Shown piece by piece: positions 1 through 64,000 of a stretch of DNA of 64,000 nt. The translations under genes and the position numbers were made by a program. How positions within the stretch are numbered: the stretch's first letter is position 1; every line of letters begins with the position of its first letter. Under the pieces are notes generated by a model. It was not told the DNA's origin, did no database searches, and saw nothing but the letters and a program-made list of their open reading frames with translations. This DNA comes from Candidatus Nomurabacteria bacterium (lineage in GTDB: Bacteria; Patescibacteriota; Minisyncoccia; Phycocordibacterales; UBA9973): positions 65,957-129,956 of the forward strand of contig JAPLXR010000007.1 in the NCBI GenBank assembly GCA_026395955.1, in the 5' to 3' direction.

Positions 1-79
1 TAGATGCAGGAGCAGCAGCTCTAATATTACAAAGATATTTAGATAAAAATAATAAATTATTAGAAAAGAAATAAACAAT

Positions 80-415
80 ATGGAAAAAATTACTTTTGAA
101 GAATTTAAAAAAGTTGATATTGCTGTCGGAAAAATTTTATCAGTAGAAAAAGTTCCTGATACAGACAAGCTTCTAAAGCTAGAAGTCGATATGGGAGAAG
201 AAAAACCAAGACAAATTGTTTCTGGTATTTCTACTTATTTCCCTGAGCATTCTGTTTTGGTCGGGAAGAAGTGTATGTTTGTTGCCAATCTAGAACCTCG
301 TACTATTCGTGGACTTGAGAGTAATGGGATGATATTGGCTGTTTCTACAGAGGATGGAAAATTTTCTCTACTCGAACCAAATGATGAAATACCAGCAGGA
401 ACTCGTGCAAAATAA
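80..415 (+). CDS. tRNA-binding domain protein (CsaA/YgjH-like, EMAP/MetRS C-terminal-like OB fold)
   Basis: 111-aa ORF. The sequence pattern (KLLKLEVDMGEE...RQIVSGI...LEPR.IRG..S.GMIL) is typical of the standalone tRNA-binding OB domain also found at the C-termini of MetRS/PheRS-beta. Confidence 0.6.
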   Translation: MEKITFEEFKKVDIAVGKILSVEKVPDTDKLLKLEVDMGEEKPRQIVSGISTYFPEHSVLVGKKCMFVANLEPRTIRGLESNGMILAVSTEDGKFSLLEPNDEIPAGTRAK

Positions 416-423
416 ATTATAGA

Positions 424-1014
424 ATGCATTTTTTTGACATTATCCCTTTAATAAAAACTTTCGGATTAGCAGGAATATTCCTAGCTGTTTTTGCTGAGTC
501 AGGACTTTTTTTTGGTTTTTTCTTACCAGGAGACTCTTTGCTTTTTACTGCCGGAGTTTTTGCTTCTGCTGGATATTTAAATTTCTCCTTTTTGTTTTTA
601 GGAGCATTTATTTGTGCCTTTCTCGGTGACACTGTAGGGTATTGGACTGGCAAGAAATTTGGTCAAAAAATATTTTCACGACCAGATTCATTTTTCTTTA
701 ATAAAAAGAACTTAGATAAAACTCAAAAATTTTATGATAAATATGGAAAAAAGACTGTAACCATAGCACGTTTCGTACCTATTGTTCGTACTTTTGCTCC
801 TATTATGGCTGGTACAGCACAGATGAAGTATAAAGACTTTTTATCTTTTAATATCCTTGGAGGATTTTTTTGGACTAGTATTATGCTACTAACTGGATAC
901 TTTTTAGGTCATTCTATTAAAAACATCGACACTTACATTTTACCTATAACGGGTTTGATAATCTTCATTTCTATTGTTCCAATAATAGTTGGATTTTTAA
1001 ATTCTAAAAAGTAA
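424..1014 (+). CDS. DedA/SNARE-associated family membrane protein
   Basis: 196 aa, multi-TM. Carries the conserved DedA-like segment (VTIARFVPIVRTFAPIMAGTAQMKYKDF). Confidence 0.6.
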   Translation: MHFFDIIPLIKTFGLAGIFLAVFAESGLFFGFFLPGDSLLFTAGVFASAGYLNFSFLFLGAFICAFLGDTVGYWTGKKFGQKIFSRPDSFFFNKKNLDKTQKFYDKYGKKTVTIARFVPIVRTFAPIMAGTAQMKYKDFLSFNILGGFFWTSIMLLTGYFLGHSIKNIDTYILPITGLIIFISIVPIIVGFLNSKK

Positions 1015-1056
1015 TATTTTTTGTAATAAATTTTACTACAGGGTATAATATAATTA

Positions 1057-2130
1057 ATGTTTAAAGGAGCTTATAATAAATTTTTTCCTATACCTAGATT
1101 CATATCTCAACCTTCTTTTGGTTTAGATATTTCTGATGAATCAATAAAATATATTGAAATATTACAAACACATAATGGTTTGCATATTGGTCATTTTGGA
1201 GAAAAGAAAATACCACCAGGAGTTATTTCTTCAGGGAAAATTACCAACTCAACATTATTAAAAGAAGTTCTTCTGTCTATTAAAAAAGAGGAAGGCATGA
1301 AATCTGTTAGAGTCTCTCTTCCAGAAGAACAGGTATATCTTTTTAAGATAAATGTTCCAAAAGAGAAAAATACAAACATACGTGAAGTTATAGAACTTTC
1401 TTTAGAAGGATATGTTCCTATACCTCCATCTGAAATTATTTTTGACTATGAAATATATAACGAAGATGAAGATATTTTTGAGGTGCAAGTTTCAGCCGTG
1501 CCAAAACAAGTGGTTGAAAGTTACATTTCTGTTTTTAAAGATTGCAATTTAAATGTACCCTCTTTTGAATTAGAAGCACAAGCTGCAGCGAGAGCTTTGA
1601 TTAAAAAAGATGATATGGAAACTTATATGATTGTAGATTTTGGTAATGAACGTACAGGTCTATCTATTATCAGTAAAGGATTAGTTGTTTTTGCTTCAAC
1701 TTTGGACGTGGGTGGTGTAATGCTTACTAAACTTATTGAAAAAGATTTTAAAATAAGCTTCGCTGAAGCAGAACAAGTAAAATTAAAATATGGTTTGACT
1801 CGCAATGTAGATAAAAAAGATGTTTTTTCTGTGCTTTTAAATGGCGTTTCAATTTTACGTGACGAGATAGATAAGAATTTTATATATTGGCATACACATA
1901 AAGATGAAAATGGTAAAGATAGACCTGAAATAAAAAAAATTCTCCTTTGTGGTGGAGATTCAAATTTGATAGGCTTGGTAGAGTATCTATCTATTACAAT
2001 GCATCAAAAGGTCGAAATGGCAGATGTTTGGAGTAATATTGTTTCTCATGAAAAATACATACCAACTATGTCTTTTGAAGAGTCTCTTAGTTATTCTACT
2101 GCAATAGGTTTAGCGTTAGGTGATTTGTAA
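1057..2130 (+). CDS. pilM: type IV pilus assembly protein PilM (actin-like ATPase fold)
   Basis: 357 aa with the N-terminal FGLDISDESIKYIEIL motif. Immediately followed by overlapping PilN/PilO-like membrane proteins. Confidence 0.6.
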   Translation: MFKGAYNKFFPIPRFISQPSFGLDISDESIKYIEILQTHNGLHIGHFGEKKIPPGVISSGKITNSTLLKEVLLSIKKEEGMKSVRVSLPEEQVYLFKINVPKEKNTNIREVIELSLEGYVPIPPSEIIFDYEIYNEDEDIFEVQVSAVPKQVVESYISVFKDCNLNVPSFELEAQAAARALIKKDDMETYMIVDFGNERTGLSIISKGLVVFASTLDVGGVMLTKLIEKDFKISFAEAEQVKLKYGLTRNVDKKDVFSVLLNGVSILRDEIDKNFIYWHTHKDENGKDRPEIKKILLCGGDSNLIGLVEYLSITMHQKVEMADVWSNIVSHEKYIPTMSFEESLSYSTAIGLALGDL

Positions 2131-2680
2131 TATTATTATGATAAATTTACTTCCAACAGAAGAAAAGAAAAGAATATTAAATGAGTATCGTTTTCGTGTT
2201 TTAACTTTTTCCTTTTACATGATTGGAGTTTGTTTTTGTATAGCAGGAATAGCATTACTACCTTCTTATTTCCTTGTTTCTTTAAAAGAGAATATCGCAA
2301 ATCAAAAATTTATATATATTACTAGTTTGCCTGTATCACAGCCAGACAAAGAAACAATGGGTGTTATAAAAGATATAAATACTAAGATTTCTACTATTAA
2401 TGATATAGAAACTAAAAAATTCTTGGTTTTAGAAAATGCTTTTGATCAAGTTATATTACAAAAAATGCCAGATATAAAAATAATAGAACTTGGTTTTAAT
2501 ATTAATAAAGATGGTGCAAAAGAAATAAGTGTTAGAGGTTTTGCGCCAAATCGTGAAAGATTGTTGATCTTTAGACAAGCATTAGAGTCTGATTCTTCGT
2601 TTGTAAAGGTTGATTTGCCAATTTCAAATTTCGTAAAAGAGAAGAATATTAATTTTAATTTAACTCTTATTTCTGCTTAA
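2120..2680 (+). CDS. pilN: PilN-like pilus assembly protein
   Basis: 186 aa with a single N-terminal TM. Start overlaps pilM by 11 nt. Begins INLLP, like PilN. Confidence 0.5.
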   Translation: MICNIIMINLLPTEEKKRILNEYRFRVLTFSFYMIGVCFCIAGIALLPSYFLVSLKENIANQKFIYITSLPVSQPDKETMGVIKDINTKISTINDIETKKFLVLENAFDQVILQKMPDIKIIELGFNINKDGAKEISVRGFAPNRERLLIFRQALESDSSFVKVDLPISNFVKEKNINFNLTLISA

Positions 2681-2683
2681 CAT

Positions 2684-3229
2684 ATGAAAGATAAAAATAA
2701 AATTTTTATAAAGATATTCATGGCACTGATATTCAACGCTGTTTTTGTTGGTAGTTTCTTTTATATATACAATAATATAAATACTAAAAATCAAAATGCC
2801 ACAGATCTGACAGAGCAAGTAAAAACAGAATCAATTCGTCGTGGAAAAATAAGTTCACTTAATTCTGAAATAAAATCTATAACAAGAGAAAGAGAAAAAT
2901 TGCAAAGTCATTTTGCTAAATCTTCAGACATTGTTTCTTTTTTAGACAATTTACAGTCTATGGCTACTTCTGTCGGTGCTACAGCTGAGGTTTCTACTCT
3001 GGGCTTATCAAAAGAAGGTGTTGGTCTAGACGTAGAAATGAAAGCAACAGGATCTTTTATTTCCTTACATAAGCTCTTGGCCTTATTAGAAAATTCACAG
3101 TATCAGCTTAGTTTTTCATCGATAAGATTTGATACAACTGTTTCAAATAACGCGAGTGGTGCTATTGATACTGTCACAGGGAAATGGAGTGCTGTTTTTG
3201 ATTTAACATTGTTATCTTTTGAGAATTAA
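2684..3229 (+). CDS. pilO: PilO-like pilus assembly protein
   Basis: 181 aa with an N-terminal TM then a coiled-coil region. Position is directly after pilN. Confidence 0.4.
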   Translation: MKDKNKIFIKIFMALIFNAVFVGSFFYIYNNINTKNQNATDLTEQVKTESIRRGKISSLNSEIKSITREREKLQSHFAKSSDIVSFLDNLQSMATSVGATAEVSTLGLSKEGVGLDVEMKATGSFISLHKLLALLENSQYQLSFSSIRFDTTVSNNASGAIDTVTGKWSAVFDLTLLSFEN

Positions 3230-3234
3230 AATAT

Positions 3235-3561
3235 ATGGACTTAAAATCTTTAAAATTAAAATTAAAAAGTAAAACAAAATTTAGTAGTAAAAAAGAATTT
3301 ACTCTAAATTCTAGACTTCATTGGGATATAATACTTTATATTTCTGGTTTACTAGTAGTTGCAGCTTTAGTTTTTGGTTTTTATTTCTTTATGCAAGCAA
3401 ACAATGATTTAGACTCTTTGGATTCTGAAACAATTGCTTCAAAAATAGAAACTTTAAATAAAAATAAAATACAAAAAGTATTGGATATGTTCTCTGGAAG
3501 AGAACAGAAATCAATAGAAATATTAAATTCTGCTACTACAACACCAGATCCTTCTATATAG
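3235..3561 (+). CDS. small membrane protein of the pilus operon (hypothetical)
   Basis: 108 aa, Lys-rich N-terminus plus one TM. Tightly packed (5-nt spacer) after the pilO-like gene. Confidence 0.25.
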   Translation: MDLKSLKLKLKSKTKFSSKKEFTLNSRLHWDIILYISGLLVVAALVFGFYFFMQANNDLDSLDSETIASKIETLNKNKIQKVLDMFSGREQKSIEILNSATTTPDPSI

Positions 3562-3594
3562 ATTTATTGAAAATTATAGTCTATAATCATAGGC

Positions 3595-4281
3595 ATGGAG
3601 AATCCACCTAAAAAACAAACTTTCAAGTTAGAAAAAGTTCAAAAAATAGTTGAAAATAAAGCCACAGAAGATTTGTTGGCTTGTCTTGATGTGCTCGAGC
3701 TTCGAGCTGTTTCTATTGGAGAGGGTGGTAATGCTGAAGTTTTAATTGCTGAAGGAACGCCTTTTGAAAAAGTTTGTTTAAAAAGAATAAAAAATAAGCA
3801 ACAAATACTTTGTAATGAAATTGATGAAGAAAATAAATTTCAAATAAAAGCTCAAGAAGCTGGTGTTCGTACACCTTTGCCTTTAATGTCTTTAAAGACA
3901 GATAAAGGAGATTGTTTCCTTATGGAAAGAATTGAGGGTTATTCAATGAAAGATATAATTGAAAAACCAGAACGTTTACCGAAGAAATTTAAATATAATG
4001 TTTTTTTTAATTCTTTAAAAGAACAAATCGATTTGATGCATAAAACTGGAATCTATCACAGAGATCTGCATTGGGGTAATGTTATGGTAGATAAAAAGGG
4101 TTTGCCTGTAATTATTGATTTTGGAACTGCTATTTATGGTACAGGTAGTGATTCTACTTACGAGGAAAGTGCTACTGTCTACAATGAAAACCTAAAACGT
4201 TACGAGTTAAGATCTGGTATATTTATTGATGATTTAGTTAGTTTTAAAAATCTTAGTGAACAATTTAAAAGTTTTATGTAA
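3595..4281 (+). CDS. minimal eukaryotic-like (Hanks-type) protein kinase domain protein
   Basis: 228 aa. Gly-rich loop IGEGGNAEV, VCLKRIK lysine, catalytic loop HRDLHWGN and the DFG motif (IIDFGTA). Confidence 0.45.
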   Translation: MENPPKKQTFKLEKVQKIVENKATEDLLACLDVLELRAVSIGEGGNAEVLIAEGTPFEKVCLKRIKNKQQILCNEIDEENKFQIKAQEAGVRTPLPLMSLKTDKGDCFLMERIEGYSMKDIIEKPERLPKKFKYNVFFNSLKEQIDLMHKTGIYHRDLHWGNVMVDKKGLPVIIDFGTAIYGTGSDSTYEESATVYNENLKRYELRSGIFIDDLVSFKNLSEQFKSFM

Positions 4282-4502
4282 ATTTATGTTAATAAATCCA
4301 AAAATAAAAGAAATAGTTTTTGATAGATATCAGGAACTTAAAAAAGAAAATAAGATGGAAGACATTTTTAACGAAGAATCTTTTGGGGGTTTAAGAATTT
4401 TTATTAATAAAAAACCAAAATATTCATTAGCTTCTTTTGAAATAGAAGATAACGATGAAAAGGTAGAAGTTTTTCTCGGTTCAGACACAATATAACTTAA
4501 TG

Positions 4503-4574
4503 TGCCTTCGGTAGGAATCGAACCTACATCAAAGCCTTAGAAGAGCTCTGTTCTATCCATTGAACTACGAAGGC
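4503..4574 (-). tRNA. tRNA-Arg (anticodon TCT)
   Basis: The reverse complement folds as a cloverleaf: acceptor GCCTTCG/CGAAGGC, anticodon loop CTTCTAA, T-loop TTCGATT. Confidence 0.8.
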
Positions 4575-4589
4575 ATATGGACTTTCTAG

Positions 4590-4662
4590 TGCGCGATACA
4601 GGACTCGAACCTATGACCTTCCCGGTGTAAACGGGTTGCTCTACCAACTGAGCTAATCGCGC
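4590..4662 (-). tRNA. tRNA-Val (anticodon TAC)
   Basis: Reverse complement GCGCGATTAGCTCAGTTGGTAGAGC...TTTACAC...TTCGAGT...ATCGCGCA gives a canonical cloverleaf. Confidence 0.8.
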
Positions 4663-4757
4663 ATATGTATTAAATTTTTGATATTTACCAAAACAGCTAA
4701 TCACGCATATAAATACCTATGCTTGTCATTCTATAACATTTCTAATAAGATTTCAAT

Positions 4758-5570
4758 ATGCTTACAATTTTACACAAAGATAAAGACATTTTAGTCATAA
4801 ATAAACCAGCGGGTATTTCTGTGCATGGTGATGGTAGGAGCGATGTGGAAACTTTGGCAGATTTGATATTGGCGGAATATCCAGAAATGAAAGACGTCGG
4901 TGAACCGATGGAAATAGATATCGGTGGTGGTGAGAAAAAAATAATATATCGTCCTGGAATAGTACATAGACTAGATAAAGACACGAGTGGAGTTTTAATC
5001 TTGGCTCGCAATCAAAAAGCTTATGAATATTTAAAAGAGCAATTTCAAAATAGGGAAGTGAAGAAGACTTATAATACTCTCGTTTATGGAAATATGAAAA
5101 ATGATTTTGGAATTATCGATGCCGGTATCGGACGTAGTCCTAGTGACCCTAGAAAAAAAATTGCTTCACGAGGCAAGACTGGCAAGATTCGTGATGCAGT
5201 AACTGAATATAAAGTTTTGAAAAGAATAGAAGTTCCGTTGTCTCAAAATTTTTCCTCCTGCGCCCTTCCCGCAAAATCCGCGGGTGGGACCCTCGGAGAT
5301 AAAAATTTTGCGACAACTCCACAACAATACACTTGGCTCGAAGTTCATCCTAAAACAGGACGCACACACCAGATCCGTGTACATATGAAATTCTTGAATC
5401 ATCCTGTTGTAGTGGACCAATTATATGCCCCAAAAGACGCTACAGCACCTTTCGGTATTTCCCGCCTTGCACTCCACGCTTCGTCAGTAGAATTTAAAAA
5501 TCTCGCAGGGGAGAGTATCACCGTTTCTGCTCCATTACCTCCAGATTTGGCTAAAATACTAGAAAAATAA
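4758..5570 (+). CDS. RluA-family 23S rRNA pseudouridine synthase (RluC/RluD-like)
   Basis: Catalytic HRLDKDTSGVLILAR motif and C-terminal GRTHQIRVHM. A roughly 25-aa GC-rich segment (about 5238-5300) is inserted relative to canonical RluA proteins. Confidence 0.75.
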   Translation: MLTILHKDKDILVINKPAGISVHGDGRSDVETLADLILAEYPEMKDVGEPMEIDIGGGEKKIIYRPGIVHRLDKDTSGVLILARNQKAYEYLKEQFQNREVKKTYNTLVYGNMKNDFGIIDAGIGRSPSDPRKKIASRGKTGKIRDAVTEYKVLKRIEVPLSQNFSSCALPAKSAGGTLGDKNFATTPQQYTWLEVHPKTGRTHQIRVHMKFLNHPVVVDQLYAPKDATAPFGISRLALHASSVEFKNLAGESITVSAPLPPDLAKILEK

Positions 5571-5594
5571 GACCTGTTTTAGGTCTTATTTTTC
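5569..5594 (+). terminator. rho-independent terminator after rluA-family gene
   Basis: Hairpin aagacctgttttaggtctt followed by a T-run. Confidence 0.7.
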
Positions 5595-5777
5595 TAGTAA
5601 CATAGACTTGACTTTTATAGCAAGTGTGTGCTATACTTGTATTTGTATAAGGTTCATTGAAAATAGTTTTTAAAACTTATTTTAACTACGAGTTCGGCAT
5701 TTTGGACGGTATATTTTAGTTTCCAAAATACCGACCTCGTATAAAAACGTTGAAATTCGGTATAAAAACAAAATAAA

Positions 5778-6716
5778 ATGAAAAAAACAATTTTCTTAGC
5801 AATCGGCATTTTAATGCTGACAATGAATTCTTGTATGGGTCCGTACAAACAACAAAAATGGGTAAATGTAGGTACAAATGAAACAGCTTTTATGATTCCG
5901 CTTGAGCAGGGTACAAAAGATGGGCAGAAGATGCTTAAATCAGTTGATTACCTGGAACAAAAAAAAGTGGCAACGAAAAGAGTGTACATTGACCAGATAC
6001 AAATCAGTACTGGTCGTATGTGGGATGATTACAAATATATCCCTACTGACACTGTGGTTATTGTTCATCGTTCTCCGGTTACCAGAGAGTGGACAAAAGA
6101 AGCTGGAACTGGAACAACTCACGAAAATCAGGTTTTAAATGTTGAGTCAAAAGAATCAATTGGATTTGATGTTCCGGTTAACTGTACAGGATCTGTTTTA
6201 GAAGAAGATGCATCAACATTTTTATACCATTTTGGTGGTCAAACTATTGAATATGTTATGGATCACAATGTGAGACCATATATACTCGATGTTTTAACAA
6301 CTGAATTTGGTTCACGTAACCTGGATAAATGCCAATCTGACAGAAAAGCAGTGTATGATGCAATGAAAGAAAGAACTGTTAAGTTCTTTAAAGATTTTGG
6401 TCTTACAATTATTAATCTTGGTGCTGCTGGTCAATTTGTTTATACAGATCAGACAATCCAAACTTCAATTAATGGTAAGTTCATATCAGAAATGAAGATT
6501 GCTACTGCTGAAAATGAAGTTGAGTCGGCTCGTAAATTTGCTGCTGCAGCAGATGTTATTAAGAAACAAAAAGATCTTGATGCTGATATAGCAATTAAAC
6601 ACGCTTTGGCTAGTGCTTTGGAAAATGGCAAGCTTACATGGCCTAATACACTTGTTATGGGGAAAGAAGGTACTATTATGGATATATGGGCTGCTAAGAA
6701 CTTAAATACAAAATAA
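5778..6716 (+). CDS. lipoprotein (hypothetical; C-terminal half possibly SPFH/band-7-like)
   Basis: Signal peptide with lipobox (LTMNSC). 312 aa. Codon usage is slightly GC-richer than the neighbouring genes. Confidence 0.4.
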   Translation: MKKTIFLAIGILMLTMNSCMGPYKQQKWVNVGTNETAFMIPLEQGTKDGQKMLKSVDYLEQKKVATKRVYIDQIQISTGRMWDDYKYIPTDTVVIVHRSPVTREWTKEAGTGTTHENQVLNVESKESIGFDVPVNCTGSVLEEDASTFLYHFGGQTIEYVMDHNVRPYILDVLTTEFGSRNLDKCQSDRKAVYDAMKERTVKFFKDFGLTIINLGAAGQFVYTDQTIQTSINGKFISEMKIATAENEVESARKFAAAADVIKKQKDLDADIAIKHALASALENGKLTWPNTLVMGKEGTIMDIWAAKNLNTK

Positions 6717-6718
6717 CA

Positions 6719-7012
6719 ATGGAAGAAAAAAAAATTGTTAAAAGGCCCGGATTGAAAACGTTTTTTTATATCCTTTCTATGATTGTATGGACAGGATTGT
6801 ATGAATTAGCGCAGTACCTAATTGGTATGTACTATTCGGTACAAATTGCTCCAGAGCAATTTAGTGAAGATGGTTCATATCAGTGGTTGAAGGTTCGATC
6901 ACAGATTGATTCAGCTGTATGGTGGATTTACATTTTTGTTTTAATTTTTCTTATATTTCTTTTGCTAAGAATGTGGGTAAAAGTTGGAAAACAGAAAATG
7001 GACGAAGAATAA
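6719..7012 (+). CDS. small membrane protein (hypothetical)
   Basis: 97 aa, two TM segments, 2 nt after the lipoprotein gene. Confidence 0.3.
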   Translation: MEEKKIVKRPGLKTFFYILSMIVWTGLYELAQYLIGMYYSVQIAPEQFSEDGSYQWLKVRSQIDSAVWWIYIFVLIFLIFLLLRMWVKVGKQKMDEE

Positions 7013-7036
7013 AATTTGTAGGTTTTAAAAACCTTC

Positions 7037-7066
7037 AGACCTCTACTAGGTAGAGGTCTTTTTTAT
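7037..7066 (+). terminator. rho-independent terminator
   Basis: Hairpin agacctctactaggtagaggtct followed by TTTTTT. Confidence 0.75.
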
Positions 7067-7086
7067 TTTAAATTTTAAGTAAAATA

Positions 7087-7125
7087 AAATCCCCTTTCAT
7101 TTTTTTGAAAGGGGATTTTTGATTT
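7087..7125. terminator. bidirectional terminator hairpin between convergent genes
   Basis: Hairpin aaatcccctttc atttttt tgaaaggggattt, flanked by A/T runs on both sides. Confidence 0.65.
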
Positions 7126-7128
7126 TAA

Positions 7129-7584
7129 TTATCGTTTCCTGACAGGGGTTCCAACAAAGAATAGATTTGCAGCATTTCGCCGACCATCATCTGCGGATCC
7201 TTTGTCTTGAACCAAATTAATATAATGCCCTACAACTGCAACAATTTTTTGATTGTATAGTGATGTTTTTACTGTGTCTGATTCATATATACTCCATGAA
7301 CCAAAATTAGCAGCATCACCAGAAAGATATTCTACTAAGAATTTTGTTTGAGTATCTTTTTCAGGCAATGCGATAGGAGTAAGTCTTTGACCAAGCTGAT
7401 CTTCTAATTTTTCTAAGGAAAGATTCCAAAGAATAACTTCCGTGTTTAAGTACACATCTCGTGTACTGTCTTGAGCTGTTGGTTGTTTTACTGGAGCAGA
7501 TTCTTGTTTTTTTACTTCATCACAACTTGAAATTAAAATTAATGCTATTGCAGCGATAAGGAATTTATATGCTAGTTTTTTCAT
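7129..7584 (-). CDS. lipoprotein (hypothetical)
   Basis: 151 aa with signal peptide and lipobox (LISSC). Confidence 0.4.
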   Translation of the reverse strand: MKKLAYKFLIAAIALILISSCDEVKKQESAPVKQPTAQDSTRDVYLNTEVILWNLSLEKLEDQLGQRLTPIALPEKDTQTKFLVEYLSGDAANFGSWSIYESDTVKTSLYNQKIVAVVGHYINLVQDKGSADDGRRNAANLFFVGTPVRKR

Positions 7585-7721
7585 TTTTCTTACGATTTTT
7601 GTTTATGTTCAATTTATATTTCTGTTCATATATTATCATATTAAAAACTTTATGTCAAACAATCTAACTAATTTTATATTTAATTGCAAAATCTAATGCT
7701 TTGTGTTAGATTATATGAACT

Positions 7722-8147
7722 ATGACAGTAACAAATATAAAACTTAGTCCAGTAGATATGGATGCCCGAAAAAAGCTTGATTTTAAGGCTGGAGACACAG
7801 TTCGTGTGTGGTCAAAGATTCCAGACGAAAAAGCTACAAAAAAGGGTGAAGCTTTAAAATACCGTTCTCAGGCTTTCGAAGGAATCGTTCTTGCTCGTAA
7901 ACACGGCACAGAAATAGGGGGTACTTTTACAGTTCGTAAAGTAGCTAGTAGTGTCGGAGTAGAAAGAATCTTTCCAATCTTTTCTCCAATGATCGACAAA
8001 ATCGAAGTTGTGAAAAAAGCTCGTGCAGGACGCAGTAAACTTTACTACGTACGTACAAAAGCTGTAAAAGATGTTCGCCGTAAACTTCGTTCAGTAGCAA
8101 TGTCTGCAGAACACGAAATGGAACCAGAAGTTACAGAAGAAAAATAA
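7722..8147 (+). CDS. rplS: 50S ribosomal protein L19
   Basis: Conserved FKAGDTVRV...QAFEGIV...TFTVRK...GVERIFP...SP.I..IEV...RSKLYYVR pattern, characteristic of L19. Confidence 0.85.
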   Translation: MTVTNIKLSPVDMDARKKLDFKAGDTVRVWSKIPDEKATKKGEALKYRSQAFEGIVLARKHGTEIGGTFTVRKVASSVGVERIFPIFSPMIDKIEVVKKARAGRSKLYYVRTKAVKDVRRKLRSVAMSAEHEMEPEVTEEK

Positions 8148-8165
8148 TTTAAATATATAACAAAG

Positions 8166-8190
8166 AAGCCCCGAAAGGGGTTTTCTTTTT
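8166..8190 (+). terminator. rho-independent terminator after rplS
   Basis: Hairpin aagccccgaaaggggtt followed by a T-run. Confidence 0.7.
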
Positions 8191-8307
8191 ATCGAAATAT
8201 GATAGTATCAATCCATACCTCTCTGTCGATTTAAAAATCGACATCTCCCCTAAATTAGGGGAGAATTGATAGATAATTAAAATAATAATTTTAATTAAAC
8301 GGTATTT

Positions 8308-8391
8308 GCACGGGTGGCGAAATTGGTAGACGCACTACCTTGAGGTGGTAGCGCCCGCAAGGGCATGGAAGTTCAAATCTTCTCTCGTGCA
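8308..8391 (+). tRNA. tRNA-Leu (anticodon GAG), type II with long variable arm
   Basis: Acceptor GCACGGG/CTCGTGC, anticodon stem-loop CTACC-TTGAGGT-GGTAG, variable arm CGCCCGCAAGGGCAT, T-arm GGAAG-TTCAAAT-CTTCT. Confidence 0.8.
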
Positions 8392-8402
8392 CAAATTAAA
8401 AA

Positions 8403-8425
8403 AGACCCCGACGGGGTCTTTTTTG
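8403..8425 (+). terminator. rho-independent terminator after tRNA-Leu
   Basis: Hairpin agaccccgacggggtct followed by TTTTTT. Confidence 0.75.
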
Positions 8426-8438
8426 TGTCCTTTATAAT

Positions 8439-8915
8439 TTATTGATGCAATTTACTCAAGGACCAGAAAACTATTCCAGTCATTATAGAAACTAAACCGA
8501 AAAGGATTATAAGTCCTGAAAATGCATAAGTAATAATACCTAGATTTAATGCTGTAGTTAGGGAAGTAGCTGTAACCCAAATATCACGAGCAGTATTTGC
8601 TGTCATTATTGGTTGTCCTTTAGAATCAAACAAAGAGACACCGTTCTCATCTACCTTTTGAACTTCTCTAGGCATTTCGGCATATGTTTTTCCTCCTGTC
8701 ATTCCTAGAACATGGTGACGAATGATGTCGGCTTGAGCTTTTAGTGTCATCGGACCATCAACTAATTGATTTGGAAGTGCAGAATCAGGCGAAGTCATGA
8801 TCTTTTCTTGTGTTACATTCTTGTGAGTAAACGTTACACCCCAAACTCCACCGACTATCAAGACCATACCTGCAAACATTGCTAAAACAGAAGCTATTTT
8901 TAGAATTTTTTTCAT
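8439..8915 (-). CDS. membrane protein with N- and C-terminal TM anchors (hypothetical)
   Basis: 158 aa. Hydrophobic N-terminus (ASVLAMFAGMVLIVGGVWG) and C-terminus (IITYAFSGLIILFGLVSIM). Confidence 0.35.
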   Translation of the reverse strand: MKKILKIASVLAMFAGMVLIVGGVWGVTFTHKNVTQEKIMTSPDSALPNQLVDGPMTLKAQADIIRHHVLGMTGGKTYAEMPREVQKVDENGVSLFDSKGQPIMTANTARDIWVTATSLTTALNLGIITYAFSGLIILFGLVSIMTGIVFWSLSKLHQ

Positions 8916-9106
8916 AAAATTTTTTGTTAATTAATAATCTTTTTTTAAAATATAAATTTTTCTAAAAAACCTATATTTTTCGTCAGTTATACACATTGCT
9001 AGAGGTCAGTAATACGCGGTATACTGTCCTCATAGTTGCGAAATTTTGTGACTAATATTATTATATACCTCCATACAAAAATTAGAAAATAAAAAACAAA
9101 AAATAA

Positions 9107-9652
9107 ATGAAAAAAAATATAAAAAATTATTTTAAATATGTAACCGGATTTATTTTTTGTTTTTTGCTTCGTTTAATTCCATTTCGTCCTCCAAACGTAG
9201 AACCAATCCTAGCTACAGCTATGCCGTTTTCAAAAGAATACGGAAAGCTAGCAGGATTTTTTTTCGGCTTCTTCAGTATTATCCTTTATGATGTCGCTAC
9301 AGCTAGAGTCGGAATGTGGACATTGATTACAGGAGTCGCTTATGGAGTTTTAGGACTAGTCGCAGCAGTTTATTTTGAAAATAAAAATAATACTTCATGG
9401 AATTATGCGAAATTCGCAATTCTGGCCACTATCTTCTATGACGCTGTGACAGGTTTGACTGTCGGTCCGATATTTTTTCACCAAAGTTTCATGACAGCAT
9501 TAGCAGGACAGATACCTTTCACTCTTCTACATCTAGTAAGTAATGTCGGTTTTGCAATTGTATTCTCTCCACTCATATATAGATACGTAATTGAAAATAA
9601 AAAGTTTGAACTATCATTATCAAAATTAATTTTAAATCCAAAACAAATATGA
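9107..9652 (+). CDS. small polytopic membrane protein, possibly a vitamin/cobalamin uptake component
   Basis: 181 aa with 5-6 predicted TM segments. Its stop overlaps the nrdJ start by 4 nt. The functional call rests on context only. Confidence 0.3.
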   Translation: MKKNIKNYFKYVTGFIFCFLLRLIPFRPPNVEPILATAMPFSKEYGKLAGFFFGFFSIILYDVATARVGMWTLITGVAYGVLGLVAAVYFENKNNTSWNYAKFAILATIFYDAVTGLTVGPIFFHQSFMTALAGQIPFTLLHLVSNVGFAIVFSPLIYRYVIENKKFELSLSKLILNPKQI

Positions 9653-11934
9653 AAAACAATATAGCTAATTCAAAAAAATATTCACCGCTTCAAAAAATTC
9701 AAAAGAGAGATAGTTCAATAGTTCCATTTGATGCAAAACACATCACTCGTGCTATTTTCCGTGCAATGCAAAATGTAAAAGAAGGGGATGAACAACATGC
9801 AGAAAAAGTGATGGTTAAAGTTTTGGATAAACTTCTATTAGTTCAAAAAGAAAATAAAATTAAAAACTTTGTTCCGACAGTTGAAATGATCCAAGACGTC
9901 GTCGAGAATGAATTGATTAACTCTACATTTTTAAATACAGCAAAAGCATATATTCTCTATAGACAAGAACGCTCACTCGTTCGTGAAAAAGTCGGTACTG
10001 TTCCAGAAAAGATTCGTGAGCTTTTTGCAGAAAGTAAAAAATATTTCCGTAACTCTCTAGCTGAACTCGTATACTATCGTACGTATGCAAAATGGATTCC
10101 TGAACAAGATCGTCGTGAGACATGGATAGAGACCGTCGATAGATATTTAGATTTTATGCGTGACAATGTTAACGGTAGTTTGTCTGACGCTGAATACAAA
10201 GAAGTCCGCGAAACAATGCTAAAGCAAGAAGCCTTACCATCTATGCGTTTATTACAATTCGCAGGCAAAGCAGCTCGCCGTACAAATGTCTGTGCTTATA
10301 ACTGTTCATTTATTGCTCCTAGAACTTTCCAAGACTTTGCTGAGATAATGTACATCTCTATGTGTGGTACTGGTGTCGGATGGTCTGTAGAAAGTGAAAA
10401 TATTCAAGCCTTACCACAAATCCAAAGACAAACAGGAAAGAAAGCAACTACATATGTAATACCTGATAGTAAAGAAGGTTGGGCAGATGCTTTTTCTCTC
10501 GGAATGAAAACATGGTTCGAAGGTGGAGATATTAATTTTGATTATTCTCTTATTCGTCCTGCAGGAGCACGTTTGAAAACTATGGGAGGAAAAAGTTCTG
10601 GTCCTGCACCACTTCGTGATTTGATAGACTTCACACGTGAAAGAGTTTTACGTAGACAAGGACGCCATCTCTCAAACATGGATGCACACGATATCATTTG
10701 TAAGATCGGTGAATGTGTCGTCGCTGGTGGAGTTCGTCGTAGTGCGATGATTTCACTTTCTGATTTGGATGATGAAAATATTCGTGACTCAAAGAAAGGA
10801 CAATTTTATTTAACAGAAGGACAAAGAATGCTCGCAAACAATTCTGCTGTTTATCAAACAAAACCAACTTCAACAGAATTCCTAGATGAATGGATAGCTT
10901 TGATGAAATCTGGATCAGGAGAAAGAGGAATATTTAATCGTGGAGGACTCGCAAATACTTTACCAAAGAGAAGACTCGATCAATTCAAGGGTGGTATCTA
11001 CCCAGCATGGGGAACAAATCCTTGTGGAGAAATTATTCTTCAATCAAAACAATTCTGTAACCTTTCAGAAGTTGTCGCTCGTGCAGATGATACAGAAGAA
11101 AGTTTACTTAGAAAAATTCGTGTTGCGACAATACTCGGTACTTACCAATCAACACTTACATACTTCCCATATCTTTCAAAAGAATGGAAGAAGAATTGTG
11201 AGAAGGAGAGATTGCTCGGTGTTTCAATAACAGGACAATGGGATTGTGCACTCGTACGTGATCCGAAAATGTTAGAGAAATTAAAAAATGAAGCAATAAA
11301 AATAAATAAAAAGTATGCAGAGAAATTTGGTGTTAACCAATCAACATGTGTGACTTGTGTTAAACCATCAGGAAATACTTCACAAACCGTAGACTGTTCT
11401 TCTGGAATGCATACTCGCCACGCTCCATACTATATCCGTCGTGTTCGTATTTCTACTACAGATGCTCTTTTCAAAATGTTACGTGACCAAGGAGTACCTC
11501 ATTTCCCAGAAGTCGGACAAACTATCGAAGACGCTACTACATACGTCCTAGAATTCCCTATAAAGGCTCCAGACGGTGCTATCTGTAAAGATGATGTTGA
11601 TGCTATCGCTCAGCTTGAACACTGGAAAGTTGTGAAGAATCACTATACTGAACACAATCCTTCTGTAACTATTTCTGTTGGAGAAGATGAATGGCTCAAA
11701 GTCGCTCATTGGATTTATGAGAACTGGGAAATCGTCGGAGGACTTTCATTCCTTCCTCGTTCAAACCATGTATATCAACTCGCTCCATATGAAGCTATTA
11801 CAAAAGAGAAATATGAAGAAATGAAAGAAAGACTTGGTGAAATTGATTTCTCAAAGATCGTAACTTATGAAAGAGAAGATGAAACAGAAGTAAAGAAAGA
11901 ACTCGCTTGCGTAGGAGGACTTTGCGAAATATAA
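9649..11934 (+). CDS. nrdJ: class II (adenosylcobalamin-dependent) ribonucleotide reductase with N-terminal ATP-cone
   Basis: 761 aa. ATP-cone-like N-terminus (IQKRDSSIVPFDAKHITRAIFRAM) and the hallmark class II active-site motif TNPCGEI. Confidence 0.85.
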   Translation: MKNNIANSKKYSPLQKIQKRDSSIVPFDAKHITRAIFRAMQNVKEGDEQHAEKVMVKVLDKLLLVQKENKIKNFVPTVEMIQDVVENELINSTFLNTAKAYILYRQERSLVREKVGTVPEKIRELFAESKKYFRNSLAELVYYRTYAKWIPEQDRRETWIETVDRYLDFMRDNVNGSLSDAEYKEVRETMLKQEALPSMRLLQFAGKAARRTNVCAYNCSFIAPRTFQDFAEIMYISMCGTGVGWSVESENIQALPQIQRQTGKKATTYVIPDSKEGWADAFSLGMKTWFEGGDINFDYSLIRPAGARLKTMGGKSSGPAPLRDLIDFTRERVLRRQGRHLSNMDAHDIICKIGECVVAGGVRRSAMISLSDLDDENIRDSKKGQFYLTEGQRMLANNSAVYQTKPTSTEFLDEWIALMKSGSGERGIFNRGGLANTLPKRRLDQFKGGIYPAWGTNPCGEIILQSKQFCNLSEVVARADDTEESLLRKIRVATILGTYQSTLTYFPYLSKEWKKNCEKERLLGVSITGQWDCALVRDPKMLEKLKNEAIKINKKYAEKFGVNQSTCVTCVKPSGNTSQTVDCSSGMHTRHAPYYIRRVRISTTDALFKMLRDQGVPHFPEVGQTIEDATTYVLEFPIKAPDGAICKDDVDAIAQLEHWKVVKNHYTEHNPSVTISVGEDEWLKVAHWIYENWEIVGGLSFLPRSNHVYQLAPYEAITKEKYEEMKERLGEIDFSKIVTYEREDETEVKKELACVGGLCEI

Positions 11935-11941
11935 AAATAAA

Positions 11942-12559
11942 ATGCTATACACTAGAAAAGGAGACAATGGAACAACAAAAACTTTTGGATGCGATCAACG
12001 TATATCAAAAAGTAGTGCGATAGCCGAAGCTCTCGGTTCTATGGATGAAATAAATTCTTTTCTGGGTTTGGTAAAAGTAAAAGCCGCCATTTTAAAGGTG
12101 GCTTTTACTTTGCCTGCCTACGCAGGCAGGCCGGATCAAGAAATAAAACTAGCAGAGACTGTCGACAGAATTCAACAAGACCTTTTTATAATTCAGGCAG
12201 AACTCGCAGGTGCAGATAAAACAATTGTAGAAGAAAAAGTAAAATGGCTCGAAGAAATAATCGACGGCATTGAAAAAATGCTTCCACCGATTAAAACTTT
12301 TTTTGTGTCTGGTGGTACCGAACTCGCATCTCTTTGCGACATCGCTCGCACTATCGCTCGCCGTGCAGAACGCCGAGTAGTCGGCGTCGCAGAAGAGCAG
12401 AAATCTTTTGCAGAGATTTCTGCTCCTGAATCTGCACCCATAAAAACTCTAAGCGCCCAAACCCTCGCATACCTAAACCGTTTAAGTAGTGTCCTCTACG
12501 CCTTCGCCCGCGCCTCAAACCACGTCGCTGGTATTACCGAAGAAGCTCCGAGGTACTAA
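11942..12559 (+). CDS. PduO-type ATP:cob(I)alamin adenosyltransferase
   Basis: N-terminal YTRKGDNGTTKTFGCDQRISKSSAIAEALGSMDEINSFLG and the later DLFIIQAELAG match the PduO/MMAB family. The CDS contains an internal 18-nt perfect palindrome (12113-12130). Confidence 0.8.
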   Translation: MLYTRKGDNGTTKTFGCDQRISKSSAIAEALGSMDEINSFLGLVKVKAAILKVAFTLPAYAGRPDQEIKLAETVDRIQQDLFIIQAELAGADKTIVEEKVKWLEEIIDGIEKMLPPIKTFFVSGGTELASLCDIARTIARRAERRVVGVAEEQKSFAEISAPESAPIKTLSAQTLAYLNRLSSVLYAFARASNHVAGITEEAPRY

Positions 12560-12638
12560 TAAAACAGTTATGTAAGGGGAGTCCTTACACAACTGGAAAA
12601 TAAAGAAAGAACACCGCCAAAAAAAGGGGAATAAAAAT

Positions 12639-12668
12639 AGCATAATCAAAAATATTTTTGATTATGCT
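12639..12668. terminator. bidirectional terminator palindrome between convergent genes
   Basis: Perfect inverted repeat agcataatcaaaaa/tttttgattatgct. Confidence 0.6.
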
Positions 12669-12682
12669 ATTTAAGTTCTTGT

Positions 12683-12967
12683 TTAATAACTTCTTGCATA
12701 AAGATATACAACTTTACCACAGTATGGGCAAATATTGTTTTCTTCTAATTTTCCATTCATGTTCATAACATTACATTCTGGACAATTCCATGTATTGAAA
12801 CCTCTCATTGTTATTTTGTTTGCATTTTTAACCTCAGATACTTTGAGGTTTTTGTGTGAATTGCGGTATTTGTCGCAATCCTTTGTTTTCTCGTTTGTTT
12901 GTAGGCATTTAAACCAACCACGATTTAAAGGTTTAAATTTTAATAGCACCCTTATTGTTGTATTCAT
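12683..12967 (-). CDS. small zinc-ribbon protein (hypothetical)
   Basis: 94 aa with a CPEC...CPYC four-Cys pattern. Confidence 0.35.
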   Translation of the reverse strand: MNTTIRVLLKFKPLNRGWFKCLQTNEKTKDCDKYRNSHKNLKVSEVKNANKITMRGFNTWNCPECNVMNMNGKLEENNICPYCGKVVYLYARSY

Positions 12968-13094
12968 TTTTTATAGTTTTTAAAATTCAGTTGTCTTTTC
13001 TTAAAAGTATCATTCTGAACTAAACATGTCAAATGATATAAATTTGCATAAAATGATGTGGGTAGTATACTGGTAATGTGCTTAACAAATTAAT

Positions 13095-13262
13095 AGTTTT
13101 GTAATTGGGGAAGTGAGGTGAGAATCCTCCACAGTGCCGCTACGGTAATCTAAATTTAATTTAGAAAGTCCGAATGCCAATTATGAATTTTGATACCCGA
13201 GCAGGAATTCCATATTTCATTTTTGAAACATGGTACGGTAACTCCTCTCTGTGGGAGTTTTT
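13095..13262 (+). promoter_or_regulatory. cobalamin (AdoCbl) riboswitch with terminator/SD-sequestering expression platform
   Basis: Core GGGGAAGTGAGGTGAGAATCCTCCACAGTGCCGCTACGGTAAT matches the conserved cobalamin riboswitch core (AGGGAAG..GGTGAGAATCC..C.GCC..GCTAC.GT.A). Hairpin actcc-tctctgt-gggagt plus T-run lies immediately before the start codon at 13266. Confidence 0.7.
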
Positions 13263-13265
13263 TTA

Positions 13266-13769
13266 ATGAAAAATTTAAATAAAAAATATATAATCATTCT
13301 TTTAATTATTGCTTTATTGGCCTTAAGATTTTTTATTGTTTATTTTAAACACCAAGACAAAATTACTGAAGTACAAAATATTGAAATTCCAAAAGTTATA
13401 GAGAAATCTACTCCAGAAATTCTAAAACAAATTCCTGTTACAAAAAATATTCCCAAAAATGAAACAATACCTTTAAATACAAATATTGTAACTATAAAGG
13501 TAGGGGATACAAATATAAATTTACCAATACAAAGTAATGCTAGTCTTTATGATGTTTTACTTGCAGGGCAAAAATCAGGACAGATAAATTTTACAGGAAA
13601 GAATTATTCAGGAATGGGATTTTTTATTAGTAGTATTGGGAATTTGAAAGAAGGATATGGGAAGTATTTAATTTATTATGTTAATGGCACAGAAGCGTCT
13701 GTCGGGATTTCTTCTTATGTACCAAAAGTAGGAGATATTATCGAGTGGAAACTTAGTACATCATTATAA
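13266..13769 (+). CDS. DUF4430-like (transcobalamin beta-domain-like) membrane-anchored protein
   Basis: N-terminal TM anchor. C-terminal domain with LYDVLLAG...GMGFFISSIGNLKEG...YLIYYVNGTEASVGISSYVPKVGDIIEWKL, which resembles DUF4430 proteins that accompany B12 transporters. The ORF-track start (13251, GTG) was replaced by the ATG at 13266. Confidence 0.5.
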   Translation: MKNLNKKYIIILLIIALLALRFFIVYFKHQDKITEVQNIEIPKVIEKSTPEILKQIPVTKNIPKNETIPLNTNIVTIKVGDTNINLPIQSNASLYDVLLAGQKSGQINFTGKNYSGMGFFISSIGNLKEGYGKYLIYYVNGTEASVGISSYVPKVGDIIEWKLSTSL

Positions 13770-13772
13770 TTT

Positions 13773-15740
13773 ATGAAAACAAAATTTTTAATATTTATTT
13801 TTGCAATAGTTTTATTTACGCCAGTATTTTTTGCTCGAGCAGATGTTTTACCTTTACCAGATGCATCTACTACTCCAGATATTATTCCACCACCAGATGC
13901 TTCTTCTACACCTATTCTCACTGAAAATATTTTAATACGTAACGGAGATACTGTTATTTTTCAAGGGTCAGTAGATTTACCAACAGCAGGGAATATCGAC
14001 ATTATGGATAATGCTAGTACTACGCACTCAGTAAATACTGACAGTGTTCTCGGTGTTTTATATTCTTTAGATCAAAATAATGATTCTTTTTCAATTTCAA
14101 ATCTACAATATTATGATTCTTTTGGAGCATTTTATTTAAAATGCATTACGAGCGTTAGTGAATCTTGTGATAATTGGCAATACGTCGTCGGAGGTACAAC
14201 ACCTTGGCAAAGTATCGATCAAACTATTTTGACTGGTGGAGAAAGTATCGGTATTTATTTTGGTACACCGTATAAAGTAGTTTTAAATAGTAATAACATT
14301 CATACGACCGATACTTTAAATGTTACCGCTGAAAAATATGATTATGAAAATAATGTTTGGAATCCGAGAACTGGTGTAACTGTTGGTCTAACTCAACCTG
14401 ATCCAAACAACCCTTGGAGTCCGATAGAAGTGCAAACTATTCCTGTTGATGCTAGTGGTGTCGCAACTTTTACAAATATTGGAGCTGGGAATTATAATGT
14501 CGGAATTCAAGAAGATTATTATTTTCCGACAGAATCTTTGACTGTATCTGCTCCTTTTGTTGATTGTGGTTGTGGTGGAGGAAATCCCGCTCCTGTTTTT
14601 AGCATTCCAAATGCAATTTCATATTTAGAAAGTGTTCAAAGTTCTGACGGATCTTTTGGAGACAGTGATATGTATACAGATTGGGCTAGTATTGCATTAT
14701 CAGCAAATGGAATTTCAAATAATATTAAAAATAAAATTTTAAGTTATATGTCAGCAGATAATTCTGTATCTGATAATCTTACAGACAATGAACGTCGTGC
14801 AATGGCGCTTCTTGCTTTAAATAAAAATCCATATGATTTTGGCAATGTAGATTATATTACTCCAATTATAAATTCTTTTGATGGAACACAATTCGGTGAT
14901 ACTAATTTAATCAATGATGATATTTTTGCACTTATTCCGCTTGCAAATACTGGCTATGATAATAGTGACGATATTATCAAAAAAGATATAGCTTATGTAA
15001 TTTCAAAACAAAAAATAAATGGTTCATGGGAAGAAAGTGTTGATATGACTTCTGCTAGTATTCTAGCCCTTGAAAATTATTCTAGTGTGTCTGGTGTAAA
15101 TTCTGCAATCTCTCTAGCAGAAAATTATTTAGAGAGTTCTCAGAAAAATGATGGTGGATGGGGAAATGTTTCAGCGACGAGCTGGGTATTACAAGCTGAA
15201 TCAATTTTAGGTACTAATTGGAGTAATAATGGAAAAACAGGAATTGATTATTTAGCAGATAATCAAGATACTGATGGTGGTGCGATAAAAAATACAGAAA
15301 TTTTACAAAATAGAATCTGGGCGACGAGTTATGCAATTCCAGGAGCACTAAACGAAACTTGGAATCAGATTTTTCATTCATTTCCAAAACCTACTAATCC
15401 TACAAATTTAACACAAACTTGTGAGACAGATCCTTCTTTGTGTACACCACCGATACAACCGACTTGTGAAACAAATATAACTCTTTGTCCTCCAAAATCA
15501 GTTCTTGCAGAAGAAAAACTAACTATAGTTCCAGTAGAAAATATTACACCTAAAGTAGTGTCTGTTAAAAAGGTTGAAAAAAAAATTGAACCAAAAATTC
15601 TTACCAAAGAAATATCAAAAATAGAACCTATAAATATCACTGCTACAGCAGGGAATAGTGATAGTAAAATATCCATGATTGTGTCTATTTTTTCTCTATT
15701 GGGCTTAATAGGACTAATGATATTTCGTTTTGTTATTTAG
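13773..15740 (+). CDS. secreted/surface protein with alpha/alpha-toroid QW (prenyltransferase/terpene-cyclase-like) repeats and C-terminal TM anchor
   Basis: Signal peptide, Pro/Thr-rich linkers, at least six repeats carrying Q..DG(S/G)(W/F)G-type motifs (e.g. SQKNDGGWGN, SSDGSFGD, INGSWEE), a Cys-rich C-terminal segment and a terminal hydrophobic anchor. Confidence 0.5.
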   Translation: MKTKFLIFIFAIVLFTPVFFARADVLPLPDASTTPDIIPPPDASSTPILTENILIRNGDTVIFQGSVDLPTAGNIDIMDNASTTHSVNTDSVLGVLYSLDQNNDSFSISNLQYYDSFGAFYLKCITSVSESCDNWQYVVGGTTPWQSIDQTILTGGESIGIYFGTPYKVVLNSNNIHTTDTLNVTAEKYDYENNVWNPRTGVTVGLTQPDPNNPWSPIEVQTIPVDASGVATFTNIGAGNYNVGIQEDYYFPTESLTVSAPFVDCGCGGGNPAPVFSIPNAISYLESVQSSDGSFGDSDMYTDWASIALSANGISNNIKNKILSYMSADNSVSDNLTDNERRAMALLALNKNPYDFGNVDYITPIINSFDGTQFGDTNLINDDIFALIPLANTGYDNSDDIIKKDIAYVISKQKINGSWEESVDMTSASILALENYSSVSGVNSAISLAENYLESSQKNDGGWGNVSATSWVLQAESILGTNWSNNGKTGIDYLADNQDTDGGAIKNTEILQNRIWATSYAIPGALNETWNQIFHSFPKPTNPTNLTQTCETDPSLCTPPIQPTCETNITLCPPKSVLAEEKLTIVPVENITPKVVSVKKVEKKIEPKILTKEISKIEPINITATAGNSDSKISMIVSIFSLLGLIGLMIFRFVI

Positions 15741-15767
15741 GCTAAACTAAATGCTATAATTAAAAAT

Positions 15768-18395
15768 ATGAATTGGCATAAACATATTTTTAGAAAGAGT
15801 AAAGAAGCAGATCATACAGATTTATCAAAAAATGAACTTTTTGATAAATTGCGTATTTTTGCAAAAAATGAACCAGAATATTCTTTAAAAGAATTATCTT
15901 CTAGTAACATAGGTTTAAATGATCATGAGGCAAAAAATAGAATAAAGAAATACGGTTTAAATGACTTAGCAAATGATAAAAAAGAAGGTCCTTTGTTAAA
16001 ACTCTTTAATATTATTAAAAGCCCGATTAATTTATTGTTAATTGCTCTTTCTGTTATTTCTTTATTTGTCGGTGATATAAAGTCTTTTGTAGTTATTATT
16101 TTAATGGTTACTTTGAGTGCGTCTTTGAGTTTCTATCAAGAAACAAAATCTGCTATCGCTGTAGATAAACTAAAATCAATTATTCATACAAAAAGTACTG
16201 TAATTAGAAATAATAAAAAAATAGAAATTCTTTCAAAATATGTCGTACCAGGTGACATTGTATGTCTTTATTCCGGGACAATTATACCAGGAGATATAAG
16301 GCTTATAACTTCTAAAGATTTATTTATAAACCAAGCCATGCTGACAGGTGAATCTTTACCTGCAGAAAAACACGTCACTGATTCTAGTTTGAGCGAAAAA
16401 AATATTATTGAATTTTGTAACTTATGTTTTCTCGGTACTAGTGTCGAGAGTGGAGTAGCAACAGCAGTAGTATTGAGTACTGGTAGAAATACATATATCG
16501 GTAGTATTGCTTCTGATATTAATTCAGGAAATCATGTTTCAGATTTTACGAAAGAATTAAAGGGTTTTGTTTTTTTAACTTTGAAATTTATGGTTTTTAT
16601 GGTGCCGGCCGTTTTTCTTTTAAATGGAATTTTTAAAGGAAATTGGTTTGAAGCATTTTTATTTGCATTAGCTGTGGCTGTCGGTATGGCACCGGAAATG
16701 ATTTCTACAATCGTTGCTATGAATCTATATAAAGGTGCTCTTGCAATGGCAAAGAAAAAAGTTATAGTAAAACATTTAGATGCTATTGAAAATCTGGGAG
16801 TTATGGACGTGCTTTGTACTGACAAGACAGGCACTCTCACTGAAGGACGAGTGGTCTTAGAAAAGTATTTAGATATTTACGGAAAAGAAAATAATGATAT
16901 TTTGCATTATGGATTTCTGAATAGTTTTTTTCAGACAGGTGTGTCATCTATTATAGATGAAGCTGTTTTAAAACATGAAGAAGTAAAACAAAAATCGGAA
17001 ATAGAAAATTATAAAAAAATTGATGAAATACCTTTTGATTTTAGTCGACGTCGACTATCTGTGATCGTGTCTGATACTAGAACAAATAAACAAATATTGG
17101 TTTGTAAGGGTGCAGTAGAAGAAATTGTTAGTAAAAGTGTGAATGTTTTGGTTGATGGAAAAGTTCAAACATTATCTGGTATTACAGACAGTGTAAAATT
17201 TGAAATGGAAGAAGAACTTAATAAACAAGGTTTTCGTGTTGTGGCTGTCGGTTATAAAGAAGTTGATAGTGATAAAAAAGTTTTCTCTGTTGATGATGAG
17301 AGTGATTTAATCCTCGTAGGATTTTTAGCTTTTTTTGATCCACCAAAAGCTAGTGTAAAACAAACAATACAAGATTTGAAAGAACTCGGTGTAGATATAA
17401 AAATCTTAACAGGGGACAACGATATAGTAACGAGAAAAATTTGTATAGATGTAGGAATGCAAGTCGATAAAATACTTTTAGGTAAAGACATCGAAAAATT
17501 TACAGAAGAAGAATTAGACAAAGAAATACAAGGTGTGTCTGTTTTTGCAAAACTTTCTCCATATGACAAGGAAAGAATAATAAAGAATTTGAGGAATAAA
17601 GGCCACGTCGTTGGATTCCTAGGTGATGGGATAAATGATTCGCTTTCTTTGATTGCGGCAGACATAGGAATTTCTGTTGATACTGCAGCTGATATTGCAA
17701 AAGAATCTTCAGATATTATTTTGCTCGAAAAGAACTTAAATGTTTTGAAAGACGGAATAAAAGAGGGAAGAAGGATTTTTGAAAATATTATTAAATATAT
17801 AAAAATGGCTGCGAGTTCAAATTTCGGGAATATGTTTAGTGTTGTTGGAGCTAGTATTTTTCTACCATTTTTGCCGATGTTACCAATACAAATATTGGCC
17901 AACAATATGCTTTATGATTTTTCTCAGACGACGATACCGACAGATAATGTAGACGAAGACAGACTACTTCAACCAAAGAAATGGGATTTTAAAAATATAA
18001 AAAGATTTATTATTTTCTTTGGCCCGATAAGTTCTTTGTTTGATTATGCTACATTTTTTGTTTTGCTTTATGTTTTCCATGCTTGGAACAATCCTGCTCT
18101 TTTCCATACCGGATGGTTTGTCGAGTCACTATTAACTCAGACTTTAATCGTACATATTATTCGTACTAGTAAAATTCCATTCTTACAAAGTCGCGCCAGT
18201 ACACCTTTGATAATTTCTACTTTCTCTGTGATTGTCTTTGGAATATGGCTCGTAGCTTCACCTTTTGCTAGTGCCTTTCAGTTTATGGCCTTGCCGTTAC
18301 TCTATTATGGTTTTTTATTTGTAGGAGTAATTTTATATTTTATTTTGACTCAACTTATGAAAATGTATTTTATAAAAAAATACAACTGGATTTAA
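15768..18395 (+). CDS. P-type ATPase, MgtA-like Mg2+ importer family
   Basis: 875 aa with the DKTGTLT phosphorylation motif, a GDGINDS hinge, about 10 TM segments, and an N-terminal region similar to the MgtA/MgtB cation-ATPase N-terminus. Confidence 0.75.
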   Translation: MNWHKHIFRKSKEADHTDLSKNELFDKLRIFAKNEPEYSLKELSSSNIGLNDHEAKNRIKKYGLNDLANDKKEGPLLKLFNIIKSPINLLLIALSVISLFVGDIKSFVVIILMVTLSASLSFYQETKSAIAVDKLKSIIHTKSTVIRNNKKIEILSKYVVPGDIVCLYSGTIIPGDIRLITSKDLFINQAMLTGESLPAEKHVTDSSLSEKNIIEFCNLCFLGTSVESGVATAVVLSTGRNTYIGSIASDINSGNHVSDFTKELKGFVFLTLKFMVFMVPAVFLLNGIFKGNWFEAFLFALAVAVGMAPEMISTIVAMNLYKGALAMAKKKVIVKHLDAIENLGVMDVLCTDKTGTLTEGRVVLEKYLDIYGKENNDILHYGFLNSFFQTGVSSIIDEAVLKHEEVKQKSEIENYKKIDEIPFDFSRRRLSVIVSDTRTNKQILVCKGAVEEIVSKSVNVLVDGKVQTLSGITDSVKFEMEEELNKQGFRVVAVGYKEVDSDKKVFSVDDESDLILVGFLAFFDPPKASVKQTIQDLKELGVDIKILTGDNDIVTRKICIDVGMQVDKILLGKDIEKFTEEELDKEIQGVSVFAKLSPYDKERIIKNLRNKGHVVGFLGDGINDSLSLIAADIGISVDTAADIAKESSDIILLEKNLNVLKDGIKEGRRIFENIIKYIKMAASSNFGNMFSVVGASIFLPFLPMLPIQILANNMLYDFSQTTIPTDNVDEDRLLQPKKWDFKNIKRFIIFFGPISSLFDYATFFVLLYVFHAWNNPALFHTGWFVESLLTQTLIVHIIRTSKIPFLQSRASTPLIISTFSVIVFGIWLVASPFASAFQFMALPLLYYGFLFVGVILYFILTQLMKMYFIKKYNWI

Positions 18396-18443
18396 TTTTA
18401 TTAAAAACTTTAATTTTTCTATTAAATATGTTATAAAGATATT

Positions 18444-18465
18444 ACCGCTTTAATAGCGGTTTTAT
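18444..18465 (+). terminator. rho-independent terminator after P-type ATPase
   Basis: Hairpin accgctttaatagcggt followed by a T-run. Confidence 0.65.
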
Positions 18466-18487
18466 TCTGAATAATGAATAAAAACAT

Positions 18488-18560
18488 GGTGCCCATGGTG
18501 TAATGGTTAACACTAGAGTTTGTGGAACTCTCAATTCGGGTTCAACTCCCGATGGGCACC
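18488..18560 (+). tRNA. tRNA-His (anticodon GTG) with genomically encoded G-1
   Basis: G(-1)+GTGCCCA...anticodon loop TTGTGGA...TTCAACT...TGGGCAC+C. The G-1 pairs with discriminator C, as in bacterial tRNA-His. Confidence 0.8.
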
Positions 18561-18562
18561 CA

Positions 18563-19288
18563 ATGACTGCAATTTTATTATCAATAGCAACATTTATATC
18601 TACTTCTCTCGGAGGTTTGTTTTCTATTAAATATAAAGATAGATTACATTTGATAATGGGCTTCACTGCTGGGGTTTTGCTTGGTGTTGTTTCTTTTGAT
18701 ATTTTTCCAGAGATTATAGAACAAATTAAAATACATAATTTTGATTCTGTTTATCCGATGATTGCACTTGTCGCTGGTTTTTTACTTTTTCATATTTTAG
18801 AAAAATCTATGATGATTCATCATTCACACGAAGATGAATATGCTGACCATAAACATCCACACGTAGGAAAATTTTCTGCATTAGCCTTAGCAGGGCATAG
18901 TTTTATGGATGGGGTAGGTATAGGTCTCGGTTTTCAAGTTAATACTGCTGTCGGTATTGCTGTCGCATTGGCTGTTATAGCTCATGATTTTACTGACGGA
19001 ATGAACACTGTAACTCTCATGCTGACAAGTAAAAATACTGTTAAAAATGCAAAATGGTTTTTATTGCTCGATGCTGTTACTCCTACCCTCGGAGTCCTTT
19101 CGACTTTTCTATTTAAAGTATCAGATAATTTTCTAGTTTTATATCTCGGTTTCTTTGCTGGATTTTTGCTCTATATAGGTGCGAGTGATATTTTACCTGA
19201 AGCGCATAGTAAACATAGCTCTATGAAGACCGTAGCCCTCACTATTTTCGGAGCACTTTTAGTCTTTATTTTAACTCGCTTTATATAG
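18563..19288 (+). CDS. ZIP-family (ZupT-like) zinc/divalent metal transporter
   Basis: His-rich loop (HHSHEDEYADHKHPH) and conserved AHDFTDG / HSFMDGVGIG motifs. Start moved to M21 (18563) because the tracked ORF start overlaps tRNA-His. Confidence 0.7.
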   Translation: MTAILLSIATFISTSLGGLFSIKYKDRLHLIMGFTAGVLLGVVSFDIFPEIIEQIKIHNFDSVYPMIALVAGFLLFHILEKSMMIHHSHEDEYADHKHPHVGKFSALALAGHSFMDGVGIGLGFQVNTAVGIAVALAVIAHDFTDGMNTVTLMLTSKNTVKNAKWFLLLDAVTPTLGVLSTFLFKVSDNFLVLYLGFFAGFLLYIGASDILPEAHSKHSSMKTVALTIFGALLVFILTRFI

Positions 19289-19299
19289 TCTTCTCTATA

Positions 19300-19324
19300 A
19301 AAGCCTTATTTTATAAGGTTTTTA
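19300..19324 (+). terminator. rho-independent terminator after ZIP transporter
   Basis: Hairpin ccttattttataagg followed by a T-run. Confidence 0.6.
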
Positions 19325-19453
19325 TCTATTGACTTTTACATATAAATATGATATACTTGTATTATAGAAGGTTATTTGAAAAAAAGTTTTTAGGAGTTGC
19401 CAGATATTCTAATTATTTATTGGAATTTGTGATAACTCTTAAAAACAAAACAA

Positions 19454-20083
19454 ATGAAAAAAATCAGTTTACTTTTAGTCGTATTCGCTGTAATAAGCTG
19501 GAGTACAAAAATGAATGCACAAACTTCCTGGCATTTTACAGGATTTTCAATTAACACTGATACAACTTTTGTGAACAGTGGTGGATGGTTTATGGATGCA
19601 GATTCTCTAAAATTTATTGATCACTCGTATTGTACGAATGGCCAGATAGTTTTATGGAGATGGAAGTTTCAGGGTGCTGATAATAATGACACCTTAGCTC
19701 AATACACCTCGTATGTTCATGACATAACTAGGAAATGGAGTAATCCAGGATATTATAGAGTTGAGTTAGGAACACTCGATAGTTTCGGACAATGGAATAT
19801 CCTAAACGTAGGTGTTCATATTGCTTTTTCAATTGCTACTGGTATCAGTGAAAATTCTGAAGTTGCATTTTCACTTTATCCAAATCCTGCAAATGAAAAT
19901 ATTACAATTGATTTACCTTTAAATGGTAGAGAAAGTAATGTTGAAATTATAGACGTCACAGGTAGGCTAATTCTTTCATTAAAAGTTTCCGGTAAACAAA
20001 ATATAGATGTGTCGTCTTTTAAAGACGGTGTCTATTTTTTGAAAAATGGAAATACAACAAAGAAATTTATTGTTGCTCATTAA
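19454..20083 (+). CDS. secreted protein with type IX secretion system C-terminal sorting domain (Por_Secre_tail-like)
   Basis: Signal peptide MKKISLLLVVFAVISWSTKMNAQ. The C-terminal ~75 aa (SLYPNPANENITIDL...VEIIDVTGRLILSLKV...DVSSFKDGVYFLKNGNTTKKFIV) matches the T9SS CTD signature. Confidence 0.55.
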   Translation: MKKISLLLVVFAVISWSTKMNAQTSWHFTGFSINTDTTFVNSGGWFMDADSLKFIDHSYCTNGQIVLWRWKFQGADNNDTLAQYTSYVHDITRKWSNPGYYRVELGTLDSFGQWNILNVGVHIAFSIATGISENSEVAFSLYPNPANENITIDLPLNGRESNVEIIDVTGRLILSLKVSGKQNIDVSSFKDGVYFLKNGNTTKKFIVAH

Positions 20084-20162
20084 ATAGAGTAATACTAAAT
20101 AAAAGTCCTTGCAGAAATGTAAGGGCTTTTTTTATTGGTAAATTTTATGCGATAATAGAGGG

Positions 20163-21440
20163 ATGAGAAAAGAGATAGAGAAAAATATAAAACAATATTG
20201 GAAAAGCTTGGGTCCAGGACTCACGACAGGGGCCGCTGATGATGATCCATCTGGTATTGCGACTTATTCTCAAACAGGTGCGAAATACGGTTTCGGCTTT
20301 ACTTGGCTTGCTCTTTTTACTATTCCATTGATGTCTGTAGTACAAGAAATGTGTGCACGTATCGGTATGGTCACAGGTCAGGGTCTCGCTGCTAATATAA
20401 AAAAACATTATTCAAAAAAAGTTTTGTATTTTTGTACCGCACTTTTGCTTTTTGCTAATACTTTTAACATCGGGGCTGATCTAGGTGCTATGTCTCAGGG
20501 GACACAGCTGATTTTTCCTCATTTAAATTTTGCATTACTTGTTGTATTGTTCGCAATTTTATCTTTAGTTTTTCAGATTTTTATTCCATATAAAACTTAT
20601 GCGAAATATTTAAAGTATTTAACATTTGTTTTATTGGCTTATATTTTTTCTGCTTTGATGGTAGATATGGATTGGTATGAAGTTTTACGTCACACTTTTG
20701 TACCTAGTATGTCTTTTTCAAAAGACAGTATCATTTTACTTTCTGCTATTTTAGGAACAACTATTTCTCCTTATTTGTTTTTCTGGCAAACTTCTCAAGA
20801 AGTAGAAGAGCATATTCTCTCTGGAGAGGTAGACGAATTACAAAAAGATGAAAATGAAATAAATTCTGATATTAAAAAAATGCGCATCGATGTTTGGAGT
20901 GGAATGTTTTTTTCAAACCTCGTTATGTTTTTCATAATCATTGCTTGTGCCTCGACTTTATTCAAAGAAGGAATTACAAATATCGGTACAGCAGCTGATG
21001 CAGCGAAAGCCCTTGAACCTTTTGCAGGACATTTTGCTTCGTTGCTTTTTGCTATTGGAATTATCGGTACTGGATTTTTAGCTATCCCTGTTCTGGCTGG
21101 TGCGAATTCATATGCAGTATCTGAATGTTTTAATTGGAAAGAGGGACTTTATAGAAAATGGAATGAAGCAATAGCTTTTTATGGAGTTATTGTTGTAGCT
21201 GTTGGTTTAGGTATTCTTTTGAATTTTATTGGCCTTGATCCTATCAAAGCACTTATTTATTCAGCTGTTTTAAATGGCTTAGTTGCACCAGTAATTCTTT
21301 TCTTGATTGTACGACTTTCTTCTAACGAAGAAATAATGGGTAAATTTAAAAGTCGCCCTATTACAAAGATAGTAGGGTGGATAGCTGTTTCCTTGATGGC
21401 TATTGTTGGTGTGGCTACTATTATATCTCTCTGGCTTTGA
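20163..21440 (+). CDS. mntH: NRAMP-family divalent metal (Mn2+/Fe2+) transporter
   Basis: 425 aa. N-terminal GPGLTTGAADDDPSGIATYSQTGAKYGF is the NRAMP signature. About 11 TM segments. Confidence 0.8.
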   Translation: MRKEIEKNIKQYWKSLGPGLTTGAADDDPSGIATYSQTGAKYGFGFTWLALFTIPLMSVVQEMCARIGMVTGQGLAANIKKHYSKKVLYFCTALLLFANTFNIGADLGAMSQGTQLIFPHLNFALLVVLFAILSLVFQIFIPYKTYAKYLKYLTFVLLAYIFSALMVDMDWYEVLRHTFVPSMSFSKDSIILLSAILGTTISPYLFFWQTSQEVEEHILSGEVDELQKDENEINSDIKKMRIDVWSGMFFSNLVMFFIIIACASTLFKEGITNIGTAADAAKALEPFAGHFASLLFAIGIIGTGFLAIPVLAGANSYAVSECFNWKEGLYRKWNEAIAFYGVIVVAVGLGILLNFIGLDPIKALIYSAVLNGLVAPVILFLIVRLSSNEEIMGKFKSRPITKIVGWIAVSLMAIVGVATIISLWL

Positions 21441-21533
21441 TTATTTTAAGTGTGCTATAATTAAGATATTACAAATTAGCGCTAAAGCCAGTCAGCTTTA
21501 GTTGAAAATTATTAAATAAATTAAATATAAAAT

Positions 21534-21992
21534 ATGAGTAAAAATATGAGTTTAGGTTTGTCAGTTTTAGTTATGGCTATCGTAGTAGCCGGTGCAATCT
21601 TTTTTACAATTAATCACAAAGAAAATAAAATGCCAGCAGACAATCAAAATAATAATATAGTTTCAAATAATCAAAACACAGCTTCTCAAGACGGAAGACT
21701 TACACAAGCAGGAGATACAGTCGCTATGAATTACACAGGTTCACTTGAAAATGGAACTGTTTTTGATTCAAATGTTGATCCAAAATTCCAACACGTAGAA
21801 CCATTTGTATTTACTCTAGGTGCTGGTCAAGTTATCAAAGGTTGGGATAATGGTCTTGTAGGAATGAAAGTTGGTGAAAAGAGACATTTAGTTATCAAAC
21901 CTGAAGATGCTTATGGTAAGACAGGAGCAGGAAAAATAATTCCACCAAATTCAACTCTAATCTTTGACGTAGAACTCTTAGCTATTAAATAG
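21534..21992 (+). CDS. FKBP-type peptidyl-prolyl cis-trans isomerase, secreted/membrane-anchored
   Basis: N-terminal TM/signal. FKBP domain [21 protein letters not shown]...[25 protein letters not shown]...[14 protein letters not shown]. Confidence 0.75.
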
Positions 21993-22017
21993 TAATCCCG
22001 TTTACGGGGAATAAAAA

Positions 22018-22800
22018 ATGGAAACACTTTGGACAAATAAAAAGTTTATTAAGGTATCTGTAATCTTTGTTGTTTTGTTGTGCATATTTACCTTTATGGG
22101 TATATGTAAAGAAAATCATAATTCTTTTAAAGATATAAATAATCAAAATACTATCGTGTTCAATGGTCATGGAGAAGTTAAAGCAGTTCCTGATATTGCA
22201 AATGTATATTTTACAATTCACAAAGAAGCAAAAACTGTAAAAGAAGCTCAAGCAGGAGTCGCTAGTATTGAAAAAGCATCACTCGACTTTTTGAAGACAA
22301 AAAATATCTTGGATAAAGACATAAAGACCACAAATTCTTCATTTAATCCAAAATACGAAAACCAAGCATTGGTTCCTTGTACTCAATTTGGTTGTCCTCC
22401 TAGTAATAATGTTATTGTTGGTTACGAATCAAGTGAAAATATTACTGTAAAAGTTCGTAATACAGACGATGCTGGAGCTATTATGCAAGGATTGGGAACA
22501 TTAGGAGTAGAACAGCTTTCAGGCCCTGATTTTGCTATCGATGATACTGACGCACTACAAATACAAGCTCGTGAAAAGGCTATCTTAGATGCAAAGACAA
22601 AAGCAGCACTTTTAGCAAAAGATCTGGGTATACGTTTGGGTAAAATTACTTCCTTTTCAGAAGGAACAAATTATCCTGTACCTATGATGTATGCGAAGGC
22701 TGATATGGCTGTAGCAGGAGTGTCTTCTGCACCAGCCATAATACCAAAAGGTGAGAACACAATCACCTCAGATGTGACTATTACCTATGAAATAAGATAA
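22018..22800 (+). CDS. SIMPL/DUF541 domain protein (periplasmic immunogenic protein family)
   Basis: N-terminal TM. GEVKAVPDIANVYFTI and the overall pattern are typical of DUF541/SIMPL. Confidence 0.55.
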   Translation: METLWTNKKFIKVSVIFVVLLCIFTFMGICKENHNSFKDINNQNTIVFNGHGEVKAVPDIANVYFTIHKEAKTVKEAQAGVASIEKASLDFLKTKNILDKDIKTTNSSFNPKYENQALVPCTQFGCPPSNNVIVGYESSENITVKVRNTDDAGAIMQGLGTLGVEQLSGPDFAIDDTDALQIQAREKAILDAKTKAALLAKDLGIRLGKITSFSEGTNYPVPMMYAKADMAVAGVSSAPAIIPKGENTITSDVTITYEIR

Positions 22801-22836
22801 TTTGACTATTTTATAGAAAAAGAGTATATTTAAAAG

Positions 22837-22858
22837 AGCCCTTCGCGGGGCTTTTTTA
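22837..22858 (+). terminator. rho-independent terminator
   Basis: Hairpin gagcccttcgcggggctc followed by TTTTTT. Confidence 0.7.
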
Positions 22859-22885
22859 AGAGGATTTCTAATATTTTAAAATTAT

Positions 22886-23074
22886 ATGATGTCAAAAATT
22901 AAAGAATATTTCGCAGATACAAAAACAGAATTGAAACATGTAAATTGGCCTACAAAAATGCAAACTATTTACTATACATTGATAGTAGTAGTTCTTTCTG
23001 TTGGTTTGGCTTATATATTAGGATTGTTTGATTTTTTGTTTTCTAAAGGTCTAGAAAAAGTAATTGCTATATAA
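22886..23074 (+). CDS. secE: preprotein translocase subunit SecE
   Basis: 62 aa with a single C-terminal TM. Conserved position immediately upstream of nusG. Confidence 0.7.
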   Translation: MMSKIKEYFADTKTELKHVNWPTKMQTIYYTLIVVVLSVGLAYILGLFDFLFSKGLEKVIAI

Positions 23075-23093
23075 TAATTAATTTAAATAATTT

Positions 23094-23639
23094 ATGTCTA
23101 AACAAGAAACACAAGGAGAGAGAAATTGGTATGCTATCCATACTTATGCTGGATATGAAAATGCAGTTTTGCGTAACCTAAAACAACGTATCGAATCTCT
23201 AGGTATGCAAGAAAAGATTTTCAATGTCATTGTGCCTGTTGAGAAAAAAATAAAAATTAAAGCAGGGAAGAGAGTAGAATTAGAAGAAAAAATCTACCCT
23301 GGATACGTATTAGTAGATATGATTGTTACAGATGATTCATGGTACGTAGTTCGTAATACTCCTCGTGTTACAGGTTTCGTCGGAGCAGGAGTTAATCCAG
23401 TTCCATTGAAAAAAGACGAAGTTGATTACTTGTTCAAGAAAATGGATGCGGGTACTACAAAACATAACATTGACCTTGCGATAGATGAGACAGTTATGAT
23501 AGTAGACGGACCATTCAAGGAATTAGAAGGTAAAGTAAATGCAATTGATCAAGAAAGAGGTAAAGTAAAAGTCTTAGTTTCAATGTTCGGTCGTGAAACT
23601 CCAGTCGAATTAGACTTCTTGCAAGTAAAAAAGATTTAA
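23094..23639 (+). CDS. nusG: transcription termination/antitermination factor NusG
   Basis: NGN domain (WYAIHTYAGYENAV) and C-terminal KOW (GKVKVLVSMFGRETPVEL). Sits in the secE-nusG-rplK order. Confidence 0.85.
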   Translation: MSKQETQGERNWYAIHTYAGYENAVLRNLKQRIESLGMQEKIFNVIVPVEKKIKIKAGKRVELEEKIYPGYVLVDMIVTDDSWYVVRNTPRVTGFVGAGVNPVPLKKDEVDYLFKKMDAGTTKHNIDLAIDETVMIVDGPFKELEGKVNAIDQERGKVKVLVSMFGRETPVELDFLQVKKI

Positions 23640-23655
23640 TATAGTATAAAAATAT

Positions 23656-24081
23656 ATGGCAAAGAAAATAACAAAGAAAATTAAATTACAAATCATGGGT
23701 GGAAGAGCAACTCCTGCTCCTCCTCTTGGTCCCGCCCTCGGACAAGCTGGTATAAACATTAGTGATTTCGTTACTAAGTTTAATGCCGCAACATCATCTA
23801 TGATGGGTGAAAAGGTAGGATGTATCGTATCTGTTTACGAAGATCGTACATATGATTTCGTTATCAAAACTCCTCCTGCTACAGACCTTATCTTAAAGGC
23901 TGCTGGTGTAGAAAAAGGTTCAGGAAAGCCTAATACATCTAAAGTTGGAAAGATTACTCGTGCTCAAGCTTTAGAAATCGGAAAGAAAAAAGCTGTTGAT
24001 CTAAATGCTAAGGACGATGAAGGATTGATAGCTATTATTGCTGGTTCTGCTCGCAGTGCTGGTATTGAAGTAAAAGGTTAA
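23656..24081 (+). CDS. rplK: 50S ribosomal protein L11
   Basis: IKLQIMGGRATPAPPLGPALGQAGINISDFVTKFNA is the L11 N-terminal signature. Confidence 0.9.
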   Translation: MAKKITKKIKLQIMGGRATPAPPLGPALGQAGINISDFVTKFNAATSSMMGEKVGCIVSVYEDRTYDFVIKTPPATDLILKAAGVEKGSGKPNTSKVGKITRAQALEIGKKKAVDLNAKDDEGLIAIIAGSARSAGIEVKG

Positions 24082-24094
24082 TATTTAAAAACAA

Positions 24095-24124
24095 AAATCC
24101 GCCTTGTGCGGATTTTTGTTTTGT
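24095..24124 (+). terminator. rho-independent terminator after rplK
   Basis: Hairpin aaatccgccttgtgcggattt followed by a T-run. Confidence 0.7.
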
Positions 24125-24164
24125 GTTAATTTGAAAGTAAATCAATCTTTTAAAATAATACAAA

Positions 24165-24779
24165 ATGCAAGAATTAAGAAAAATTGGATTTGATGCAGAC
24201 GACACGATAATCCTTACATTAAAACTGTTGAATGAATTTTATAATTCTAAATACAATAAAAAAATTAGAATTAAAGACTATGAAATATATGATTTTTCTA
24301 AAGTATGGGGAGTAAGTCGTGGAAGGGTTGTAGAAATTGTTAATTTGTTTTACAAAAGTGAATTATATAAACAAGTAAAAATCGCTGATGGTGCCTATGA
24401 AGCTGTTGATTATTTATTTAAAGAATATGATCTTCCTATAATTACTTCACGAAGCGAAGATGCCGAAGAACACCTTAGGTTTACATTATTAAAATTATTT
24501 CATCCTGATCACTTTTCATCTGTTCATTCTGTTGGTTGGGGAATACATTCAAATATGGAAAAATGGGAAAAATGTAAACAATTAGAAATTTCTATTTTGA
24601 TCGATGATTATCATTCACATTTGATTTCTGCAGCAAAACAAGGAATATATGGAATATTAATTCCAGCACCTTGGAATAAAAATATTACAGATCTGCCAAA
24701 AGAGATTTTTCGTGTTAGAAATTTAAGTGAAGCTGTGGACGTTGTTGAAAAGAATAAAAAAATAATATGGACACAGTAA
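24165..24779 (+). CDS. HAD-superfamily phosphatase, probable 5'(3')-deoxyribonucleotidase-like
   Basis: HAD motif I DxDxT (IGFDADDTII). Size and context (next to dCMP deaminase) fit the NT5C-type nucleotidase family. Confidence 0.4.
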   Translation: MQELRKIGFDADDTIILTLKLLNEFYNSKYNKKIRIKDYEIYDFSKVWGVSRGRVVEIVNLFYKSELYKQVKIADGAYEAVDYLFKEYDLPIITSRSEDAEEHLRFTLLKLFHPDHFSSVHSVGWGIHSNMEKWEKCKQLEISILIDDYHSHLISAAKQGIYGILIPAPWNKNITDLPKEIFRVRNLSEAVDVVEKNKKIIWTQ

Positions 24780-24782
24780 TAA

Positions 24783-24812
24783 AGAGCCCTAGCATTGGGG
24801 CTCTTTTCTTTT
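24783..24812 (+). terminator. rho-independent terminator
   Basis: Hairpin agagccctagcattggggctct followed by a T-run. Confidence 0.6.
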
Positions 24813-24822
24813 ATATTTATTA

Positions 24823-25338
24823 TTGTATACTTTGCATATGTCAGACACAGATAAACTATCGCATAAAAGACCATCTTGGGACGAATACTTTTTAGAAATA
24901 ATGGACACAGTAGCCAAGAGAGCTAGCTGTGATAGGGGACGCTCTGGTTGTGTAATTGTCAAAGATAATAGAATCCTCGCTACTGGTTATGTCGGTGCTC
25001 CGGCTGGAGTAAAAAGCTGTGATGATGCAGGGCATGAAATGCATACAGTGATACATGCTGATGGTACACAATCACAGCATTGTATTCGTACAGCTCATGC
25101 TGAACAGAATGCTATCGTGCATGCTGCTCGTACTGGTGTAGCACTTTTAGGTGGAACATTGTACTGCAATATGACTCCTTGTTATGCTTGTGCGAAAATG
25201 ATTATTAATTCTGGAATTGTCAGAGTCGTTGCAAAGAAAGATTATCATGCAGGAGAAAGATCAAAAGAAATTTTCAAAGAAGCTGGAGTTAAATATGAAC
25301 TTATAAATAACGAAGTCGAAACATATACTAATCAATAA
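24823..25338 (+). CDS. dCMP deaminase (cytidine/deoxycytidylate deaminase family, ComEB-like)
   Basis: Zinc-binding HAEQNA and PCYACA motifs. N-terminal SWDEYFLEIMDTVAKRASC is typical of dCMP deaminases. Confidence 0.75.
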   Translation: MYTLHMSDTDKLSHKRPSWDEYFLEIMDTVAKRASCDRGRSGCVIVKDNRILATGYVGAPAGVKSCDDAGHEMHTVIHADGTQSQHCIRTAHAEQNAIVHAARTGVALLGGTLYCNMTPCYACAKMIINSGIVRVVAKKDYHAGERSKEIFKEAGVKYELINNEVETYTNQ

Positions 25339-25347
25339 ATAAATTTT

Positions 25348-25680
25348 ATGTCTGTTGATCTAAAAGAATTACAAAAAGAGGTGATGAGGAACAAGATTGA
25401 AAAAGGTTTCAACACTACTGATGTAGCATTGGAATTTTGTCGAGCTCACGAAGAACTCTCAGAAGCTTTTTCAAAGTTTAATAAAAATCAAGACGGCGTA
25501 GCAGAAGAATTCGCTGATGTTGCTGTATTTCTCCTCGGTATGTGTGAGATACTTGGTTTTGATTTGGAAAAAGAATTGGTTCGTAAAATTGAAATAAATA
25601 AAAATCGTAAATATAAAAAAGCTAAATCTCCAGACGGTAAAGATATTTTCATAAGAGAGAAAACAGACATAGATCCATAA
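25348..25680 (+). CDS. MazG-like nucleotide pyrophosphohydrolase domain protein
   Basis: 110 aa, all-alpha. EELSEAF....EEFADVAVFLLGMCEILGFDLE matches the MazG-type NTP-PPase core (E..E / E..D metal ligands). Confidence 0.55.
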   Translation: MSVDLKELQKEVMRNKIEKGFNTTDVALEFCRAHEELSEAFSKFNKNQDGVAEEFADVAVFLLGMCEILGFDLEKELVRKIEINKNRKYKKAKSPDGKDIFIREKTDIDP

Positions 25681-25686
25681 ATAATA

Positions 25687-25710
25687 AAAGGCCCCTTGTG
25701 GGGCCTTTTT
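25687..25710. terminator. bidirectional terminator between convergent genes
   Basis: Hairpin aaaggccccttgtggggccttttt. Confidence 0.7.
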
Positions 25711-25713
25711 AGA

Positions 25714-26211
25714 TTAAAATTTTTCGTATTCTACAAATGAATACGGTTTCTCATTCCTTTCGTCAGCATCGTATCGTTCACGATTTGTTTCTCCAAAAAC
25801 TATTGGAATAATTTCCGGGAAAAATGCATCAGCATCTTTGTCTATTGCTTCTACATGAGTGATATATAGCTTGTCAGCAATTTTCATCGCTTCTCTGTAT
25901 ATTTGTTCACCACCAGTAATAAAAGCTTCTGTTGCTGTTTCATCTTGTCTAACTAGAGCGAGAGCTTCTTCGAGTGAATGAACCACTTCGATGTCTGGAG
26001 CTGTATAGTCTGCATTACGAGTAATTACGATATTTCGTCTTTTTGGTAATGCTTTACCTAAAGATTCAAAAGTCTTGCGACCCATGATTATTGGATGCCC
26101 TGAAGTAGTTTCTTGGAAATGTTTCAGGTCGGTCTTTAAACGCCATAGCAATTTATTATTTTTGCCGAGTTCGTTATTTTCACCTATAACTGCAATGATA
26201 GATATTTTCAT
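25714..26211 (-). CDS. folA: dihydrofolate reductase
   Basis: ISIIAVIGENNELGKNNKLLWRLKTDLKHFQETTSGHPIIMGRKTFESLG is the DHFR signature. Confidence 0.8.
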   Translation of the reverse strand: MKISIIAVIGENNELGKNNKLLWRLKTDLKHFQETTSGHPIIMGRKTFESLGKALPKRRNIVITRNADYTAPDIEVVHSLEEALALVRQDETATEAFITGGEQIYREAMKIADKLYITHVEAIDKDADAFFPEIIPIVFGETNRERYDADERNEKPYSFVEYEKF

Positions 26212-26214
26212 AAT

Positions 26215-27168
26215 TTATACGGCTATTGGTGCTTTAATCATCGGATGAGGGTCATATCCAATAAGCTCAAAATCTTCAAAGACAAAATCTTCTATATTTT
26301 TTACTTCAGGATTTATTTTCATTGTCGGCATACTACGAATATCATTTTTACGTGAAATCTGAAGGTTCGCTTGTTCAAGGTGGTTTAAATATAAGTGTGT
26401 ATCTCCACCAGTCCAAATAAATTCTCCGAGTTCAAGTCCAGTGACTTGTGCCATCATCATAGTAAGCAATGCATACGAAGCAATGTTGTAGGGTACACCT
26501 AAAAAGGTGTCACAACTTCTTTGATATAACAGACAAGATAATTTATTGTCAGCTACATAAAACTGGAATATACAATGACATGGTGGAAGACCACTTACAG
26601 CCATTGCATCTAAGTCAGCAACATTCCATGCAGATACTATCATTCTTCGAGAATCAGGTTGTTTTTTTAATTGTTCAATGACAATTTTGATTTGATCGAT
26701 ATGTCCACCATTTGGTGTTGGCCAGTTCCTCCATTGGTAACCATAGATTGGTCCAAGGTCTCCATTTTCTTTTGCAAAAACTGGATCAGTTTTTATTTTT
26801 TCTACATATTCTTTCAATCCAGTTTTCCATTCATCACTTTCTGTCTTTGGTACAGGGATACCATTTTTCTTCAAATATGCTTTGTATGGCCATTCGTCCC
26901 AAATACCTACACCGTTATCAGCTAGATATTTTAAGTTTGTATCACCACGTAAGAACCAAATCAATTCATGAATGATTCCTTTCATGTGTACTTTTTTTGT
27001 TGTTAGGAGAGGGAAGCCATTTGCTAGATCGAATCGCATTTGATATCCGAAGACACTTTTTGTGCCTGTTCCTGTACGATCAGTTTTTGTCGCACCACTT
27101 TGTAAGATATGTTCCAATAATTTTAAATACTGGTTATCTACATGATTGTTGTTTTCCATATTTTCCAT
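26215..27168 (-). CDS. thyA: thymidylate synthase (ThyA, folate-dependent)
   Basis: [18 protein letters not shown], the [10 protein letters not shown] motif and the catalytic Cys region ([11 protein letters not shown]). 317 aa. Confidence 0.9.
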
Positions 27169-27364
27169 TGTACTATATTTATTATGTTAAGGTAATTATT
27201 TACTTTGAGTTTAGCATAATATAAATCTTTGTATATTTGACAAAATAAGCACAAAATGCTATTCTTTAATTATCAATCTCACTCTTAATTAACGAGACTG
27301 AAACCTGTGGAAATCAATTATGACTTTTGTGTCGTGCGATTGGTTACCATGACACAAAAATTAT

Positions 27365-28780
27365 ATGATAAAAACACGCAGTTTCGCGCGTCCGGCTTCG
27401 GCTCGACCGCATGCTCCTTCTGCTCGCCCTGCGAGAAGTGGAGCAGGTCACTCACATAGTGCACCACGTCACGCTAGTAGCGGGGCAGTTTCTCATCGTC
27501 CAGCAGCTAAACCAGCTTTTGGAACTCCTGTCCGCCACGTTACACATAGTGTTAGTAGCGGAAGACCTCATTCTGCTCCATCTGGAGGCAGAGCTTTTGG
27601 CAGTAACAGACCTAGTTTTAAAGGACGAGGTAATTTCGGACCAAAGAGAGGTGCTGGAGGAAAAAGATTTGGTGGAGAGAGAATAGATTATTCTCGCTTT
27701 ATTAAAAAAGCAGTAAAAGTAGAAGAGAAGCCATATGTTTCAAAACATACTTTTTCTGATTTTCCTTTTGATGCAGTTATTCAGAGAAATATCGCAAAGA
27801 AGGGTTACATTCATCCTCGCCCTATTCAAGACCAATCAATTCCTTCAGTTATTGCAGGTAAAGACGTTTTCGGTATGGCAAATACAGGACAAGGAAAAAC
27901 TGCAGCATTCTTACTTCCACTTATAAATAAAGTAATGAAAAACAAAGAAGAGAAAGTTCTGGTACTTGCTCCTACTCGTGAACTCGCAATGCAAATCGAA
28001 GAAGACCTTCGCTCTATGGCATCTGGTTCAAAACTTTTTGGAGTTTGTGTTGTTGGTGGTATGCCAATCGACAAACAAATTCGTGAAATAAAACACGGAG
28101 TATCTTTCGTTATCGGAACTCCAGGACGTGTAACTGATCTTATAAAAAGAAAAGTTCTCGACCTCGCTCCATACAAATCTATCGTTCTCGATGAAGCTGA
28201 CCGTATGTTAGATATGGGATTCCGCGACGATATGGTTTTCATTTTAGGAAAATGTGCAGAGCAAAGACAAACTCTTTTCTTCTCTGCTACTCTTTCTCCA
28301 GAAATTAAGAAACTTACAGAAAAATTCTTGAAAGATCCTATCTTTATATCTGTTATGACAGGGGAGACTTCAAAAAATATTGATCAAGATGTTGTTAAAT
28401 TTACTTCAAAAGAAGATCGTTTTGATAAGCTTGTAGAAGTTTTGAAAAAAGATGGTTCTGATAAAGTTCTAATCTTCCGCGAAATGAAACATGCTTGTGA
28501 TACTATTACAAAAGAACTTTCTGACGCTGGTTTCAAAGTTGGTTGTATTCACGGCGACAAACGTAGCCGTGATCGTATTCGTACTTTGGATTTATTCAAG
28601 ACTGATAAAATAAATATCCTTGTTGCGACAGACGTCGCAGCCCGTGGACTCGATATTCCAGATGTAACTCACGTTATCAACTATGATATCCCACAAACTT
28701 ACGACACCTACGTTCACCGTATCGGTCGTACAGGCCGTGCAGATAAAAAAGGAACTGCATTAACTTTTGTTCCTCAATAA
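27365..28780 (+). CDS. DEAD-box ATP-dependent RNA helicase with GC-rich, Arg/Ser/Pro/Ala/His-rich N-terminal low-complexity extension
   Basis: Q-motif region, Walker A (ANTGQGKT), DEAD (LDEAD), SAT and HRIGRTGR motifs. The first ~110 aa are low-complexity and encoded by conspicuously GC-rich DNA. Confidence 0.85.
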   Translation: MIKTRSFARPASARPHAPSARPARSGAGHSHSAPRHASSGAVSHRPAAKPAFGTPVRHVTHSVSSGRPHSAPSGGRAFGSNRPSFKGRGNFGPKRGAGGKRFGGERIDYSRFIKKAVKVEEKPYVSKHTFSDFPFDAVIQRNIAKKGYIHPRPIQDQSIPSVIAGKDVFGMANTGQGKTAAFLLPLINKVMKNKEEKVLVLAPTRELAMQIEEDLRSMASGSKLFGVCVVGGMPIDKQIREIKHGVSFVIGTPGRVTDLIKRKVLDLAPYKSIVLDEADRMLDMGFRDDMVFILGKCAEQRQTLFFSATLSPEIKKLTEKFLKDPIFISVMTGETSKNIDQDVVKFTSKEDRFDKLVEVLKKDGSDKVLIFREMKHACDTITKELSDAGFKVGCIHGDKRSRDRIRTLDLFKTDKINILVATDVAARGLDIPDVTHVINYDIPQTYDTYVHRIGRTGRADKKGTALTFVPQ

Positions 28781-28793
28781 AGAATTTTTAAAA

Positions 28794-28825
28794 ACACCCT
28801 ACTTTACAAAGTAGGGTGTTTTTGT
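28794..28825 (+). terminator. rho-independent terminator after helicase
   Basis: Hairpin acaccctactttacaaagtagggtgt followed by a T-run. Confidence 0.7.
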
Positions 28826-28866
28826 TATAATATATTCAGAAATAATTCTTTAAATATAAATTAATT

Positions 28867-29586
28867 ATGGTAGTAACAACTAAAAAAGTATCCACTGTTG
28901 TGGATGAATTCTATACAGAAATTGAAAACATGATGAAACGTACAAGTGAATTCTGTAAAGATGGTATCGGACATGTAACTGTCGATCAAGCTGTATTATT
29001 TAGTGAGAGATATGGTATATGTACTCATCCGCAGTATTACATACTTATTCTTGATTTGAGTTTTCATCTTGATAGAAAGTACCAACGCACTCATTATATT
29101 CTTAATGCAATTATTAATGATAAGGAGTTTCAAAAAGCGGGGATTTATTGGGCAAATGTATTGCGACATGTTGCGTACCGGTATCAAAAAGATTTAACTG
29201 ATAATTTTTTTGAACTACATCCGGTAATAAAGAAATCTCTAGAAATGCGTTTGACTGAAAGTGAAAACAAAAAAAAGTTATTATTTTTATCTATTGGTTG
29301 GATGTTGTGGATACAGCATGCGATACCTTCTACTAAAAGGATTGGAGGAAGCACTGGTCACAAATATTATAGTTACTGGGATCAAGCAGAATACTTCATT
29401 ACTTTTTTGCCGGTAATAAAGAGACATGTACAAATGTTTAAAGAAGCCTTGTTTGCTGATTTAGCAGAAGACACAATGGATTCTGAAGATTGGGAATATG
29501 CTGCAAAAAAAGCCTTCGCTGATTTGAGTGAATACAATGATTTAATGTTCGAACCACTAATTAAAGATATAAAAAAAAGAAAGTAA
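28867..29586 (+). CDS. hypothetical protein
   Basis: 239-aa ORF between two terminators. No recognisable motifs. Confidence 0.3.
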   Translation: MVVTTKKVSTVVDEFYTEIENMMKRTSEFCKDGIGHVTVDQAVLFSERYGICTHPQYYILILDLSFHLDRKYQRTHYILNAIINDKEFQKAGIYWANVLRHVAYRYQKDLTDNFFELHPVIKKSLEMRLTESENKKKLLFLSIGWMLWIQHAIPSTKRIGGSTGHKYYSYWDQAEYFITFLPVIKRHVQMFKEALFADLAEDTMDSEDWEYAAKKAFADLSEYNDLMFEPLIKDIKKRK

Positions 29587-29588
29587 TA

Positions 29589-29616
29589 AAAGCCCCAAAT
29601 GGGGCTTTTTTGTTTT
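29589..29616 (+). terminator. rho-independent terminator
   Basis: Hairpin aaagccccaaatggggcttt followed by a T-run. Confidence 0.7.
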
Positions 29617-29642
29617 ATAAAAATATAGGGTATACTTTAGTC

Positions 29643-30815
29643 ATGAAAGATAAACAAATTGAGAAACTTATAAAATTAGAAGGTAAAAGACAAAAAAGTG
29701 TTATTAATTTAATCGCCTCAGAAAATTATGTTTCCAAAGATGTTTTGGAGGCTCTCGGTTCTGTACTTACAAATAAATATGCCGAAGGGTATCCAGGACG
29801 AAGATACTATGGAGGAAATGAAATTATAGATAAAGTAGAAACTCTCGCTATTACTCGCGCACTCAAACTTTTCAAATTAAAATCAGACGCATGGCATGTG
29901 AATGTTCAGCTTCTTTCTGGAAGTCCTGCGAACTTCGCATTGTACTCTGCTCTCGTACCGATCGGTGGAAAAATAATGGGAATGAAATTAACTTCTGGTG
30001 GACATCTCACACACGGACATCCACTTTCTATGACAGGTAAACTTTGGAAACCAATTCAATTCGAACTCGATCCAAAAACAGAAGTCATCGATTATGATGC
30101 AATTAAAAAATTAGCAATACAAGAAAAGCCAGATATTATCGTCGCTGGTTTTACCGCATATCCACGCGTTGTTGATTTTAAAAAGTTTCGAAATATTGCT
30201 GATAAATGCGGAGCATTATTACATATCGACATGTCACATTTTGCAGGACTCGTAGCAGGGGGAGCGTACCCATCTCCATTTCCATATGCAGACAGTGTTA
30301 TGACTACTACTCACAAATCTCTCCGTGGTCCGAGACAAGCAATTCTTTTTGTAAAAAAAGATGAACGTAGTTTTGATAAAAAATTAGACAAGATGGTAAT
30401 ACCTGGACTCTTTGGTGGTCCACATGAAAATAATATTGCCGGAGTTGCGATCGCACTAAAAGAAGCCGACACTCCAGCTTTTAAAAAATACGCAAAACAA
30501 GTTGTAAAAAATGCACAAACACTAGCAAAAGAATTACAACGCCTAGGATGGAAAATAGTTTCTGGTGGTACTGATTCACACTTGATATTGATGGATACTT
30601 TTTCTTCAAATGGTGTGACAGGTAGTGATGCTAGTAAAAAGCTTGAAAAAGCAGGGATAATAGTAAATATGAATACTGTACCAGGAGACACACGTTCTGT
30701 TATGGATCCTTCTGGTATTCGACTCGGCACTTGTGCAGAAACGACGATTGGGAAAAAGGAAAAAGATATGATTAAAATAGCACAGAAGATGAATAAAGTT
30801 TTGAGAGGGAAATAA
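29643..30815 (+). CDS. glyA: serine hydroxymethyltransferase
   Basis: NLIASENYVS, the PLP-lysine region TTTHKSLRGPR and the overall SHMT pattern. Start set at MKDKQ (29643) because the tracked start overlaps the upstream terminator. Confidence 0.85.
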   Translation: MKDKQIEKLIKLEGKRQKSVINLIASENYVSKDVLEALGSVLTNKYAEGYPGRRYYGGNEIIDKVETLAITRALKLFKLKSDAWHVNVQLLSGSPANFALYSALVPIGGKIMGMKLTSGGHLTHGHPLSMTGKLWKPIQFELDPKTEVIDYDAIKKLAIQEKPDIIVAGFTAYPRVVDFKKFRNIADKCGALLHIDMSHFAGLVAGGAYPSPFPYADSVMTTTHKSLRGPRQAILFVKKDERSFDKKLDKMVIPGLFGGPHENNIAGVAIALKEADTPAFKKYAKQVVKNAQTLAKELQRLGWKIVSGGTDSHLILMDTFSSNGVTGSDASKKLEKAGIIVNMNTVPGDTRSVMDPSGIRLGTCAETTIGKKEKDMIKIAQKMNKVLRGK

Positions 30816-30818
30816 TTT

Positions 30819-31688
30819 ATGAAAATTCCAACAAAAAAATTAAATACTGGATTTGAAATGCCTGTATATGGGCTTGGTACTTGGCAAATGGGTGGAAGAG
30901 AAAATCATGATCTTGCAAATGATGATGACAAAGATATTCAAGGGATCAAAGATTCTATTGCTAATGGTATAACCCATATAGATACAGCAGAAAAGTATGC
31001 AGATGGATATACAGAAATTATAGTTGGTAAAGCAATAAAAGAATTTGATCGTTCTAAGATATTTTTAGTTTCAAAAGTAAGAAAAGAAAATTTAAAATAT
31101 AATGATGTTATTAACGCTTGCAAGAAAAGTTTAGAAAGATTGCAAACTGATTATTTGGATCTTTATTTAATTCATTTTCGTAACCTTGGAATTTCTTTAA
31201 AAGAAACAATGCATGCTATGGATTCTTTAAAAGAAAGTGGTTTGATAAAAAATATTGGGGTTTGTAATTTTACCAAAGAAAGTTTAGCTGAAGCACAAAG
31301 TTATACAAAAAATAAAATTGTTTGTAATCAGGTTCATTACAATTTAATATTTCGAGAACCTGAAAGGAAAGGGCTTGTTGAATATTGTCAAAATAATGAT
31401 GTATTTCTAAGTGCTTGGCGACCAATTCAGAAAGGAGACTTATTAGAAAATATTCCCCCGATTCTTTCTGATATGTGTGATAAGTATAAGAAAACTCCAG
31501 CACAGATTGCTATTAATTGGCTTATTTCTCAACCCTATGTAATCACAATATCAAAGACTAATAATCATGAACACCTTGAAGATAATTTAGGTACATTAGG
31601 TTGGGAAATGCAAAAAGAAGATATAGAAAAACTGAGAAATGAATTTCCAAATCAAAAAGATATTTCAGATGCTGTTCCATTGGGGTAA
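30819..31688 (+). CDS. aldo/keto reductase family oxidoreductase
   Basis: GLGTWQMGG...HIDTAEKY...LDLYLIHF AKR signature motifs. Confidence 0.75.
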   Translation: MKIPTKKLNTGFEMPVYGLGTWQMGGRENHDLANDDDKDIQGIKDSIANGITHIDTAEKYADGYTEIIVGKAIKEFDRSKIFLVSKVRKENLKYNDVINACKKSLERLQTDYLDLYLIHFRNLGISLKETMHAMDSLKESGLIKNIGVCNFTKESLAEAQSYTKNKIVCNQVHYNLIFREPERKGLVEYCQNNDVFLSAWRPIQKGDLLENIPPILSDMCDKYKKTPAQIAINWLISQPYVITISKTNNHEHLEDNLGTLGWEMQKEDIEKLRNEFPNQKDISDAVPLG

Positions 31689-31697
31689 AAATATTTT

Positions 31698-32108
31698 ATG
31701 ACTAAAGATAGGAAAGAACAAAAAACTCATCTCGCTATCTGTACTGAACCATTTTTGTCACTGATGTTGAATGGTAAGAAAAAGGTTGAATCAAGATTTT
31801 CAAAAAATAAAATAGCACCGTATGAAAAAGTTTCAAAAGGCGATTCAGTTTTACTGAAACGTTCAGGTGGTGGAATAGAAGGTTTTTTCGTTGTACAGAA
31901 AGTTTTATTTACTGAAATTAAAAATAAAAAAGATTTAGATAGATTGAAAAAGGAGTACTCTAAGCTTATTTGCTCAGATATAGATTCAAAATTTTGGCAA
32001 AAGAGAATTATCGCAAAATATGCTACATTTATATGGATAGGGAAAGTTTCTATTAAAAAACAAATTATAAAAACAACAGGACGTAGTGGTTGGAGAATTT
32101 TAAAATAA
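31698..32108 (+). CDS. ASCH/PUA-like domain protein (hypothetical)
   Basis: 136 aa. A small beta-barrel-like pattern resembling ASCH domains. Weak call. Confidence 0.3.
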   Translation: MTKDRKEQKTHLAICTEPFLSLMLNGKKKVESRFSKNKIAPYEKVSKGDSVLLKRSGGGIEGFFVVQKVLFTEIKNKKDLDRLKKEYSKLICSDIDSKFWQKRIIAKYATFIWIGKVSIKKQIIKTTGRSGWRILK

Positions 32109-32112
32109 ATTT

Positions 32113-32523
32113 ATGAAGATATTTATCTGCACAAGTAAACATTTATATAGTCAGATTCCTCCTATAAAAGAATCTCTTAAAAAAAGTGGTCACATCATAA
32201 CTCTACCAAATAGTTATGATAACCCTTTGAAAGAGCAAGAAATGAAAAATGTAGGAATTGCAGAACATTCAAAATGGAAAGGAGAGATGCTTCGACTTCA
32301 AAAAGAAAAAGTTAATATGAATGATGCAATTTTAGTTTTAAATTTTGAAAAGAATGGACAGGCGAATTATATTGGAGGAGCTACATTTTTAGAAATTTAC
32401 ATGGCTTTTGAATTAGGTAAAAAGATATTTTTGTATAATCCAATTCCAGAAAGCTTTTTAAAAGATGAATTATTAGGAATGAATCCTCTTATTATTAATG
32501 GTGATTTAGGATTGATTGTTTGA
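32113..32523 (+). CDS. hypothetical protein, possibly nucleoside 2-deoxyribosyltransferase-like (flavodoxin-like) fold
   Basis: 136 aa. GGATFLEIYMAFELGKKIFLYNP loosely resembles the NDT/DNPH1 superfamily. Context within the deoxynucleotide gene block. Confidence 0.25.
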   Translation: MKIFICTSKHLYSQIPPIKESLKKSGHIITLPNSYDNPLKEQEMKNVGIAEHSKWKGEMLRLQKEKVNMNDAILVLNFEKNGQANYIGGATFLEIYMAFELGKKIFLYNPIPESFLKDELLGMNPLIINGDLGLIV

Positions 32524-32569
32524 TGTTATTATGGTATTTTAATAAAAACAATCTTTAAAATAAATAGTT

Positions 32570-33574
32570 ATGAAAAAAGGAATATTAGTTACAATAATGG
32601 GTATTAATAATGTGGGTAAGACGACTCAAATGAATCTTCTTGAAAAGATGTTTATTGAAAAAGGTTTGAAATTTCAACCTTTAAAATACCCAATCTATAA
32701 ACTAGAACCAACCGGTCCAAGAATTTTTGCTTGTTTAAAAGAAGGAAATCCTGAAGGATTAACTCCAATAGTTTTACAAACTTTATGTGCTGAAAATAGA
32801 AAAGATTTTGAACAACAAATGCAGGAACTACTGTTAGAAAATGATGTTGTTGTCGCTGAAATGTATACTGGTACAGGTATTGCTTACGGTATGTGTGAAG
32901 GTGTGTCAAAAGAATATCTGCTTGAAGCAAATGAAGGAATTTTAGTGCCAGATGTTTCGATTTTACTTGATGGTAAACGTTTTTTAGAAAGTGTAGAAGC
33001 AGGACATCGTTTTGAAAATGATGATGTAAAGTCAGAATTTGCTCGTCAGGTACACTTAGAACTTGCGAAAGATTTGAATTGGAAAGTTATAGATGCAAAC
33101 CAAACTATTGAAGAAGTTCACCAGCAAATATGGAATGAGATTTCTAAACACTTATTTCCTCATCCCAAAATATATTTTGCAGGATCAATACGCGGTGGAA
33201 GAGATGATAAAGATATTTATGCTGAAATTATTTCTTTACTAAAAAAATACGGTCCAGTACTAAGTGAACATATTGGTGATAAAAATCTTTCAAGTCAGGG
33301 TCAAACGTCAATGACGAATAAAGAGATTTATCAAAAAGATGTTAATTGGATTAATGAATCTGATATTATCATTGCTGAAGTTACTAATCCATCACTTGGT
33401 GTTGGATATGAATTAGGACTTGCTGAATCTCTTAAAAAGAAAATTATTGCCTTATACAGAGTAGTAGACGGTAAAAGACTTTCTGCAATGGTGGCAGGAA
33501 ACAGTAATATTACTTGCATAGAATACACCGAAGTTTCTGAATTAGATAAAATATTTGAAGAAATGTTTAAATAA
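32570..33574 (+). CDS. fusion protein: N-terminal dTMP-kinase-like P-loop kinase + C-terminal DNPH1/Rcl-like (2'-deoxynucleoside 5'-phosphate N-hydrolase / nucleoside 2-deoxyribosyltransferase superfamily) domain
   Basis: N-terminal part: P-loop IMGINNVGKTTQ, YTGTGIAYG and PDVSILLDGKRF, as in thymidylate kinase. C-terminal part (from about 33150): KIYFAGSIRGGRDD...DIIIAEVTNPSLGVGYELGLAES matches the DNPH1/Rcl motif. Confidence 0.55.
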   Translation: MKKGILVTIMGINNVGKTTQMNLLEKMFIEKGLKFQPLKYPIYKLEPTGPRIFACLKEGNPEGLTPIVLQTLCAENRKDFEQQMQELLLENDVVVAEMYTGTGIAYGMCEGVSKEYLLEANEGILVPDVSILLDGKRFLESVEAGHRFENDDVKSEFARQVHLELAKDLNWKVIDANQTIEEVHQQIWNEISKHLFPHPKIYFAGSIRGGRDDKDIYAEIISLLKKYGPVLSEHIGDKNLSSQGQTSMTNKEIYQKDVNWINESDIIIAEVTNPSLGVGYELGLAESLKKKIIALYRVVDGKRLSAMVAGNSNITCIEYTEVSELDKIFEEMFK

Positions 33575-33594
33575 TTTTTTGTTACGTAACAAAA

Positions 33595-33624
33595 AACCCG
33601 AGCTATCTCGGGTTTTTATTTTTC
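33595..33624 (+). terminator. rho-independent terminator
   Basis: Hairpin aaacccgagctatctcgggttt followed by a T-run. Preceded by the 22-nt palindrome ttttttgttacgtaacaaaaaa. Confidence 0.7.
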
Positions 33625-33647
33625 CTATAATTATGTACAATGAAAAC

Positions 33648-34070
33648 ATGCAGTTTAAGATTAAAAAATTGAAAGAAGGTGCGAAATTACCTAGTTATGC
33701 AAACCCGGGGGATGTTGGTATGGATTTGTATTCTATGGAAAATGTTACTTTGGCTCCTATGGAACATGCTATTTTAAATCATGGTTTTGCTTTAGAATTC
33801 CCTGAAGGATACGGAGGTTTTGTTATGGACAAGGGAAGTATTTCAAAAGCAGGGCTCAAAGTCATGGGTGGGGTATATGATGCAGGATATAGAGGCGAAT
33901 ACAATACACATCTGGTTAATTTGTCTGATAAATCATATACTATCGAAGTAGAAGATAAAGTTTCTCAACTAGTTATCACTCCTGTCGTGATAGGCGAGAT
34001 AGAGGAGGTGAATGAACTTTCAGAGTCTGTTCGCGGAGAGGGTAGATATGGTTCAACTGGTAGAAAATAA
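33648..34070 (+). CDS. dut: dUTP diphosphatase
   Basis: MQFKIKKLKEGAKLPSYANPGDVGMDLYS and GYRGEYNTHLVNLSDK dUTPase motifs. Start moved downstream of the terminator. Confidence 0.8.
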   Translation: MQFKIKKLKEGAKLPSYANPGDVGMDLYSMENVTLAPMEHAILNHGFALEFPEGYGGFVMDKGSISKAGLKVMGGVYDAGYRGEYNTHLVNLSDKSYTIEVEDKVSQLVITPVVIGEIEEVNELSESVRGEGRYGSTGRK

Positions 34071-34133
34071 GATCTCACCCCCAACCCCTCTCCTTATAAA
34101 GGAGAGGGGCGCCGGGATGGAATACACAATATA

Positions 34134-35839
34134 ATGAAACAAAAAATAATAAATTTAATAAAAGATGCTTTGAATAAACTCGAAATAGGTGAGGTGAATT
34201 TTGTCGTGGAACATCCAGAAGATTTCAAGAATGGAGACTATTCTACGAACGTAGCGATGGTTTGTGCGAAGCAATTGAAAATGAATCCACGTGAACTTGC
34301 AGAAAAAATTTCTGCAGAAATTATGAAGCACCCCCTCCGGCTTTCAGTCACCTCCCCCTTAGCTAAGGGGGAGGGCTGGGGTGGGGGTGTTGAAAAAATA
34401 GAAGTCGCCGGCGCAGGGTTTATAAATTTCTATATTTCAAAAGAATATTTTCAAAAAGAATTAGCAAATATAATAACTTTAGCTGATAAATACGGATCCT
34501 CAGATTTAAATAAAGGAAAGAAAATTTTAGTTGAACATTCTAGTCCGAATTTATTTAAGCCATTTCACGTCGGGCATATGATGAATAATGCTATCGGTGA
34601 ATCTATTACTCGACTCGCACATTTTTCTGGTGCGGAAGTAAAAGCTATTTCTTTCCCGTCTGATATTTCTCTCGGAGTAGCTAAAGCAATTTTTATAATT
34701 TTAGAAAAACAAATTGATGGTCAAGTTTTTAAACCAGTAGACATCGTTGTATTAGGTGATGCTTATGTAGAAGGAACGAAGAGATACGATGACGATGAAT
34801 CTAAAAAGACTCTCCAGAATTCAGCGCTTTTGTCGCTTGTAAAGAATTCAATATGGAATATTTTAAAAATATTACAAAACGTCTCGGTTCAGAATTTGAT
34901 GGATATATTTACGAGAGTGAGGCTGGTATCATAGGTAAAAAAATGGTTTTAGAAAATACTCCTGCTATTTTTACCGAGAGTGAAGGCGCCGTCGTTTATA
35001 TTCCAGAAGAAACAAAAAAATACATAAATACTGCAGTGTTTATAAATAGCCAAGGCAACCCAACCTATGAAGCTAAAGATTTAGGTTTACTCGATTTGAA
35101 ATTTGAAAAATATAATCCTGACCTTTCTATTTTTATTACAGACCATCAACAGATCTCTCATTTCGCTGTCGTTCTCGATGCCGTAGAAAAAATAAATAAA
35201 AGCTGGGTAGAGAGAAGTATTCACCGAACACATGGACGTATGACATTCAAGGGACAAAAGATGTCTTCACGTCTCGGGGGAGTTCCACTCGTTGCTGATA
35301 TTTTAGAGACAGTCCTTGCTGAAGTTTTTGAACGCACAAAAAATAGAGATACTGTCGATACACGTGAGAATCCAGAAGCTATCGCCGTCGGCGCTCTCAA
35401 GTTCGCTATCCTCCGTGCTCAAGCAGGAAAAAATATCGACTTTGATCCAGAGACTTCACTTTCTTTCGAAGGGGATTCAGGTCCATATTTACAATACACT
35501 GGTGTCCGTGCAAATTCTGTTTTGGAAAAAGCTGGAAAAATTTCTGCAGAAATTTTTCCAGCAACAACTTTCTCAGACACACCAACCACTGATGTAGAAA
35601 AAATACTTGCTCGTTTCCCAGAAGTCGTTGAAAATTCTATCAATAACTGGGCTCCACATTATGTAACGACATATCTATGTGAATTGGCTCAATCATTCAA
35701 TAGCTGGTATGCACATACTCAAATTATCGATGAAGCTAATCCAAATATGAATTACAATTTAGCTATCACTAAATCAGTTGCCCAAGTAATGCAAAACGGC
35801 TTGTACCTCCTCGGTATTACTCTCCCAGAACGTATGTAA
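34134..35839 (+). pseudogene. argS: arginyl-tRNA synthetase, interrupted by an apparent frameshift near 34840-34856 (ORFs 34134..34934 and 34853..35839)
   Basis: ORF1 has the ArgRS N-terminal domain and HIGH region (PNLFKPFHVGH). ORF2 continues in the +2 frame with the ArgRS catalytic and DALR anticodon-binding parts. Alignment with the E. coli ArgRS segment KRYDEDEE...ITYDRLNV places the frame switch in an A-rich tract (gtaaagaattcaatatgg). ORF1 also carries an in-frame insertion of a GC-rich palindromic element (34328-34376). Confidence 0.6.
34328..34376. repeat. GC-rich palindromic mini-element copy 1 (inside argS CDS, in frame)
   Basis: gcaccccctccggctttcagtcacctcccccttagctaagggggagggc. 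Contains the perfect 24-nt palindrome cctcccccttagc/gctaagggggagg. A related copy lies at 46395-46434. Confidence 0.6.
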
Positions 35840-35903
35840 AACTTGCTAGGCAAGACCTAGCAAGTAAATAGTTTTCCACAGAACATCTTGAAAAAATAGG
35901 GTA

Positions 35904-38900
35904 GTGTTTTATAATTTATATATGGGGTATGCAATAAAACGATTTCGTTTGTTGTTTATTTTTTTAACTATTTTTGTTTGCAGTTTTTATTTTTCACATC
36001 CAGTTTTTGCTTCTACAAATGTGACTGATGATATTAGTGAAAACATTACATGGAATATAGTAGGTAGCCCCTATGTCGTGCAGAACGACATTTTTATTTT
36101 TTCTGGAGCGACACTCACTATCGAGCCAGGGGTTATTGTAAAATTTGCGAATCACTCTTCATTGAATGTCGCTGGAAATATTATCGCGAATGGTACAGTT
36201 AATAATCAAATAATATTTACTTCTATTAACGACGATTCTGTCGGAGGTGATACTAATGAAGACTTAGACATGACTATTCCACAGGCTAGTGATTGGAGTG
36301 GTTTTTATTTTATTGATTCACAGAACTCTTCTTTTACTAATGTTGATTTCAGGTATGCAGCAAATATTTTCACGACTGATAATTCAGCTATTACTTTTCA
36401 GGATATAGATATGTTTATGAGTGATGCAGGAATTGTTGCTTTTGATAGTAGTCATATTACTGTCGACAATATGACAGCGCAAAATATCCGGACTGATGTA
36501 CTAGTAGCAGGGGAGCAAAGTACTATTAATGCAAATCATGTAGAAATGCAAAATATTACTCAGTATACTGTTACAGCTTTGAATGGTAGTACTATTTCTC
36601 TAGATAATTCTAGTATTAAAGATATTTCACAATTGAATGCTATCTCTATTTTGAATGACAGTATTTTTACTGCAGATCATTTAGATGTAGAGAATTTTGA
36701 AGATTATAATTCTGATATGGTGGACGTTTTTAATCATAGTAATGTGTTGTTGGACCATTCAACTTTTAAAAATTGTCCTGGTGGAGCTTGTATCACTTTT
36801 TATGATGTTGGGAATTATATTAATACTCCTTCGAGTATCACTGTCTCGCATACATTATTTGACGGAGGTATGGGTTCTGCCTTTATGAGTTTCGGTACGA
36901 GTGCAATCGTTACGAACATTTCAAATAATACGATAAAGAATTTCGACTATTTAGGAATAGAGGATTACAATACGACGACGATACATGCGGAAAATAATTA
37001 CTGGGGTGATGCGTCGGGTCCGTACAATGAGACTCAAAATCCAAATGGACTCGGCAGTGGCGTGACGGACAATGTCGATTTCATACCTTTCCTTACGACA
37101 GACCCGCTCATCGTCCGCACACCGGTTATACTCATCCCGGGGATTATGGGCTCGTATTTGGATAGGAATTTCGGTGATGATGGCGAAGTGTGGATCAATA
37201 TCAATCACATGATCACTTCTATCTCGGATGATTTTTTAAATGATTTAGCACTCCGACCAGACGGCACCGAGGACCCAGCCAAGCCTATACAAGTGGGCGA
37301 CATTATTCGCACGATTACGGCAAATGTTTTGGGCACGACACATGTGACGCATAGTTTCGATGGACTCATCGACGAGCTGGAAAGTGGTGGCTATACTGAA
37401 GGCACGGACCTTTTTGTGTTTCCATATGATTGGAGAAAAAATGACAAAGATGCAACGATTTTGCTCGACAGCAAAATCGTTGCCGTCCTCGCCCAGACCG
37501 GCGCCTCCAAAGTCGACATCGTCGCGCACAGCATGGGCGGACTCGTGGCCAAAGAATACATCGCCCAAAACGGTGCCGAGAAAATCGACAAGCTCATCTT
37601 CCTCGGCACGCCACACCTTGGCGCACCGAAAGCTTATAAAGTTTTAACTTACGGAGATGATATGGGAATAAATATTTTGTTTCATAGTATTCCTTTGTTA
37701 AACGCGAATAGAGTAAAATTTATTTCACAAAATATGCCAGGGGTTTTTGAGCTTTTACCGAGCCAGAAATATATTACAGACTTTGGACCCTATGTGACAA
37801 ATGCAAAAATTAATCATGTACAAGATTTGGATTATACGAGTACGAAAGACTTTATGAATACACAAGGTCGCAATACTGCTATTTTTACACCAGCTGAGAG
37901 TGTGCATAATGATATAGATAATTTAAATTTGTTAGGAACAGATGTGTATAATTTTGCTGGTTGTGGCAAGACGAAAACAATAGGAAAAATACGAGTGGGG
38001 AAGAAGAGAGATTGGACACACCTCGGCCTCACTTGGAAAGACGATGTGAGTATTACTTATACAAATGGGGATGAGACAGTGCCACTATCTTCGGCTACTA
38101 GTGTCGATGCTTTCAATACATACTTTGTAAAAAATATTTCCCATATGGATCTGCCTTCTGCTGATGGGTTGAAGCAAGACGTCCTCGCTATTTTATCTGG
38201 CTCTGCATTACCTAGCTCACCAGTTATTTTGTCGGATGAAGCTGACTGTACGACTTCAGGGCACACTGTGTCTGTGCATAGTCCGGCAACTCTCGATATT
38301 TATGATAGCTTAGGGAATCACACAGGATTGAATGCTGATGGTGATATTGAATACGGTATCCCTGCAGTGAGTTACGATATTTTTGATGATGTGAAATATG
38401 CATTCCTACCAGATGGCCAAGATTATAAAATAGTGAATCATGCTACTGACACAGGAGGATATAGTTTAGCCATAGATGATGTAGCGAGTAATGACGAAGT
38501 CACAAATACTTTTTCTTGGAACCTCGTACCATTTCAGACTTTGAATACAAGTGCAGAGATAAATATCGGTCCTAGTTTTCCTGAAAATGAATATGTATTA
38601 AAAGCCGATGAAAATGGTGATGGAACTTTCGAGAAAAATTTCCCTGTGAATTTCGATGGTACGAGCCTAGCCGAAAAGGCAGAAGAAAAACCGCATCATT
38701 CTAGCGGTGGCAGTATTCTGGTAATTCTCGACAGGAAAGATGATAATAAAAAAGAAGAAACAGAAGTTAAAAATATTCCTGAATTAGAAATGTCGGACCT
38801 TGAGAATTTGGATATTAAAGGTCCAACCTTGAAGAGTTCTGTATTTAAAAGGTCGTTCCTTAAAGGTACCCAAGGTGCGACCTTAAAGCATTTGAGTCCT

Positions 38901-39017
38901 GATCCTGTATCTCAAACAGCTTCCGCTATAAATTCAGACTTCAATATCAAGAATATACTCACAATCCTTTCTGTTTGCATTTTAGCTTTTATTATAGGAA
39001 GAAAATTGTTAAAATAG
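35904..39017 (+). CDS. large secreted, C-terminally membrane-anchored protein: N-terminal right-handed parallel beta-helix repeats + central GC-rich alpha/beta-hydrolase (lipase/PGAP1/LCAT-like, AHSMGG nucleophile elbow) domain
   Basis: 1037 aa. Signal/TM at the N-terminus, repeated beta-helix-like segments (NxxGxI/V pattern). The lipase-like serine motif IVAHSMGGLVAKEY is encoded in a markedly GC-rich stretch (about 36950-37650). C-terminal TM (ILTILSVCILAFIIG). Confidence 0.55.
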   Translation: MFYNLYMGYAIKRFRLLFIFLTIFVCSFYFSHPVFASTNVTDDISENITWNIVGSPYVVQNDIFIFSGATLTIEPGVIVKFANHSSLNVAGNIIANGTVNNQIIFTSINDDSVGGDTNEDLDMTIPQASDWSGFYFIDSQNSSFTNVDFRYAANIFTTDNSAITFQDIDMFMSDAGIVAFDSSHITVDNMTAQNIRTDVLVAGEQSTINANHVEMQNITQYTVTALNGSTISLDNSSIKDISQLNAISILNDSIFTADHLDVENFEDYNSDMVDVFNHSNVLLDHSTFKNCPGGACITFYDVGNYINTPSSITVSHTLFDGGMGSAFMSFGTSAIVTNISNNTIKNFDYLGIEDYNTTTIHAENNYWGDASGPYNETQNPNGLGSGVTDNVDFIPFLTTDPLIVRTPVILIPGIMGSYLDRNFGDDGEVWININHMITSISDDFLNDLALRPDGTEDPAKPIQVGDIIRTITANVLGTTHVTHSFDGLIDELESGGYTEGTDLFVFPYDWRKNDKDATILLDSKIVAVLAQTGASKVDIVAHSMGGLVAKEYIAQNGAEKIDKLIFLGTPHLGAPKAYKVLTYGDDMGINILFHSIPLLNANRVKFISQNMPGVFELLPSQKYITDFGPYVTNAKINHVQDLDYTSTKDFMNTQGRNTAIFTPAESVHNDIDNLNLLGTDVYNFAGCGKTKTIGKIRVGKKRDWTHLGLTWKDDVSITYTNGDETVPLSSATSVDAFNTYFVKNISHMDLPSADGLKQDVLAILSGSALPSSPVILSDEADCTTSGHTVSVHSPATLDIYDSLGNHTGLNADGDIEYGIPAVSYDIFDDVKYAFLPDGQDYKIVNHATDTGGYSLAIDDVASNDEVTNTFSWNLVPFQTLNTSAEINIGPSFPENEYVLKADENGDGTFEKNFPVNFDGTSLAEKAEEKPHHSSGGSILVILDRKDDNKKEETEVKNIPELEMSDLENLDIKGPTLKSSVFKRSFLKGTQGATLKHLSPDPVSQTASAINSDFNIKNILTILSVCILAFIIGRKLLK

Positions 39018-39093
39018 ATATAACTTGTCCCGTTAGAAAATCAGCGGGCATAAGTAAATCACTGAAGTTTTATTAATTAAATTTTCTAACGGG

Positions 39094-39429
39094 ATGATTA
39101 ATTGGATTCAAAAAACTTTTCATACAGATAAATGGTGGGGGAAGGCTATTTTTATGCTTTTAACTTACACTATTTATTGGTGTGTGTTTTATGGAAGTTT
39201 GTCTTTAATTTCTGAAGACGCATTTGTAGGCAATGATTATGCTGGTATTATTTTGATTTCCTACGTATTTATTTTTGTTCCAGTTGTTAGTTTTTTATTA
39301 ATGAATTCTATAAAAAAATTTATAAATATTAGACACCCATATTTATTAAATATAGTATTTTTAATACTCTCTTTAGTTTTGTTTTTTTACATTGATTTAA
39401 TAAAATCAATGCCTCACTGGCTTAGTTAA
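39094..39429 (+). CDS. small membrane protein (hypothetical)
   Basis: 111 aa with three predicted TM segments. Confidence 0.3.
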   Translation: MINWIQKTFHTDKWWGKAIFMLLTYTIYWCVFYGSLSLISEDAFVGNDYAGIILISYVFIFVPVVSFLLMNSIKKFINIRHPYLLNIVFLILSLVLFFYIDLIKSMPHWLS

Positions 39430-39432
39430 ACA

Positions 39433-39714
39433 ATGAAAAAGAATTTTAATATACAGGCGAAGGTGTGGCGATGGCCAGGGGATGGGGGCTGGCATTTTGT
39501 GAATCTCGATCAAAAAGTCTCTAAATAAATTCGAGATGTGTATACTCGTGGTTTTGTAAAAGTATCTGCCATTATCGGACGCACGTCTTGGGATGCGTCA
39601 CTCTTGCCGAGTAAAAGGGACGCCAGCTATCTGCTCTGTGTCAAAAAACTCGTCCGCCAAAAAGAAGGAATTTTTGACGGCGATATGGTTAAAATTAAAT
39701 TTAAGATAAAGTAG
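39433..39714 (+). pseudogene. GC-rich DUF1905-like small protein gene interrupted by a single in-frame TAA (39526-39528)
   Basis: Not in the ORF track. Same-frame translation MKKNFNIQAKVWRWPGDGGWHFVNLDQKVSK*IRDVYTRGFVKVSAIIGRTSWDASLLPSKRDASYLLCVKKLVRQKEGIFDGDMVKIKFKIK. The W.WPG.GGW.FV.L...TSW..SL.P...G.YLLP.K motifs resemble the DUF1905 family. Composition is much more GC-rich than its flanks. Confidence 0.4.
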
Positions 39715-39819
39715 TTTTCCACACTTGCTTGTGAACGATTGTTCACTTATAATATGGTTGTGAGTGAAAGGTTTAAATTGTTAGGAAAATGATTTAAAAT
39801 AAGGTAAAATTTAAAGGAT

Positions 39820-40983
39820 ATGAAATTAAAAGATACAGTTGATACAATTAAAATTTTTCCAAGTCATCCATTTCAAGACAAACTTTTTGAAGTTCTTGAA
39901 AGTGAAAGATTTAATTATGATATTGTTGCAGAAAAAATAAAAGAAACTTATTTATATACTCCACAACTAAAAGAAAATCGTTTTCAATTACAAAATAGAA
40001 GATATATAGGTTCAAAACATAAACTTATAGAATGGATCTTTTCTGTTATTAATAAAGAATGTAGAGGGACTTCTTTTGCTGATATTTTTGCTGGTACTGG
40101 AATTGTTTCTGCTATTGCAGCTAAGCATTTTGAAAAAATAACTATTAATGATTTTTTATACTCAAACTACGTAACTTATCAAGCCTTTTTTAGTAATAAT
40201 GATTGGGATTCTAATAAGATAGAAGGACTGATTAATTATTACAATAATATTGATGTTTTAAATTTGAAAGAAAATTACTTTTCTAAAAATTTTGGTGGAA
40301 AGTATTTTAGTCAAAAATCAGCAAAAATAATAGGATTTATAAGAGATAATATTGAAGAAATTAAGAAAACTCTTACAGATAGAGAATATTATATTTTACT
40401 TTCATCCTTACTTTATTCAATAGATAAGATTGCTAATACAGTTGGGCACTATGATGCATACTTTAAAAAAGATTCGTTGGAAGATAGGTTTATTTTAAAA
40501 TTAATAGACCCAATTAAGGTTGCTGATATTTCTATCTTTAAAGAAGATGCTAATATTCTAGTAAAGAAAATTAAAACAGATATTGCTTATATAGATCCAC
40601 CATATAATTCTAGACAATATAGTAGATTTTATCATGTTTTAGAAACTTTGATTAAATGGGATAAACCACTTTTGCATGGTGTTGCATTAAAACCTGAACC
40701 AGAAAATATGAGTGATTACTGTCGTGTGAGTGCAAGAGAAAAATTTGCAGAATTAATAAAAGACATAGATGCAAAGTATTTAGTTGTTTCCTATAATAAT
40801 ACTTATGATTCAAAAAGTCATTCTTCTCAAAATAAGATTAATTTACAAGAAATAAAAGATATTTTAAACCAAAAAGGTAAGACTAAAGTTTTTGAAAAAG
40901 ATTATAGACATTTTAATGCTGGTAATACAGATTTTAATAATCACAAAGAATATCTTTTTGTTACTGAAGTAAATCATGTCTAA
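39820..40983 (+). CDS. N6-adenine DNA methyltransferase, D12 (Dam) class
   Basis: YIGSKHKL (Dam YxGxK motif), FADIFAGTG (FxGxG SAM-binding) and DPPY catalytic motif. Confidence 0.7.
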   Translation: MKLKDTVDTIKIFPSHPFQDKLFEVLESERFNYDIVAEKIKETYLYTPQLKENRFQLQNRRYIGSKHKLIEWIFSVINKECRGTSFADIFAGTGIVSAIAAKHFEKITINDFLYSNYVTYQAFFSNNDWDSNKIEGLINYYNNIDVLNLKENYFSKNFGGKYFSQKSAKIIGFIRDNIEEIKKTLTDREYYILLSSLLYSIDKIANTVGHYDAYFKKDSLEDRFILKLIDPIKVADISIFKEDANILVKKIKTDIAYIDPPYNSRQYSRFYHVLETLIKWDKPLLHGVALKPEPENMSDYCRVSAREKFAELIKDIDAKYLVVSYNNTYDSKSHSSQNKINLQEIKDILNQKGKTKVFEKDYRHFNAGNTDFNNHKEYLFVTEVNHV

Positions 40984-41887
40984 AAAAATTAAAAGATCAC
41001 CTTTATTTTATGTTGGTGATAAATATAAGTTAATGAGTCAAATATCTGAGCTTTTTCCTATAAAAATTAATAATTTTTATGAGCCATTTACTGGTGGAGG
41101 AACAGTTTTTTTGAATATAGAAGCAAATAACTATTATTTAAATGATATTGATAAAAATTTAATTGATATTCATAATTTTTTAATGAAAAGTTCAAGTAAT
41201 TCAAAAAAGTTTTTCAGAAATGTTGGAAACATAATAAAACAATTTAATTTATCAAAATCTTATGAAAAAGACATTATCTCTGTTTCTTTAAGAAAAACTT
41301 GGTTAAAAACATACTTTGCAAAATTTAATAAAGTTGGGTATGAAAAAATAAAAAAAATAGTAAATTTAAGTAAAAAAAAAGACCCCTTAATGCTATACAT
41401 ATTACTTATATATGGTTTTAACAGAATGCTACGTTTTAATAGTAGCGGTGACTTTAACTTACCTGTTGGGAATGTTGATTTTAATAAAAATGTTTTTAAG
41501 GCATTAAATGAATATTTTGACTTTGTGAAAAATAAAAAGATATATTTTACCTCTTTAGATTTTAAGGAGTTTTTTATGAAGAAAAATTATAAAAAAGATG
41601 ATTTTGTTTATTTAGATCCTCCTTATCTAATAACATCAAGTGAATATAATAAATTATGGAACAGTAAATCAGAATCTGATTTACTTGAAACTATTGATCA
41701 ATTAGATAAAAAAGGAGTTAAATTTGCACTATCTAATGTAACTCATTATAATGGCCGCAAAAATAATTTTTTGATAAAATGGATGAAAAAGTATAAAGTA
41801 CATAAAGTAACTAGCAATTATATTAGTTATCATAATAATTCAACTAAAAATATTAAAGAAGTTTTAATAACAAATTATGACAAATAA
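40976..41887 (+). CDS. second N6-adenine DNA methyltransferase, D12 (Dam) class
   Basis: FYVGDKYKL, FYEPFTGGGTVFL and YLDPPY motifs. Overlaps the upstream MTase gene by 8 nt. Confidence 0.7.
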   Translation: MSKKIKRSPLFYVGDKYKLMSQISELFPIKINNFYEPFTGGGTVFLNIEANNYYLNDIDKNLIDIHNFLMKSSSNSKKFFRNVGNIIKQFNLSKSYEKDIISVSLRKTWLKTYFAKFNKVGYEKIKKIVNLSKKKDPLMLYILLIYGFNRMLRFNSSGDFNLPVGNVDFNKNVFKALNEYFDFVKNKKIYFTSLDFKEFFMKKNYKKDDFVYLDPPYLITSSEYNKLWNSKSESDLLETIDQLDKKGVKFALSNVTHYNGRKNNFLIKWMKKYKVHKVTSNYISYHNNSTKNIKEVLITNYDK

Positions 41888-43454
41888 AGGCAAAAAAAGA
41901 AGATCAGAATATAAGCAAGTACAGTTTGAAACTGCTGTAAGAAATCCAGACAGGTATATATCTATACTTCGTTCGATAAAGAATTATGATGGTTGCATTT
42001 TAAATGATGATATCCTGTTGGAAATTGTATCTAATTTATATTTATTGGGTGAATTTTCTAGTGACGAGATAAATATTTCTGAAAATACAAATTTAAAAGA
42101 CATTACTGATTTAGTTATCAAAGTAAACTCCACAAGAAATGGTGATGGAGGTTTTCCTAAAGGGTATGCTTCTCGTTTTTGGACTTATATGAGAACACCT
42201 TCAGAGCTTGGAATGATTTACGCTCGTTATAATGAACCACTTTTATTTTCTGAAGTATCTAAAATGCTTTTAGCTGGTGTTATTGATGAACAAGAGGCTT
42301 TTTCTGTTCAAGAAATGAAATGTAACAGAAGATCACCATATAAAAATGTTAGTAATGATTTTAATTTTTTTAAATTAGTTTTAAATACATTATCATATTT
42401 ACATGATAAAGGTAAGCAGCTTAGTTTTGAACAATTTATTGTTCTAATGTTCAACCAAAGTGGAAATATAAATGAAACAATTGAACTGCTTTTAGAGAAT
42501 AAATTCCCAACTGAAGAAAGTGTCTATAATTTTGTAAACGAACACTACTCAAATACTCTTAAACCTAGTACTGTATTAAGAGACTACCCTGATGTCACAA
42601 GAAGACTAATGATAATTTCTGGTTTTATAACTATAAAATATAAAGGTATCAAATTTATAGAAATAAATGAAGATAAGTTAGATTACATAAAAGAATTATT
42701 ATCTGTTGAGTTTTCTTTAACAGAAGATGAAAAGATAGATGCTAAAAAGTACTTTTTAAAATTAGGGACATTTGACGATAAATATTTTAATATCGTAAAG
42801 AAATATAGAGTAATTGATAAAATAGACGGAAAAGGATATACAAATAAACTTGTTTCTTTAATTAAAGAGTATAGAATAACTGAAAATAATATTATAGAAG
42901 GAATACATAAAATTTATGAAAGAAATAATCCAATACACCCTGAATTTGATATAATACCTCCACCTCTTAGGCTAGAATTTTTCCTGTCTATTTTAATAGT
43001 ACTAAAATATGAAAAAGAATTTAATATAAGGCCAAATTATAAGGCTGATCATTTAGGTAAGCCATATTCTCATGCACCAGGTAATAACGGAGACATTGAT
43101 ATATATTCTAATGAAATATATTGGTTACTTGAGGTTACCCTTATCCGTACAAAACAACAGTTGCTTAATAATGAAACAAGCACTCTTATAAGACATCTAA
43201 ATGAAACTGAAGAATTTAAAAATTACCAAAAGAAATATTTATCATTAGTAGCACCAATAATACATCAAGATACAGAAAATTATTTTCGTATTTCTTTAAT
43301 TGATAATCAAATGTTAGATAAAAAACTTAGCATAAAGCCATATAATATAATCAATTTTATTGATGTTACTTTAAAAAAGAACAATTTTTTTGATATGGAA
43401 AGCCATTCAAGTAGAATCTTTGAAGATTTTAAATCCAAAATTAATTTAAATTAG
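41877..43454 (+). CDS. candidate restriction endonuclease of the two-methyltransferase (Type IIS-like) R-M cassette
   Basis: 525 aa. Overlaps the second MTase gene by 11 nt. The C-terminal region has a possible PD-(D/E)xK-like arrangement (GDIDIY...LLEVTLIRTK). The assignment rests mainly on context. Confidence 0.3.
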   Translation: MTNKGKKRRSEYKQVQFETAVRNPDRYISILRSIKNYDGCILNDDILLEIVSNLYLLGEFSSDEINISENTNLKDITDLVIKVNSTRNGDGGFPKGYASRFWTYMRTPSELGMIYARYNEPLLFSEVSKMLLAGVIDEQEAFSVQEMKCNRRSPYKNVSNDFNFFKLVLNTLSYLHDKGKQLSFEQFIVLMFNQSGNINETIELLLENKFPTEESVYNFVNEHYSNTLKPSTVLRDYPDVTRRLMIISGFITIKYKGIKFIEINEDKLDYIKELLSVEFSLTEDEKIDAKKYFLKLGTFDDKYFNIVKKYRVIDKIDGKGYTNKLVSLIKEYRITENNIIEGIHKIYERNNPIHPEFDIIPPPLRLEFFLSILIVLKYEKEFNIRPNYKADHLGKPYSHAPGNNGDIDIYSNEIYWLLEVTLIRTKQQLLNNETSTLIRHLNETEEFKNYQKKYLSLVAPIIHQDTENYFRISLIDNQMLDKKLSIKPYNIINFIDVTLKKNNFFDMESHSSRIFEDFKSKINLN

Positions 43455-43497
43455 TTTTGATAGTTTTTCTTTTTAGTTAGGAGTATTATTAATAAAT

Positions 43498-44235
43498 ATG
43501 AATACATTTAAACAAGCAGCAGTTGAAATATTAAAAAAATCAAAAGAACCATTACATTATAGTGAAATAACTAGATTGGCCTTAGAATCAGGTATTTTAG
43601 AAACCGAAGGTGCTACACCTGAGGCTTCAATGATTGCTCAGATTACAGTTGATATTAAAAATAAAAAAAGTGGTTCAGATTTTGTTAAAACTGCTCCTGG
43701 TGTTTTTGCTTTAAATAAAAATAAAAAAGAAATAAAACAAACAGTTAAAATAATCGAAGCAGAAAAAGAAGAAGAAGAAAAGATAATAGTAGAAGGAGGG
43801 TATACAGGAAAGGCAGGCGAACATTTGGTTTGTAGTGAATTAATCTTTCGTGGTTTCAATGCAAGTATAATGAGTGTAGATGTAGGGATGGATATTGTTG
43901 CTGTAAAAGAAAATCAGTTATATGGAATTCAAGTTAAGACATCAAATCTTAATAAATTTGACACATATATTTTTGATGTAAGAAAGGTCTCTTTTGAGAG
44001 ACATAGTACAAGTAATATTTATTATATATTTGTTTTACATAGTCTTACAAAAAATAATTATTTAATTCTACCATTTCACGAAATGGAGAAAAAAATGCAC
44101 GATGGTGCAATATTAGAAATATTAAATGGTAAAAAATATAGAGTAAATATTAAGTTTAGAAATGACAAAGTTTATTTAGGAACTATGAATCATGAAATGG
44201 GTTATTTTTTAAATAATTGGAGTATTATAAAATAA
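43498..44235 (+). CDS. HARE-HTH domain protein fused to a restriction-endonuclease-like (PD-(D/E)xK) domain
   Basis: The N-terminus (FKQAAVEILKKSKEPLHYSEITRLALESGILETEGATPEASMIAQITVDIKN...FVKTAPGVFAL) matches the HARE-HTH pattern found in RNAP delta and restriction enzymes. The C-terminus has D...VD.GMDIVAV...GIQVKT, an acidic/lysine arrangement consistent with a PD-(D/E)xK core. Confidence 0.4.
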   Translation: MNTFKQAAVEILKKSKEPLHYSEITRLALESGILETEGATPEASMIAQITVDIKNKKSGSDFVKTAPGVFALNKNKKEIKQTVKIIEAEKEEEEKIIVEGGYTGKAGEHLVCSELIFRGFNASIMSVDVGMDIVAVKENQLYGIQVKTSNLNKFDTYIFDVRKVSFERHSTSNIYYIFVLHSLTKNNYLILPFHEMEKKMHDGAILEILNGKKYRVNIKFRNDKVYLGTMNHEMGYFLNNWSIIK

Positions 44236-44242
44236 ATTATTA

Positions 44243-44506
44243 ATGACAAACAAATACGAACAAAAAGCCGAAATAGAAATAGATTTACATGGATATACAA
44301 TGCTTGAAGCAGGGGAGGTTTTGGATGCTTTGTTTAGAGAGATGAAATACAAACATGTCCGCATCATCACTGGTAAAGGCAAGAATAGTGAGAATGGTCC
44401 CGTCTTGCCGAACTTTGTGCGAAACTATTTGAATTCCCGCGGGGTACATTACAATCAATCCAAACTTCAATCCGGCGGCTCCGGCGCCCTCGAAGTTTTC
44501 CTTTAG
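44243..44506 (+). CDS. standalone Smr (small MutS-related) domain protein
   Basis: 87 aa. IDLHGYTMLEA...VRIITGKGKNSENGPVL is the Smr nuclease-domain signature. The 3' half is GC-rich. Confidence 0.6.
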   Translation: MTNKYEQKAEIEIDLHGYTMLEAGEVLDALFREMKYKHVRIITGKGKNSENGPVLPNFVRNYLNSRGVHYNQSKLQSGGSGALEVFL

Positions 44507-44507
44507 T

Positions 44508-44533
44508 TAACATCCTTACATACTGGAGTTTGT
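44508..44533. repeat. 26-nt direct repeat copy A (taacatccttacatactggagtttgt), upstream of the ArsR-family gene
   Basis: An identical 26-mer recurs at 44856-44881. Each copy continues into its own hairpin. Confidence 0.7.
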
Positions 44534-44558
44534 CAGTATGTCGTAATATAATATAAAT

Positions 44559-44849
44559 ATGACAAAATTAAAAACTGCAAAACAAATGGAGCGACACTTG
44601 AAAGGCATGTCAAACCATCATCGTATTGAGATTTTATTATTAATAGGAAAACAAAATGGTATCACTCTCGATCAGATTATTAATTCACTCGATGCTAACC
44701 CAAAGACAATAGGTGAGCATACTCGTCGTCTATGTGTCGCTGGTTTGGTAAATAAAAAGTACAAAGGCCGATTTGTAGAGCATTCATTGTCTCCATATGG
44801 AAAGACTTTTTATAATTTTCTCAAAGCATTTCAAAACCTCGCTCAATAA
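44559..44849 (+). CDS. ArsR/SmtB-family winged-HTH transcriptional regulator
   Basis: 96 aa. HHRIEILLLIGKQNGITLDQIINSLDANPKTIGEHTRRLCVAGLV follows the ArsR HTH pattern. Confidence 0.6.
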   Translation: MTKLKTAKQMERHLKGMSNHHRIEILLLIGKQNGITLDQIINSLDANPKTIGEHTRRLCVAGLVNKKYKGRFVEHSLSPYGKTFYNFLKAFQNLAQ

Positions 44850-44855
44850 CTTTAA

Positions 44856-44881
44856 TAACATCCTTACATACTGGAGTTTGT
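44856..44881. repeat. 26-nt direct repeat copy B, downstream of the ArsR-family gene; extends into the 11-bp-arm hairpin aacatccttac...gtaaggatgtt (44857-44890)
   Basis: Exact repeat of 44508-44533. Confidence 0.7.
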
Positions 44882-44901
44882 AAGGATGTTGAAATTACAT
44901 A

Positions 44902-45153
44902 ATGTATTATTTATATATTTTAAAATGTGCGGATCAGAGTTTGTATACTGGTATCACGACGGATCTGAAACGTCGGGTAGCGGAGCATAATGGTGAGAAG
45001 GGAAATAAACTCGGTGCGAAGTATACGAGCAGTCGCCGTCCGGTGGAGGTGGTGTATTCGAGGAGGTTTAAGAATCGGTCGAATGCGAGTAAAGAAGAAT
45101 CTAGAATTAAAAGTTTGAATAGGGAAGAGAAACTGAAACTTATCAAAGCATGA
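44902..45153 (+). CDS. GIY-YIG nuclease domain protein (UPF0213/YhbQ-like)
   Basis: 83 aa. YYLYILKCADQSLYTGITTDLKRRVAEHN is the GIY-YIG signature. Confidence 0.6.
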   Translation: MYYLYILKCADQSLYTGITTDLKRRVAEHNGEKGNKLGAKYTSSRRPVEVVYSRRFKNRSNASKEESRIKSLNREEKLKLIKA

Positions 45154-45165
45154 TAAAATACGTAA

Positions 45166-45693
45166 ATGGATTTTAGTTATACTTTAAAAATGAATAGGCG
45201 GACGCGCGGAGTGCGGATCAGTGTCGACGCGGGTGGAGAGGTGGTGGTGACTAGGTCACCTAGGATTTCCGTCGCACAAGTGGAAAGCCTCGTCGCAAAA
45301 AGGGCAGACTGGATACGAGAGAAGATAACAGAGATGGAAAAACGGCCAAAGAAAATACTCGCTCATTTTAGCGTAAAAGAATATAAAGAATTTAAAGAAA
45401 AAGCTCGAGAGCAGGTGGCAGAGAGGATACAAGTATTGAATCAAAAATATAAATTTGAAATAGGGAACATAGCTATACGAAATCAAAAGACGAGGTGGGG
45501 AAGTTGTAGTGGGAAAAAGAATTTGAATTTTAATTACAAAATATTTTTCTTGCCACCAGAACTCACCGACTATATCATCGTGCACGAGCTATGTCATTTG
45601 CGAGAGATGAATCATTCCAAAAGGTTTTGGGACTTGGTAGCTATACAAGTGCCGAATCATAAAGAATGTCGAAAGCAAATACAATTATATTAA
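45166..45693 (+). CDS. YgjP-like (DUF45/M48-related) metal-dependent hydrolase
   Basis: HELCHLREMNHSKRFW zinc-binding HExxH...H motif at the C-terminus, as in the YgjP family that often accompanies restriction systems. Confidence 0.65.
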   Translation: MDFSYTLKMNRRTRGVRISVDAGGEVVVTRSPRISVAQVESLVAKRADWIREKITEMEKRPKKILAHFSVKEYKEFKEKAREQVAERIQVLNQKYKFEIGNIAIRNQKTRWGSCSGKKNLNFNYKIFFLPPELTDYIIVHELCHLREMNHSKRFWDLVAIQVPNHKECRKQIQLY

Positions 45694-45710
45694 TATGATA
45701 AAATAAAATT

Positions 45711-46190
45711 ATGAATACACATACACATCCGATAGTGGGGCATATACATCTAACAGTTTCTGACCTTGATCGAGCACTTTTGTTTTATAGAGACTTGCTC
45801 GGTTTTGAAGTTTCTGCGCGTTATGGAGATAGTGCAGTTTTTCTCTCTAGTGGTGGGTATCATCACCATATCGGATTAAATACTTGGGCAGGCAAGGGTG
45901 CAACGCCAGCACCTATGGGACACACTGGTATGTATCATGTCGCATTTTTGTATCCGACGAGGAAAGCTCTCGCTATTGTTTTGAAAAAATTAATCGACGC
46001 AGGATATCCACTCGAAGGTTCTGCTGATCATGGAGTCTCCGAAGCAATATATTTACGTGACCCAGACAACAACGGAGTCGAGATTTATGTCGATCGTCCG
46101 AAAGAAACTTGGAAAGTTTCAAATGATGGGATGGTAGAAATGGTAACAGAAGTTTTAAACATCGAAGACTTGCTAAAAGAGCTTGCATAA
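45711..46190 (+). CDS. VOC (glyoxalase/bleomycin-resistance/dioxygenase) family protein
   Basis: GHIHLTVSDLDRALLFYRDLLGFEV, two beta-alpha-beta-beta-beta modules. Confidence 0.65.
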   Translation: MNTHTHPIVGHIHLTVSDLDRALLFYRDLLGFEVSARYGDSAVFLSSGGYHHHIGLNTWAGKGATPAPMGHTGMYHVAFLYPTRKALAIVLKKLIDAGYPLEGSADHGVSEAIYLRDPDNNGVEIYVDRPKETWKVSNDGMVEMVTEVLNIEDLLKELA

Positions 46191-46278
46191 ATTTTTTTTG
46201 TGATATAATAAATATATTATAAGTAATTAGATATCGTTATACTTTCTTTCGACACTGTATAATAATATCAAGAACCAG

Positions 46279-46344
46279 ATGGCAAAAGGAGATACGCATC
46301 AGCACAGAGAAAAAAAGAAACCAAAAAAAGTGAAAGCTAAATAG
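46279..46344 (+). CDS. 21-aa highly basic small ORF (MAKGDTHQHREKKKPKKVKAK) with its own terminator
   Basis: Not in the ORF track (<60 aa). A -10-like tgtataata lies upstream. Followed immediately by a strong terminator (46358-46390). Confidence 0.3.
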   Translation: MAKGDTHQHREKKKPKKVKAK

Positions 46345-46357
46345 TTTCTTTTGAAAA

Positions 46358-46390
46358 CAATCCTAGTGAAGAACTAGGATTGTTTTTTTT
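46358..46390 (+). terminator. rho-independent terminator
   Basis: Hairpin caatcctagtgaagaactaggattg followed by TTTTTTTT. Confidence 0.75.
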
Positions 46391-46394
46391 GTAA

Positions 46395-46434
46395 GCACCC
46401 CCTCTGAATCTCCCACCTTAGCAAGGGGGAGAAC
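46395..46434. repeat. GC-rich palindromic mini-element copy 2 (intergenic)
   Basis: gcaccccctctgaatctcccaccttagcaagggggagaac aligns with 34328-34376 (shared gcaccccctc...tcccc.ccttagc.aagggggag). Confidence 0.6.
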
Positions 46435-46511
46435 TTTCTTCCTTTTGACAAATCTCTTTATTTTTGCTATAGTATTTACAGAATAAATATGTAAATTAAA
46501 ATAAATATAAA

Positions 46512-47252
46512 ATGAGTAAACAGTCAAAAGCAAACAGAAAGTTTGAAAGATTTTTAATGGGGCCTCGGGCATCTGAATCTGAACAAATGAGCTCAGAACA
46601 ATCACTAGCTTTAACAAAGGCCTTTGTGTTTGAAAAAATAGCTTCAAAATTATTGTATGAAGGGTTTGATTATGTTAATGAAAAAATAATCAAGAAAAAT
46701 TATGAACGATTTGGTTTGGTACCGCCAAAAGTAAAGAGAATAGAAGAGAGCTTGCAACAAGTTTCTTTTCAAAAATGGTTTGATGGAGATATTTGTCTAA
46801 CTATTCACACTTCTTTTAATCCAACTCTTGGCACTTATGGGTATGGTGAGTTCACTAAACGTGGTACTGCCTGGGTAGTTATTTCAAAAGGAGTTACTGA
46901 AGGTATTTACTTTCAACAAGTAAAGCGTCATGTACTTACTAAACAGTTTGCAGATCGATTGATCAAAGCAACATTATTTATGCAAAACAGATTGAATTAT
47001 CGACCTGTTGTACCTGGGACTAGTGTACTTTTTGAAATTCAGCAAACATTTACTGAAACAAAATATGTGTCCCCGTTAGATAAAAAAGTAACCCATTATT
47101 TTTTAAATGGAGAAATTCCTGATGAATTAAGAAGTTATGCTGCAACTTTATCATATCGGATTAAATACTATCAAAAAAATCGTAAGAAAAATGGCATAAA
47201 AAAACGTGCTAAAGATTTACGTAAAAAATGGTTAATTAAAAATGCTGCTTAG
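46512..47252 (+). CDS. hypothetical protein
   Basis: 246-aa ORF with a Lys-rich C-terminus. No recognisable motifs. Confidence 0.3.
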   Translation: MSKQSKANRKFERFLMGPRASESEQMSSEQSLALTKAFVFEKIASKLLYEGFDYVNEKIIKKNYERFGLVPPKVKRIEESLQQVSFQKWFDGDICLTIHTSFNPTLGTYGYGEFTKRGTAWVVISKGVTEGIYFQQVKRHVLTKQFADRLIKATLFMQNRLNYRPVVPGTSVLFEIQQTFTETKYVSPLDKKVTHYFLNGEIPDELRSYAATLSYRIKYYQKNRKKNGIKKRAKDLRKKWLIKNAA

Positions 47253-47260
47253 GCAGTACA

Positions 47261-47288
47261 CGCATGGAGAAATCCATGCGTTTTTTAT
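47261..47288 (+). terminator. rho-independent terminator
   Basis: Hairpin gcatggagaaatccatgc followed by a T-run. Confidence 0.65.
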
Positions 47289-47404
47289 TTGTCTTTTTTG
47301 TTATTTTTGTGTATAGTATTCATATAAGTGTTGAAGGGGATATCACCCTGGAGCTTTGGGAAGAAACCTATAAAAAGGAAGTAGAACCCATTAAATGAGA
47401 AGTA

Positions 47405-47476
47405 AACAAGGTGGTACCACGAGAAACTCGTCCTTGTATAGTAACTATATGTTGCTGTACGCGGACGAGTTTTTTA
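47405..47476 (+). promoter_or_regulatory. candidate T-box leader element (T-box-like sequence + intrinsic terminator) upstream of ileS
   Basis: aacaaggtggtaccacgag resembles the conserved T-box sequence (AGGGTGGNACCGCG). It is followed by a terminator hairpin ctcgtcc...ggacgag plus T-run (47427-47476), about 130 nt before the ileS start. Confidence 0.35.
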
Positions 47477-47606
47477 TTTTTTAACAGCCGCTGAATGTTT
47501 CATTTTCCGGGTACGAAAATTTCTTGACTTGAAATTTTCTGAAGTTTGCGAGCCGTCGCTCGCAAAACCCCCTACAAATTAAAACATTCAGCTAATATAT
47601 ATAATT

Positions 47607-50600
47607 ATGGAAGAAAAAAATAACACAAATAAATCAGAAGTAGCACTTCGCGAAGAAATAGTTTTAGAATTTTGGAAAGAAAACAAAATTTTTGAACAAA
47701 CAATAAATAAAAAAGAAAATCCAAAAGGCGATTATATATTTTTTGATGGTCCACCGACTGCAAATGGTATGCCTGGACTTCATCATATGGAAGCTCAATC
47801 TTTCAAAGATGTTATGCCTCGCTATAAAACGATGCAAGGTTTTCGTGTTCCTAGAAAAGCCGGATGGGACACACATGGTCTTCCTGTAGAATTACAAGTT
47901 GAAAAAGCACTCGGCTTAAAATCAAAAAAAGAAATTGAACAATACGGAGTAGAAGCTTTTAATCAAAAGTGTAAAGAAAGTGTTTGGAAATACAGAGATG
48001 AATGGATAAAACTACGTCAACGTATGGGTTATTGGGTTGATATGGATAATGCTTATGTAACATATAAAAATGATTATATCGAAGCGTTGTGGTCAGTTGT
48101 ATCAAAAGCAAATGATCGCGGACATTTATATAAAGATTTTAAAGTCCTTCCATGGTGTACACGTTGCGGAACCGCACTTTCAAGTCATGAACTTTCTCAG
48201 CCTGGTGCATATAAAGATGTGAAAGATCTTTCCGTGTATGTGAAATTTAAAATAAAAGGTTTTGAAAATGGATACTTTTTAGCTTGGACGACGACACCTT
48301 GGACTTTGCCTGGGAACGTCGGACTCGCTGTCGGTAATGATTTTATATACGTTGAGGCAAAAGTCGGTAATGATATTTTAGTTGTTGCAAAAGAAAGATT
48401 AGAAATAATTACTGAACCATATGAAATAATAGCAGAACATAAAGGTAGTGAAATGATCGGTATGGAATACGAACCGCTCTTTCCATATTTGAAAAATAAT
48501 ATCGAAAGTGAAGTGCCGACACAAATAGAAAATCTAAAAAATGCATTTAAAATTTACGGTGCAGATTTCGTGACAACGATAGATGGTACAGGGATAGTGC
48601 ATACAGCGGTAATGTATGGAGCGGACGACTTTGACCTCGGTACAAAAGTTAATTTACCTAAATATCATACAGTAAACGAAGAGGGAAGATTTGTCGCAGG
48701 AACCGATTTCCTCGAAGGACGATATGTGAAAGAAGTAGATGAGAATGGTAAGCCCACACTCGCTGTAGATATAATAGATAATCTAACTAGTCGTGGACTT
48801 TTGTTTAAAAAAGAAAATCACATGCACAGTTATCCGCATTGTTGGCGTTGTGATACACCTCTCATTTATTATGCGAGAACTTCTTGGTATTTCCGTATGA
48901 GTGCACTTCGTGATCAACTCCTAGCAGGAAATGAAAATATAAATTGGGAACCAAAACATATAAAAGAAGGACGTTTTGGCGAATGGCTCGATGGTATCAA
49001 GGACTGGGCTATTTCTCGTGATCGTTATTGGGGAACGCCGTTACCTATCTGGCAGAAAGCTGATGGAAGTTATAAAACTATTTCATCTCTTTCAGATTTG
49101 AAAAAATATACAAAGAAATCTGGAAATAAATATTTCATAATGCGTCACGGCGAGACAGAAGCAAATAAAAAAGGAATCATTTGTTCACTGCCTTCTGGTA
49201 AATGGCATCTAGATGAAGATGGAAAGAGACAAGTAAATGAAACAGCTGAAAAATATAAAGATCAAAAAATTGATTTGATTTTCACTTCAGATTTTACTCG
49301 TACACAAGAAACCGCAGAAATAATGGCTGACAAACTCGGATTGAAATCTGAACAAGTTATCATAGATCAGAGGCTTCGTGAAATAGGTGCTTATTCTTTT
49401 GATGGAAAAGGTTGGGACGAATATCATGCATTTCATACAAAGACAGTTGAGAATTTCAACAGACGTGTGAATGATGATGAATCATATGAAGATGTAAAAA
49501 TTCGCATCACTTCTTTCCTTTATGAAATAGAAGAAAAATACCAAGGTAAAAATATTTTATTTGTAACTCATGGTGGACCTGCATGGTTGCTCTTTGCTGG
49601 GGCAGAAGGAAAGTCTCCGAAAGAAACACTAGATATGATAATAGATAAAAAAGATTATCATTATTTCCAAAATGCAGAAATAAAAGAATTAAACTTTACT
49701 CCATTACCACATAATAAAAATTATGAATTAGATTTTCATAAACCATATATCGATGAAGTTGCATTAGAAGATAATGGCGAAACGCTTACTCGTACATCAG
49801 AGGTGATGGATGTGTGGTTCGATTCTGGTGCGATGCCTTATGCCCAAGACCATATACTAGGAGAAGAAGTGGACTTTACTCCAGCAAGGGCTGACTTTAT
49901 TTCTGAAGGGCTCGACCAGACTCGTGGTTGGTTTTATACTTTGCACGCAGTTTCAAATTTACTTTCAGATAAACCAAGTAATGCGTACAACAATGTCATC
50001 TGCCTCGGACTTATCCTCGATGCAAATGGTCAAAAAATGTCAAAGTCTCGTGGTAACGTCGTTGATCCATGGATGATGTTTGAAAAATATGGAGCAGACA
50101 CTATTCGTCTCTGGATGTATTCTGTGAATCAGCCAGGGGAGTCAAAGAATTTCGATGAGCGAACAGTGATGGAACTTCATAGGCAAGTTTTCGGACTTCT
50201 ATATAACGTAGTTTCTTTTTATGAATTGTATAGAGATAAAAATTTAGAAAATGAAACACCAGAAGAGAGTCAAAATGTACTAGATATTTGGATTCTTGCA
50301 AGACTAAATGAATTAACAAAAAATGTTACAGAAAATTTGAATGGCTATAAAACACTCGAACCAGTGCGTGCTATTCGTGATTTCATCGATGATTTATCTA
50401 CATGGTATCTACGTCGTTCACGTGAGAGAATCAAAGAAGGATCTTTCATTTCAAAGATTACTTTGTATTATGTTTTAAAAAACCTAACGAAGCTTATGGC
50501 GCCATTTGCACCATTTGCTAGTGAAGATATTTATCGAAAATTAAGAAATGAAAATGAGCCAGAATCTGTGCACCTTTGTGATTGGCCTAAATATACTGAA

Positions 50601-51089
50601 ATAAATAATAAAGTTATAGAAGAAATGCAAAGTGTTAGAAATAATGTTTCTCTAGGCTTGAAAGATCGTCAGAAAGCAGGTCTCCCTGTGCGTCAGCCAT
50701 TGTCTGAGTTAAAAATAAAAGGAGCAAAACTTGGCGAGGAATACATTGAACTTATTAAAGATGAAGTAAATATAAAATCAGTAATTTTCGATGAAAGTAT
50801 TGAAATGGAAACAATCTTGAATACAGAAATAACTCCAGAATTAAAAGAAGAAGGGAACTATCGTGAACTCGTTCGTGCTATTCAAGACATGCGTAAAAAA
50901 GCAGGACTTACTCCTTCAGATATTATTTCTCTTTCTATAGAAACTGATGAAATAGGAAAATCTCTAGTTCAAAAATTCGAAGCTGATTTCAAGAAAACTA
51001 TTCTAATAAATGAAGTAAAATTTGAAAATAATTCAGGTGAGGAAATAAAAGTAGATGCTTTAAACTTTAAAGTTAGCATCATTAAGTAA
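47607..51089 (+). CDS. ileS: isoleucyl-tRNA synthetase with an internal ~200-aa histidine-phosphatase (PGAM-like) domain insertion
   Basis: HIGH-region PPTANGMPGLHHM, editing domain, KMSKS (KMSKSRGN). Between PLPIWQ and HKPYIDEV lies an inserted segment (aa ~501-710; nt ~49107-49736) with an RHGETEAN motif, TSDFTRTQETAE and a second His in FVTHGGP. These are the histidine phosphatase superfamily signatures. Confidence 0.9.
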   Translation: MEEKNNTNKSEVALREEIVLEFWKENKIFEQTINKKENPKGDYIFFDGPPTANGMPGLHHMEAQSFKDVMPRYKTMQGFRVPRKAGWDTHGLPVELQVEKALGLKSKKEIEQYGVEAFNQKCKESVWKYRDEWIKLRQRMGYWVDMDNAYVTYKNDYIEALWSVVSKANDRGHLYKDFKVLPWCTRCGTALSSHELSQPGAYKDVKDLSVYVKFKIKGFENGYFLAWTTTPWTLPGNVGLAVGNDFIYVEAKVGNDILVVAKERLEIITEPYEIIAEHKGSEMIGMEYEPLFPYLKNNIESEVPTQIENLKNAFKIYGADFVTTIDGTGIVHTAVMYGADDFDLGTKVNLPKYHTVNEEGRFVAGTDFLEGRYVKEVDENGKPTLAVDIIDNLTSRGLLFKKENHMHSYPHCWRCDTPLIYYARTSWYFRMSALRDQLLAGNENINWEPKHIKEGRFGEWLDGIKDWAISRDRYWGTPLPIWQKADGSYKTISSLSDLKKYTKKSGNKYFIMRHGETEANKKGIICSLPSGKWHLDEDGKRQVNETAEKYKDQKIDLIFTSDFTRTQETAEIMADKLGLKSEQVIIDQRLREIGAYSFDGKGWDEYHAFHTKTVENFNRRVNDDESYEDVKIRITSFLYEIEEKYQGKNILFVTHGGPAWLLFAGAEGKSPKETLDMIIDKKDYHYFQNAEIKELNFTPLPHNKNYELDFHKPYIDEVALEDNGETLTRTSEVMDVWFDSGAMPYAQDHILGEEVDFTPARADFISEGLDQTRGWFYTLHAVSNLLSDKPSNAYNNVICLGLILDANGQKMSKSRGNVVDPWMMFEKYGADTIRLWMYSVNQPGESKNFDERTVMELHRQVFGLLYNVVSFYELYRDKNLENETPEESQNVLDIWILARLNELTKNVTENLNGYKTLEPVRAIRDFIDDLSTWYLRRSRERIKEGSFISKITLYYVLKNLTKLMAPFAPFASEDIYRKLRNENEPESVHLCDWPKYTEINNKVIEEMQSVRNNVSLGLKDRQKAGLPVRQPLSELKIKGAKLGEEYIELIKDEVNIKSVIFDESIEMETILNTEITPELKEEGNYRELVRAIQDMRKKAGLTPSDIISLSIETDEIGKSLVQKFEADFKKTILINEVKFENNSGEEIKVDALNFKVSIIK

Positions 51090-51193
51090 TTGACTTTTTA
51101 CTTAAAACTGTTATATTTTATATTAATTAAATAATTCACTCAATATAAACCGAAATGAGTGGATTTTCCGCTCTTTCATAAAAAATAAATATA

Positions 51194-51862
51194 ATGGAAA
51201 AAGAAAAAATAGACATAAGAAAATTTTTAGCAGATTTAGATTCTAAATCAGAAATGTCAAAGACTGATTACACGGCAAGTGAAATTTGGGTAAAAACTTT
51301 CCAACTACATATGCCTTACTTTGAAGCTATTTCGGAAGGTATTTCTAACTTAGATTCATTTGATTATTCGCAAACTTATTCGCTCTTGAGTTTTATTAAA
51401 GAATTGAACTATCAGTATGATATAGGCTTTCAAAAAAAGTTAGTTAAGTTTATTGAAACATGTGTTGAAACTGAAGAGAATTGGAAAAAACGATTAATAA
51501 TTATCAATTTCATTTTATCTGATAGTAAAAAACATTTGAAATGGGATTATATAAAAACATCGAGCCCGATTCTTTCTAAAAAAATCCCAATAAGGATGCT
51601 TGAACTCAAATTTATGTATAAGCAGGATGAAGCACTGGAAGATGTGTCATCTATGTTTCGTTCATTTGTTGATAAAAAATCTGAAGAGTCTGTGGTAGAT
51701 GACTTTTGCATGATTGTTGGTAAAGTAAGTGATGTTATGGATAAAAGCAATCTAGATAGATTTATATCTATATGGATTTCTTTATTGAAGTCACAAGAAT
51801 TAAAGGAAAGGCTAAAAAGAGTTTATGATAAGGCTTACGAAACACAATGGCCTTTTGATTAA
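51194..51862 (+). CDS. hypothetical protein
   Basis: 222-aa ORF. No recognisable motifs. Confidence 0.3.
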   Translation: MEKEKIDIRKFLADLDSKSEMSKTDYTASEIWVKTFQLHMPYFEAISEGISNLDSFDYSQTYSLLSFIKELNYQYDIGFQKKLVKFIETCVETEENWKKRLIIINFILSDSKKHLKWDYIKTSSPILSKKIPIRMLELKFMYKQDEALEDVSSMFRSFVDKKSEESVVDDFCMIVGKVSDVMDKSNLDRFISIWISLLKSQELKERLKRVYDKAYETQWPFD

Positions 51863-51881
51863 ATGTATTTAAATTTTTAGA

Positions 51882-51915
51882 AAACTCATTATGTTTTACA
51901 TAATGAGTTTTTTTA
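51882..51915. terminator. bidirectional terminator between convergent genes
   Basis: Hairpin aaactcattatgttttacataatgagttt followed by a T-run. Confidence 0.7.
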
Positions 51916-51925
51916 TTTTAACTTT

Positions 51926-54100
51926 TTATTCAAAATGCAATTCTAAATGCTTTTTAGAGAGCATGGTTTTTAGGAGAGGGTGGTGGATTAGGTCGGGATC
52001 GGTGGTTATGAGATTTGTTGCTTCTAGGCGGGCGGCTTCAACCATTTTAATGTTTTTTATTGCTTCCATACCGAGATCAGTGATGCCCCATTGTTTCGCA
52101 CCACCTAGTTCACCTGCACCACGGAGTGTGAGGTCGAGTTCGGAAAGTTCAAAACCATTTTTAGCAGTTTTGAGGGCGTTGAGTCTATGCATAGTTTTTT
52201 CAGATTTTGCTTCAGCGAAAACATAGCAAAAGGCTTGGTGATTACTACGGATCACACGTCCACGGAGCTGGTGTAATTGGGCTAGTCCAAATCTCTCTGC
52301 CCCTTCGATGATTATTATAGTAGCATTAGGTACATTCACACCGACTTCGATTACAGAAGTAGCTACGAGTATATCGACAGCACCGAGAGTGAATCGCTCC
52401 ATAACTTTTTCCTTTTTTTCTTTTGTCATTTTACTGTGGAGGACATCTATTTCACAGTCTTGGAAAACTTCTTTTTTAAGTCTCTTTGCTTCAGCGACTG
52501 CGGACTTCATTGTGAGAGCGAGTTCTTTTTCAGGATCTGGTTCATCGATACGAGGGCAGATGACATAGAGCTGTCTGCCTTTCACCATTTCTTCTTTTAT
52601 TTTTTTATATGTATCTTCTCTTTTGTCGGGAGTAATTATTTCTGTAATAACTGGTTTTCTACCGGCTGGCATTTCATCGAGCAAACTCAAATCAAGGTCG
52701 CCATAGATAGTGAGAGCGAGTGTGCGGGGAATCGGTGTTGCTGTCATTGAGAGCAGGTGAGGAGCGAAGCCATCTTTACGAACGAGGTTCCTTCTTTGTG
52801 CTGTACCGAAACGGTGTTGCTCATCAATGATAGTGAGAGCGAGATTTTTAAATTTTACAGATTTTTGTATAAGTGCGTGAGTTCCGATAAGTATTGAAAT
52901 TTCACCATTTGCAGTCCATTTCAAAAGTTGAGCTCTGGAAATATTTGTCCATCCGTCAGGGCTGACTTTGGATGGGAATTTCCTGCAACCACTACCAGTA
53001 ATGAGCCCGATGTTAATAGGTAAATGTCTAAAATATTTTATAAATGATTCGAAATGTTGAGTCGCTAAAATTTCTGTCGGTGCCATATAGGCGACTTGGA
53101 GATTACCAAAATTTTGTTTTACGCCGTCCTTGTCTGGCCTTTGAGTAACTGTCGCATATGTCGCAGTCGCAGCTACAGCTGTTTTTCCAGAGCCGACATC
53201 ACCCTCGAGTAAACGAGACATTGGTTGGTCTTTTTTAATGTCTTCTAATATTGTATTGATAGCATCGACTTGGCCTTGAGTAGCTTGGAAAGGGAATCTT
53301 TCTAAGAATTCCTGCACTTTATCTTCGTCAGGAATAACTTTGAAAGATTTATTATTTTTGTATTCTCTTTTGTCTTTTTGTCTTTCGAGCTGGATAAAAA
53401 ATACTTCTTCAAAAGCGAAACGCTTCCTAGCGGAAAGGGAATCGTGTTCATTTTGTGGCGTGTGAATCCAGATGAGTGCAGTTTTTAAGCTAGGTAAATG
53501 ATATTTGTCTAAAATGTCTTTTGGTATGTAGTCGAAAAAACTATCGAGCACACCGCTGTTAAATATTTTTTGTATTGTATGATAAATCCATTTGGAAGTT
53601 ATGCCGCGAGTCTCACGATATACAGGATAAGAAAAACCACTTTGTTCTTTTGTGTCTTTTTTAAATAAAGTATCGTGAGAGTCTATCGGTAGATTTCCAA
53701 TCTTTTCAAATTCTGGATTAGTAAGATATAAACCACTTTTACTTTCTGTGACTTTTCCTGTGAGTTTTATATTTTCACCTTCATGAATCATTTTCGCAAG
53801 GTAAGCTTGGTGAAACCAAATTATTTTTATTCTTCCTGAAAGGTCTTCGATGTATGCTTCACCCATAGGTATCTTTGAACGGAAACCTTTTTTAGTTTTT
53901 AAATTTGTTACTTTTCCATACACTGTAGCTGTTTCACCAGCAGAAAGGTCGTTAATCTGTTTTATTTGAGAGATGTCTGAATAACGAACAGGGAAGTAAA
54001 AGAGTAAGTCAGCAACAGAAAAAAGCCCGAGCTTGTGAAGGGCTTTTTTCTGATTAATATCAAGGCGTGAAATATCCTCTAACTTATCGCCTATATTCAT
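51926..54100 (-). CDS. recG: ATP-dependent DNA helicase RecG
   Basis: Wedge/OB N-terminal domain, Walker A GDVGSGKT, DEQH box and helicase motifs (QLRGRVIRS). Confidence 0.85.
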   Translation of the reverse strand: MNIGDKLEDISRLDINQKKALHKLGLFSVADLLFYFPVRYSDISQIKQINDLSAGETATVYGKVTNLKTKKGFRSKIPMGEAYIEDLSGRIKIIWFHQAYLAKMIHEGENIKLTGKVTESKSGLYLTNPEFEKIGNLPIDSHDTLFKKDTKEQSGFSYPVYRETRGITSKWIYHTIQKIFNSGVLDSFFDYIPKDILDKYHLPSLKTALIWIHTPQNEHDSLSARKRFAFEEVFFIQLERQKDKREYKNNKSFKVIPDEDKVQEFLERFPFQATQGQVDAINTILEDIKKDQPMSRLLEGDVGSGKTAVAATATYATVTQRPDKDGVKQNFGNLQVAYMAPTEILATQHFESFIKYFRHLPINIGLITGSGCRKFPSKVSPDGWTNISRAQLLKWTANGEISILIGTHALIQKSVKFKNLALTIIDEQHRFGTAQRRNLVRKDGFAPHLLSMTATPIPRTLALTIYGDLDLSLLDEMPAGRKPVITEIITPDKREDTYKKIKEEMVKGRQLYVICPRIDEPDPEKELALTMKSAVAEAKRLKKEVFQDCEIDVLHSKMTKEKKEKVMERFTLGAVDILVATSVIEVGVNVPNATIIIIEGAERFGLAQLHQLRGRVIRSNHQAFCYVFAEAKSEKTMHRLNALKTAKNGFELSELDLTLRGAGELGGAKQWGITDLGMEAIKNIKMVEAARLEATNLITTDPDLIHHPLLKTMLSKKHLELHFE

Positions 54101-54104
54101 AGAT

Positions 54105-54479
54105 TTAGTTGCCGATTAAGTCTTTGACCTTTTTAGTTAGTTCGTCGAGAGTGAAATTAGACTTTACCATGAATTCACTAATACCGAGTTTTTGTGCACG
54201 AGCAATGTCTTTTTCTTCTGAAAGGTTTGAGAAAACTATTACAGGTACTGTAAGCATTGCTTTGTTTTCACGAATTTTTTCTAGAATCATAAAACCATCA
54301 ACATCAGGGAGCAATAAGTCTAGTAAAATCAAATCAATTTTTTCTCCAGAATCGATAAGTTTGAAAGCTTCTACACTGTTAACTGCTGTTACTATTTCAT
54401 AACCGTCTTTTTTAAGCTTAGTTGCTTCTAAACCTTGGAGGAATAAATCGTCTTCTATTATAAGTATTTTTTTAGCCAT
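54105..54479 (-). CDS. single-domain response regulator (CheY-like receiver)
   Basis: ILIIEDD...LILLDLLLPDVDGF...VIVFSN receiver motifs with a phospho-acceptor Asp. 124 aa, no output domain. Confidence 0.7.
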   Translation of the reverse strand: MAKKILIIEDDLFLQGLEATKLKKDGYEIVTAVNSVEAFKLIDSGEKIDLILLDLLLPDVDGFMILEKIRENKAMLTVPVIVFSNLSEEKDIARAQKLGISEFMVKSNFTLDELTKKVKDLIGN

Positions 54480-54517
54480 AAGTATATTTTACTCCCACTA
54501 GGATTCTTTTGCAAATA

Positions 54518-55276
54518 TTATTTTTCCCATACAGGAACGGTGAATAAAAAGGTGGTTCCATGACCTTCGATACTATCAAACCAAACTTTTCCCCCATGAT
54601 TTTCTACTATTTTCTTTGTGGTATATAGACCAATGCCAGAACCCATAGCTTCTTTCTTTTGAGCTTTTTCTGTGCGATAGAATTTTTCAAATATTTGTCT
54701 CTTGCTGTCTTCAGATATCCCTATACCTGAGTCTTTTACTGAAACTTGTACAAAATCATCATCATTAAGTTTGATAGAAATAAAAATTTTCCCGTGATAA
54801 TTACTGTACTTGATAGCATTCTCTATTAGATTTTGAAATACTACACGAATTTTTTCTTTGTCTGCTTTTACATGAGGTATTCCGTTTGTGCTTGGTTTCA
54901 AGAAAATTATTTCAATACCACGAGCTGTAGACTCTCCAGAAAAATCGAAAATAGTACCTTCAATAATATCTACCAAATTAATTTCTTCAAAGACATATTC
55001 TTTTTCTACTACTTGCTCGGATTTGTTTATTAATAATATTTCACTAACTAATCCTATAGCTCTCTCGTTACCATCGTATGCTTTTCTCAATAATGTTTCT
55101 TGTTCAGTGTTTAATTTTCCTAGATCTCCATCGAGAAACATTTTAATAATCCATTTGAGTGCAGCTAGAGATGTGCGTATTTGATGAGCACCAATAGAAA
55201 CTATTTCTGATTTTACAGAATTTATTTTTGTGAGACGTTCATTTTCCTCTTTAAGTTTTTGAATATCTTCTGACAT
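54518..55276 (-). CDS. cytoplasmic sensor histidine kinase (HisKA + HATPase_c, no TM/sensor domain)
   Basis: H-box GAHQIRTSL, then N, G1 (DSGIGI) and G2 (GSGIGL) boxes. Confidence 0.7.
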   Translation of the reverse strand: MSEDIQKLKEENERLTKINSVKSEIVSIGAHQIRTSLAALKWIIKMFLDGDLGKLNTEQETLLRKAYDGNERAIGLVSEILLINKSEQVVEKEYVFEEINLVDIIEGTIFDFSGESTARGIEIIFLKPSTNGIPHVKADKEKIRVVFQNLIENAIKYSNYHGKIFISIKLNDDDFVQVSVKDSGIGISEDSKRQIFEKFYRTEKAQKKEAMGSGIGLYTTKKIVENHGGKVWFDSIEGHGTTFLFTVPVWEK

Positions 55277-55340
55277 ACATATATTTTACCACAAGACTTT
55301 CGTATTAGATATATTAGAAGAGAAGTATTATAATGAGTTC

Positions 55341-56315
55341 ATGAATAAAAAAATATTTATAACAAGGAAAATACCAGACCTCGGAATTACTTTGTTAAAA
55401 AATAAGGGCTATGAGGTCGATGTATACTCGAAGAACAGAATAATGCCTCAAAAAGAGCTTATTTCTATACTTAAAAAGAAAGATTATGATGCGGTTTTGT
55501 GTTTATTGACTGACAAAATAGACGCAAAAGTCTACGATGCAGCGCCTAATACTAAACTCTATGCTAACTACGCGACAGGTTTTGATAACTTGGATTTAGT
55601 CGAAGCTAAAAAAAGAGGAATAACTATTACCAATGCTCCTGCGGATTTATCTTCTGAAGCAGTAGCTGAACACGCTCTCGCAATGATACTCGCTCTCGCA
55701 GCACGCATAGTCGAAGCCGATGACTTTGTTCGTCGTGGAAAATACAAAGGTTGGGATCCGATGAATTTTATCGGTACTGATACTGTCGGAAAAACTCTCG
55801 GGCTCGTCGGTGCAGGACGTATCGGGGAGAGAGTAGCAATTTTCGTAAAAGGCTTAGGAATGAAAGTAATATATACTGATGTAAATAAAAATCCTAGAAT
55901 AGAAGAATCAGCTGGGGCAGAGTATTGTAAAACTTTGGAAGAACTTTTACCACGGGCAGATATTGTGAGTTTGCATGTACCACTACTTGATTCAACAAAA
56001 CATTTGATGAATGAAAAAACTTTCAAATTAATGAAAAAAAGTGCGTACCTGGTGAATACTTCTCGCGGTCCTATTGTAGATGAAAAAGCCCTCGTAAAAG
56101 CTTTGAAAGAAAAAGTTATTGCAGGTGCGGGACTTGATGTTTTTGAATTTGAACCGAAATTAATGAGTGGTTTAGCAAAATTAGAAAATGTAATTCTGAC
56201 ACCGCACATAGGTTCTGCAAGTATTGAAGCTCGTAATCAAATGGCCGAGGTCGCAGTAAATAATATTATAGATTTTTTTGAAGGAAAACTTCCAAAAAAT
56301 GTTGTAAATAAATAA
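55341..56315 (+). CDS. D-isomer-specific 2-hydroxyacid dehydrogenase (D-lactate/glycerate/hydroxypyruvate dehydrogenase family)
   Basis: NAD-binding GLVGAGRIGERVA, catalytic His region (LTPHIGS) and the family pattern. Confidence 0.75.
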   Translation: MNKKIFITRKIPDLGITLLKNKGYEVDVYSKNRIMPQKELISILKKKDYDAVLCLLTDKIDAKVYDAAPNTKLYANYATGFDNLDLVEAKKRGITITNAPADLSSEAVAEHALAMILALAARIVEADDFVRRGKYKGWDPMNFIGTDTVGKTLGLVGAGRIGERVAIFVKGLGMKVIYTDVNKNPRIEESAGAEYCKTLEELLPRADIVSLHVPLLDSTKHLMNEKTFKLMKKSAYLVNTSRGPIVDEKALVKALKEKVIAGAGLDVFEFEPKLMSGLAKLENVILTPHIGSASIEARNQMAEVAVNNIIDFFEGKLPKNVVNK

Positions 56316-56316
56316 A

Positions 56317-57744
56317 ATGATTGGAAAATTAATTATAGCCAGGCATGAAGAATCAGAATGGAATAAATTAGATAAATGGACTGGTTCTGTGAATATTGGT
56401 TTGTCTGAGAAAGGTTTTGATAATTCTCGCAAAATGGGGGAGCTTGTTCGTGGTATTCCCATGGATCAAGCTTTTGCTTCGACACAAATTCGCTCACTTG
56501 AAACACTTCTATGTATGGAAGATGATATTTGTATTGATTTACCAATAACCCGCTCAGATGCACTAAACGAAAGGGATTATGGAGACTATACTGGAAAAAA
56601 TAAATGGGAAATGAAAAAAATATTAGGAGAAGAAGAATTCGATAAACTTCGTCGGGCTTGGGATTATCCGGTACCAAATGGTGAAACATTAAAAGTCGTT
56701 TATGAAAGAGTAGTCCCATATTATTTAAATAATATTTTGCCTCTTTTAAAAGAGGGGAAGACTGTACTTTTAGTTGCTCATGGAAATTCACTTCGTGCTT
56801 TGATGAAATATTTAGAAAATATTTCTGATGAAAATATTGCGCATTTGGAAATGCTTTTTGATACTGTAGTTATTTATGAAATAAATGAAGAGGGTAGAAT
56901 GATTAGTAAAGAAGAGAGACATATGCCAGTCGTAAAGGATGATACAAAAAAAGTTGCACAGATCGTGGCGACTATTGGAATTAATTCTGGAAACAAAGAA
57001 ACACTTTTAGAATTAATGAATCACAATATGAATTTGGCGAGATTAAACTTTTCTTGGTCAGACCTTGCTTGGCATGAAGAACATATTAAAATGATTCGTG
57101 ATGTGGCGAAAGAAGCTGGAAAAAATATTTTAATCATTCAAGATTTACCAGGGCCGAGAATTCAAGAAGAACATGGTCATACTTATGATAAGACAATGGC
57201 TTTCGATATGACTGAGCAAGATAAAAACTTTGTGAAGTTCGGTGTAGAACAGGGGGTAGACTACATAGCTCTTTCATTTGTTGGCAGTAAAAAAGAAATT
57301 CTAGAATGCCGAGAACTTATAAAAAGTCTCAATGGAACACAAAAAATAATTGCAAAAGTAGAGAGAAAAGTCGCCGTCGATAACCTCGAAGAAATTATTT
57401 CTTCTGCTGATGCTGTGATGGTAGCTAGGGGAGACCTCGGTAATGAATTTCCACTAGAAGAAATTCCTTTCATTCAAGAAAAGATAATTAAAGCTTGTAA
57501 CAAAGCCGGCAAGCCTGTAATCACCGCGACACAAATGATGCTATCTATGGTAAATAGCCCGACGCCGACACGAGCAGAAGTGACTGATGTCGATACTGCA
57601 ATACTACAGGGAAGTGATGCTGTAATGCTTTCTGAAGAAACAGCCACAGGAAAATATCCAGTCGAAGCAGTGATGATGATGGAGAAAATTATTCTCGAAG
57701 CCGAGAGTCATATGACCGGTGATAAAAAATTAAATCTTCTATAA
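56317..57744 (+). CDS. fusion: 2,3-BPG-dependent phosphoglycerate mutase (histidine phosphatase) + pyruvate kinase A-domain only (B lid and C regulatory domains absent)
   Basis: N-terminus IIARHEESEWNKLDKWTG...AHGNSLRAL is the dPGM signature. From about aa 205: QIVATIGINS, NLARLNFSWS, LPGPRIQ, DYIALSFV, MVARGDLG and ATQMMLSM PK A-domain motifs. Only ~25 residues lie where the ~100-aa B domain normally sits. The protein ends right after domain A. Confidence 0.7.
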   Translation: MIGKLIIARHEESEWNKLDKWTGSVNIGLSEKGFDNSRKMGELVRGIPMDQAFASTQIRSLETLLCMEDDICIDLPITRSDALNERDYGDYTGKNKWEMKKILGEEEFDKLRRAWDYPVPNGETLKVVYERVVPYYLNNILPLLKEGKTVLLVAHGNSLRALMKYLENISDENIAHLEMLFDTVVIYEINEEGRMISKEERHMPVVKDDTKKVAQIVATIGINSGNKETLLELMNHNMNLARLNFSWSDLAWHEEHIKMIRDVAKEAGKNILIIQDLPGPRIQEEHGHTYDKTMAFDMTEQDKNFVKFGVEQGVDYIALSFVGSKKEILECRELIKSLNGTQKIIAKVERKVAVDNLEEIISSADAVMVARGDLGNEFPLEEIPFIQEKIIKACNKAGKPVITATQMMLSMVNSPTPTRAEVTDVDTAILQGSDAVMLSEETATGKYPVEAVMMMEKIILEAESHMTGDKKLNLL

Positions 57745-57783
57745 AACCATTTAGTTTTCTTACTAAAATGTTATAATATCACA

Positions 57784-58527
57784 ATGGAATATATAATTAT
57801 TTTTGCAATAACATTCTTTGCCACACTACTCAGTTCTATGTCTGGTGGGGGTGCAGGAATTATCGTTTACCCAGCTCTATTATCTATGGGTTTACCTTTT
57901 CCTTTAGTCGGTGCTGTATCAGCAGTGAATTCTACTGTATGGGTTTTGCCTGCTGGAAGAAATTATTTAAAAGGAAGAAAAGTTGATTGGAAATTCCTTA
58001 TTATATTTTCATTGATAGGACTTATCGGTTGTTATTTTGGGGTTTTATTAATGATAAATATAAATCAGAGAATATTGGAAATTTCTGTAGGTGCTATTAT
58101 TTTATTTTTAGTTTCGTATACATATTTTAAAAAAGATATGGGATTAAATCAAAATAAAGTTCAATCTTTGGCTCGTCAGATGATTGCTTACCCCTTTGCT
58201 TTATTACTAGGATTTTATGAAACTATTTTCGGATCAGGTAACGGAATTCTTTTTACAATGATTACTCTATACACTAGAGGTTTTGATTTTATTGATGGAC
58301 TTGGTCACTATTATTATATTTCTTTTTCATGGGCACTTTTTGCCGCTGTGTTGTTAATACAAAAAGGATATTACGATGTTAATATTATGGCTGTTGCTGC
58401 TATTGGTTCAATATTGGGAGGATTTTTAGGTTCTAAATATGCAAAAAACAAAGGAAATAAATTTATAAAAACTTTATTTGTAATAATTGGAGGTATTCTT
58501 GGTATTAAATTACTTTTAGGTTTATAA
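57784..58527 (+). CDS. TauE/SafE (TSUP, DUF81) family membrane transporter
   Basis: 247 aa, about 8 TM segments, with the N-terminal SSMSGGGAGIIVYPALL motif. Confidence 0.6.
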   Translation: MEYIIIFAITFFATLLSSMSGGGAGIIVYPALLSMGLPFPLVGAVSAVNSTVWVLPAGRNYLKGRKVDWKFLIIFSLIGLIGCYFGVLLMININQRILEISVGAIILFLVSYTYFKKDMGLNQNKVQSLARQMIAYPFALLLGFYETIFGSGNGILFTMITLYTRGFDFIDGLGHYYYISFSWALFAAVLLIQKGYYDVNIMAVAAIGSILGGFLGSKYAKNKGNKFIKTLFVIIGGILGIKLLLGL

Positions 58528-58532
58528 AATTT

Positions 58533-59783
58533 ATGACAAAAATAAAAAAAGTTACAGGGAGGGAAATAATAGATTCACGGGGAAATCCGACTGTCGAAGT
58601 GGAGTGCGAACTTGAGAGTGGGGTAGTTGCTGTGGCGGGTGTACCGTCGGGAGCGAGTACGGGAATTCACGAAGCTTTGGAATTACGGGACGGGGATAAA
58701 ACACGATACAACGGCCTCGGAGTTTTGAATGCAGTAAATAATGTAAATACTATAATCAATGAAAATATTTCAGGAAAAGAATTTGATCAAAAATCTTTAG
58801 ATGAAACTTTGATAAATCTCGATGGCACAAAAAATAAATCTAAACTCGGAGCGAATGCAATACTCGGTGTTTCACTAGCTTTTGCCCGCGCCGTGTCAGT
58901 AGAAAAGAAAATAAATTTGTATGAATACTTAGGGTCTTTAGTCGGCAATACACAGTACTCTTTACCCGAGCCTATGTTCAATGTGATCAATGGTGGCAAG
59001 CATGCAGATAATGGACTCGATATTCAAGAGTTTATGATTATCCCTGTCGGCATAAAAACTTTTAAAGAAAAAGTGCGAGTCGTTTCAGAAGTTATTTCAG
59101 CTTTGAAAAAAGTTTTAGTGGAAAAAGGATTTGGTGTCGGTGTGGGGGATGAAGGTGGCTTTGCGCCGAAACTCGCTTCCAATGAAGAGGCTTTTGATAT
59201 TTTAATTATGGCGATACAAAATGCTGGCTATACTACAGAGCAAATAAAGATCGGTATTGATGCGGCGGCATCTAGCTTCTTCATTGATGGAGTTTATAAA
59301 TTAAAAATAGCAGGGGAGGAGAAGATTTTGAATACTGAGGAAATGATAGCTTGGTATGAAAAACTCGTCGCTACTTATCCGATAATTTCTATCGAGGACG
59401 GACTCGATGAAGAAGACTGGGCAGGATTTGTATTATTAAATAAAAAACTTGGAGACAAGATAAAAATAATAGGAGATGACCTACTCGTGACGAATGTAGA
59501 AAAAATTCAAAAAGCTATTTCAGAAAATGCTGTGAATTCTGTTTTGATAAAATTGAATCAAATCGGAACTTTGTCTGAGACTATCGACGCTATACAAATG
59601 ACTAAAAAACAAAATTGGAATGCTATCGTTTCACACCGTTCAGGGGAGACAAATGATACATTTATCGCCGACCTCGCTGTGGGACTATCATGTGGTTATA
59701 TAAAATCCGGTTCACTTACTCGCGAAGAAAGAGTCTGTAAATATAATCGTTTGATGGAGATAGAAGAGAATCTGTCTAAATAA
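58533..59783 (+). CDS. eno: enolase (phosphopyruvate hydratase)
   Basis: IIDSRGNPTVEVE, SGASTGIHEA, and the ILIKLNQIGTLSET and SHRSGETED-like motifs. Confidence 0.9.
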   Translation: MTKIKKVTGREIIDSRGNPTVEVECELESGVVAVAGVPSGASTGIHEALELRDGDKTRYNGLGVLNAVNNVNTIINENISGKEFDQKSLDETLINLDGTKNKSKLGANAILGVSLAFARAVSVEKKINLYEYLGSLVGNTQYSLPEPMFNVINGGKHADNGLDIQEFMIIPVGIKTFKEKVRVVSEVISALKKVLVEKGFGVGVGDEGGFAPKLASNEEAFDILIMAIQNAGYTTEQIKIGIDAAASSFFIDGVYKLKIAGEEKILNTEEMIAWYEKLVATYPIISIEDGLDEEDWAGFVLLNKKLGDKIKIIGDDLLVTNVEKIQKAISENAVNSVLIKLNQIGTLSETIDAIQMTKKQNWNAIVSHRSGETNDTFIADLAVGLSCGYIKSGSLTREERVCKYNRLMEIEENLSK

Positions 59784-59790
59784 AATTTGC

Positions 59791-59878
59791 GGAGCCGGAC
59801 GGATTCGAACCGTCGAGGGGTTTTGAAGCCCCTGCCTCTTTAGCAAAGAGGTACGTTAGACCACTCTGACACGGCTCC
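59791..59878 (-). tRNA. tRNA-Ser (anticodon GCT), type II
   Basis: Reverse complement GGAGCCG...anticodon stem-loop CCTCT-TTGCTAA-AGAGG...long variable arm...GACGG-TTCGAATC-CGTC-CGGCTCC-G. Confidence 0.75.
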
Positions 59879-59962
59879 ATATATATCAATAACACAATGA
59901 CCTTTATATATCTTTTATGTTGTGCTAGTATAGCATTAAAGCTAATTTAATACAGCTTTAAT

Positions 59963-60052
59963 GGAGGCGTGGATGAGTGGTTTAAATCAACGGTTTACTA
60001 AACCGTCGTCCTTTAATCGGGACCGTGAGTTCGAATCTCACCGCCTCCGCCA
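59963..60052 (+). tRNA. type II tRNA (Ser-like architecture) with anticodon loop TTACTAA (anticodon ACT), encoded CCA
   Basis: Acceptor GGAGGCG/CGCCTCC, 3-bp D-stem GAT/ATC with GAGTGGTTTAA loop, anticodon stem ACGGT/ACCGT, long variable arm, T-arm GTGAG-TTCGAAT-CTCAC, discriminator G + CCA. The loop differs from the Ser-GCT loop TTGCTAA by G34->A. Confidence 0.5.
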
Positions 60053-60125
60053 AGACATTTTAGTATCGGAGTCAACCTACTTGCCTGAGCAAGTGATGCG
60101 ACCCAGATGCCTAAAGTTGTAAATA

Positions 60126-60153
60126 AAAACACGAGAAATCGTGTTTTTATTTT
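60126..60153. terminator. terminator hairpin downstream of minus-strand gene 60147..61130
   Basis: Hairpin aaaacacgagaaatcgtgtttt flanked by T/A runs. Confidence 0.55.
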
Positions 60154-61130
60154 GTCCAAAGAATCTGATATTCGAAACCGACATGCTTTGCAGATTCTTC
60201 TCGTTTGTCTTCTGGGACTGACACTACAACCCTTTTGTCACCCGCAAATGGTTCAGCATGTAGATTGCATAAGTAAGCCATTAATAATTCAAATATATTA
60301 ACCAAATTGGTTATTGTCGATTCCATAAAAGCAGATATCTTAATCTTTGGAAGATTGTATACATCACTCTTGTAGATAATCGATGGTGGTGAAATCGTAT
60401 TTTCAGGAGTCAATTTATAGTTTTCTATGTTAAGTAGATCATCCTTCAGTTCACCATGTGGGTGTTCGATTTTATTCCTCATTCTACGTATACCAACGGT
60501 GTACGCCTCAAAACTTTTGATGAAATTAATAAAATCGTCTTGGGATGTTGCGTCTAACTTACCAATGAGTTTTGATTCCCACCCTTTACCTTTAACATCA
60601 GGGTAAAAAAGATTAGCCATCTCCATGATATGAGCGCAGGCATGATCTGCGTTTAAAACAAACCCTTTCACTTTTTGCTCCAAATTAGGAAGTGAGGGTA
60701 TTTGTGGATTTTTTGAGAGGTTTGTTTTAATACCATTTTCTTCTAAAACATAGTCATTCTTTGTTTTATCTAGTGATGTAATTTCTTTTAAAAAAGAGAA
60801 AGCGGTACTAATACCTTTGTTGTGGTTTATTGTCTGTGCTAATGAATGATCTGCAAATAAAATATTTGCTTGTTGCAAAGTTTTTCCAACAAGTTCGCTA
60901 TCAGAACCGTAAGGCAATATGTGTTGAATATTATGATTTATATTTGGATTTGTCCTTTCAGGATCAACATCATCAGCCATCACCATACAACGAGTATTTT
61001 TTCTCGTAACACAAAACAGGTTTTCATCTACCTTAATTAGAGCAGATACGTTATCACCCTCTTCTAGACCAATATTAAAAGCTCCTCCTTGGGAACGGTA
61101 TGCAAATGGATCATTATCACTTTGGTTCAT
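60147..61130 (-). CDS. hypothetical protein (island cargo)
   Basis: 327-aa ORF in GC-richer DNA, co-oriented with the recombinase 22 nt downstream. No recognisable motifs. Confidence 0.3.
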   Translation of the reverse strand: MNQSDNDPFAYRSQGGAFNIGLEEGDNVSALIKVDENLFCVTRKNTRCMVMADDVDPERTNPNINHNIQHILPYGSDSELVGKTLQQANILFADHSLAQTINHNKGISTAFSFLKEITSLDKTKNDYVLEENGIKTNLSKNPQIPSLPNLEQKVKGFVLNADHACAHIMEMANLFYPDVKGKGWESKLIGKLDATSQDDFINFIKSFEAYTVGIRRMRNKIEHPHGELKDDLLNIENYKLTPENTISPPSIIYKSDVYNLPKIKISAFMESTITNLVNIFELLMAYLCNLHAEPFAGDKRVVVSVPEDKREESAKHVGFEYQILWTK

Positions 61131-61152
61131 AAGCCCATTATAACAATTTTCA

Positions 61153-62478
61153 CTAATCGATGAGCGTCAGCACCTTATCCTTGTACACAATCTTGCTCCG
61201 CAGGTTCGCCAGTAATTCTCGCTTCTCCGTAACTGCACCCTCTTTTAGTATGTACTTCGCATAGTTTCGTATGTCGGTATCCTTTCTGTTTCCAACCTTG
61301 TCTGTGCTTCCAAAAACCGATCTTTGGAAGATGTTGAATCTCGCTATTTCTTCCTCAAGCTTCTGCCTCATACCAAGCTCGTTAATGTTCACCTTGTCGA
61401 GTATCTTCAGTATCTCGATGATCAGATCTTCTTCTCGGATGTATTGATTCTTGCAGTTCCTGTCCCTCGATCTCGCACATGAGTAGTAGATGTACTTTGC
61501 ATGCGTGCCGTCTTTCAGTTGCTTCCATTTTTCCTCGGCAGATATTCCAGAGCCACAGTATCCGCAGGTGAATAGTTTTGTGAATGCGAATTCTTTGTTT
61601 TCTCTTTGTATATTGTCTCGCTTCAGTTGTGATTGTGCCTGATCGTGCAGTTCCTTTGTTATGAGCGGTTCATGCTTTCCCTGATACCAGTTACCGCTGT
61701 CTTTAGGATACTCGAACATGCCGTAGTAGAAGGGGCTTTCCAATATTCTGTACACACCGCCGAGCGTGAGTGGTTTGTTTCCTCGGGTATAAAAATTGGC
61801 TTCGAATCGAAGCCAATTGTATATCTTTCTTCCGCTCAGTTTCTCGTACGCCACCCGCTCGAACATTTTCTTCACCAGCGGTGCTCTGAGTTCATCCACC
61901 ACAAGCTGACATTTCTTGTCGATATCTCTCTGATTCAGATATCCGAGAGGTGCGACTCCTGGCCATAGTCCCATCTCCACTCTCGTTCGCAGTCCTCGCT
62001 TTACGTTAATTCCTCGATTGTCGTTCTCAAGCTTTGCTTGTGATCCGAGAATCATCAGCAAGAATTTCTCGTTCGGATTGTTACCGAACTTCTGTCCGAA
62101 GGTTCTTATTTCCTGAAGCTTACCTGCATCCATCAGGTCCACAATTCTTCCAAGATCTCCTGCATTTCTTGAAATACGGTCTGGTGCCCATGTCAGGATG
62201 CCGTTGAATTTTCCATCCCTCAGTTCCTCGATGATCTCGTTGAAGACTGGTCGCTGTCCCGTTTCCTTTGCCGAATGGCTTTCTCGCTTCATCGTGACCA
62301 CCTCAAGACCCTCACGGTCTGCTAGTTGGAGCATTTCCTTGATCTGGCTATCAATACTCAATACTTGCCGTTCTTCGCTTTCGGTCGACTTTCTGGCATA
62401 CAGGCAATACTTCACCTTTACCTCAGCTATTGTCCCTCTGGCCGTCATGGCCCCTGGCATTTGATCTGTTGTCTTCAT
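61153..62478 (-). CDS. large serine recombinase (resolvase/invertase catalytic domain + recombinase domain + zinc-ribbon)
   Basis: N-terminal YARKSTESEERQVLSIDSQ serine-recombinase catalytic motif, a central recombinase domain and a Cys-rich segment (CGYCGSG...C..C). 441 aa. Confidence 0.75.
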   Translation of the reverse strand: MKTTDQMPGAMTARGTIAEVKVKYCLYARKSTESEERQVLSIDSQIKEMLQLADREGLEVVTMKRESHSAKETGQRPVFNEIIEELRDGKFNGILTWAPDRISRNAGDLGRIVDLMDAGKLQEIRTFGQKFGNNPNEKFLLMILGSQAKLENDNRGINVKRGLRTRVEMGLWPGVAPLGYLNQRDIDKKCQLVVDELRAPLVKKMFERVAYEKLSGRKIYNWLRFEANFYTRGNKPLTLGGVYRILESPFYYGMFEYPKDSGNWYQGKHEPLITKELHDQAQSQLKRDNIQRENKEFAFTKLFTCGYCGSGISAEEKWKQLKDGTHAKYIYYSCARSRDRNCKNQYIREEDLIIEILKILDKVNINELGMRQKLEEEIARFNIFQRSVFGSTDKVGNRKDTDIRNYAKYILKEGAVTEKRELLANLRSKIVYKDKVLTLID

Positions 62479-62565
62479 ACATCAATCAATGACGCAGACC
62501 CCTCCAAGAGTCTAGGACGACCCCAGTAGGTAACTAAATACCTCAAAGTTGCTTTTTATTTCAAA

Positions 62566-63051
62566 GTGCAGTATACTCTTTACATGCACAAGGAATTGAG
62601 CGAAATAGCAGACATGGTTTCAGGGTACACATTCCGTGGATCCATTGAAAATGACCCAAAAGGCCAGATTTTTGTGCTACAGGCTAAGAATATCTCAGCA
62701 AATCAGGATATTTTGAATACTGTGGATCTCACCACTGTTTCAGACAAATCCATCAGAAACCCCTACTTTTTGGAACATAACGACATTTTGCTCGTTTCCA
62801 GAGGTTCAGGTGCTGGATCGTTCCGTTCCGCTGTCTTTGCTTCAGACGACACAAACGTGATGCCATCATCATCAGTTCATGTCATCCGCATCAAAGATGT
62901 CACAGTACTCCCCAAATATGTATGTCTCTACCTCAATTCTCTGGACGGACAAAAGGCTCTCGCTCAAATTGTCACAGGTGCTTCATACATACAAAGCATC
63001 CTCGTGAAAAATCTGACAGACTTCCCGAGCACTCCACGAAAACATCATTAA
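62566..63051 (+). CDS. truncated type I restriction-modification specificity subunit (HsdS) fragment, single target-recognition domain
   Basis: LSEIADMVSGYTFRG... is typical of an HsdS TRD start. Only 161 aa (intact HsdS has two TRDs and conserved repeats). Lies immediately upstream of hsdM. Confidence 0.45.
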   Translation: MQYTLYMHKELSEIADMVSGYTFRGSIENDPKGQIFVLQAKNISANQDILNTVDLTTVSDKSIRNPYFLEHNDILLVSRGSGAGSFRSAVFASDDTNVMPSSSVHVIRIKDVTVLPKYVCLYLNSLDGQKALAQIVTGASYIQSILVKNLTDFPSTPRKHH

Positions 63052-63134
63052 CCAAGAACGGATATTTAAAAGAAAACAAGAGATTCAAAAAACCATTATC
63101 AACGCAAGCTTTACCAACTTAACCAAGAACTAAT

Positions 63135-64000
63135 ATGACTAACAAAAAATACACACAAGAAGACCTCAACAAAATCCTCTGGGAAGCAGCGGATTCTTCT
63201 CGTACACAAGTAGACGCGGGAATCTATAAAGACTACGTGCTTGCGATTCTTTTCTTTAAGTACTTGAGTGACCTCTCAAAGAAAAAACGAAACGAGTACA
63301 AGGAACGTTTTGGTAACGACGAAAAGCGTACCGAAGAAAAAATGAAGCTCGACCGCTTCTATCTCCCTCCGAAGTCATCATTCGATTATATCTACTCAAT
63401 TATTGAACAGGACAATCTCGGTGAAGAAATAAACAAATCTCTCCATCGCATTGAGGATGCCAACAAGGAAAAGCTTGATGGCGTATTTTCTGTGGACTTC
63501 AACTCCGAATCAACACTTGGAAAACTTACAGAGCGAAACAAGATGCTCCGCCACCTCATACAGGACTTTGCGAAGATGGATCTTGCTGATGTGAACGATG
63601 ACATCATCGGAAACTCCTACATGTACATGATCGAACGCTTTGGAGCTGATGCAGGTAAAAAAGCTGGCGAGTTCTTCACTGTTCGCAATGTTGCAAAGCT
63701 TGTCGCTAAACTCGCAGAACCAAAGCCAGGTGCTCGTATCTGCGATCCTTGTACGGGGTCTGGTGGACTTCTTCTCCTTGCTGGTGAAGAAGTGGAAAAA
63801 CAAGGTTCAAAAAACTACGCTCTCTACGGTCAGGAATCAACAGGTTCAACCTATCAGCTCGCTCGTATGAACATGTTTCTCCACGGAAAAGATTCAGCAC
63901 GAATCGAATGGGGCGACACACTCAACAACCCACTTCTTGTAGAAAATGATCATTTGATGAAATTCGACACGATCGTTGCCAACCCGCCATTCTCTCTCAA
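63135..64000 (+). CDS. hsdM: type I restriction-modification N6-adenine methyltransferase subunit HsdM (partial, runs off window end)
   Basis: Not in the ORF track (no stop within the window). Translation from the ATG at 63135 gives the HsdM N-domain (KILWEAADSSRTQVDAGIYKDYVLAILFFKYLSD), motif I DPCTGSGGLL and motif IV NPPF. Confidence 0.8.
   Translation, partial: MTNKKYTQEDLNKILWEAADSSRTQVDAGIYKDYVLAILFFKYLSDLSKKKRNEYKERFGNDEKRTEEKMKLDRFYLPPKSSFDYIYSIIEQDNLGEEINKSLHRIEDANKEKLDGVFSVDFNSESTLGKLTERNKMLRHLIQDFAKMDLADVNDDIIGNSYMYMIERFGADAGKKAGEFFTVRNVAKLVAKLAEPKPGARICDPCTGSGGLLLLAGEEVEKQGSKNYALYGQESTGSTYQLARMNMFLHGKDSARIEWGDTLNNPLLVENDHLMKFDTIVANPPFSL

Follow-up and report, generated by a model that had tools for sequence, protein, structure and literature searches.

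The question raised by this locus is whether four short ORFs lying in a row on one strand, separated by gaps of 7, 52 and 52 nt, form a single system. They occupy a 1.66-kb stretch (43498–45153) of the window, i.e., the 64,000 nucleotides of DNA that were analysed. A sequence-only reading had seen in them a HARE-HTH/PD-(D/E)xK protein, a stand-alone Smr protein, a repeat-flanked ArsR-type regulator and a GIY-YIG protein, followed by a YgjP-type metallohydrolase, and had suggested either an uncharacterized immunity or toxin–antitoxin-like module or a graveyard of mobile-element remnants. The comparison with related loci makes it probable that this stretch is a meeting point of independently inherited blocks and corresponds to no single system. 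The HARE-HTH nuclease is an accessory nuclease of the adjoining R-M operon, and the Smr, winged-helix (wHTH) and GIY-YIG genes are separately inherited neighbours. Three blocks can be proposed (Table 1). The first one (~39.8–44.24 kb) would be an AT-rich, Type IIS-like R-M operon gained by horizontal transfer, with the HARE-HTH nuclease as its last gene. The second one (44.24–44.89 kb) would associate a stand-alone Smr nicking nuclease with a self-contained wHTH regulator unit, and the third one would comprise the UPF0213 GIY-YIG gene and YgjP, then the VOC gene.

Table 1. Features of the window from the DUF1905 gene to the VOC gene.
Feature	Position	Strand	Length	GC3	Evidence and remarks
DUF1905 gene, probable pseudogene	39433..39714	+		0.44	In-frame TAA stop 39526–39528
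N6-adenine DNA methyltransferase A (D12 class)	39820..40983	+		0.11	Pfam MethyltransfD12 1e-37; PADLOC MTase_II 3e-135
N6-adenine DNA methyltransferase B (D12 class)	40976..41887	+		0.15	Pfam 1.7e-30; PADLOC 1.5e-105
AlwI-family restriction endonuclease	41877..43454	+		0.165	Pfam RE_AlwI 5.6e-47; PADLOC REase_II 1.8e-36
Gene 1, HARE-HTH nuclease	43498..44235	+	245 aa	0.138	
Gene 2, stand-alone Smr-domain protein	44243..44506	+	87 aa	0.466	Pfam Smr 7.3e-13; DLHG and TGKG motifs
Palindrome copy 1	44508..44541	+			Followed by a TATAAT box; ATG 6 nt past the box
Gene 3, ArsR/HlyU-like winged-helix regulator	44559..44849	+	96 aa		Weak Pfam HTH_5 and NCBIfam ArsR/SmtB matches
Palindrome copy 2	44856..44890	+			13-bp perfect hairpin; starts 7 nt past the wHTH stop codon
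Gene 4, UPF0213 (YhbQ-type) stand-alone GIY-YIG protein	44902..45153	+	83 aa	0.43	Pfam GIY-YIG 6e-15
YgjP-like zinc metallohydrolase	45166..45693	+		0.41	Pfam 9.3e-43
Glyoxalase/VOC-fold protein	45711..46190	+			Pfam 1.6e-16

The two D12 methyltransferase genes, which overlap by 8 nt, and the AlwI-family endonuclease gene constitute a Type IIS-like R-M system. As in the AlwI and N.BstNBI-type Type IIS systems, an AlwI-family endonuclease is accompanied by two adenine-methyltransferase activities, one per strand. Unlike in these systems, each methyltransferase has a gene of its own here, and a HARE-HTH nuclease gene follows in addition. Upstream of the operon lies a DUF1905 gene interrupted by an in-frame stop, the 3′ part of which still matches the Pfam family (1.4e-11). 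It is a probable pseudogene, at which the inserted R-M cassette would have its left boundary. The cassette, including the HARE gene, would have gone in between the DUF1905 gene and Smr; in the locus L177, an intact DUF1905 gene is found 0.8 kb downstream of Smr. A search for insertion scars flanking the cassette gave shared AT-rich octamers only, which are not meaningful.

Base composition and synteny both break at the HARE/Smr junction. The GC shift noticed initially is real: GC3 stays between 0.11 and 0.17 for the R-M genes (0.11–0.165) and HARE, versus 0.41–0.47 for Smr, GIY-YIG and YgjP, the window having a median of 0.23 and a standard deviation of 0.08. The step, from 0.138 to 0.466, falls exactly at the HARE/Smr junction, and the high GC3 is common to blocks 2 and 3 and to the DUF1905 pseudogene (39.4–39.7 kb), which in this respect resembles Smr, GIY-YIG and YgjP. 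In the relative L088, DNA homology (88% identity) covers positions 44227–44891 only, starting at the HARE/Smr junction and ending at palindrome copy 2; an RNase H gene stands there in the place of HARE and yjdM in that of GIY-YIG. In L091, the wHTH and GIY-YIG genes are found together amid housekeeping genes. The VOC gene is missing from the 88%-identical contig L092, where homology skips from 45693 to 46197. Smr with wHTH, wHTH with GIY-YIG, and VOC are thus separate blocks among relatives.

The domain assignments of the sequence-only reading stand for HARE-HTH/PD-(D/E)xK, Smr, GIY-YIG and YgjP, through Pfam matches complemented by fold matches for gene 1. The HARE-HTH domain of the latter matches PF05066 at 1.2e-16 over residues 3–72 (1.4e-17 for the domain alone). 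The nuclease domain is more divergent, with a weak Pfam PDDEXK_5 match (9.4e-4) lying under the curated cut-off. Among the Mrr models, Mrr_N and Mrr_cat of Pfam gave no match and Mrr_cat_2 appeared at E 0.076 only, while a D…Q-x-K motif is present; P0129, a relative bearing six HARE-HTH domains, matches Mrr_cat at 8.6e-23. The alignment of the family retrieved nothing by profile search against PDB sequences, and NCBIfam holds no family for the HARE nuclease, nor for GIY-YIG or YgjP. An AlphaFold model (pLDDT 72) was compared with the PDB: for residues ~100–245, the top matches found by Foldseek are I-Ssp6803I (2ost) and the archaeal Hjc (4tkd, 2wcw), with E-values of 2e-4 to 1e-3 and a probability of 1.0. 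According to this model, the C-terminal domain is a PD-(D/E)xK fold with acidic and lysine residues predicted to be catalytic. All 25 HARE-nuclease sequences that were aligned share E108, D128, D132, Q145, and K147. Identity to the I-Ssp6803I and Hjc proteins is 12–18%, and these differ from gene 1 in having neither a HARE-HTH domain nor an R-M context. The family comprises 812 homologues; the best 120 are nearly all of 245 aa and 69–92% identical. Identities of 46–92% extend over Patescibacteria, Bacteroidota, Proteobacteria, Actinobacteria, Omnitrophota, and one archaeon, the subfamily being found mostly in Patescibacteria. A 61%-identical homologue is encoded by a cultured bacterium, Deminuibacter soli K23C18032701 (L060, NZ_QTJU01000001.1).

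The position of this gene is consistent as well. In the window, it follows the AlwI-family endonuclease gene after 43 nt. In nearly all of the ~85 other loci, which are drawn from many phyla, a same-strand gene lies 5′ of HARE, usually at a gap of −29 to +30 nt. In most of 76 loci, the gene directly upstream encodes an R-M component, such as ResIII/HsdR (16), D12 methyltransferase (7), HsdS (7), N6_Mtase (6), and others. Of 71 loci, 53 have a same-strand R-M gene within 6 kb 5′ of HARE, versus 6 with one on the 3′ side. The methyltransferases recognized 5′ of HARE all belong to amino-methyltransferase classes (HsdM, D12, N6_N4, and one Dam-like); the m5C class gave two matches only near HARE, both downstream. 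Even close relatives differ in their partners, a 92%-identical one sitting behind DpnII and AIPR and an 87%-identical one behind D12/N6_N4 methyltransferases. On the 3′ side, the 70 genes directly following HARE span 81 Pfam families, with no dominant one. The HARE gene is thus part of the upstream R-M operon, and nearly always ends its run of same-strand genes.

Fusions of HARE-HTH to endonuclease domains are described in N6-adenine R-M systems by PMC4738411, where Aravind & Iyer 2012 is cited; as presented there and in PMC10853773, these R-M-linked fusions are a computational prediction of 2012. Gene 1 is a further member of this already predicted fusion type. It shares with the R-M-linked fusions an N-terminal HARE-HTH, a C-terminal restriction-endonuclease fold, and a position directly 3′ of modification genes, almost only amino-methyltransferases. 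A HARE-HTH-REase gene has likewise been found directly 3′ of Dnd modification genes, with a proposed role in modification discrimination (PMC10853773). Unlike other such fusions, the gene 1 subfamily is compact, near-constant at 245 aa and unusually conserved (46–92% across phyla), and its nuclease domain is Hjc/I-Ssp6803I-like with no clear Mrr_cat. As for what the HARE-HTH domain reads, that of human ASXL1 bound 6mA DNA in pull-downs (PMC6591016), and sensing of cytosine modifications has been considered instead (PMC11037411).

The following role can be proposed on this basis. The HARE nuclease would be co-expressed with the R-M genes; its N-terminal domain would read DNA, probably its adenine-methylation state, and its C-terminal Hjc/I-Ssp6803I-like domain (E108, D128/D132, Q145-x-K147) would cut it. 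Reading and cutting combined would provide a second, modification-sensing, Mrr-like cleavage activity to whichever amino-methyltransferase R-M system precedes. The comparison with the Type IV enzyme Mrr of E. coli K-12 is instructive, since both associate a winged-helix reader with a following PD-(D/E)xK domain bearing a D…QxK signature, and both are linked to Type I R-M. In E. coli K-12, mrr adjoins hsdRMS. The HARE gene differs from mrr in sharing an operon with the R-M genes, and in escaping the Mrr_N and Mrr_cat models. A methyl-adenine-dependent cutter within an adenine-methyltransferase operon would run a risk of self-restriction, unless the specificities differ. What makes this protein worth attention is that adenine-methylating R-M operons of many different kinds end with such a highly conserved HARE-HTH nuclease. 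Its DNA-reading domain is also that of human ASXL1, and the DNA state read by the bacterial protein would bear on the disputed sensing of 6mA as well as on R-M biology.

The I-Ssp6803I match also raises another scenario, in which the HARE nuclease would be a selfish, homing-type single-ORF cassette settling at the 3′ ends of R-M operons with no defence benefit for the host. Indeed, this top fold match is a PD-(D/E)xK homing endonuclease, the protein keeps its identity across phyla although its R-M partners vary in type, DNA homology to the locus L087 is confined to the HARE ORF (43494–44235), and 17 of 71 HARE loci contain large serine recombinases. This scenario is nevertheless quite improbable. 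Each locus has one HARE copy, neither an intron or intein context nor a target-site signature was found at the HARE loci, and the gene occurs in viral contigs at three loci only and was not found in the plasmid and phage collections. Moreover, the near-constant length, the steady same-strand position, and the overlaps or short gaps resemble those of a gene integrated into an operon and maintained by purifying selection. The accessory R-M nuclease remains the preferred reading for gene 1.

The Smr gene starts 7 nt past the HARE stop codon, with no terminator predicted between, so the two are probably co-transcribed in the window. The protein shares with E. coli SmrB and the MutS2 C-terminal domain the Smr domain and its DLHG/TGKG (DxH and GxG) motifs. 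Unlike them, it is a bare 87-aa domain, devoid of N-terminal extension and of KOW or MutS (ATPase) modules. Matches to the NCBIfam MutS2 and SmrA models are correspondingly weak (23 bits for a cut-off of 400, and 19 for 180, respectively), and PDB sequences gave none. Its 73 homologues are mostly of 84–99 aa (range 47–111), the named ones coming from Nomurabacteria/Parcubacteria, and their gene contexts vary. A HARE–Smr adjacency is seen again in L087, behind a different R-M system.

The ArsR-type assignment of gene 3 also holds, through weak matches: Pfam HTH_5 is found at 6e-4 (20.0 bits for a cut-off of 22), NF033788 at 31.8 bits for a cut-off of 55, and profile searches against the PDB retrieve HlyU, CadC, and ArsR at E 1e-4 to 1e-2. 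The protein itself is far from isolated, with 1422 homologues, the best 120 being 71–98% identical. The repeat reported around the gene is real and consists of two palindrome copies that are identical over 25 nt (at 44509 and 44857; none expected by chance). All 85 wHTH loci have a conserved palindrome of ~34 nt 5′ of the gene, each time followed a few bases on by a TATAAT-like box and by an ATG ~6 nt past the box; at least 75 of the 85 also have a 3′ copy. The neighbours of this unit are heterogeneous, falling into 55 and 56 clusters on its two sides. The wHTH gene would thus be leaderless and framed by two palindromes acting as presumed operators. Since the upstream palindrome abuts the promoter, the wHTH protein is most likely an autorepressor. 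The winged-helix fold, the size of ~100 aa, and the inverted repeat (putative operator) at the gene's own promoter are as in the ArsR/SmtB regulators HlyU, CadC, and ArsR. The differences lie in scores under the curated family cut-offs, no obvious metal-site residues, a long ~11-10-11 palindrome on both sides, and a probably leaderless mRNA.

The palindromes could alternatively work as RNA hairpins (terminators or insulators) that shield the wHTH gene from its neighbours, and not as operators. Each copy is self-complementary even where one locus has differing arm variants (e.g., L099), and the arms covary, with 75 double-change cells as compared to 30.6 ± 4.5 after shuffling, none of the 500 shuffles reaching this value. 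The hairpin of copy 2 has a folding energy of −17.5 kcal/mol (z = −4.3), and T runs follow several downstream copies. A plain terminator, however, needs neither the invariant loop ACT(G/T)GAG nor the invariant spaced arm positions A5, C8, A11, and A13. Among the arm mismatches, G·T cells are hardly more numerous than A·C cells (70 versus 51), which gives no clear RNA signal specific to one strand. Next to the −10 box, the upstream copy occupies a classic operator site, and Rfam returned nothing at E ≤ 1 over 44200–45200. The RNA-level role thus appears rather unlikely, and operators remain preferred. In the literature on ArsR-type regulators and palindromes in Patescibacteria, no description of a palindrome–wHTH–palindrome unit was found. 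This unit offers a simple regulatory element open to testing in a group where little gene regulation is known.

A broader view, which can only be put forward tentatively, is that the HARE nuclease is a universal R-M plug-in effector and the palindrome–wHTH–palindrome unit a self-insulated regulatory cassette widespread in Paceibacteria-type Patescibacteria, both undescribed so far. If so, the nuclease would join the 3′ ends of Type I, Type II, and Type IIS amino-methyltransferase operons in more than 10 phyla, and would provide methylation-state-sensing restriction, or a safeguard for it, as an undescribed class of R-M accessory.

The GIY-YIG protein of the third block matches, among PDB sequences, EF2693 (1ywl, 7.7e-15) and BH0048 (1zg2, 5.8e-13), two UPF0213/YhbQ-type proteins with which it shares size and GIY-YIG core, with no notable difference. 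The link of YgjP to restriction systems, suspected from the start, is borne out by homologues located between hsdR and HARE (L005) and beside EcoRI-methylase and GmrSD genes (L178).

Could these genes still act together, the ArsR-type protein repressing the nucleases through the two palindromes in one immunity or toxin–antitoxin-like module including YgjP? The four genes are closely packed on one strand with no terminator predicted between them, and palindromes precede both the wHTH and the GIY-YIG genes. The Smr–wHTH–GIY-YIG–YgjP order is retained in L092 at 88% DNA identity, and some pairs recur: Smr adjoins wHTH in 5 loci, and GIY-YIG lies directly or a short way downstream of wHTH in ~6. 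Conservation of the quartet in unrelated genomes was checked, and the complete set was found in near-identical contigs only (L002 and L092). In 85 other HARE loci, each of the three remaining genes turns up a single time: Smr (L087) and wHTH (L037) adjoin HARE, and GIY-YIG (L043) lies near it. Conversely, HARE is found in none of 84 wHTH loci, where Smr is adjacent in 5 and YgjP present in 1. The downstream palindrome is kept whatever gene follows, over 55 clusters of 3′ neighbours, and the composition and synteny breaks fall within the supposed module. The impression that no named defence system fits was correct, as PADLOC models match the three R-M genes only. Beyond these, marginal matches of CARF/Csx1/Csa3 type were obtained for HARE (E 0.003–0.0065) and wHTH (best E 5.7e-7), and none in PADLOC-DB for Smr, GIY-YIG, or YgjP. 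The single module is thus very improbable, being already largely refuted by the comparative data, and a false lead is cleared away: this stretch holds no new four-nuclease defence system. Of the graveyard idea, the patchwork of separately acquired pieces comes closest to the truth; the four genes are intact and are not remnants.

A last possibility is that Smr, wHTH, and YgjP mark a recombination hotspot of Paceibacteria genomes, repeatedly receiving defence cassettes. The gene set is adjoined by AlwI R-M and HARE in the window, by D12/N6_N4 methyltransferases and HARE in L087, by a Type IIG enzyme, a DpnI-like gene, and DUF2726 in L177, by EcoRI-methylase and GmrSD in L178, and by PemK and an SLFN-like helicase in L088; Smr, GIY-YIG, and YgjP are moreover GC3 outliers. 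Such a hotspot is still unlikely, given that Smr or wHTH lies in a plain housekeeping context in L175/L176, L180, and L091, that R-M genes are common in the sampled loci anyway, and that these loci are few and, some having been retrieved via HARE, biased in part. Independent inheritance of the blocks accounts best for their meeting here. Smr does adjoin R-M or defence genes in the loci L177 and L178, and a loose tie between the small genes and defence islands may therefore exist.

The locus is a junction of three pieces and no single system. Its four ORFs lie exactly where the sequence-only reading had placed them, all on the forward strand, and the domains it had assigned (HARE-HTH, a weak PD-(D/E)xK, Smr, GIY-YIG, and YgjP in the gene directly after the GIY-YIG one, 9.3e-43) are all found with Pfam. 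Its ArsR regulator is retained in part, gene 3 having an ArsR-type HTH match that is sub-threshold. The trio upstream of the HARE gene consists, according to Pfam, of two D12 adenine methyltransferases and an AlwI-family endonuclease. PADLOC recognition is limited to these three restriction-modification (R-M) genes, other matches (genes 1 and 3) being few and marginal, in line with the earlier remark that the quartet matches no named defence system.

Features of the window discussed in the text
Feature	Position	Strand	Remark
AdoCbl-II cobalamin riboswitch	13090-13187	+	45.4 bits (gathering score 36.5)
DUF1905 gene	39433-39714	+	in-frame TAA (39526-39528); left edge of R-M cassette
HARE-HTH gene (gene 1)	43498-44235	+	Pfam HARE-HTH 1.2e-16; weak C-terminal PD-(D/E)xK, PDDEXK_5 9.4e-4
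Smr gene (gene 2)	44243-44506	+	Pfam Smr 7.3e-13
ArsR-like wHTH gene (gene 3)	44559-44849	+	ArsR-type HTH, sub-threshold
Palindrome copies	44508-44541 and 44856-44890		bracketing wHTH gene; also seen across loci L088-L171
GIY-YIG gene (gene 4)	44902-45153	+	Pfam GIY-YIG 6e-15
VOC/glyoxalase gene	45711-46190	+	
Isoleucyl-tRNA synthetase	47607-51089	+	1160 aa
tRNA-Ser (ACT), divergent from tRNA-Ser (GCT)	59963-60052 and 59789-59878	+ and -	ARAGORN
Large serine recombinase	61153-62478	-	GC3 0.54
Type I hsdM start	63123-64000	+	cut by window end

Gene 1 is part of the upstream R-M operon. A search detects 812 homologues of its protein; among the top 120, identity is 69-92% and the length almost always 245 aa. 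Searching 1.8 billion cluster representatives with a profile yielded 3298 at E <= 1e-3. Gene contexts were sampled in 80 fetched genome loci, Patescibacteria being in the majority, and in five metagenome contexts; the other loci belong to Bacteroidota (including the cultured Deminuibacter soli), Gammaproteobacteria, Actinobacteria, Omnitrophota, Thermoanaerobaculia and a Woesearchaeon. A same-strand gene lies directly upstream in nearly all loci, with a gap usually of -29 to +30 nt. These upstream neighbours (n=76) include HsdR/ResIII (16), D12 methyltransferase (7), HsdS (7) and N6_Mtase/Eco57I (6), as well as AlwI, TaqI_C, MmeI and more. Home-made profiles detected a same-strand R-M gene no more than 6 kb upstream in 53 of 71 loci, and a downstream one in 6. 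In some of the other loci its place is taken by a Dam-like methyltransferase, DUF6602 or ThsB-TIR. The downstream neighbours (n=70) are spread over 81 Pfam families, none dominant. The closest relatives sit behind differing R-M systems, after DpnII and AIPR for the 92%-identical one (L086) and after D12/N6_N4 methyltransferases for the 87%-identical one (L087), and DNA homology between the window and L087 is restricted to the HARE ORF (43494-44235). The family is nearly missing from viral contigs, with no match in plasmid and phage collections. Three Bacteroidota homologues of 60-62% identity (L044, L069 and L060, the latter from D. soli K23C18032701, NZ_QTJU01000001.1) are likewise positioned after hsdM/hsdS genes, and this cultured strain offers a tractable experimental host.

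The AlphaFold model of the HARE protein (pLDDT 72) displays a PD-(D/E)xK domain from about residue 100 onwards, with the homing endonuclease I-Ssp6803I, archaeal Hjc and the SPARDA nuclease domain as top PDB matches. Residues E108, D128, D132, Q145 and K147 are invariant in 25 sequences, and the D...QxK signature resembles that described for Mrr (PMC11037411). Family architectures range from stand-alone nuclease domains to two HARE-HTH domains plus nuclease and six tandem HARE-HTH domains with Mrr_cat; the variants include P0129 (748 aa), P0126, P0150 and P0132, the stand-alone form being 155 aa long. According to Iyer et al. (PMC4738411, citing Aravind & Iyer 2012), prokaryotic HARE-HTH occurs in fusions with endonuclease domains that serve N6-adenine R-M systems, and Burroughs et al. 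(PMC10853773) propose a modification-discriminating role for a HARE-HTH-REase encoded directly after Dnd modification genes. Gene 1 thus belongs to a class known from computation only. Judging by its architecture, its conserved residues, the genes around it and published work, this nuclease would read the methylation state of DNA and give adenine-methylating R-M systems a second cleavage activity. The HARE-HTH of ASXL1 bound 6mA DNA (Kweon et al., PMC6591016); as a caution, HARE-HTH may instead sense cytosine modification (Helbrecht et al., PMC11037411).

Genes 2-4 are blocks separate from this operon. The proposal of a nuclease module under an ArsR repressor did not hold when conservation of the quartet was checked across relatives, since co-occurrence is rare and breaks in homology and in third-codon-position GC (GC3) lie inside it. 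Across the other HARE loci, one has Smr (L087) and one has wHTH (L037) next to HARE, and a third has GIY-YIG nearby (L043). Around the wHTH gene (84 loci), HARE was never found and YgjP once; 5 loci have Smr as a direct neighbour, and about 6 have GIY-YIG adjacent or a short way downstream. Smr homologues are mostly 84-99 aa long, and those with a named source belong to Nomurabacteria and other Parcubacteria. The contexts of Smr differ, some being housekeeping (L175/L176, L180) and others placing it beside R-M or GmrSD genes (L177, L178). The GIY-YIG protein is of the UPF0213/YhbQ type.

The GC-shifted patch noted earlier is real: GC3 is 0.11, 0.15 and 0.165 in the R-M genes and 0.138 in HARE, then jumps to 0.466 in Smr, followed by 0.278 (wHTH), 0.429 (GIY-YIG) and 0.409 (YgjP), for a window median of 0.23 (sd 0.08). 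Homology to related locus L088 (88% DNA identity) covers only 44227-44891, a span taking in Smr, wHTH and the two palindromes; L088 has an RNase H gene at the place of HARE and yjdM at that of GIY-YIG. In L091, a wHTH-GIY-YIG pair lies amid housekeeping genes, and homology to L092 runs over 44223-45693, then skips the VOC gene. The DUF1905 gene is probably a pseudogene because a stop codon interrupts its reading frame; its GC3 is high, like that of Smr, GIY-YIG and YgjP, and in L177 it is intact, 0.8 kb from Smr. The GC3 steps, the homology limits of the relatives and DUF1905 thus point to insertion of the R-M and HARE cassette between DUF1905 and Smr. The three pieces are an acquired AlwI-type R-M operon with a conserved HARE-HTH accessory nuclease, a Smr-wHTH block, and a GIY-YIG-YgjP (plus VOC) block. 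Upstream of Smr, L088 (5190-9683) encodes PemK, a MazG-like protein, a fusion of an SLFN-like helicase with an S24 peptidase, a 252-aa protein without assignment and a 259-aa RNase H-domain protein; this site may thus hold another cassette of defence type in L088. The absence of the VOC gene from the 88%-identical contig L092 indicates that its presence varies between close relatives.

The repeat reported around the ArsR-like gene was recovered as a 25-nt exact match (44509 and 44857), none being expected by chance. For the wHTH protein (96 aa), 1422 homologues were detected, with identities of 71-98% among the top 120. A palindrome of about 34 nt (consensus AACATCCTTACA-AACT(G/T)GAG(TT/AA)-TGTAAGGATGTT) lies upstream of the gene in all 85 loci examined, and a second copy at or just past its stop codon in at least 75, overlapping the end of the coding sequence in most others. 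The neighbours are heterogeneous (55 and 56 clusters on the two sides), and the palindromes bracket the gene whatever lies beside it in essentially all 85 loci. A TATAAT-like box is found a few bases past the upstream palindrome, which suggests a leaderless mRNA because the ATG is only about 6 nt beyond it. Neither the loop nor a set of spaced positions in the arms varies. The arms covary, with 89.5% of cells pairing and 75 double-change cells vs 30.6 +/- 4.5 in shuffles, and G·T cells (70) show no clear excess over A·C cells (51); the main rival explanation is that such hairpins act as terminator or insulator. An Rfam search of the palindrome region gave no family match, and a literature search found no description of a palindrome-wHTH-palindrome unit. 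Our reading is that of a self-contained autoregulated gene, with its putative operator duplicated at the 3' end.

Elsewhere in the window, the serine recombinase has the maximum GC3 and is followed by the hsdM start; its homologues occur in 17 of 71 HARE loci, one (L003, 60% identity) directly adjoining HARE. The isoleucyl-tRNA synthetase carries a histidine-phosphatase domain (His_Phos_1, residues 510-680, E = 9e-35), an insertion unusual for a class I synthetase. A at position 34 of tRNA-Ser (ACT) is unusual for a Ser tRNA, and the riboswitch sits upstream of genes at 13251-15740.
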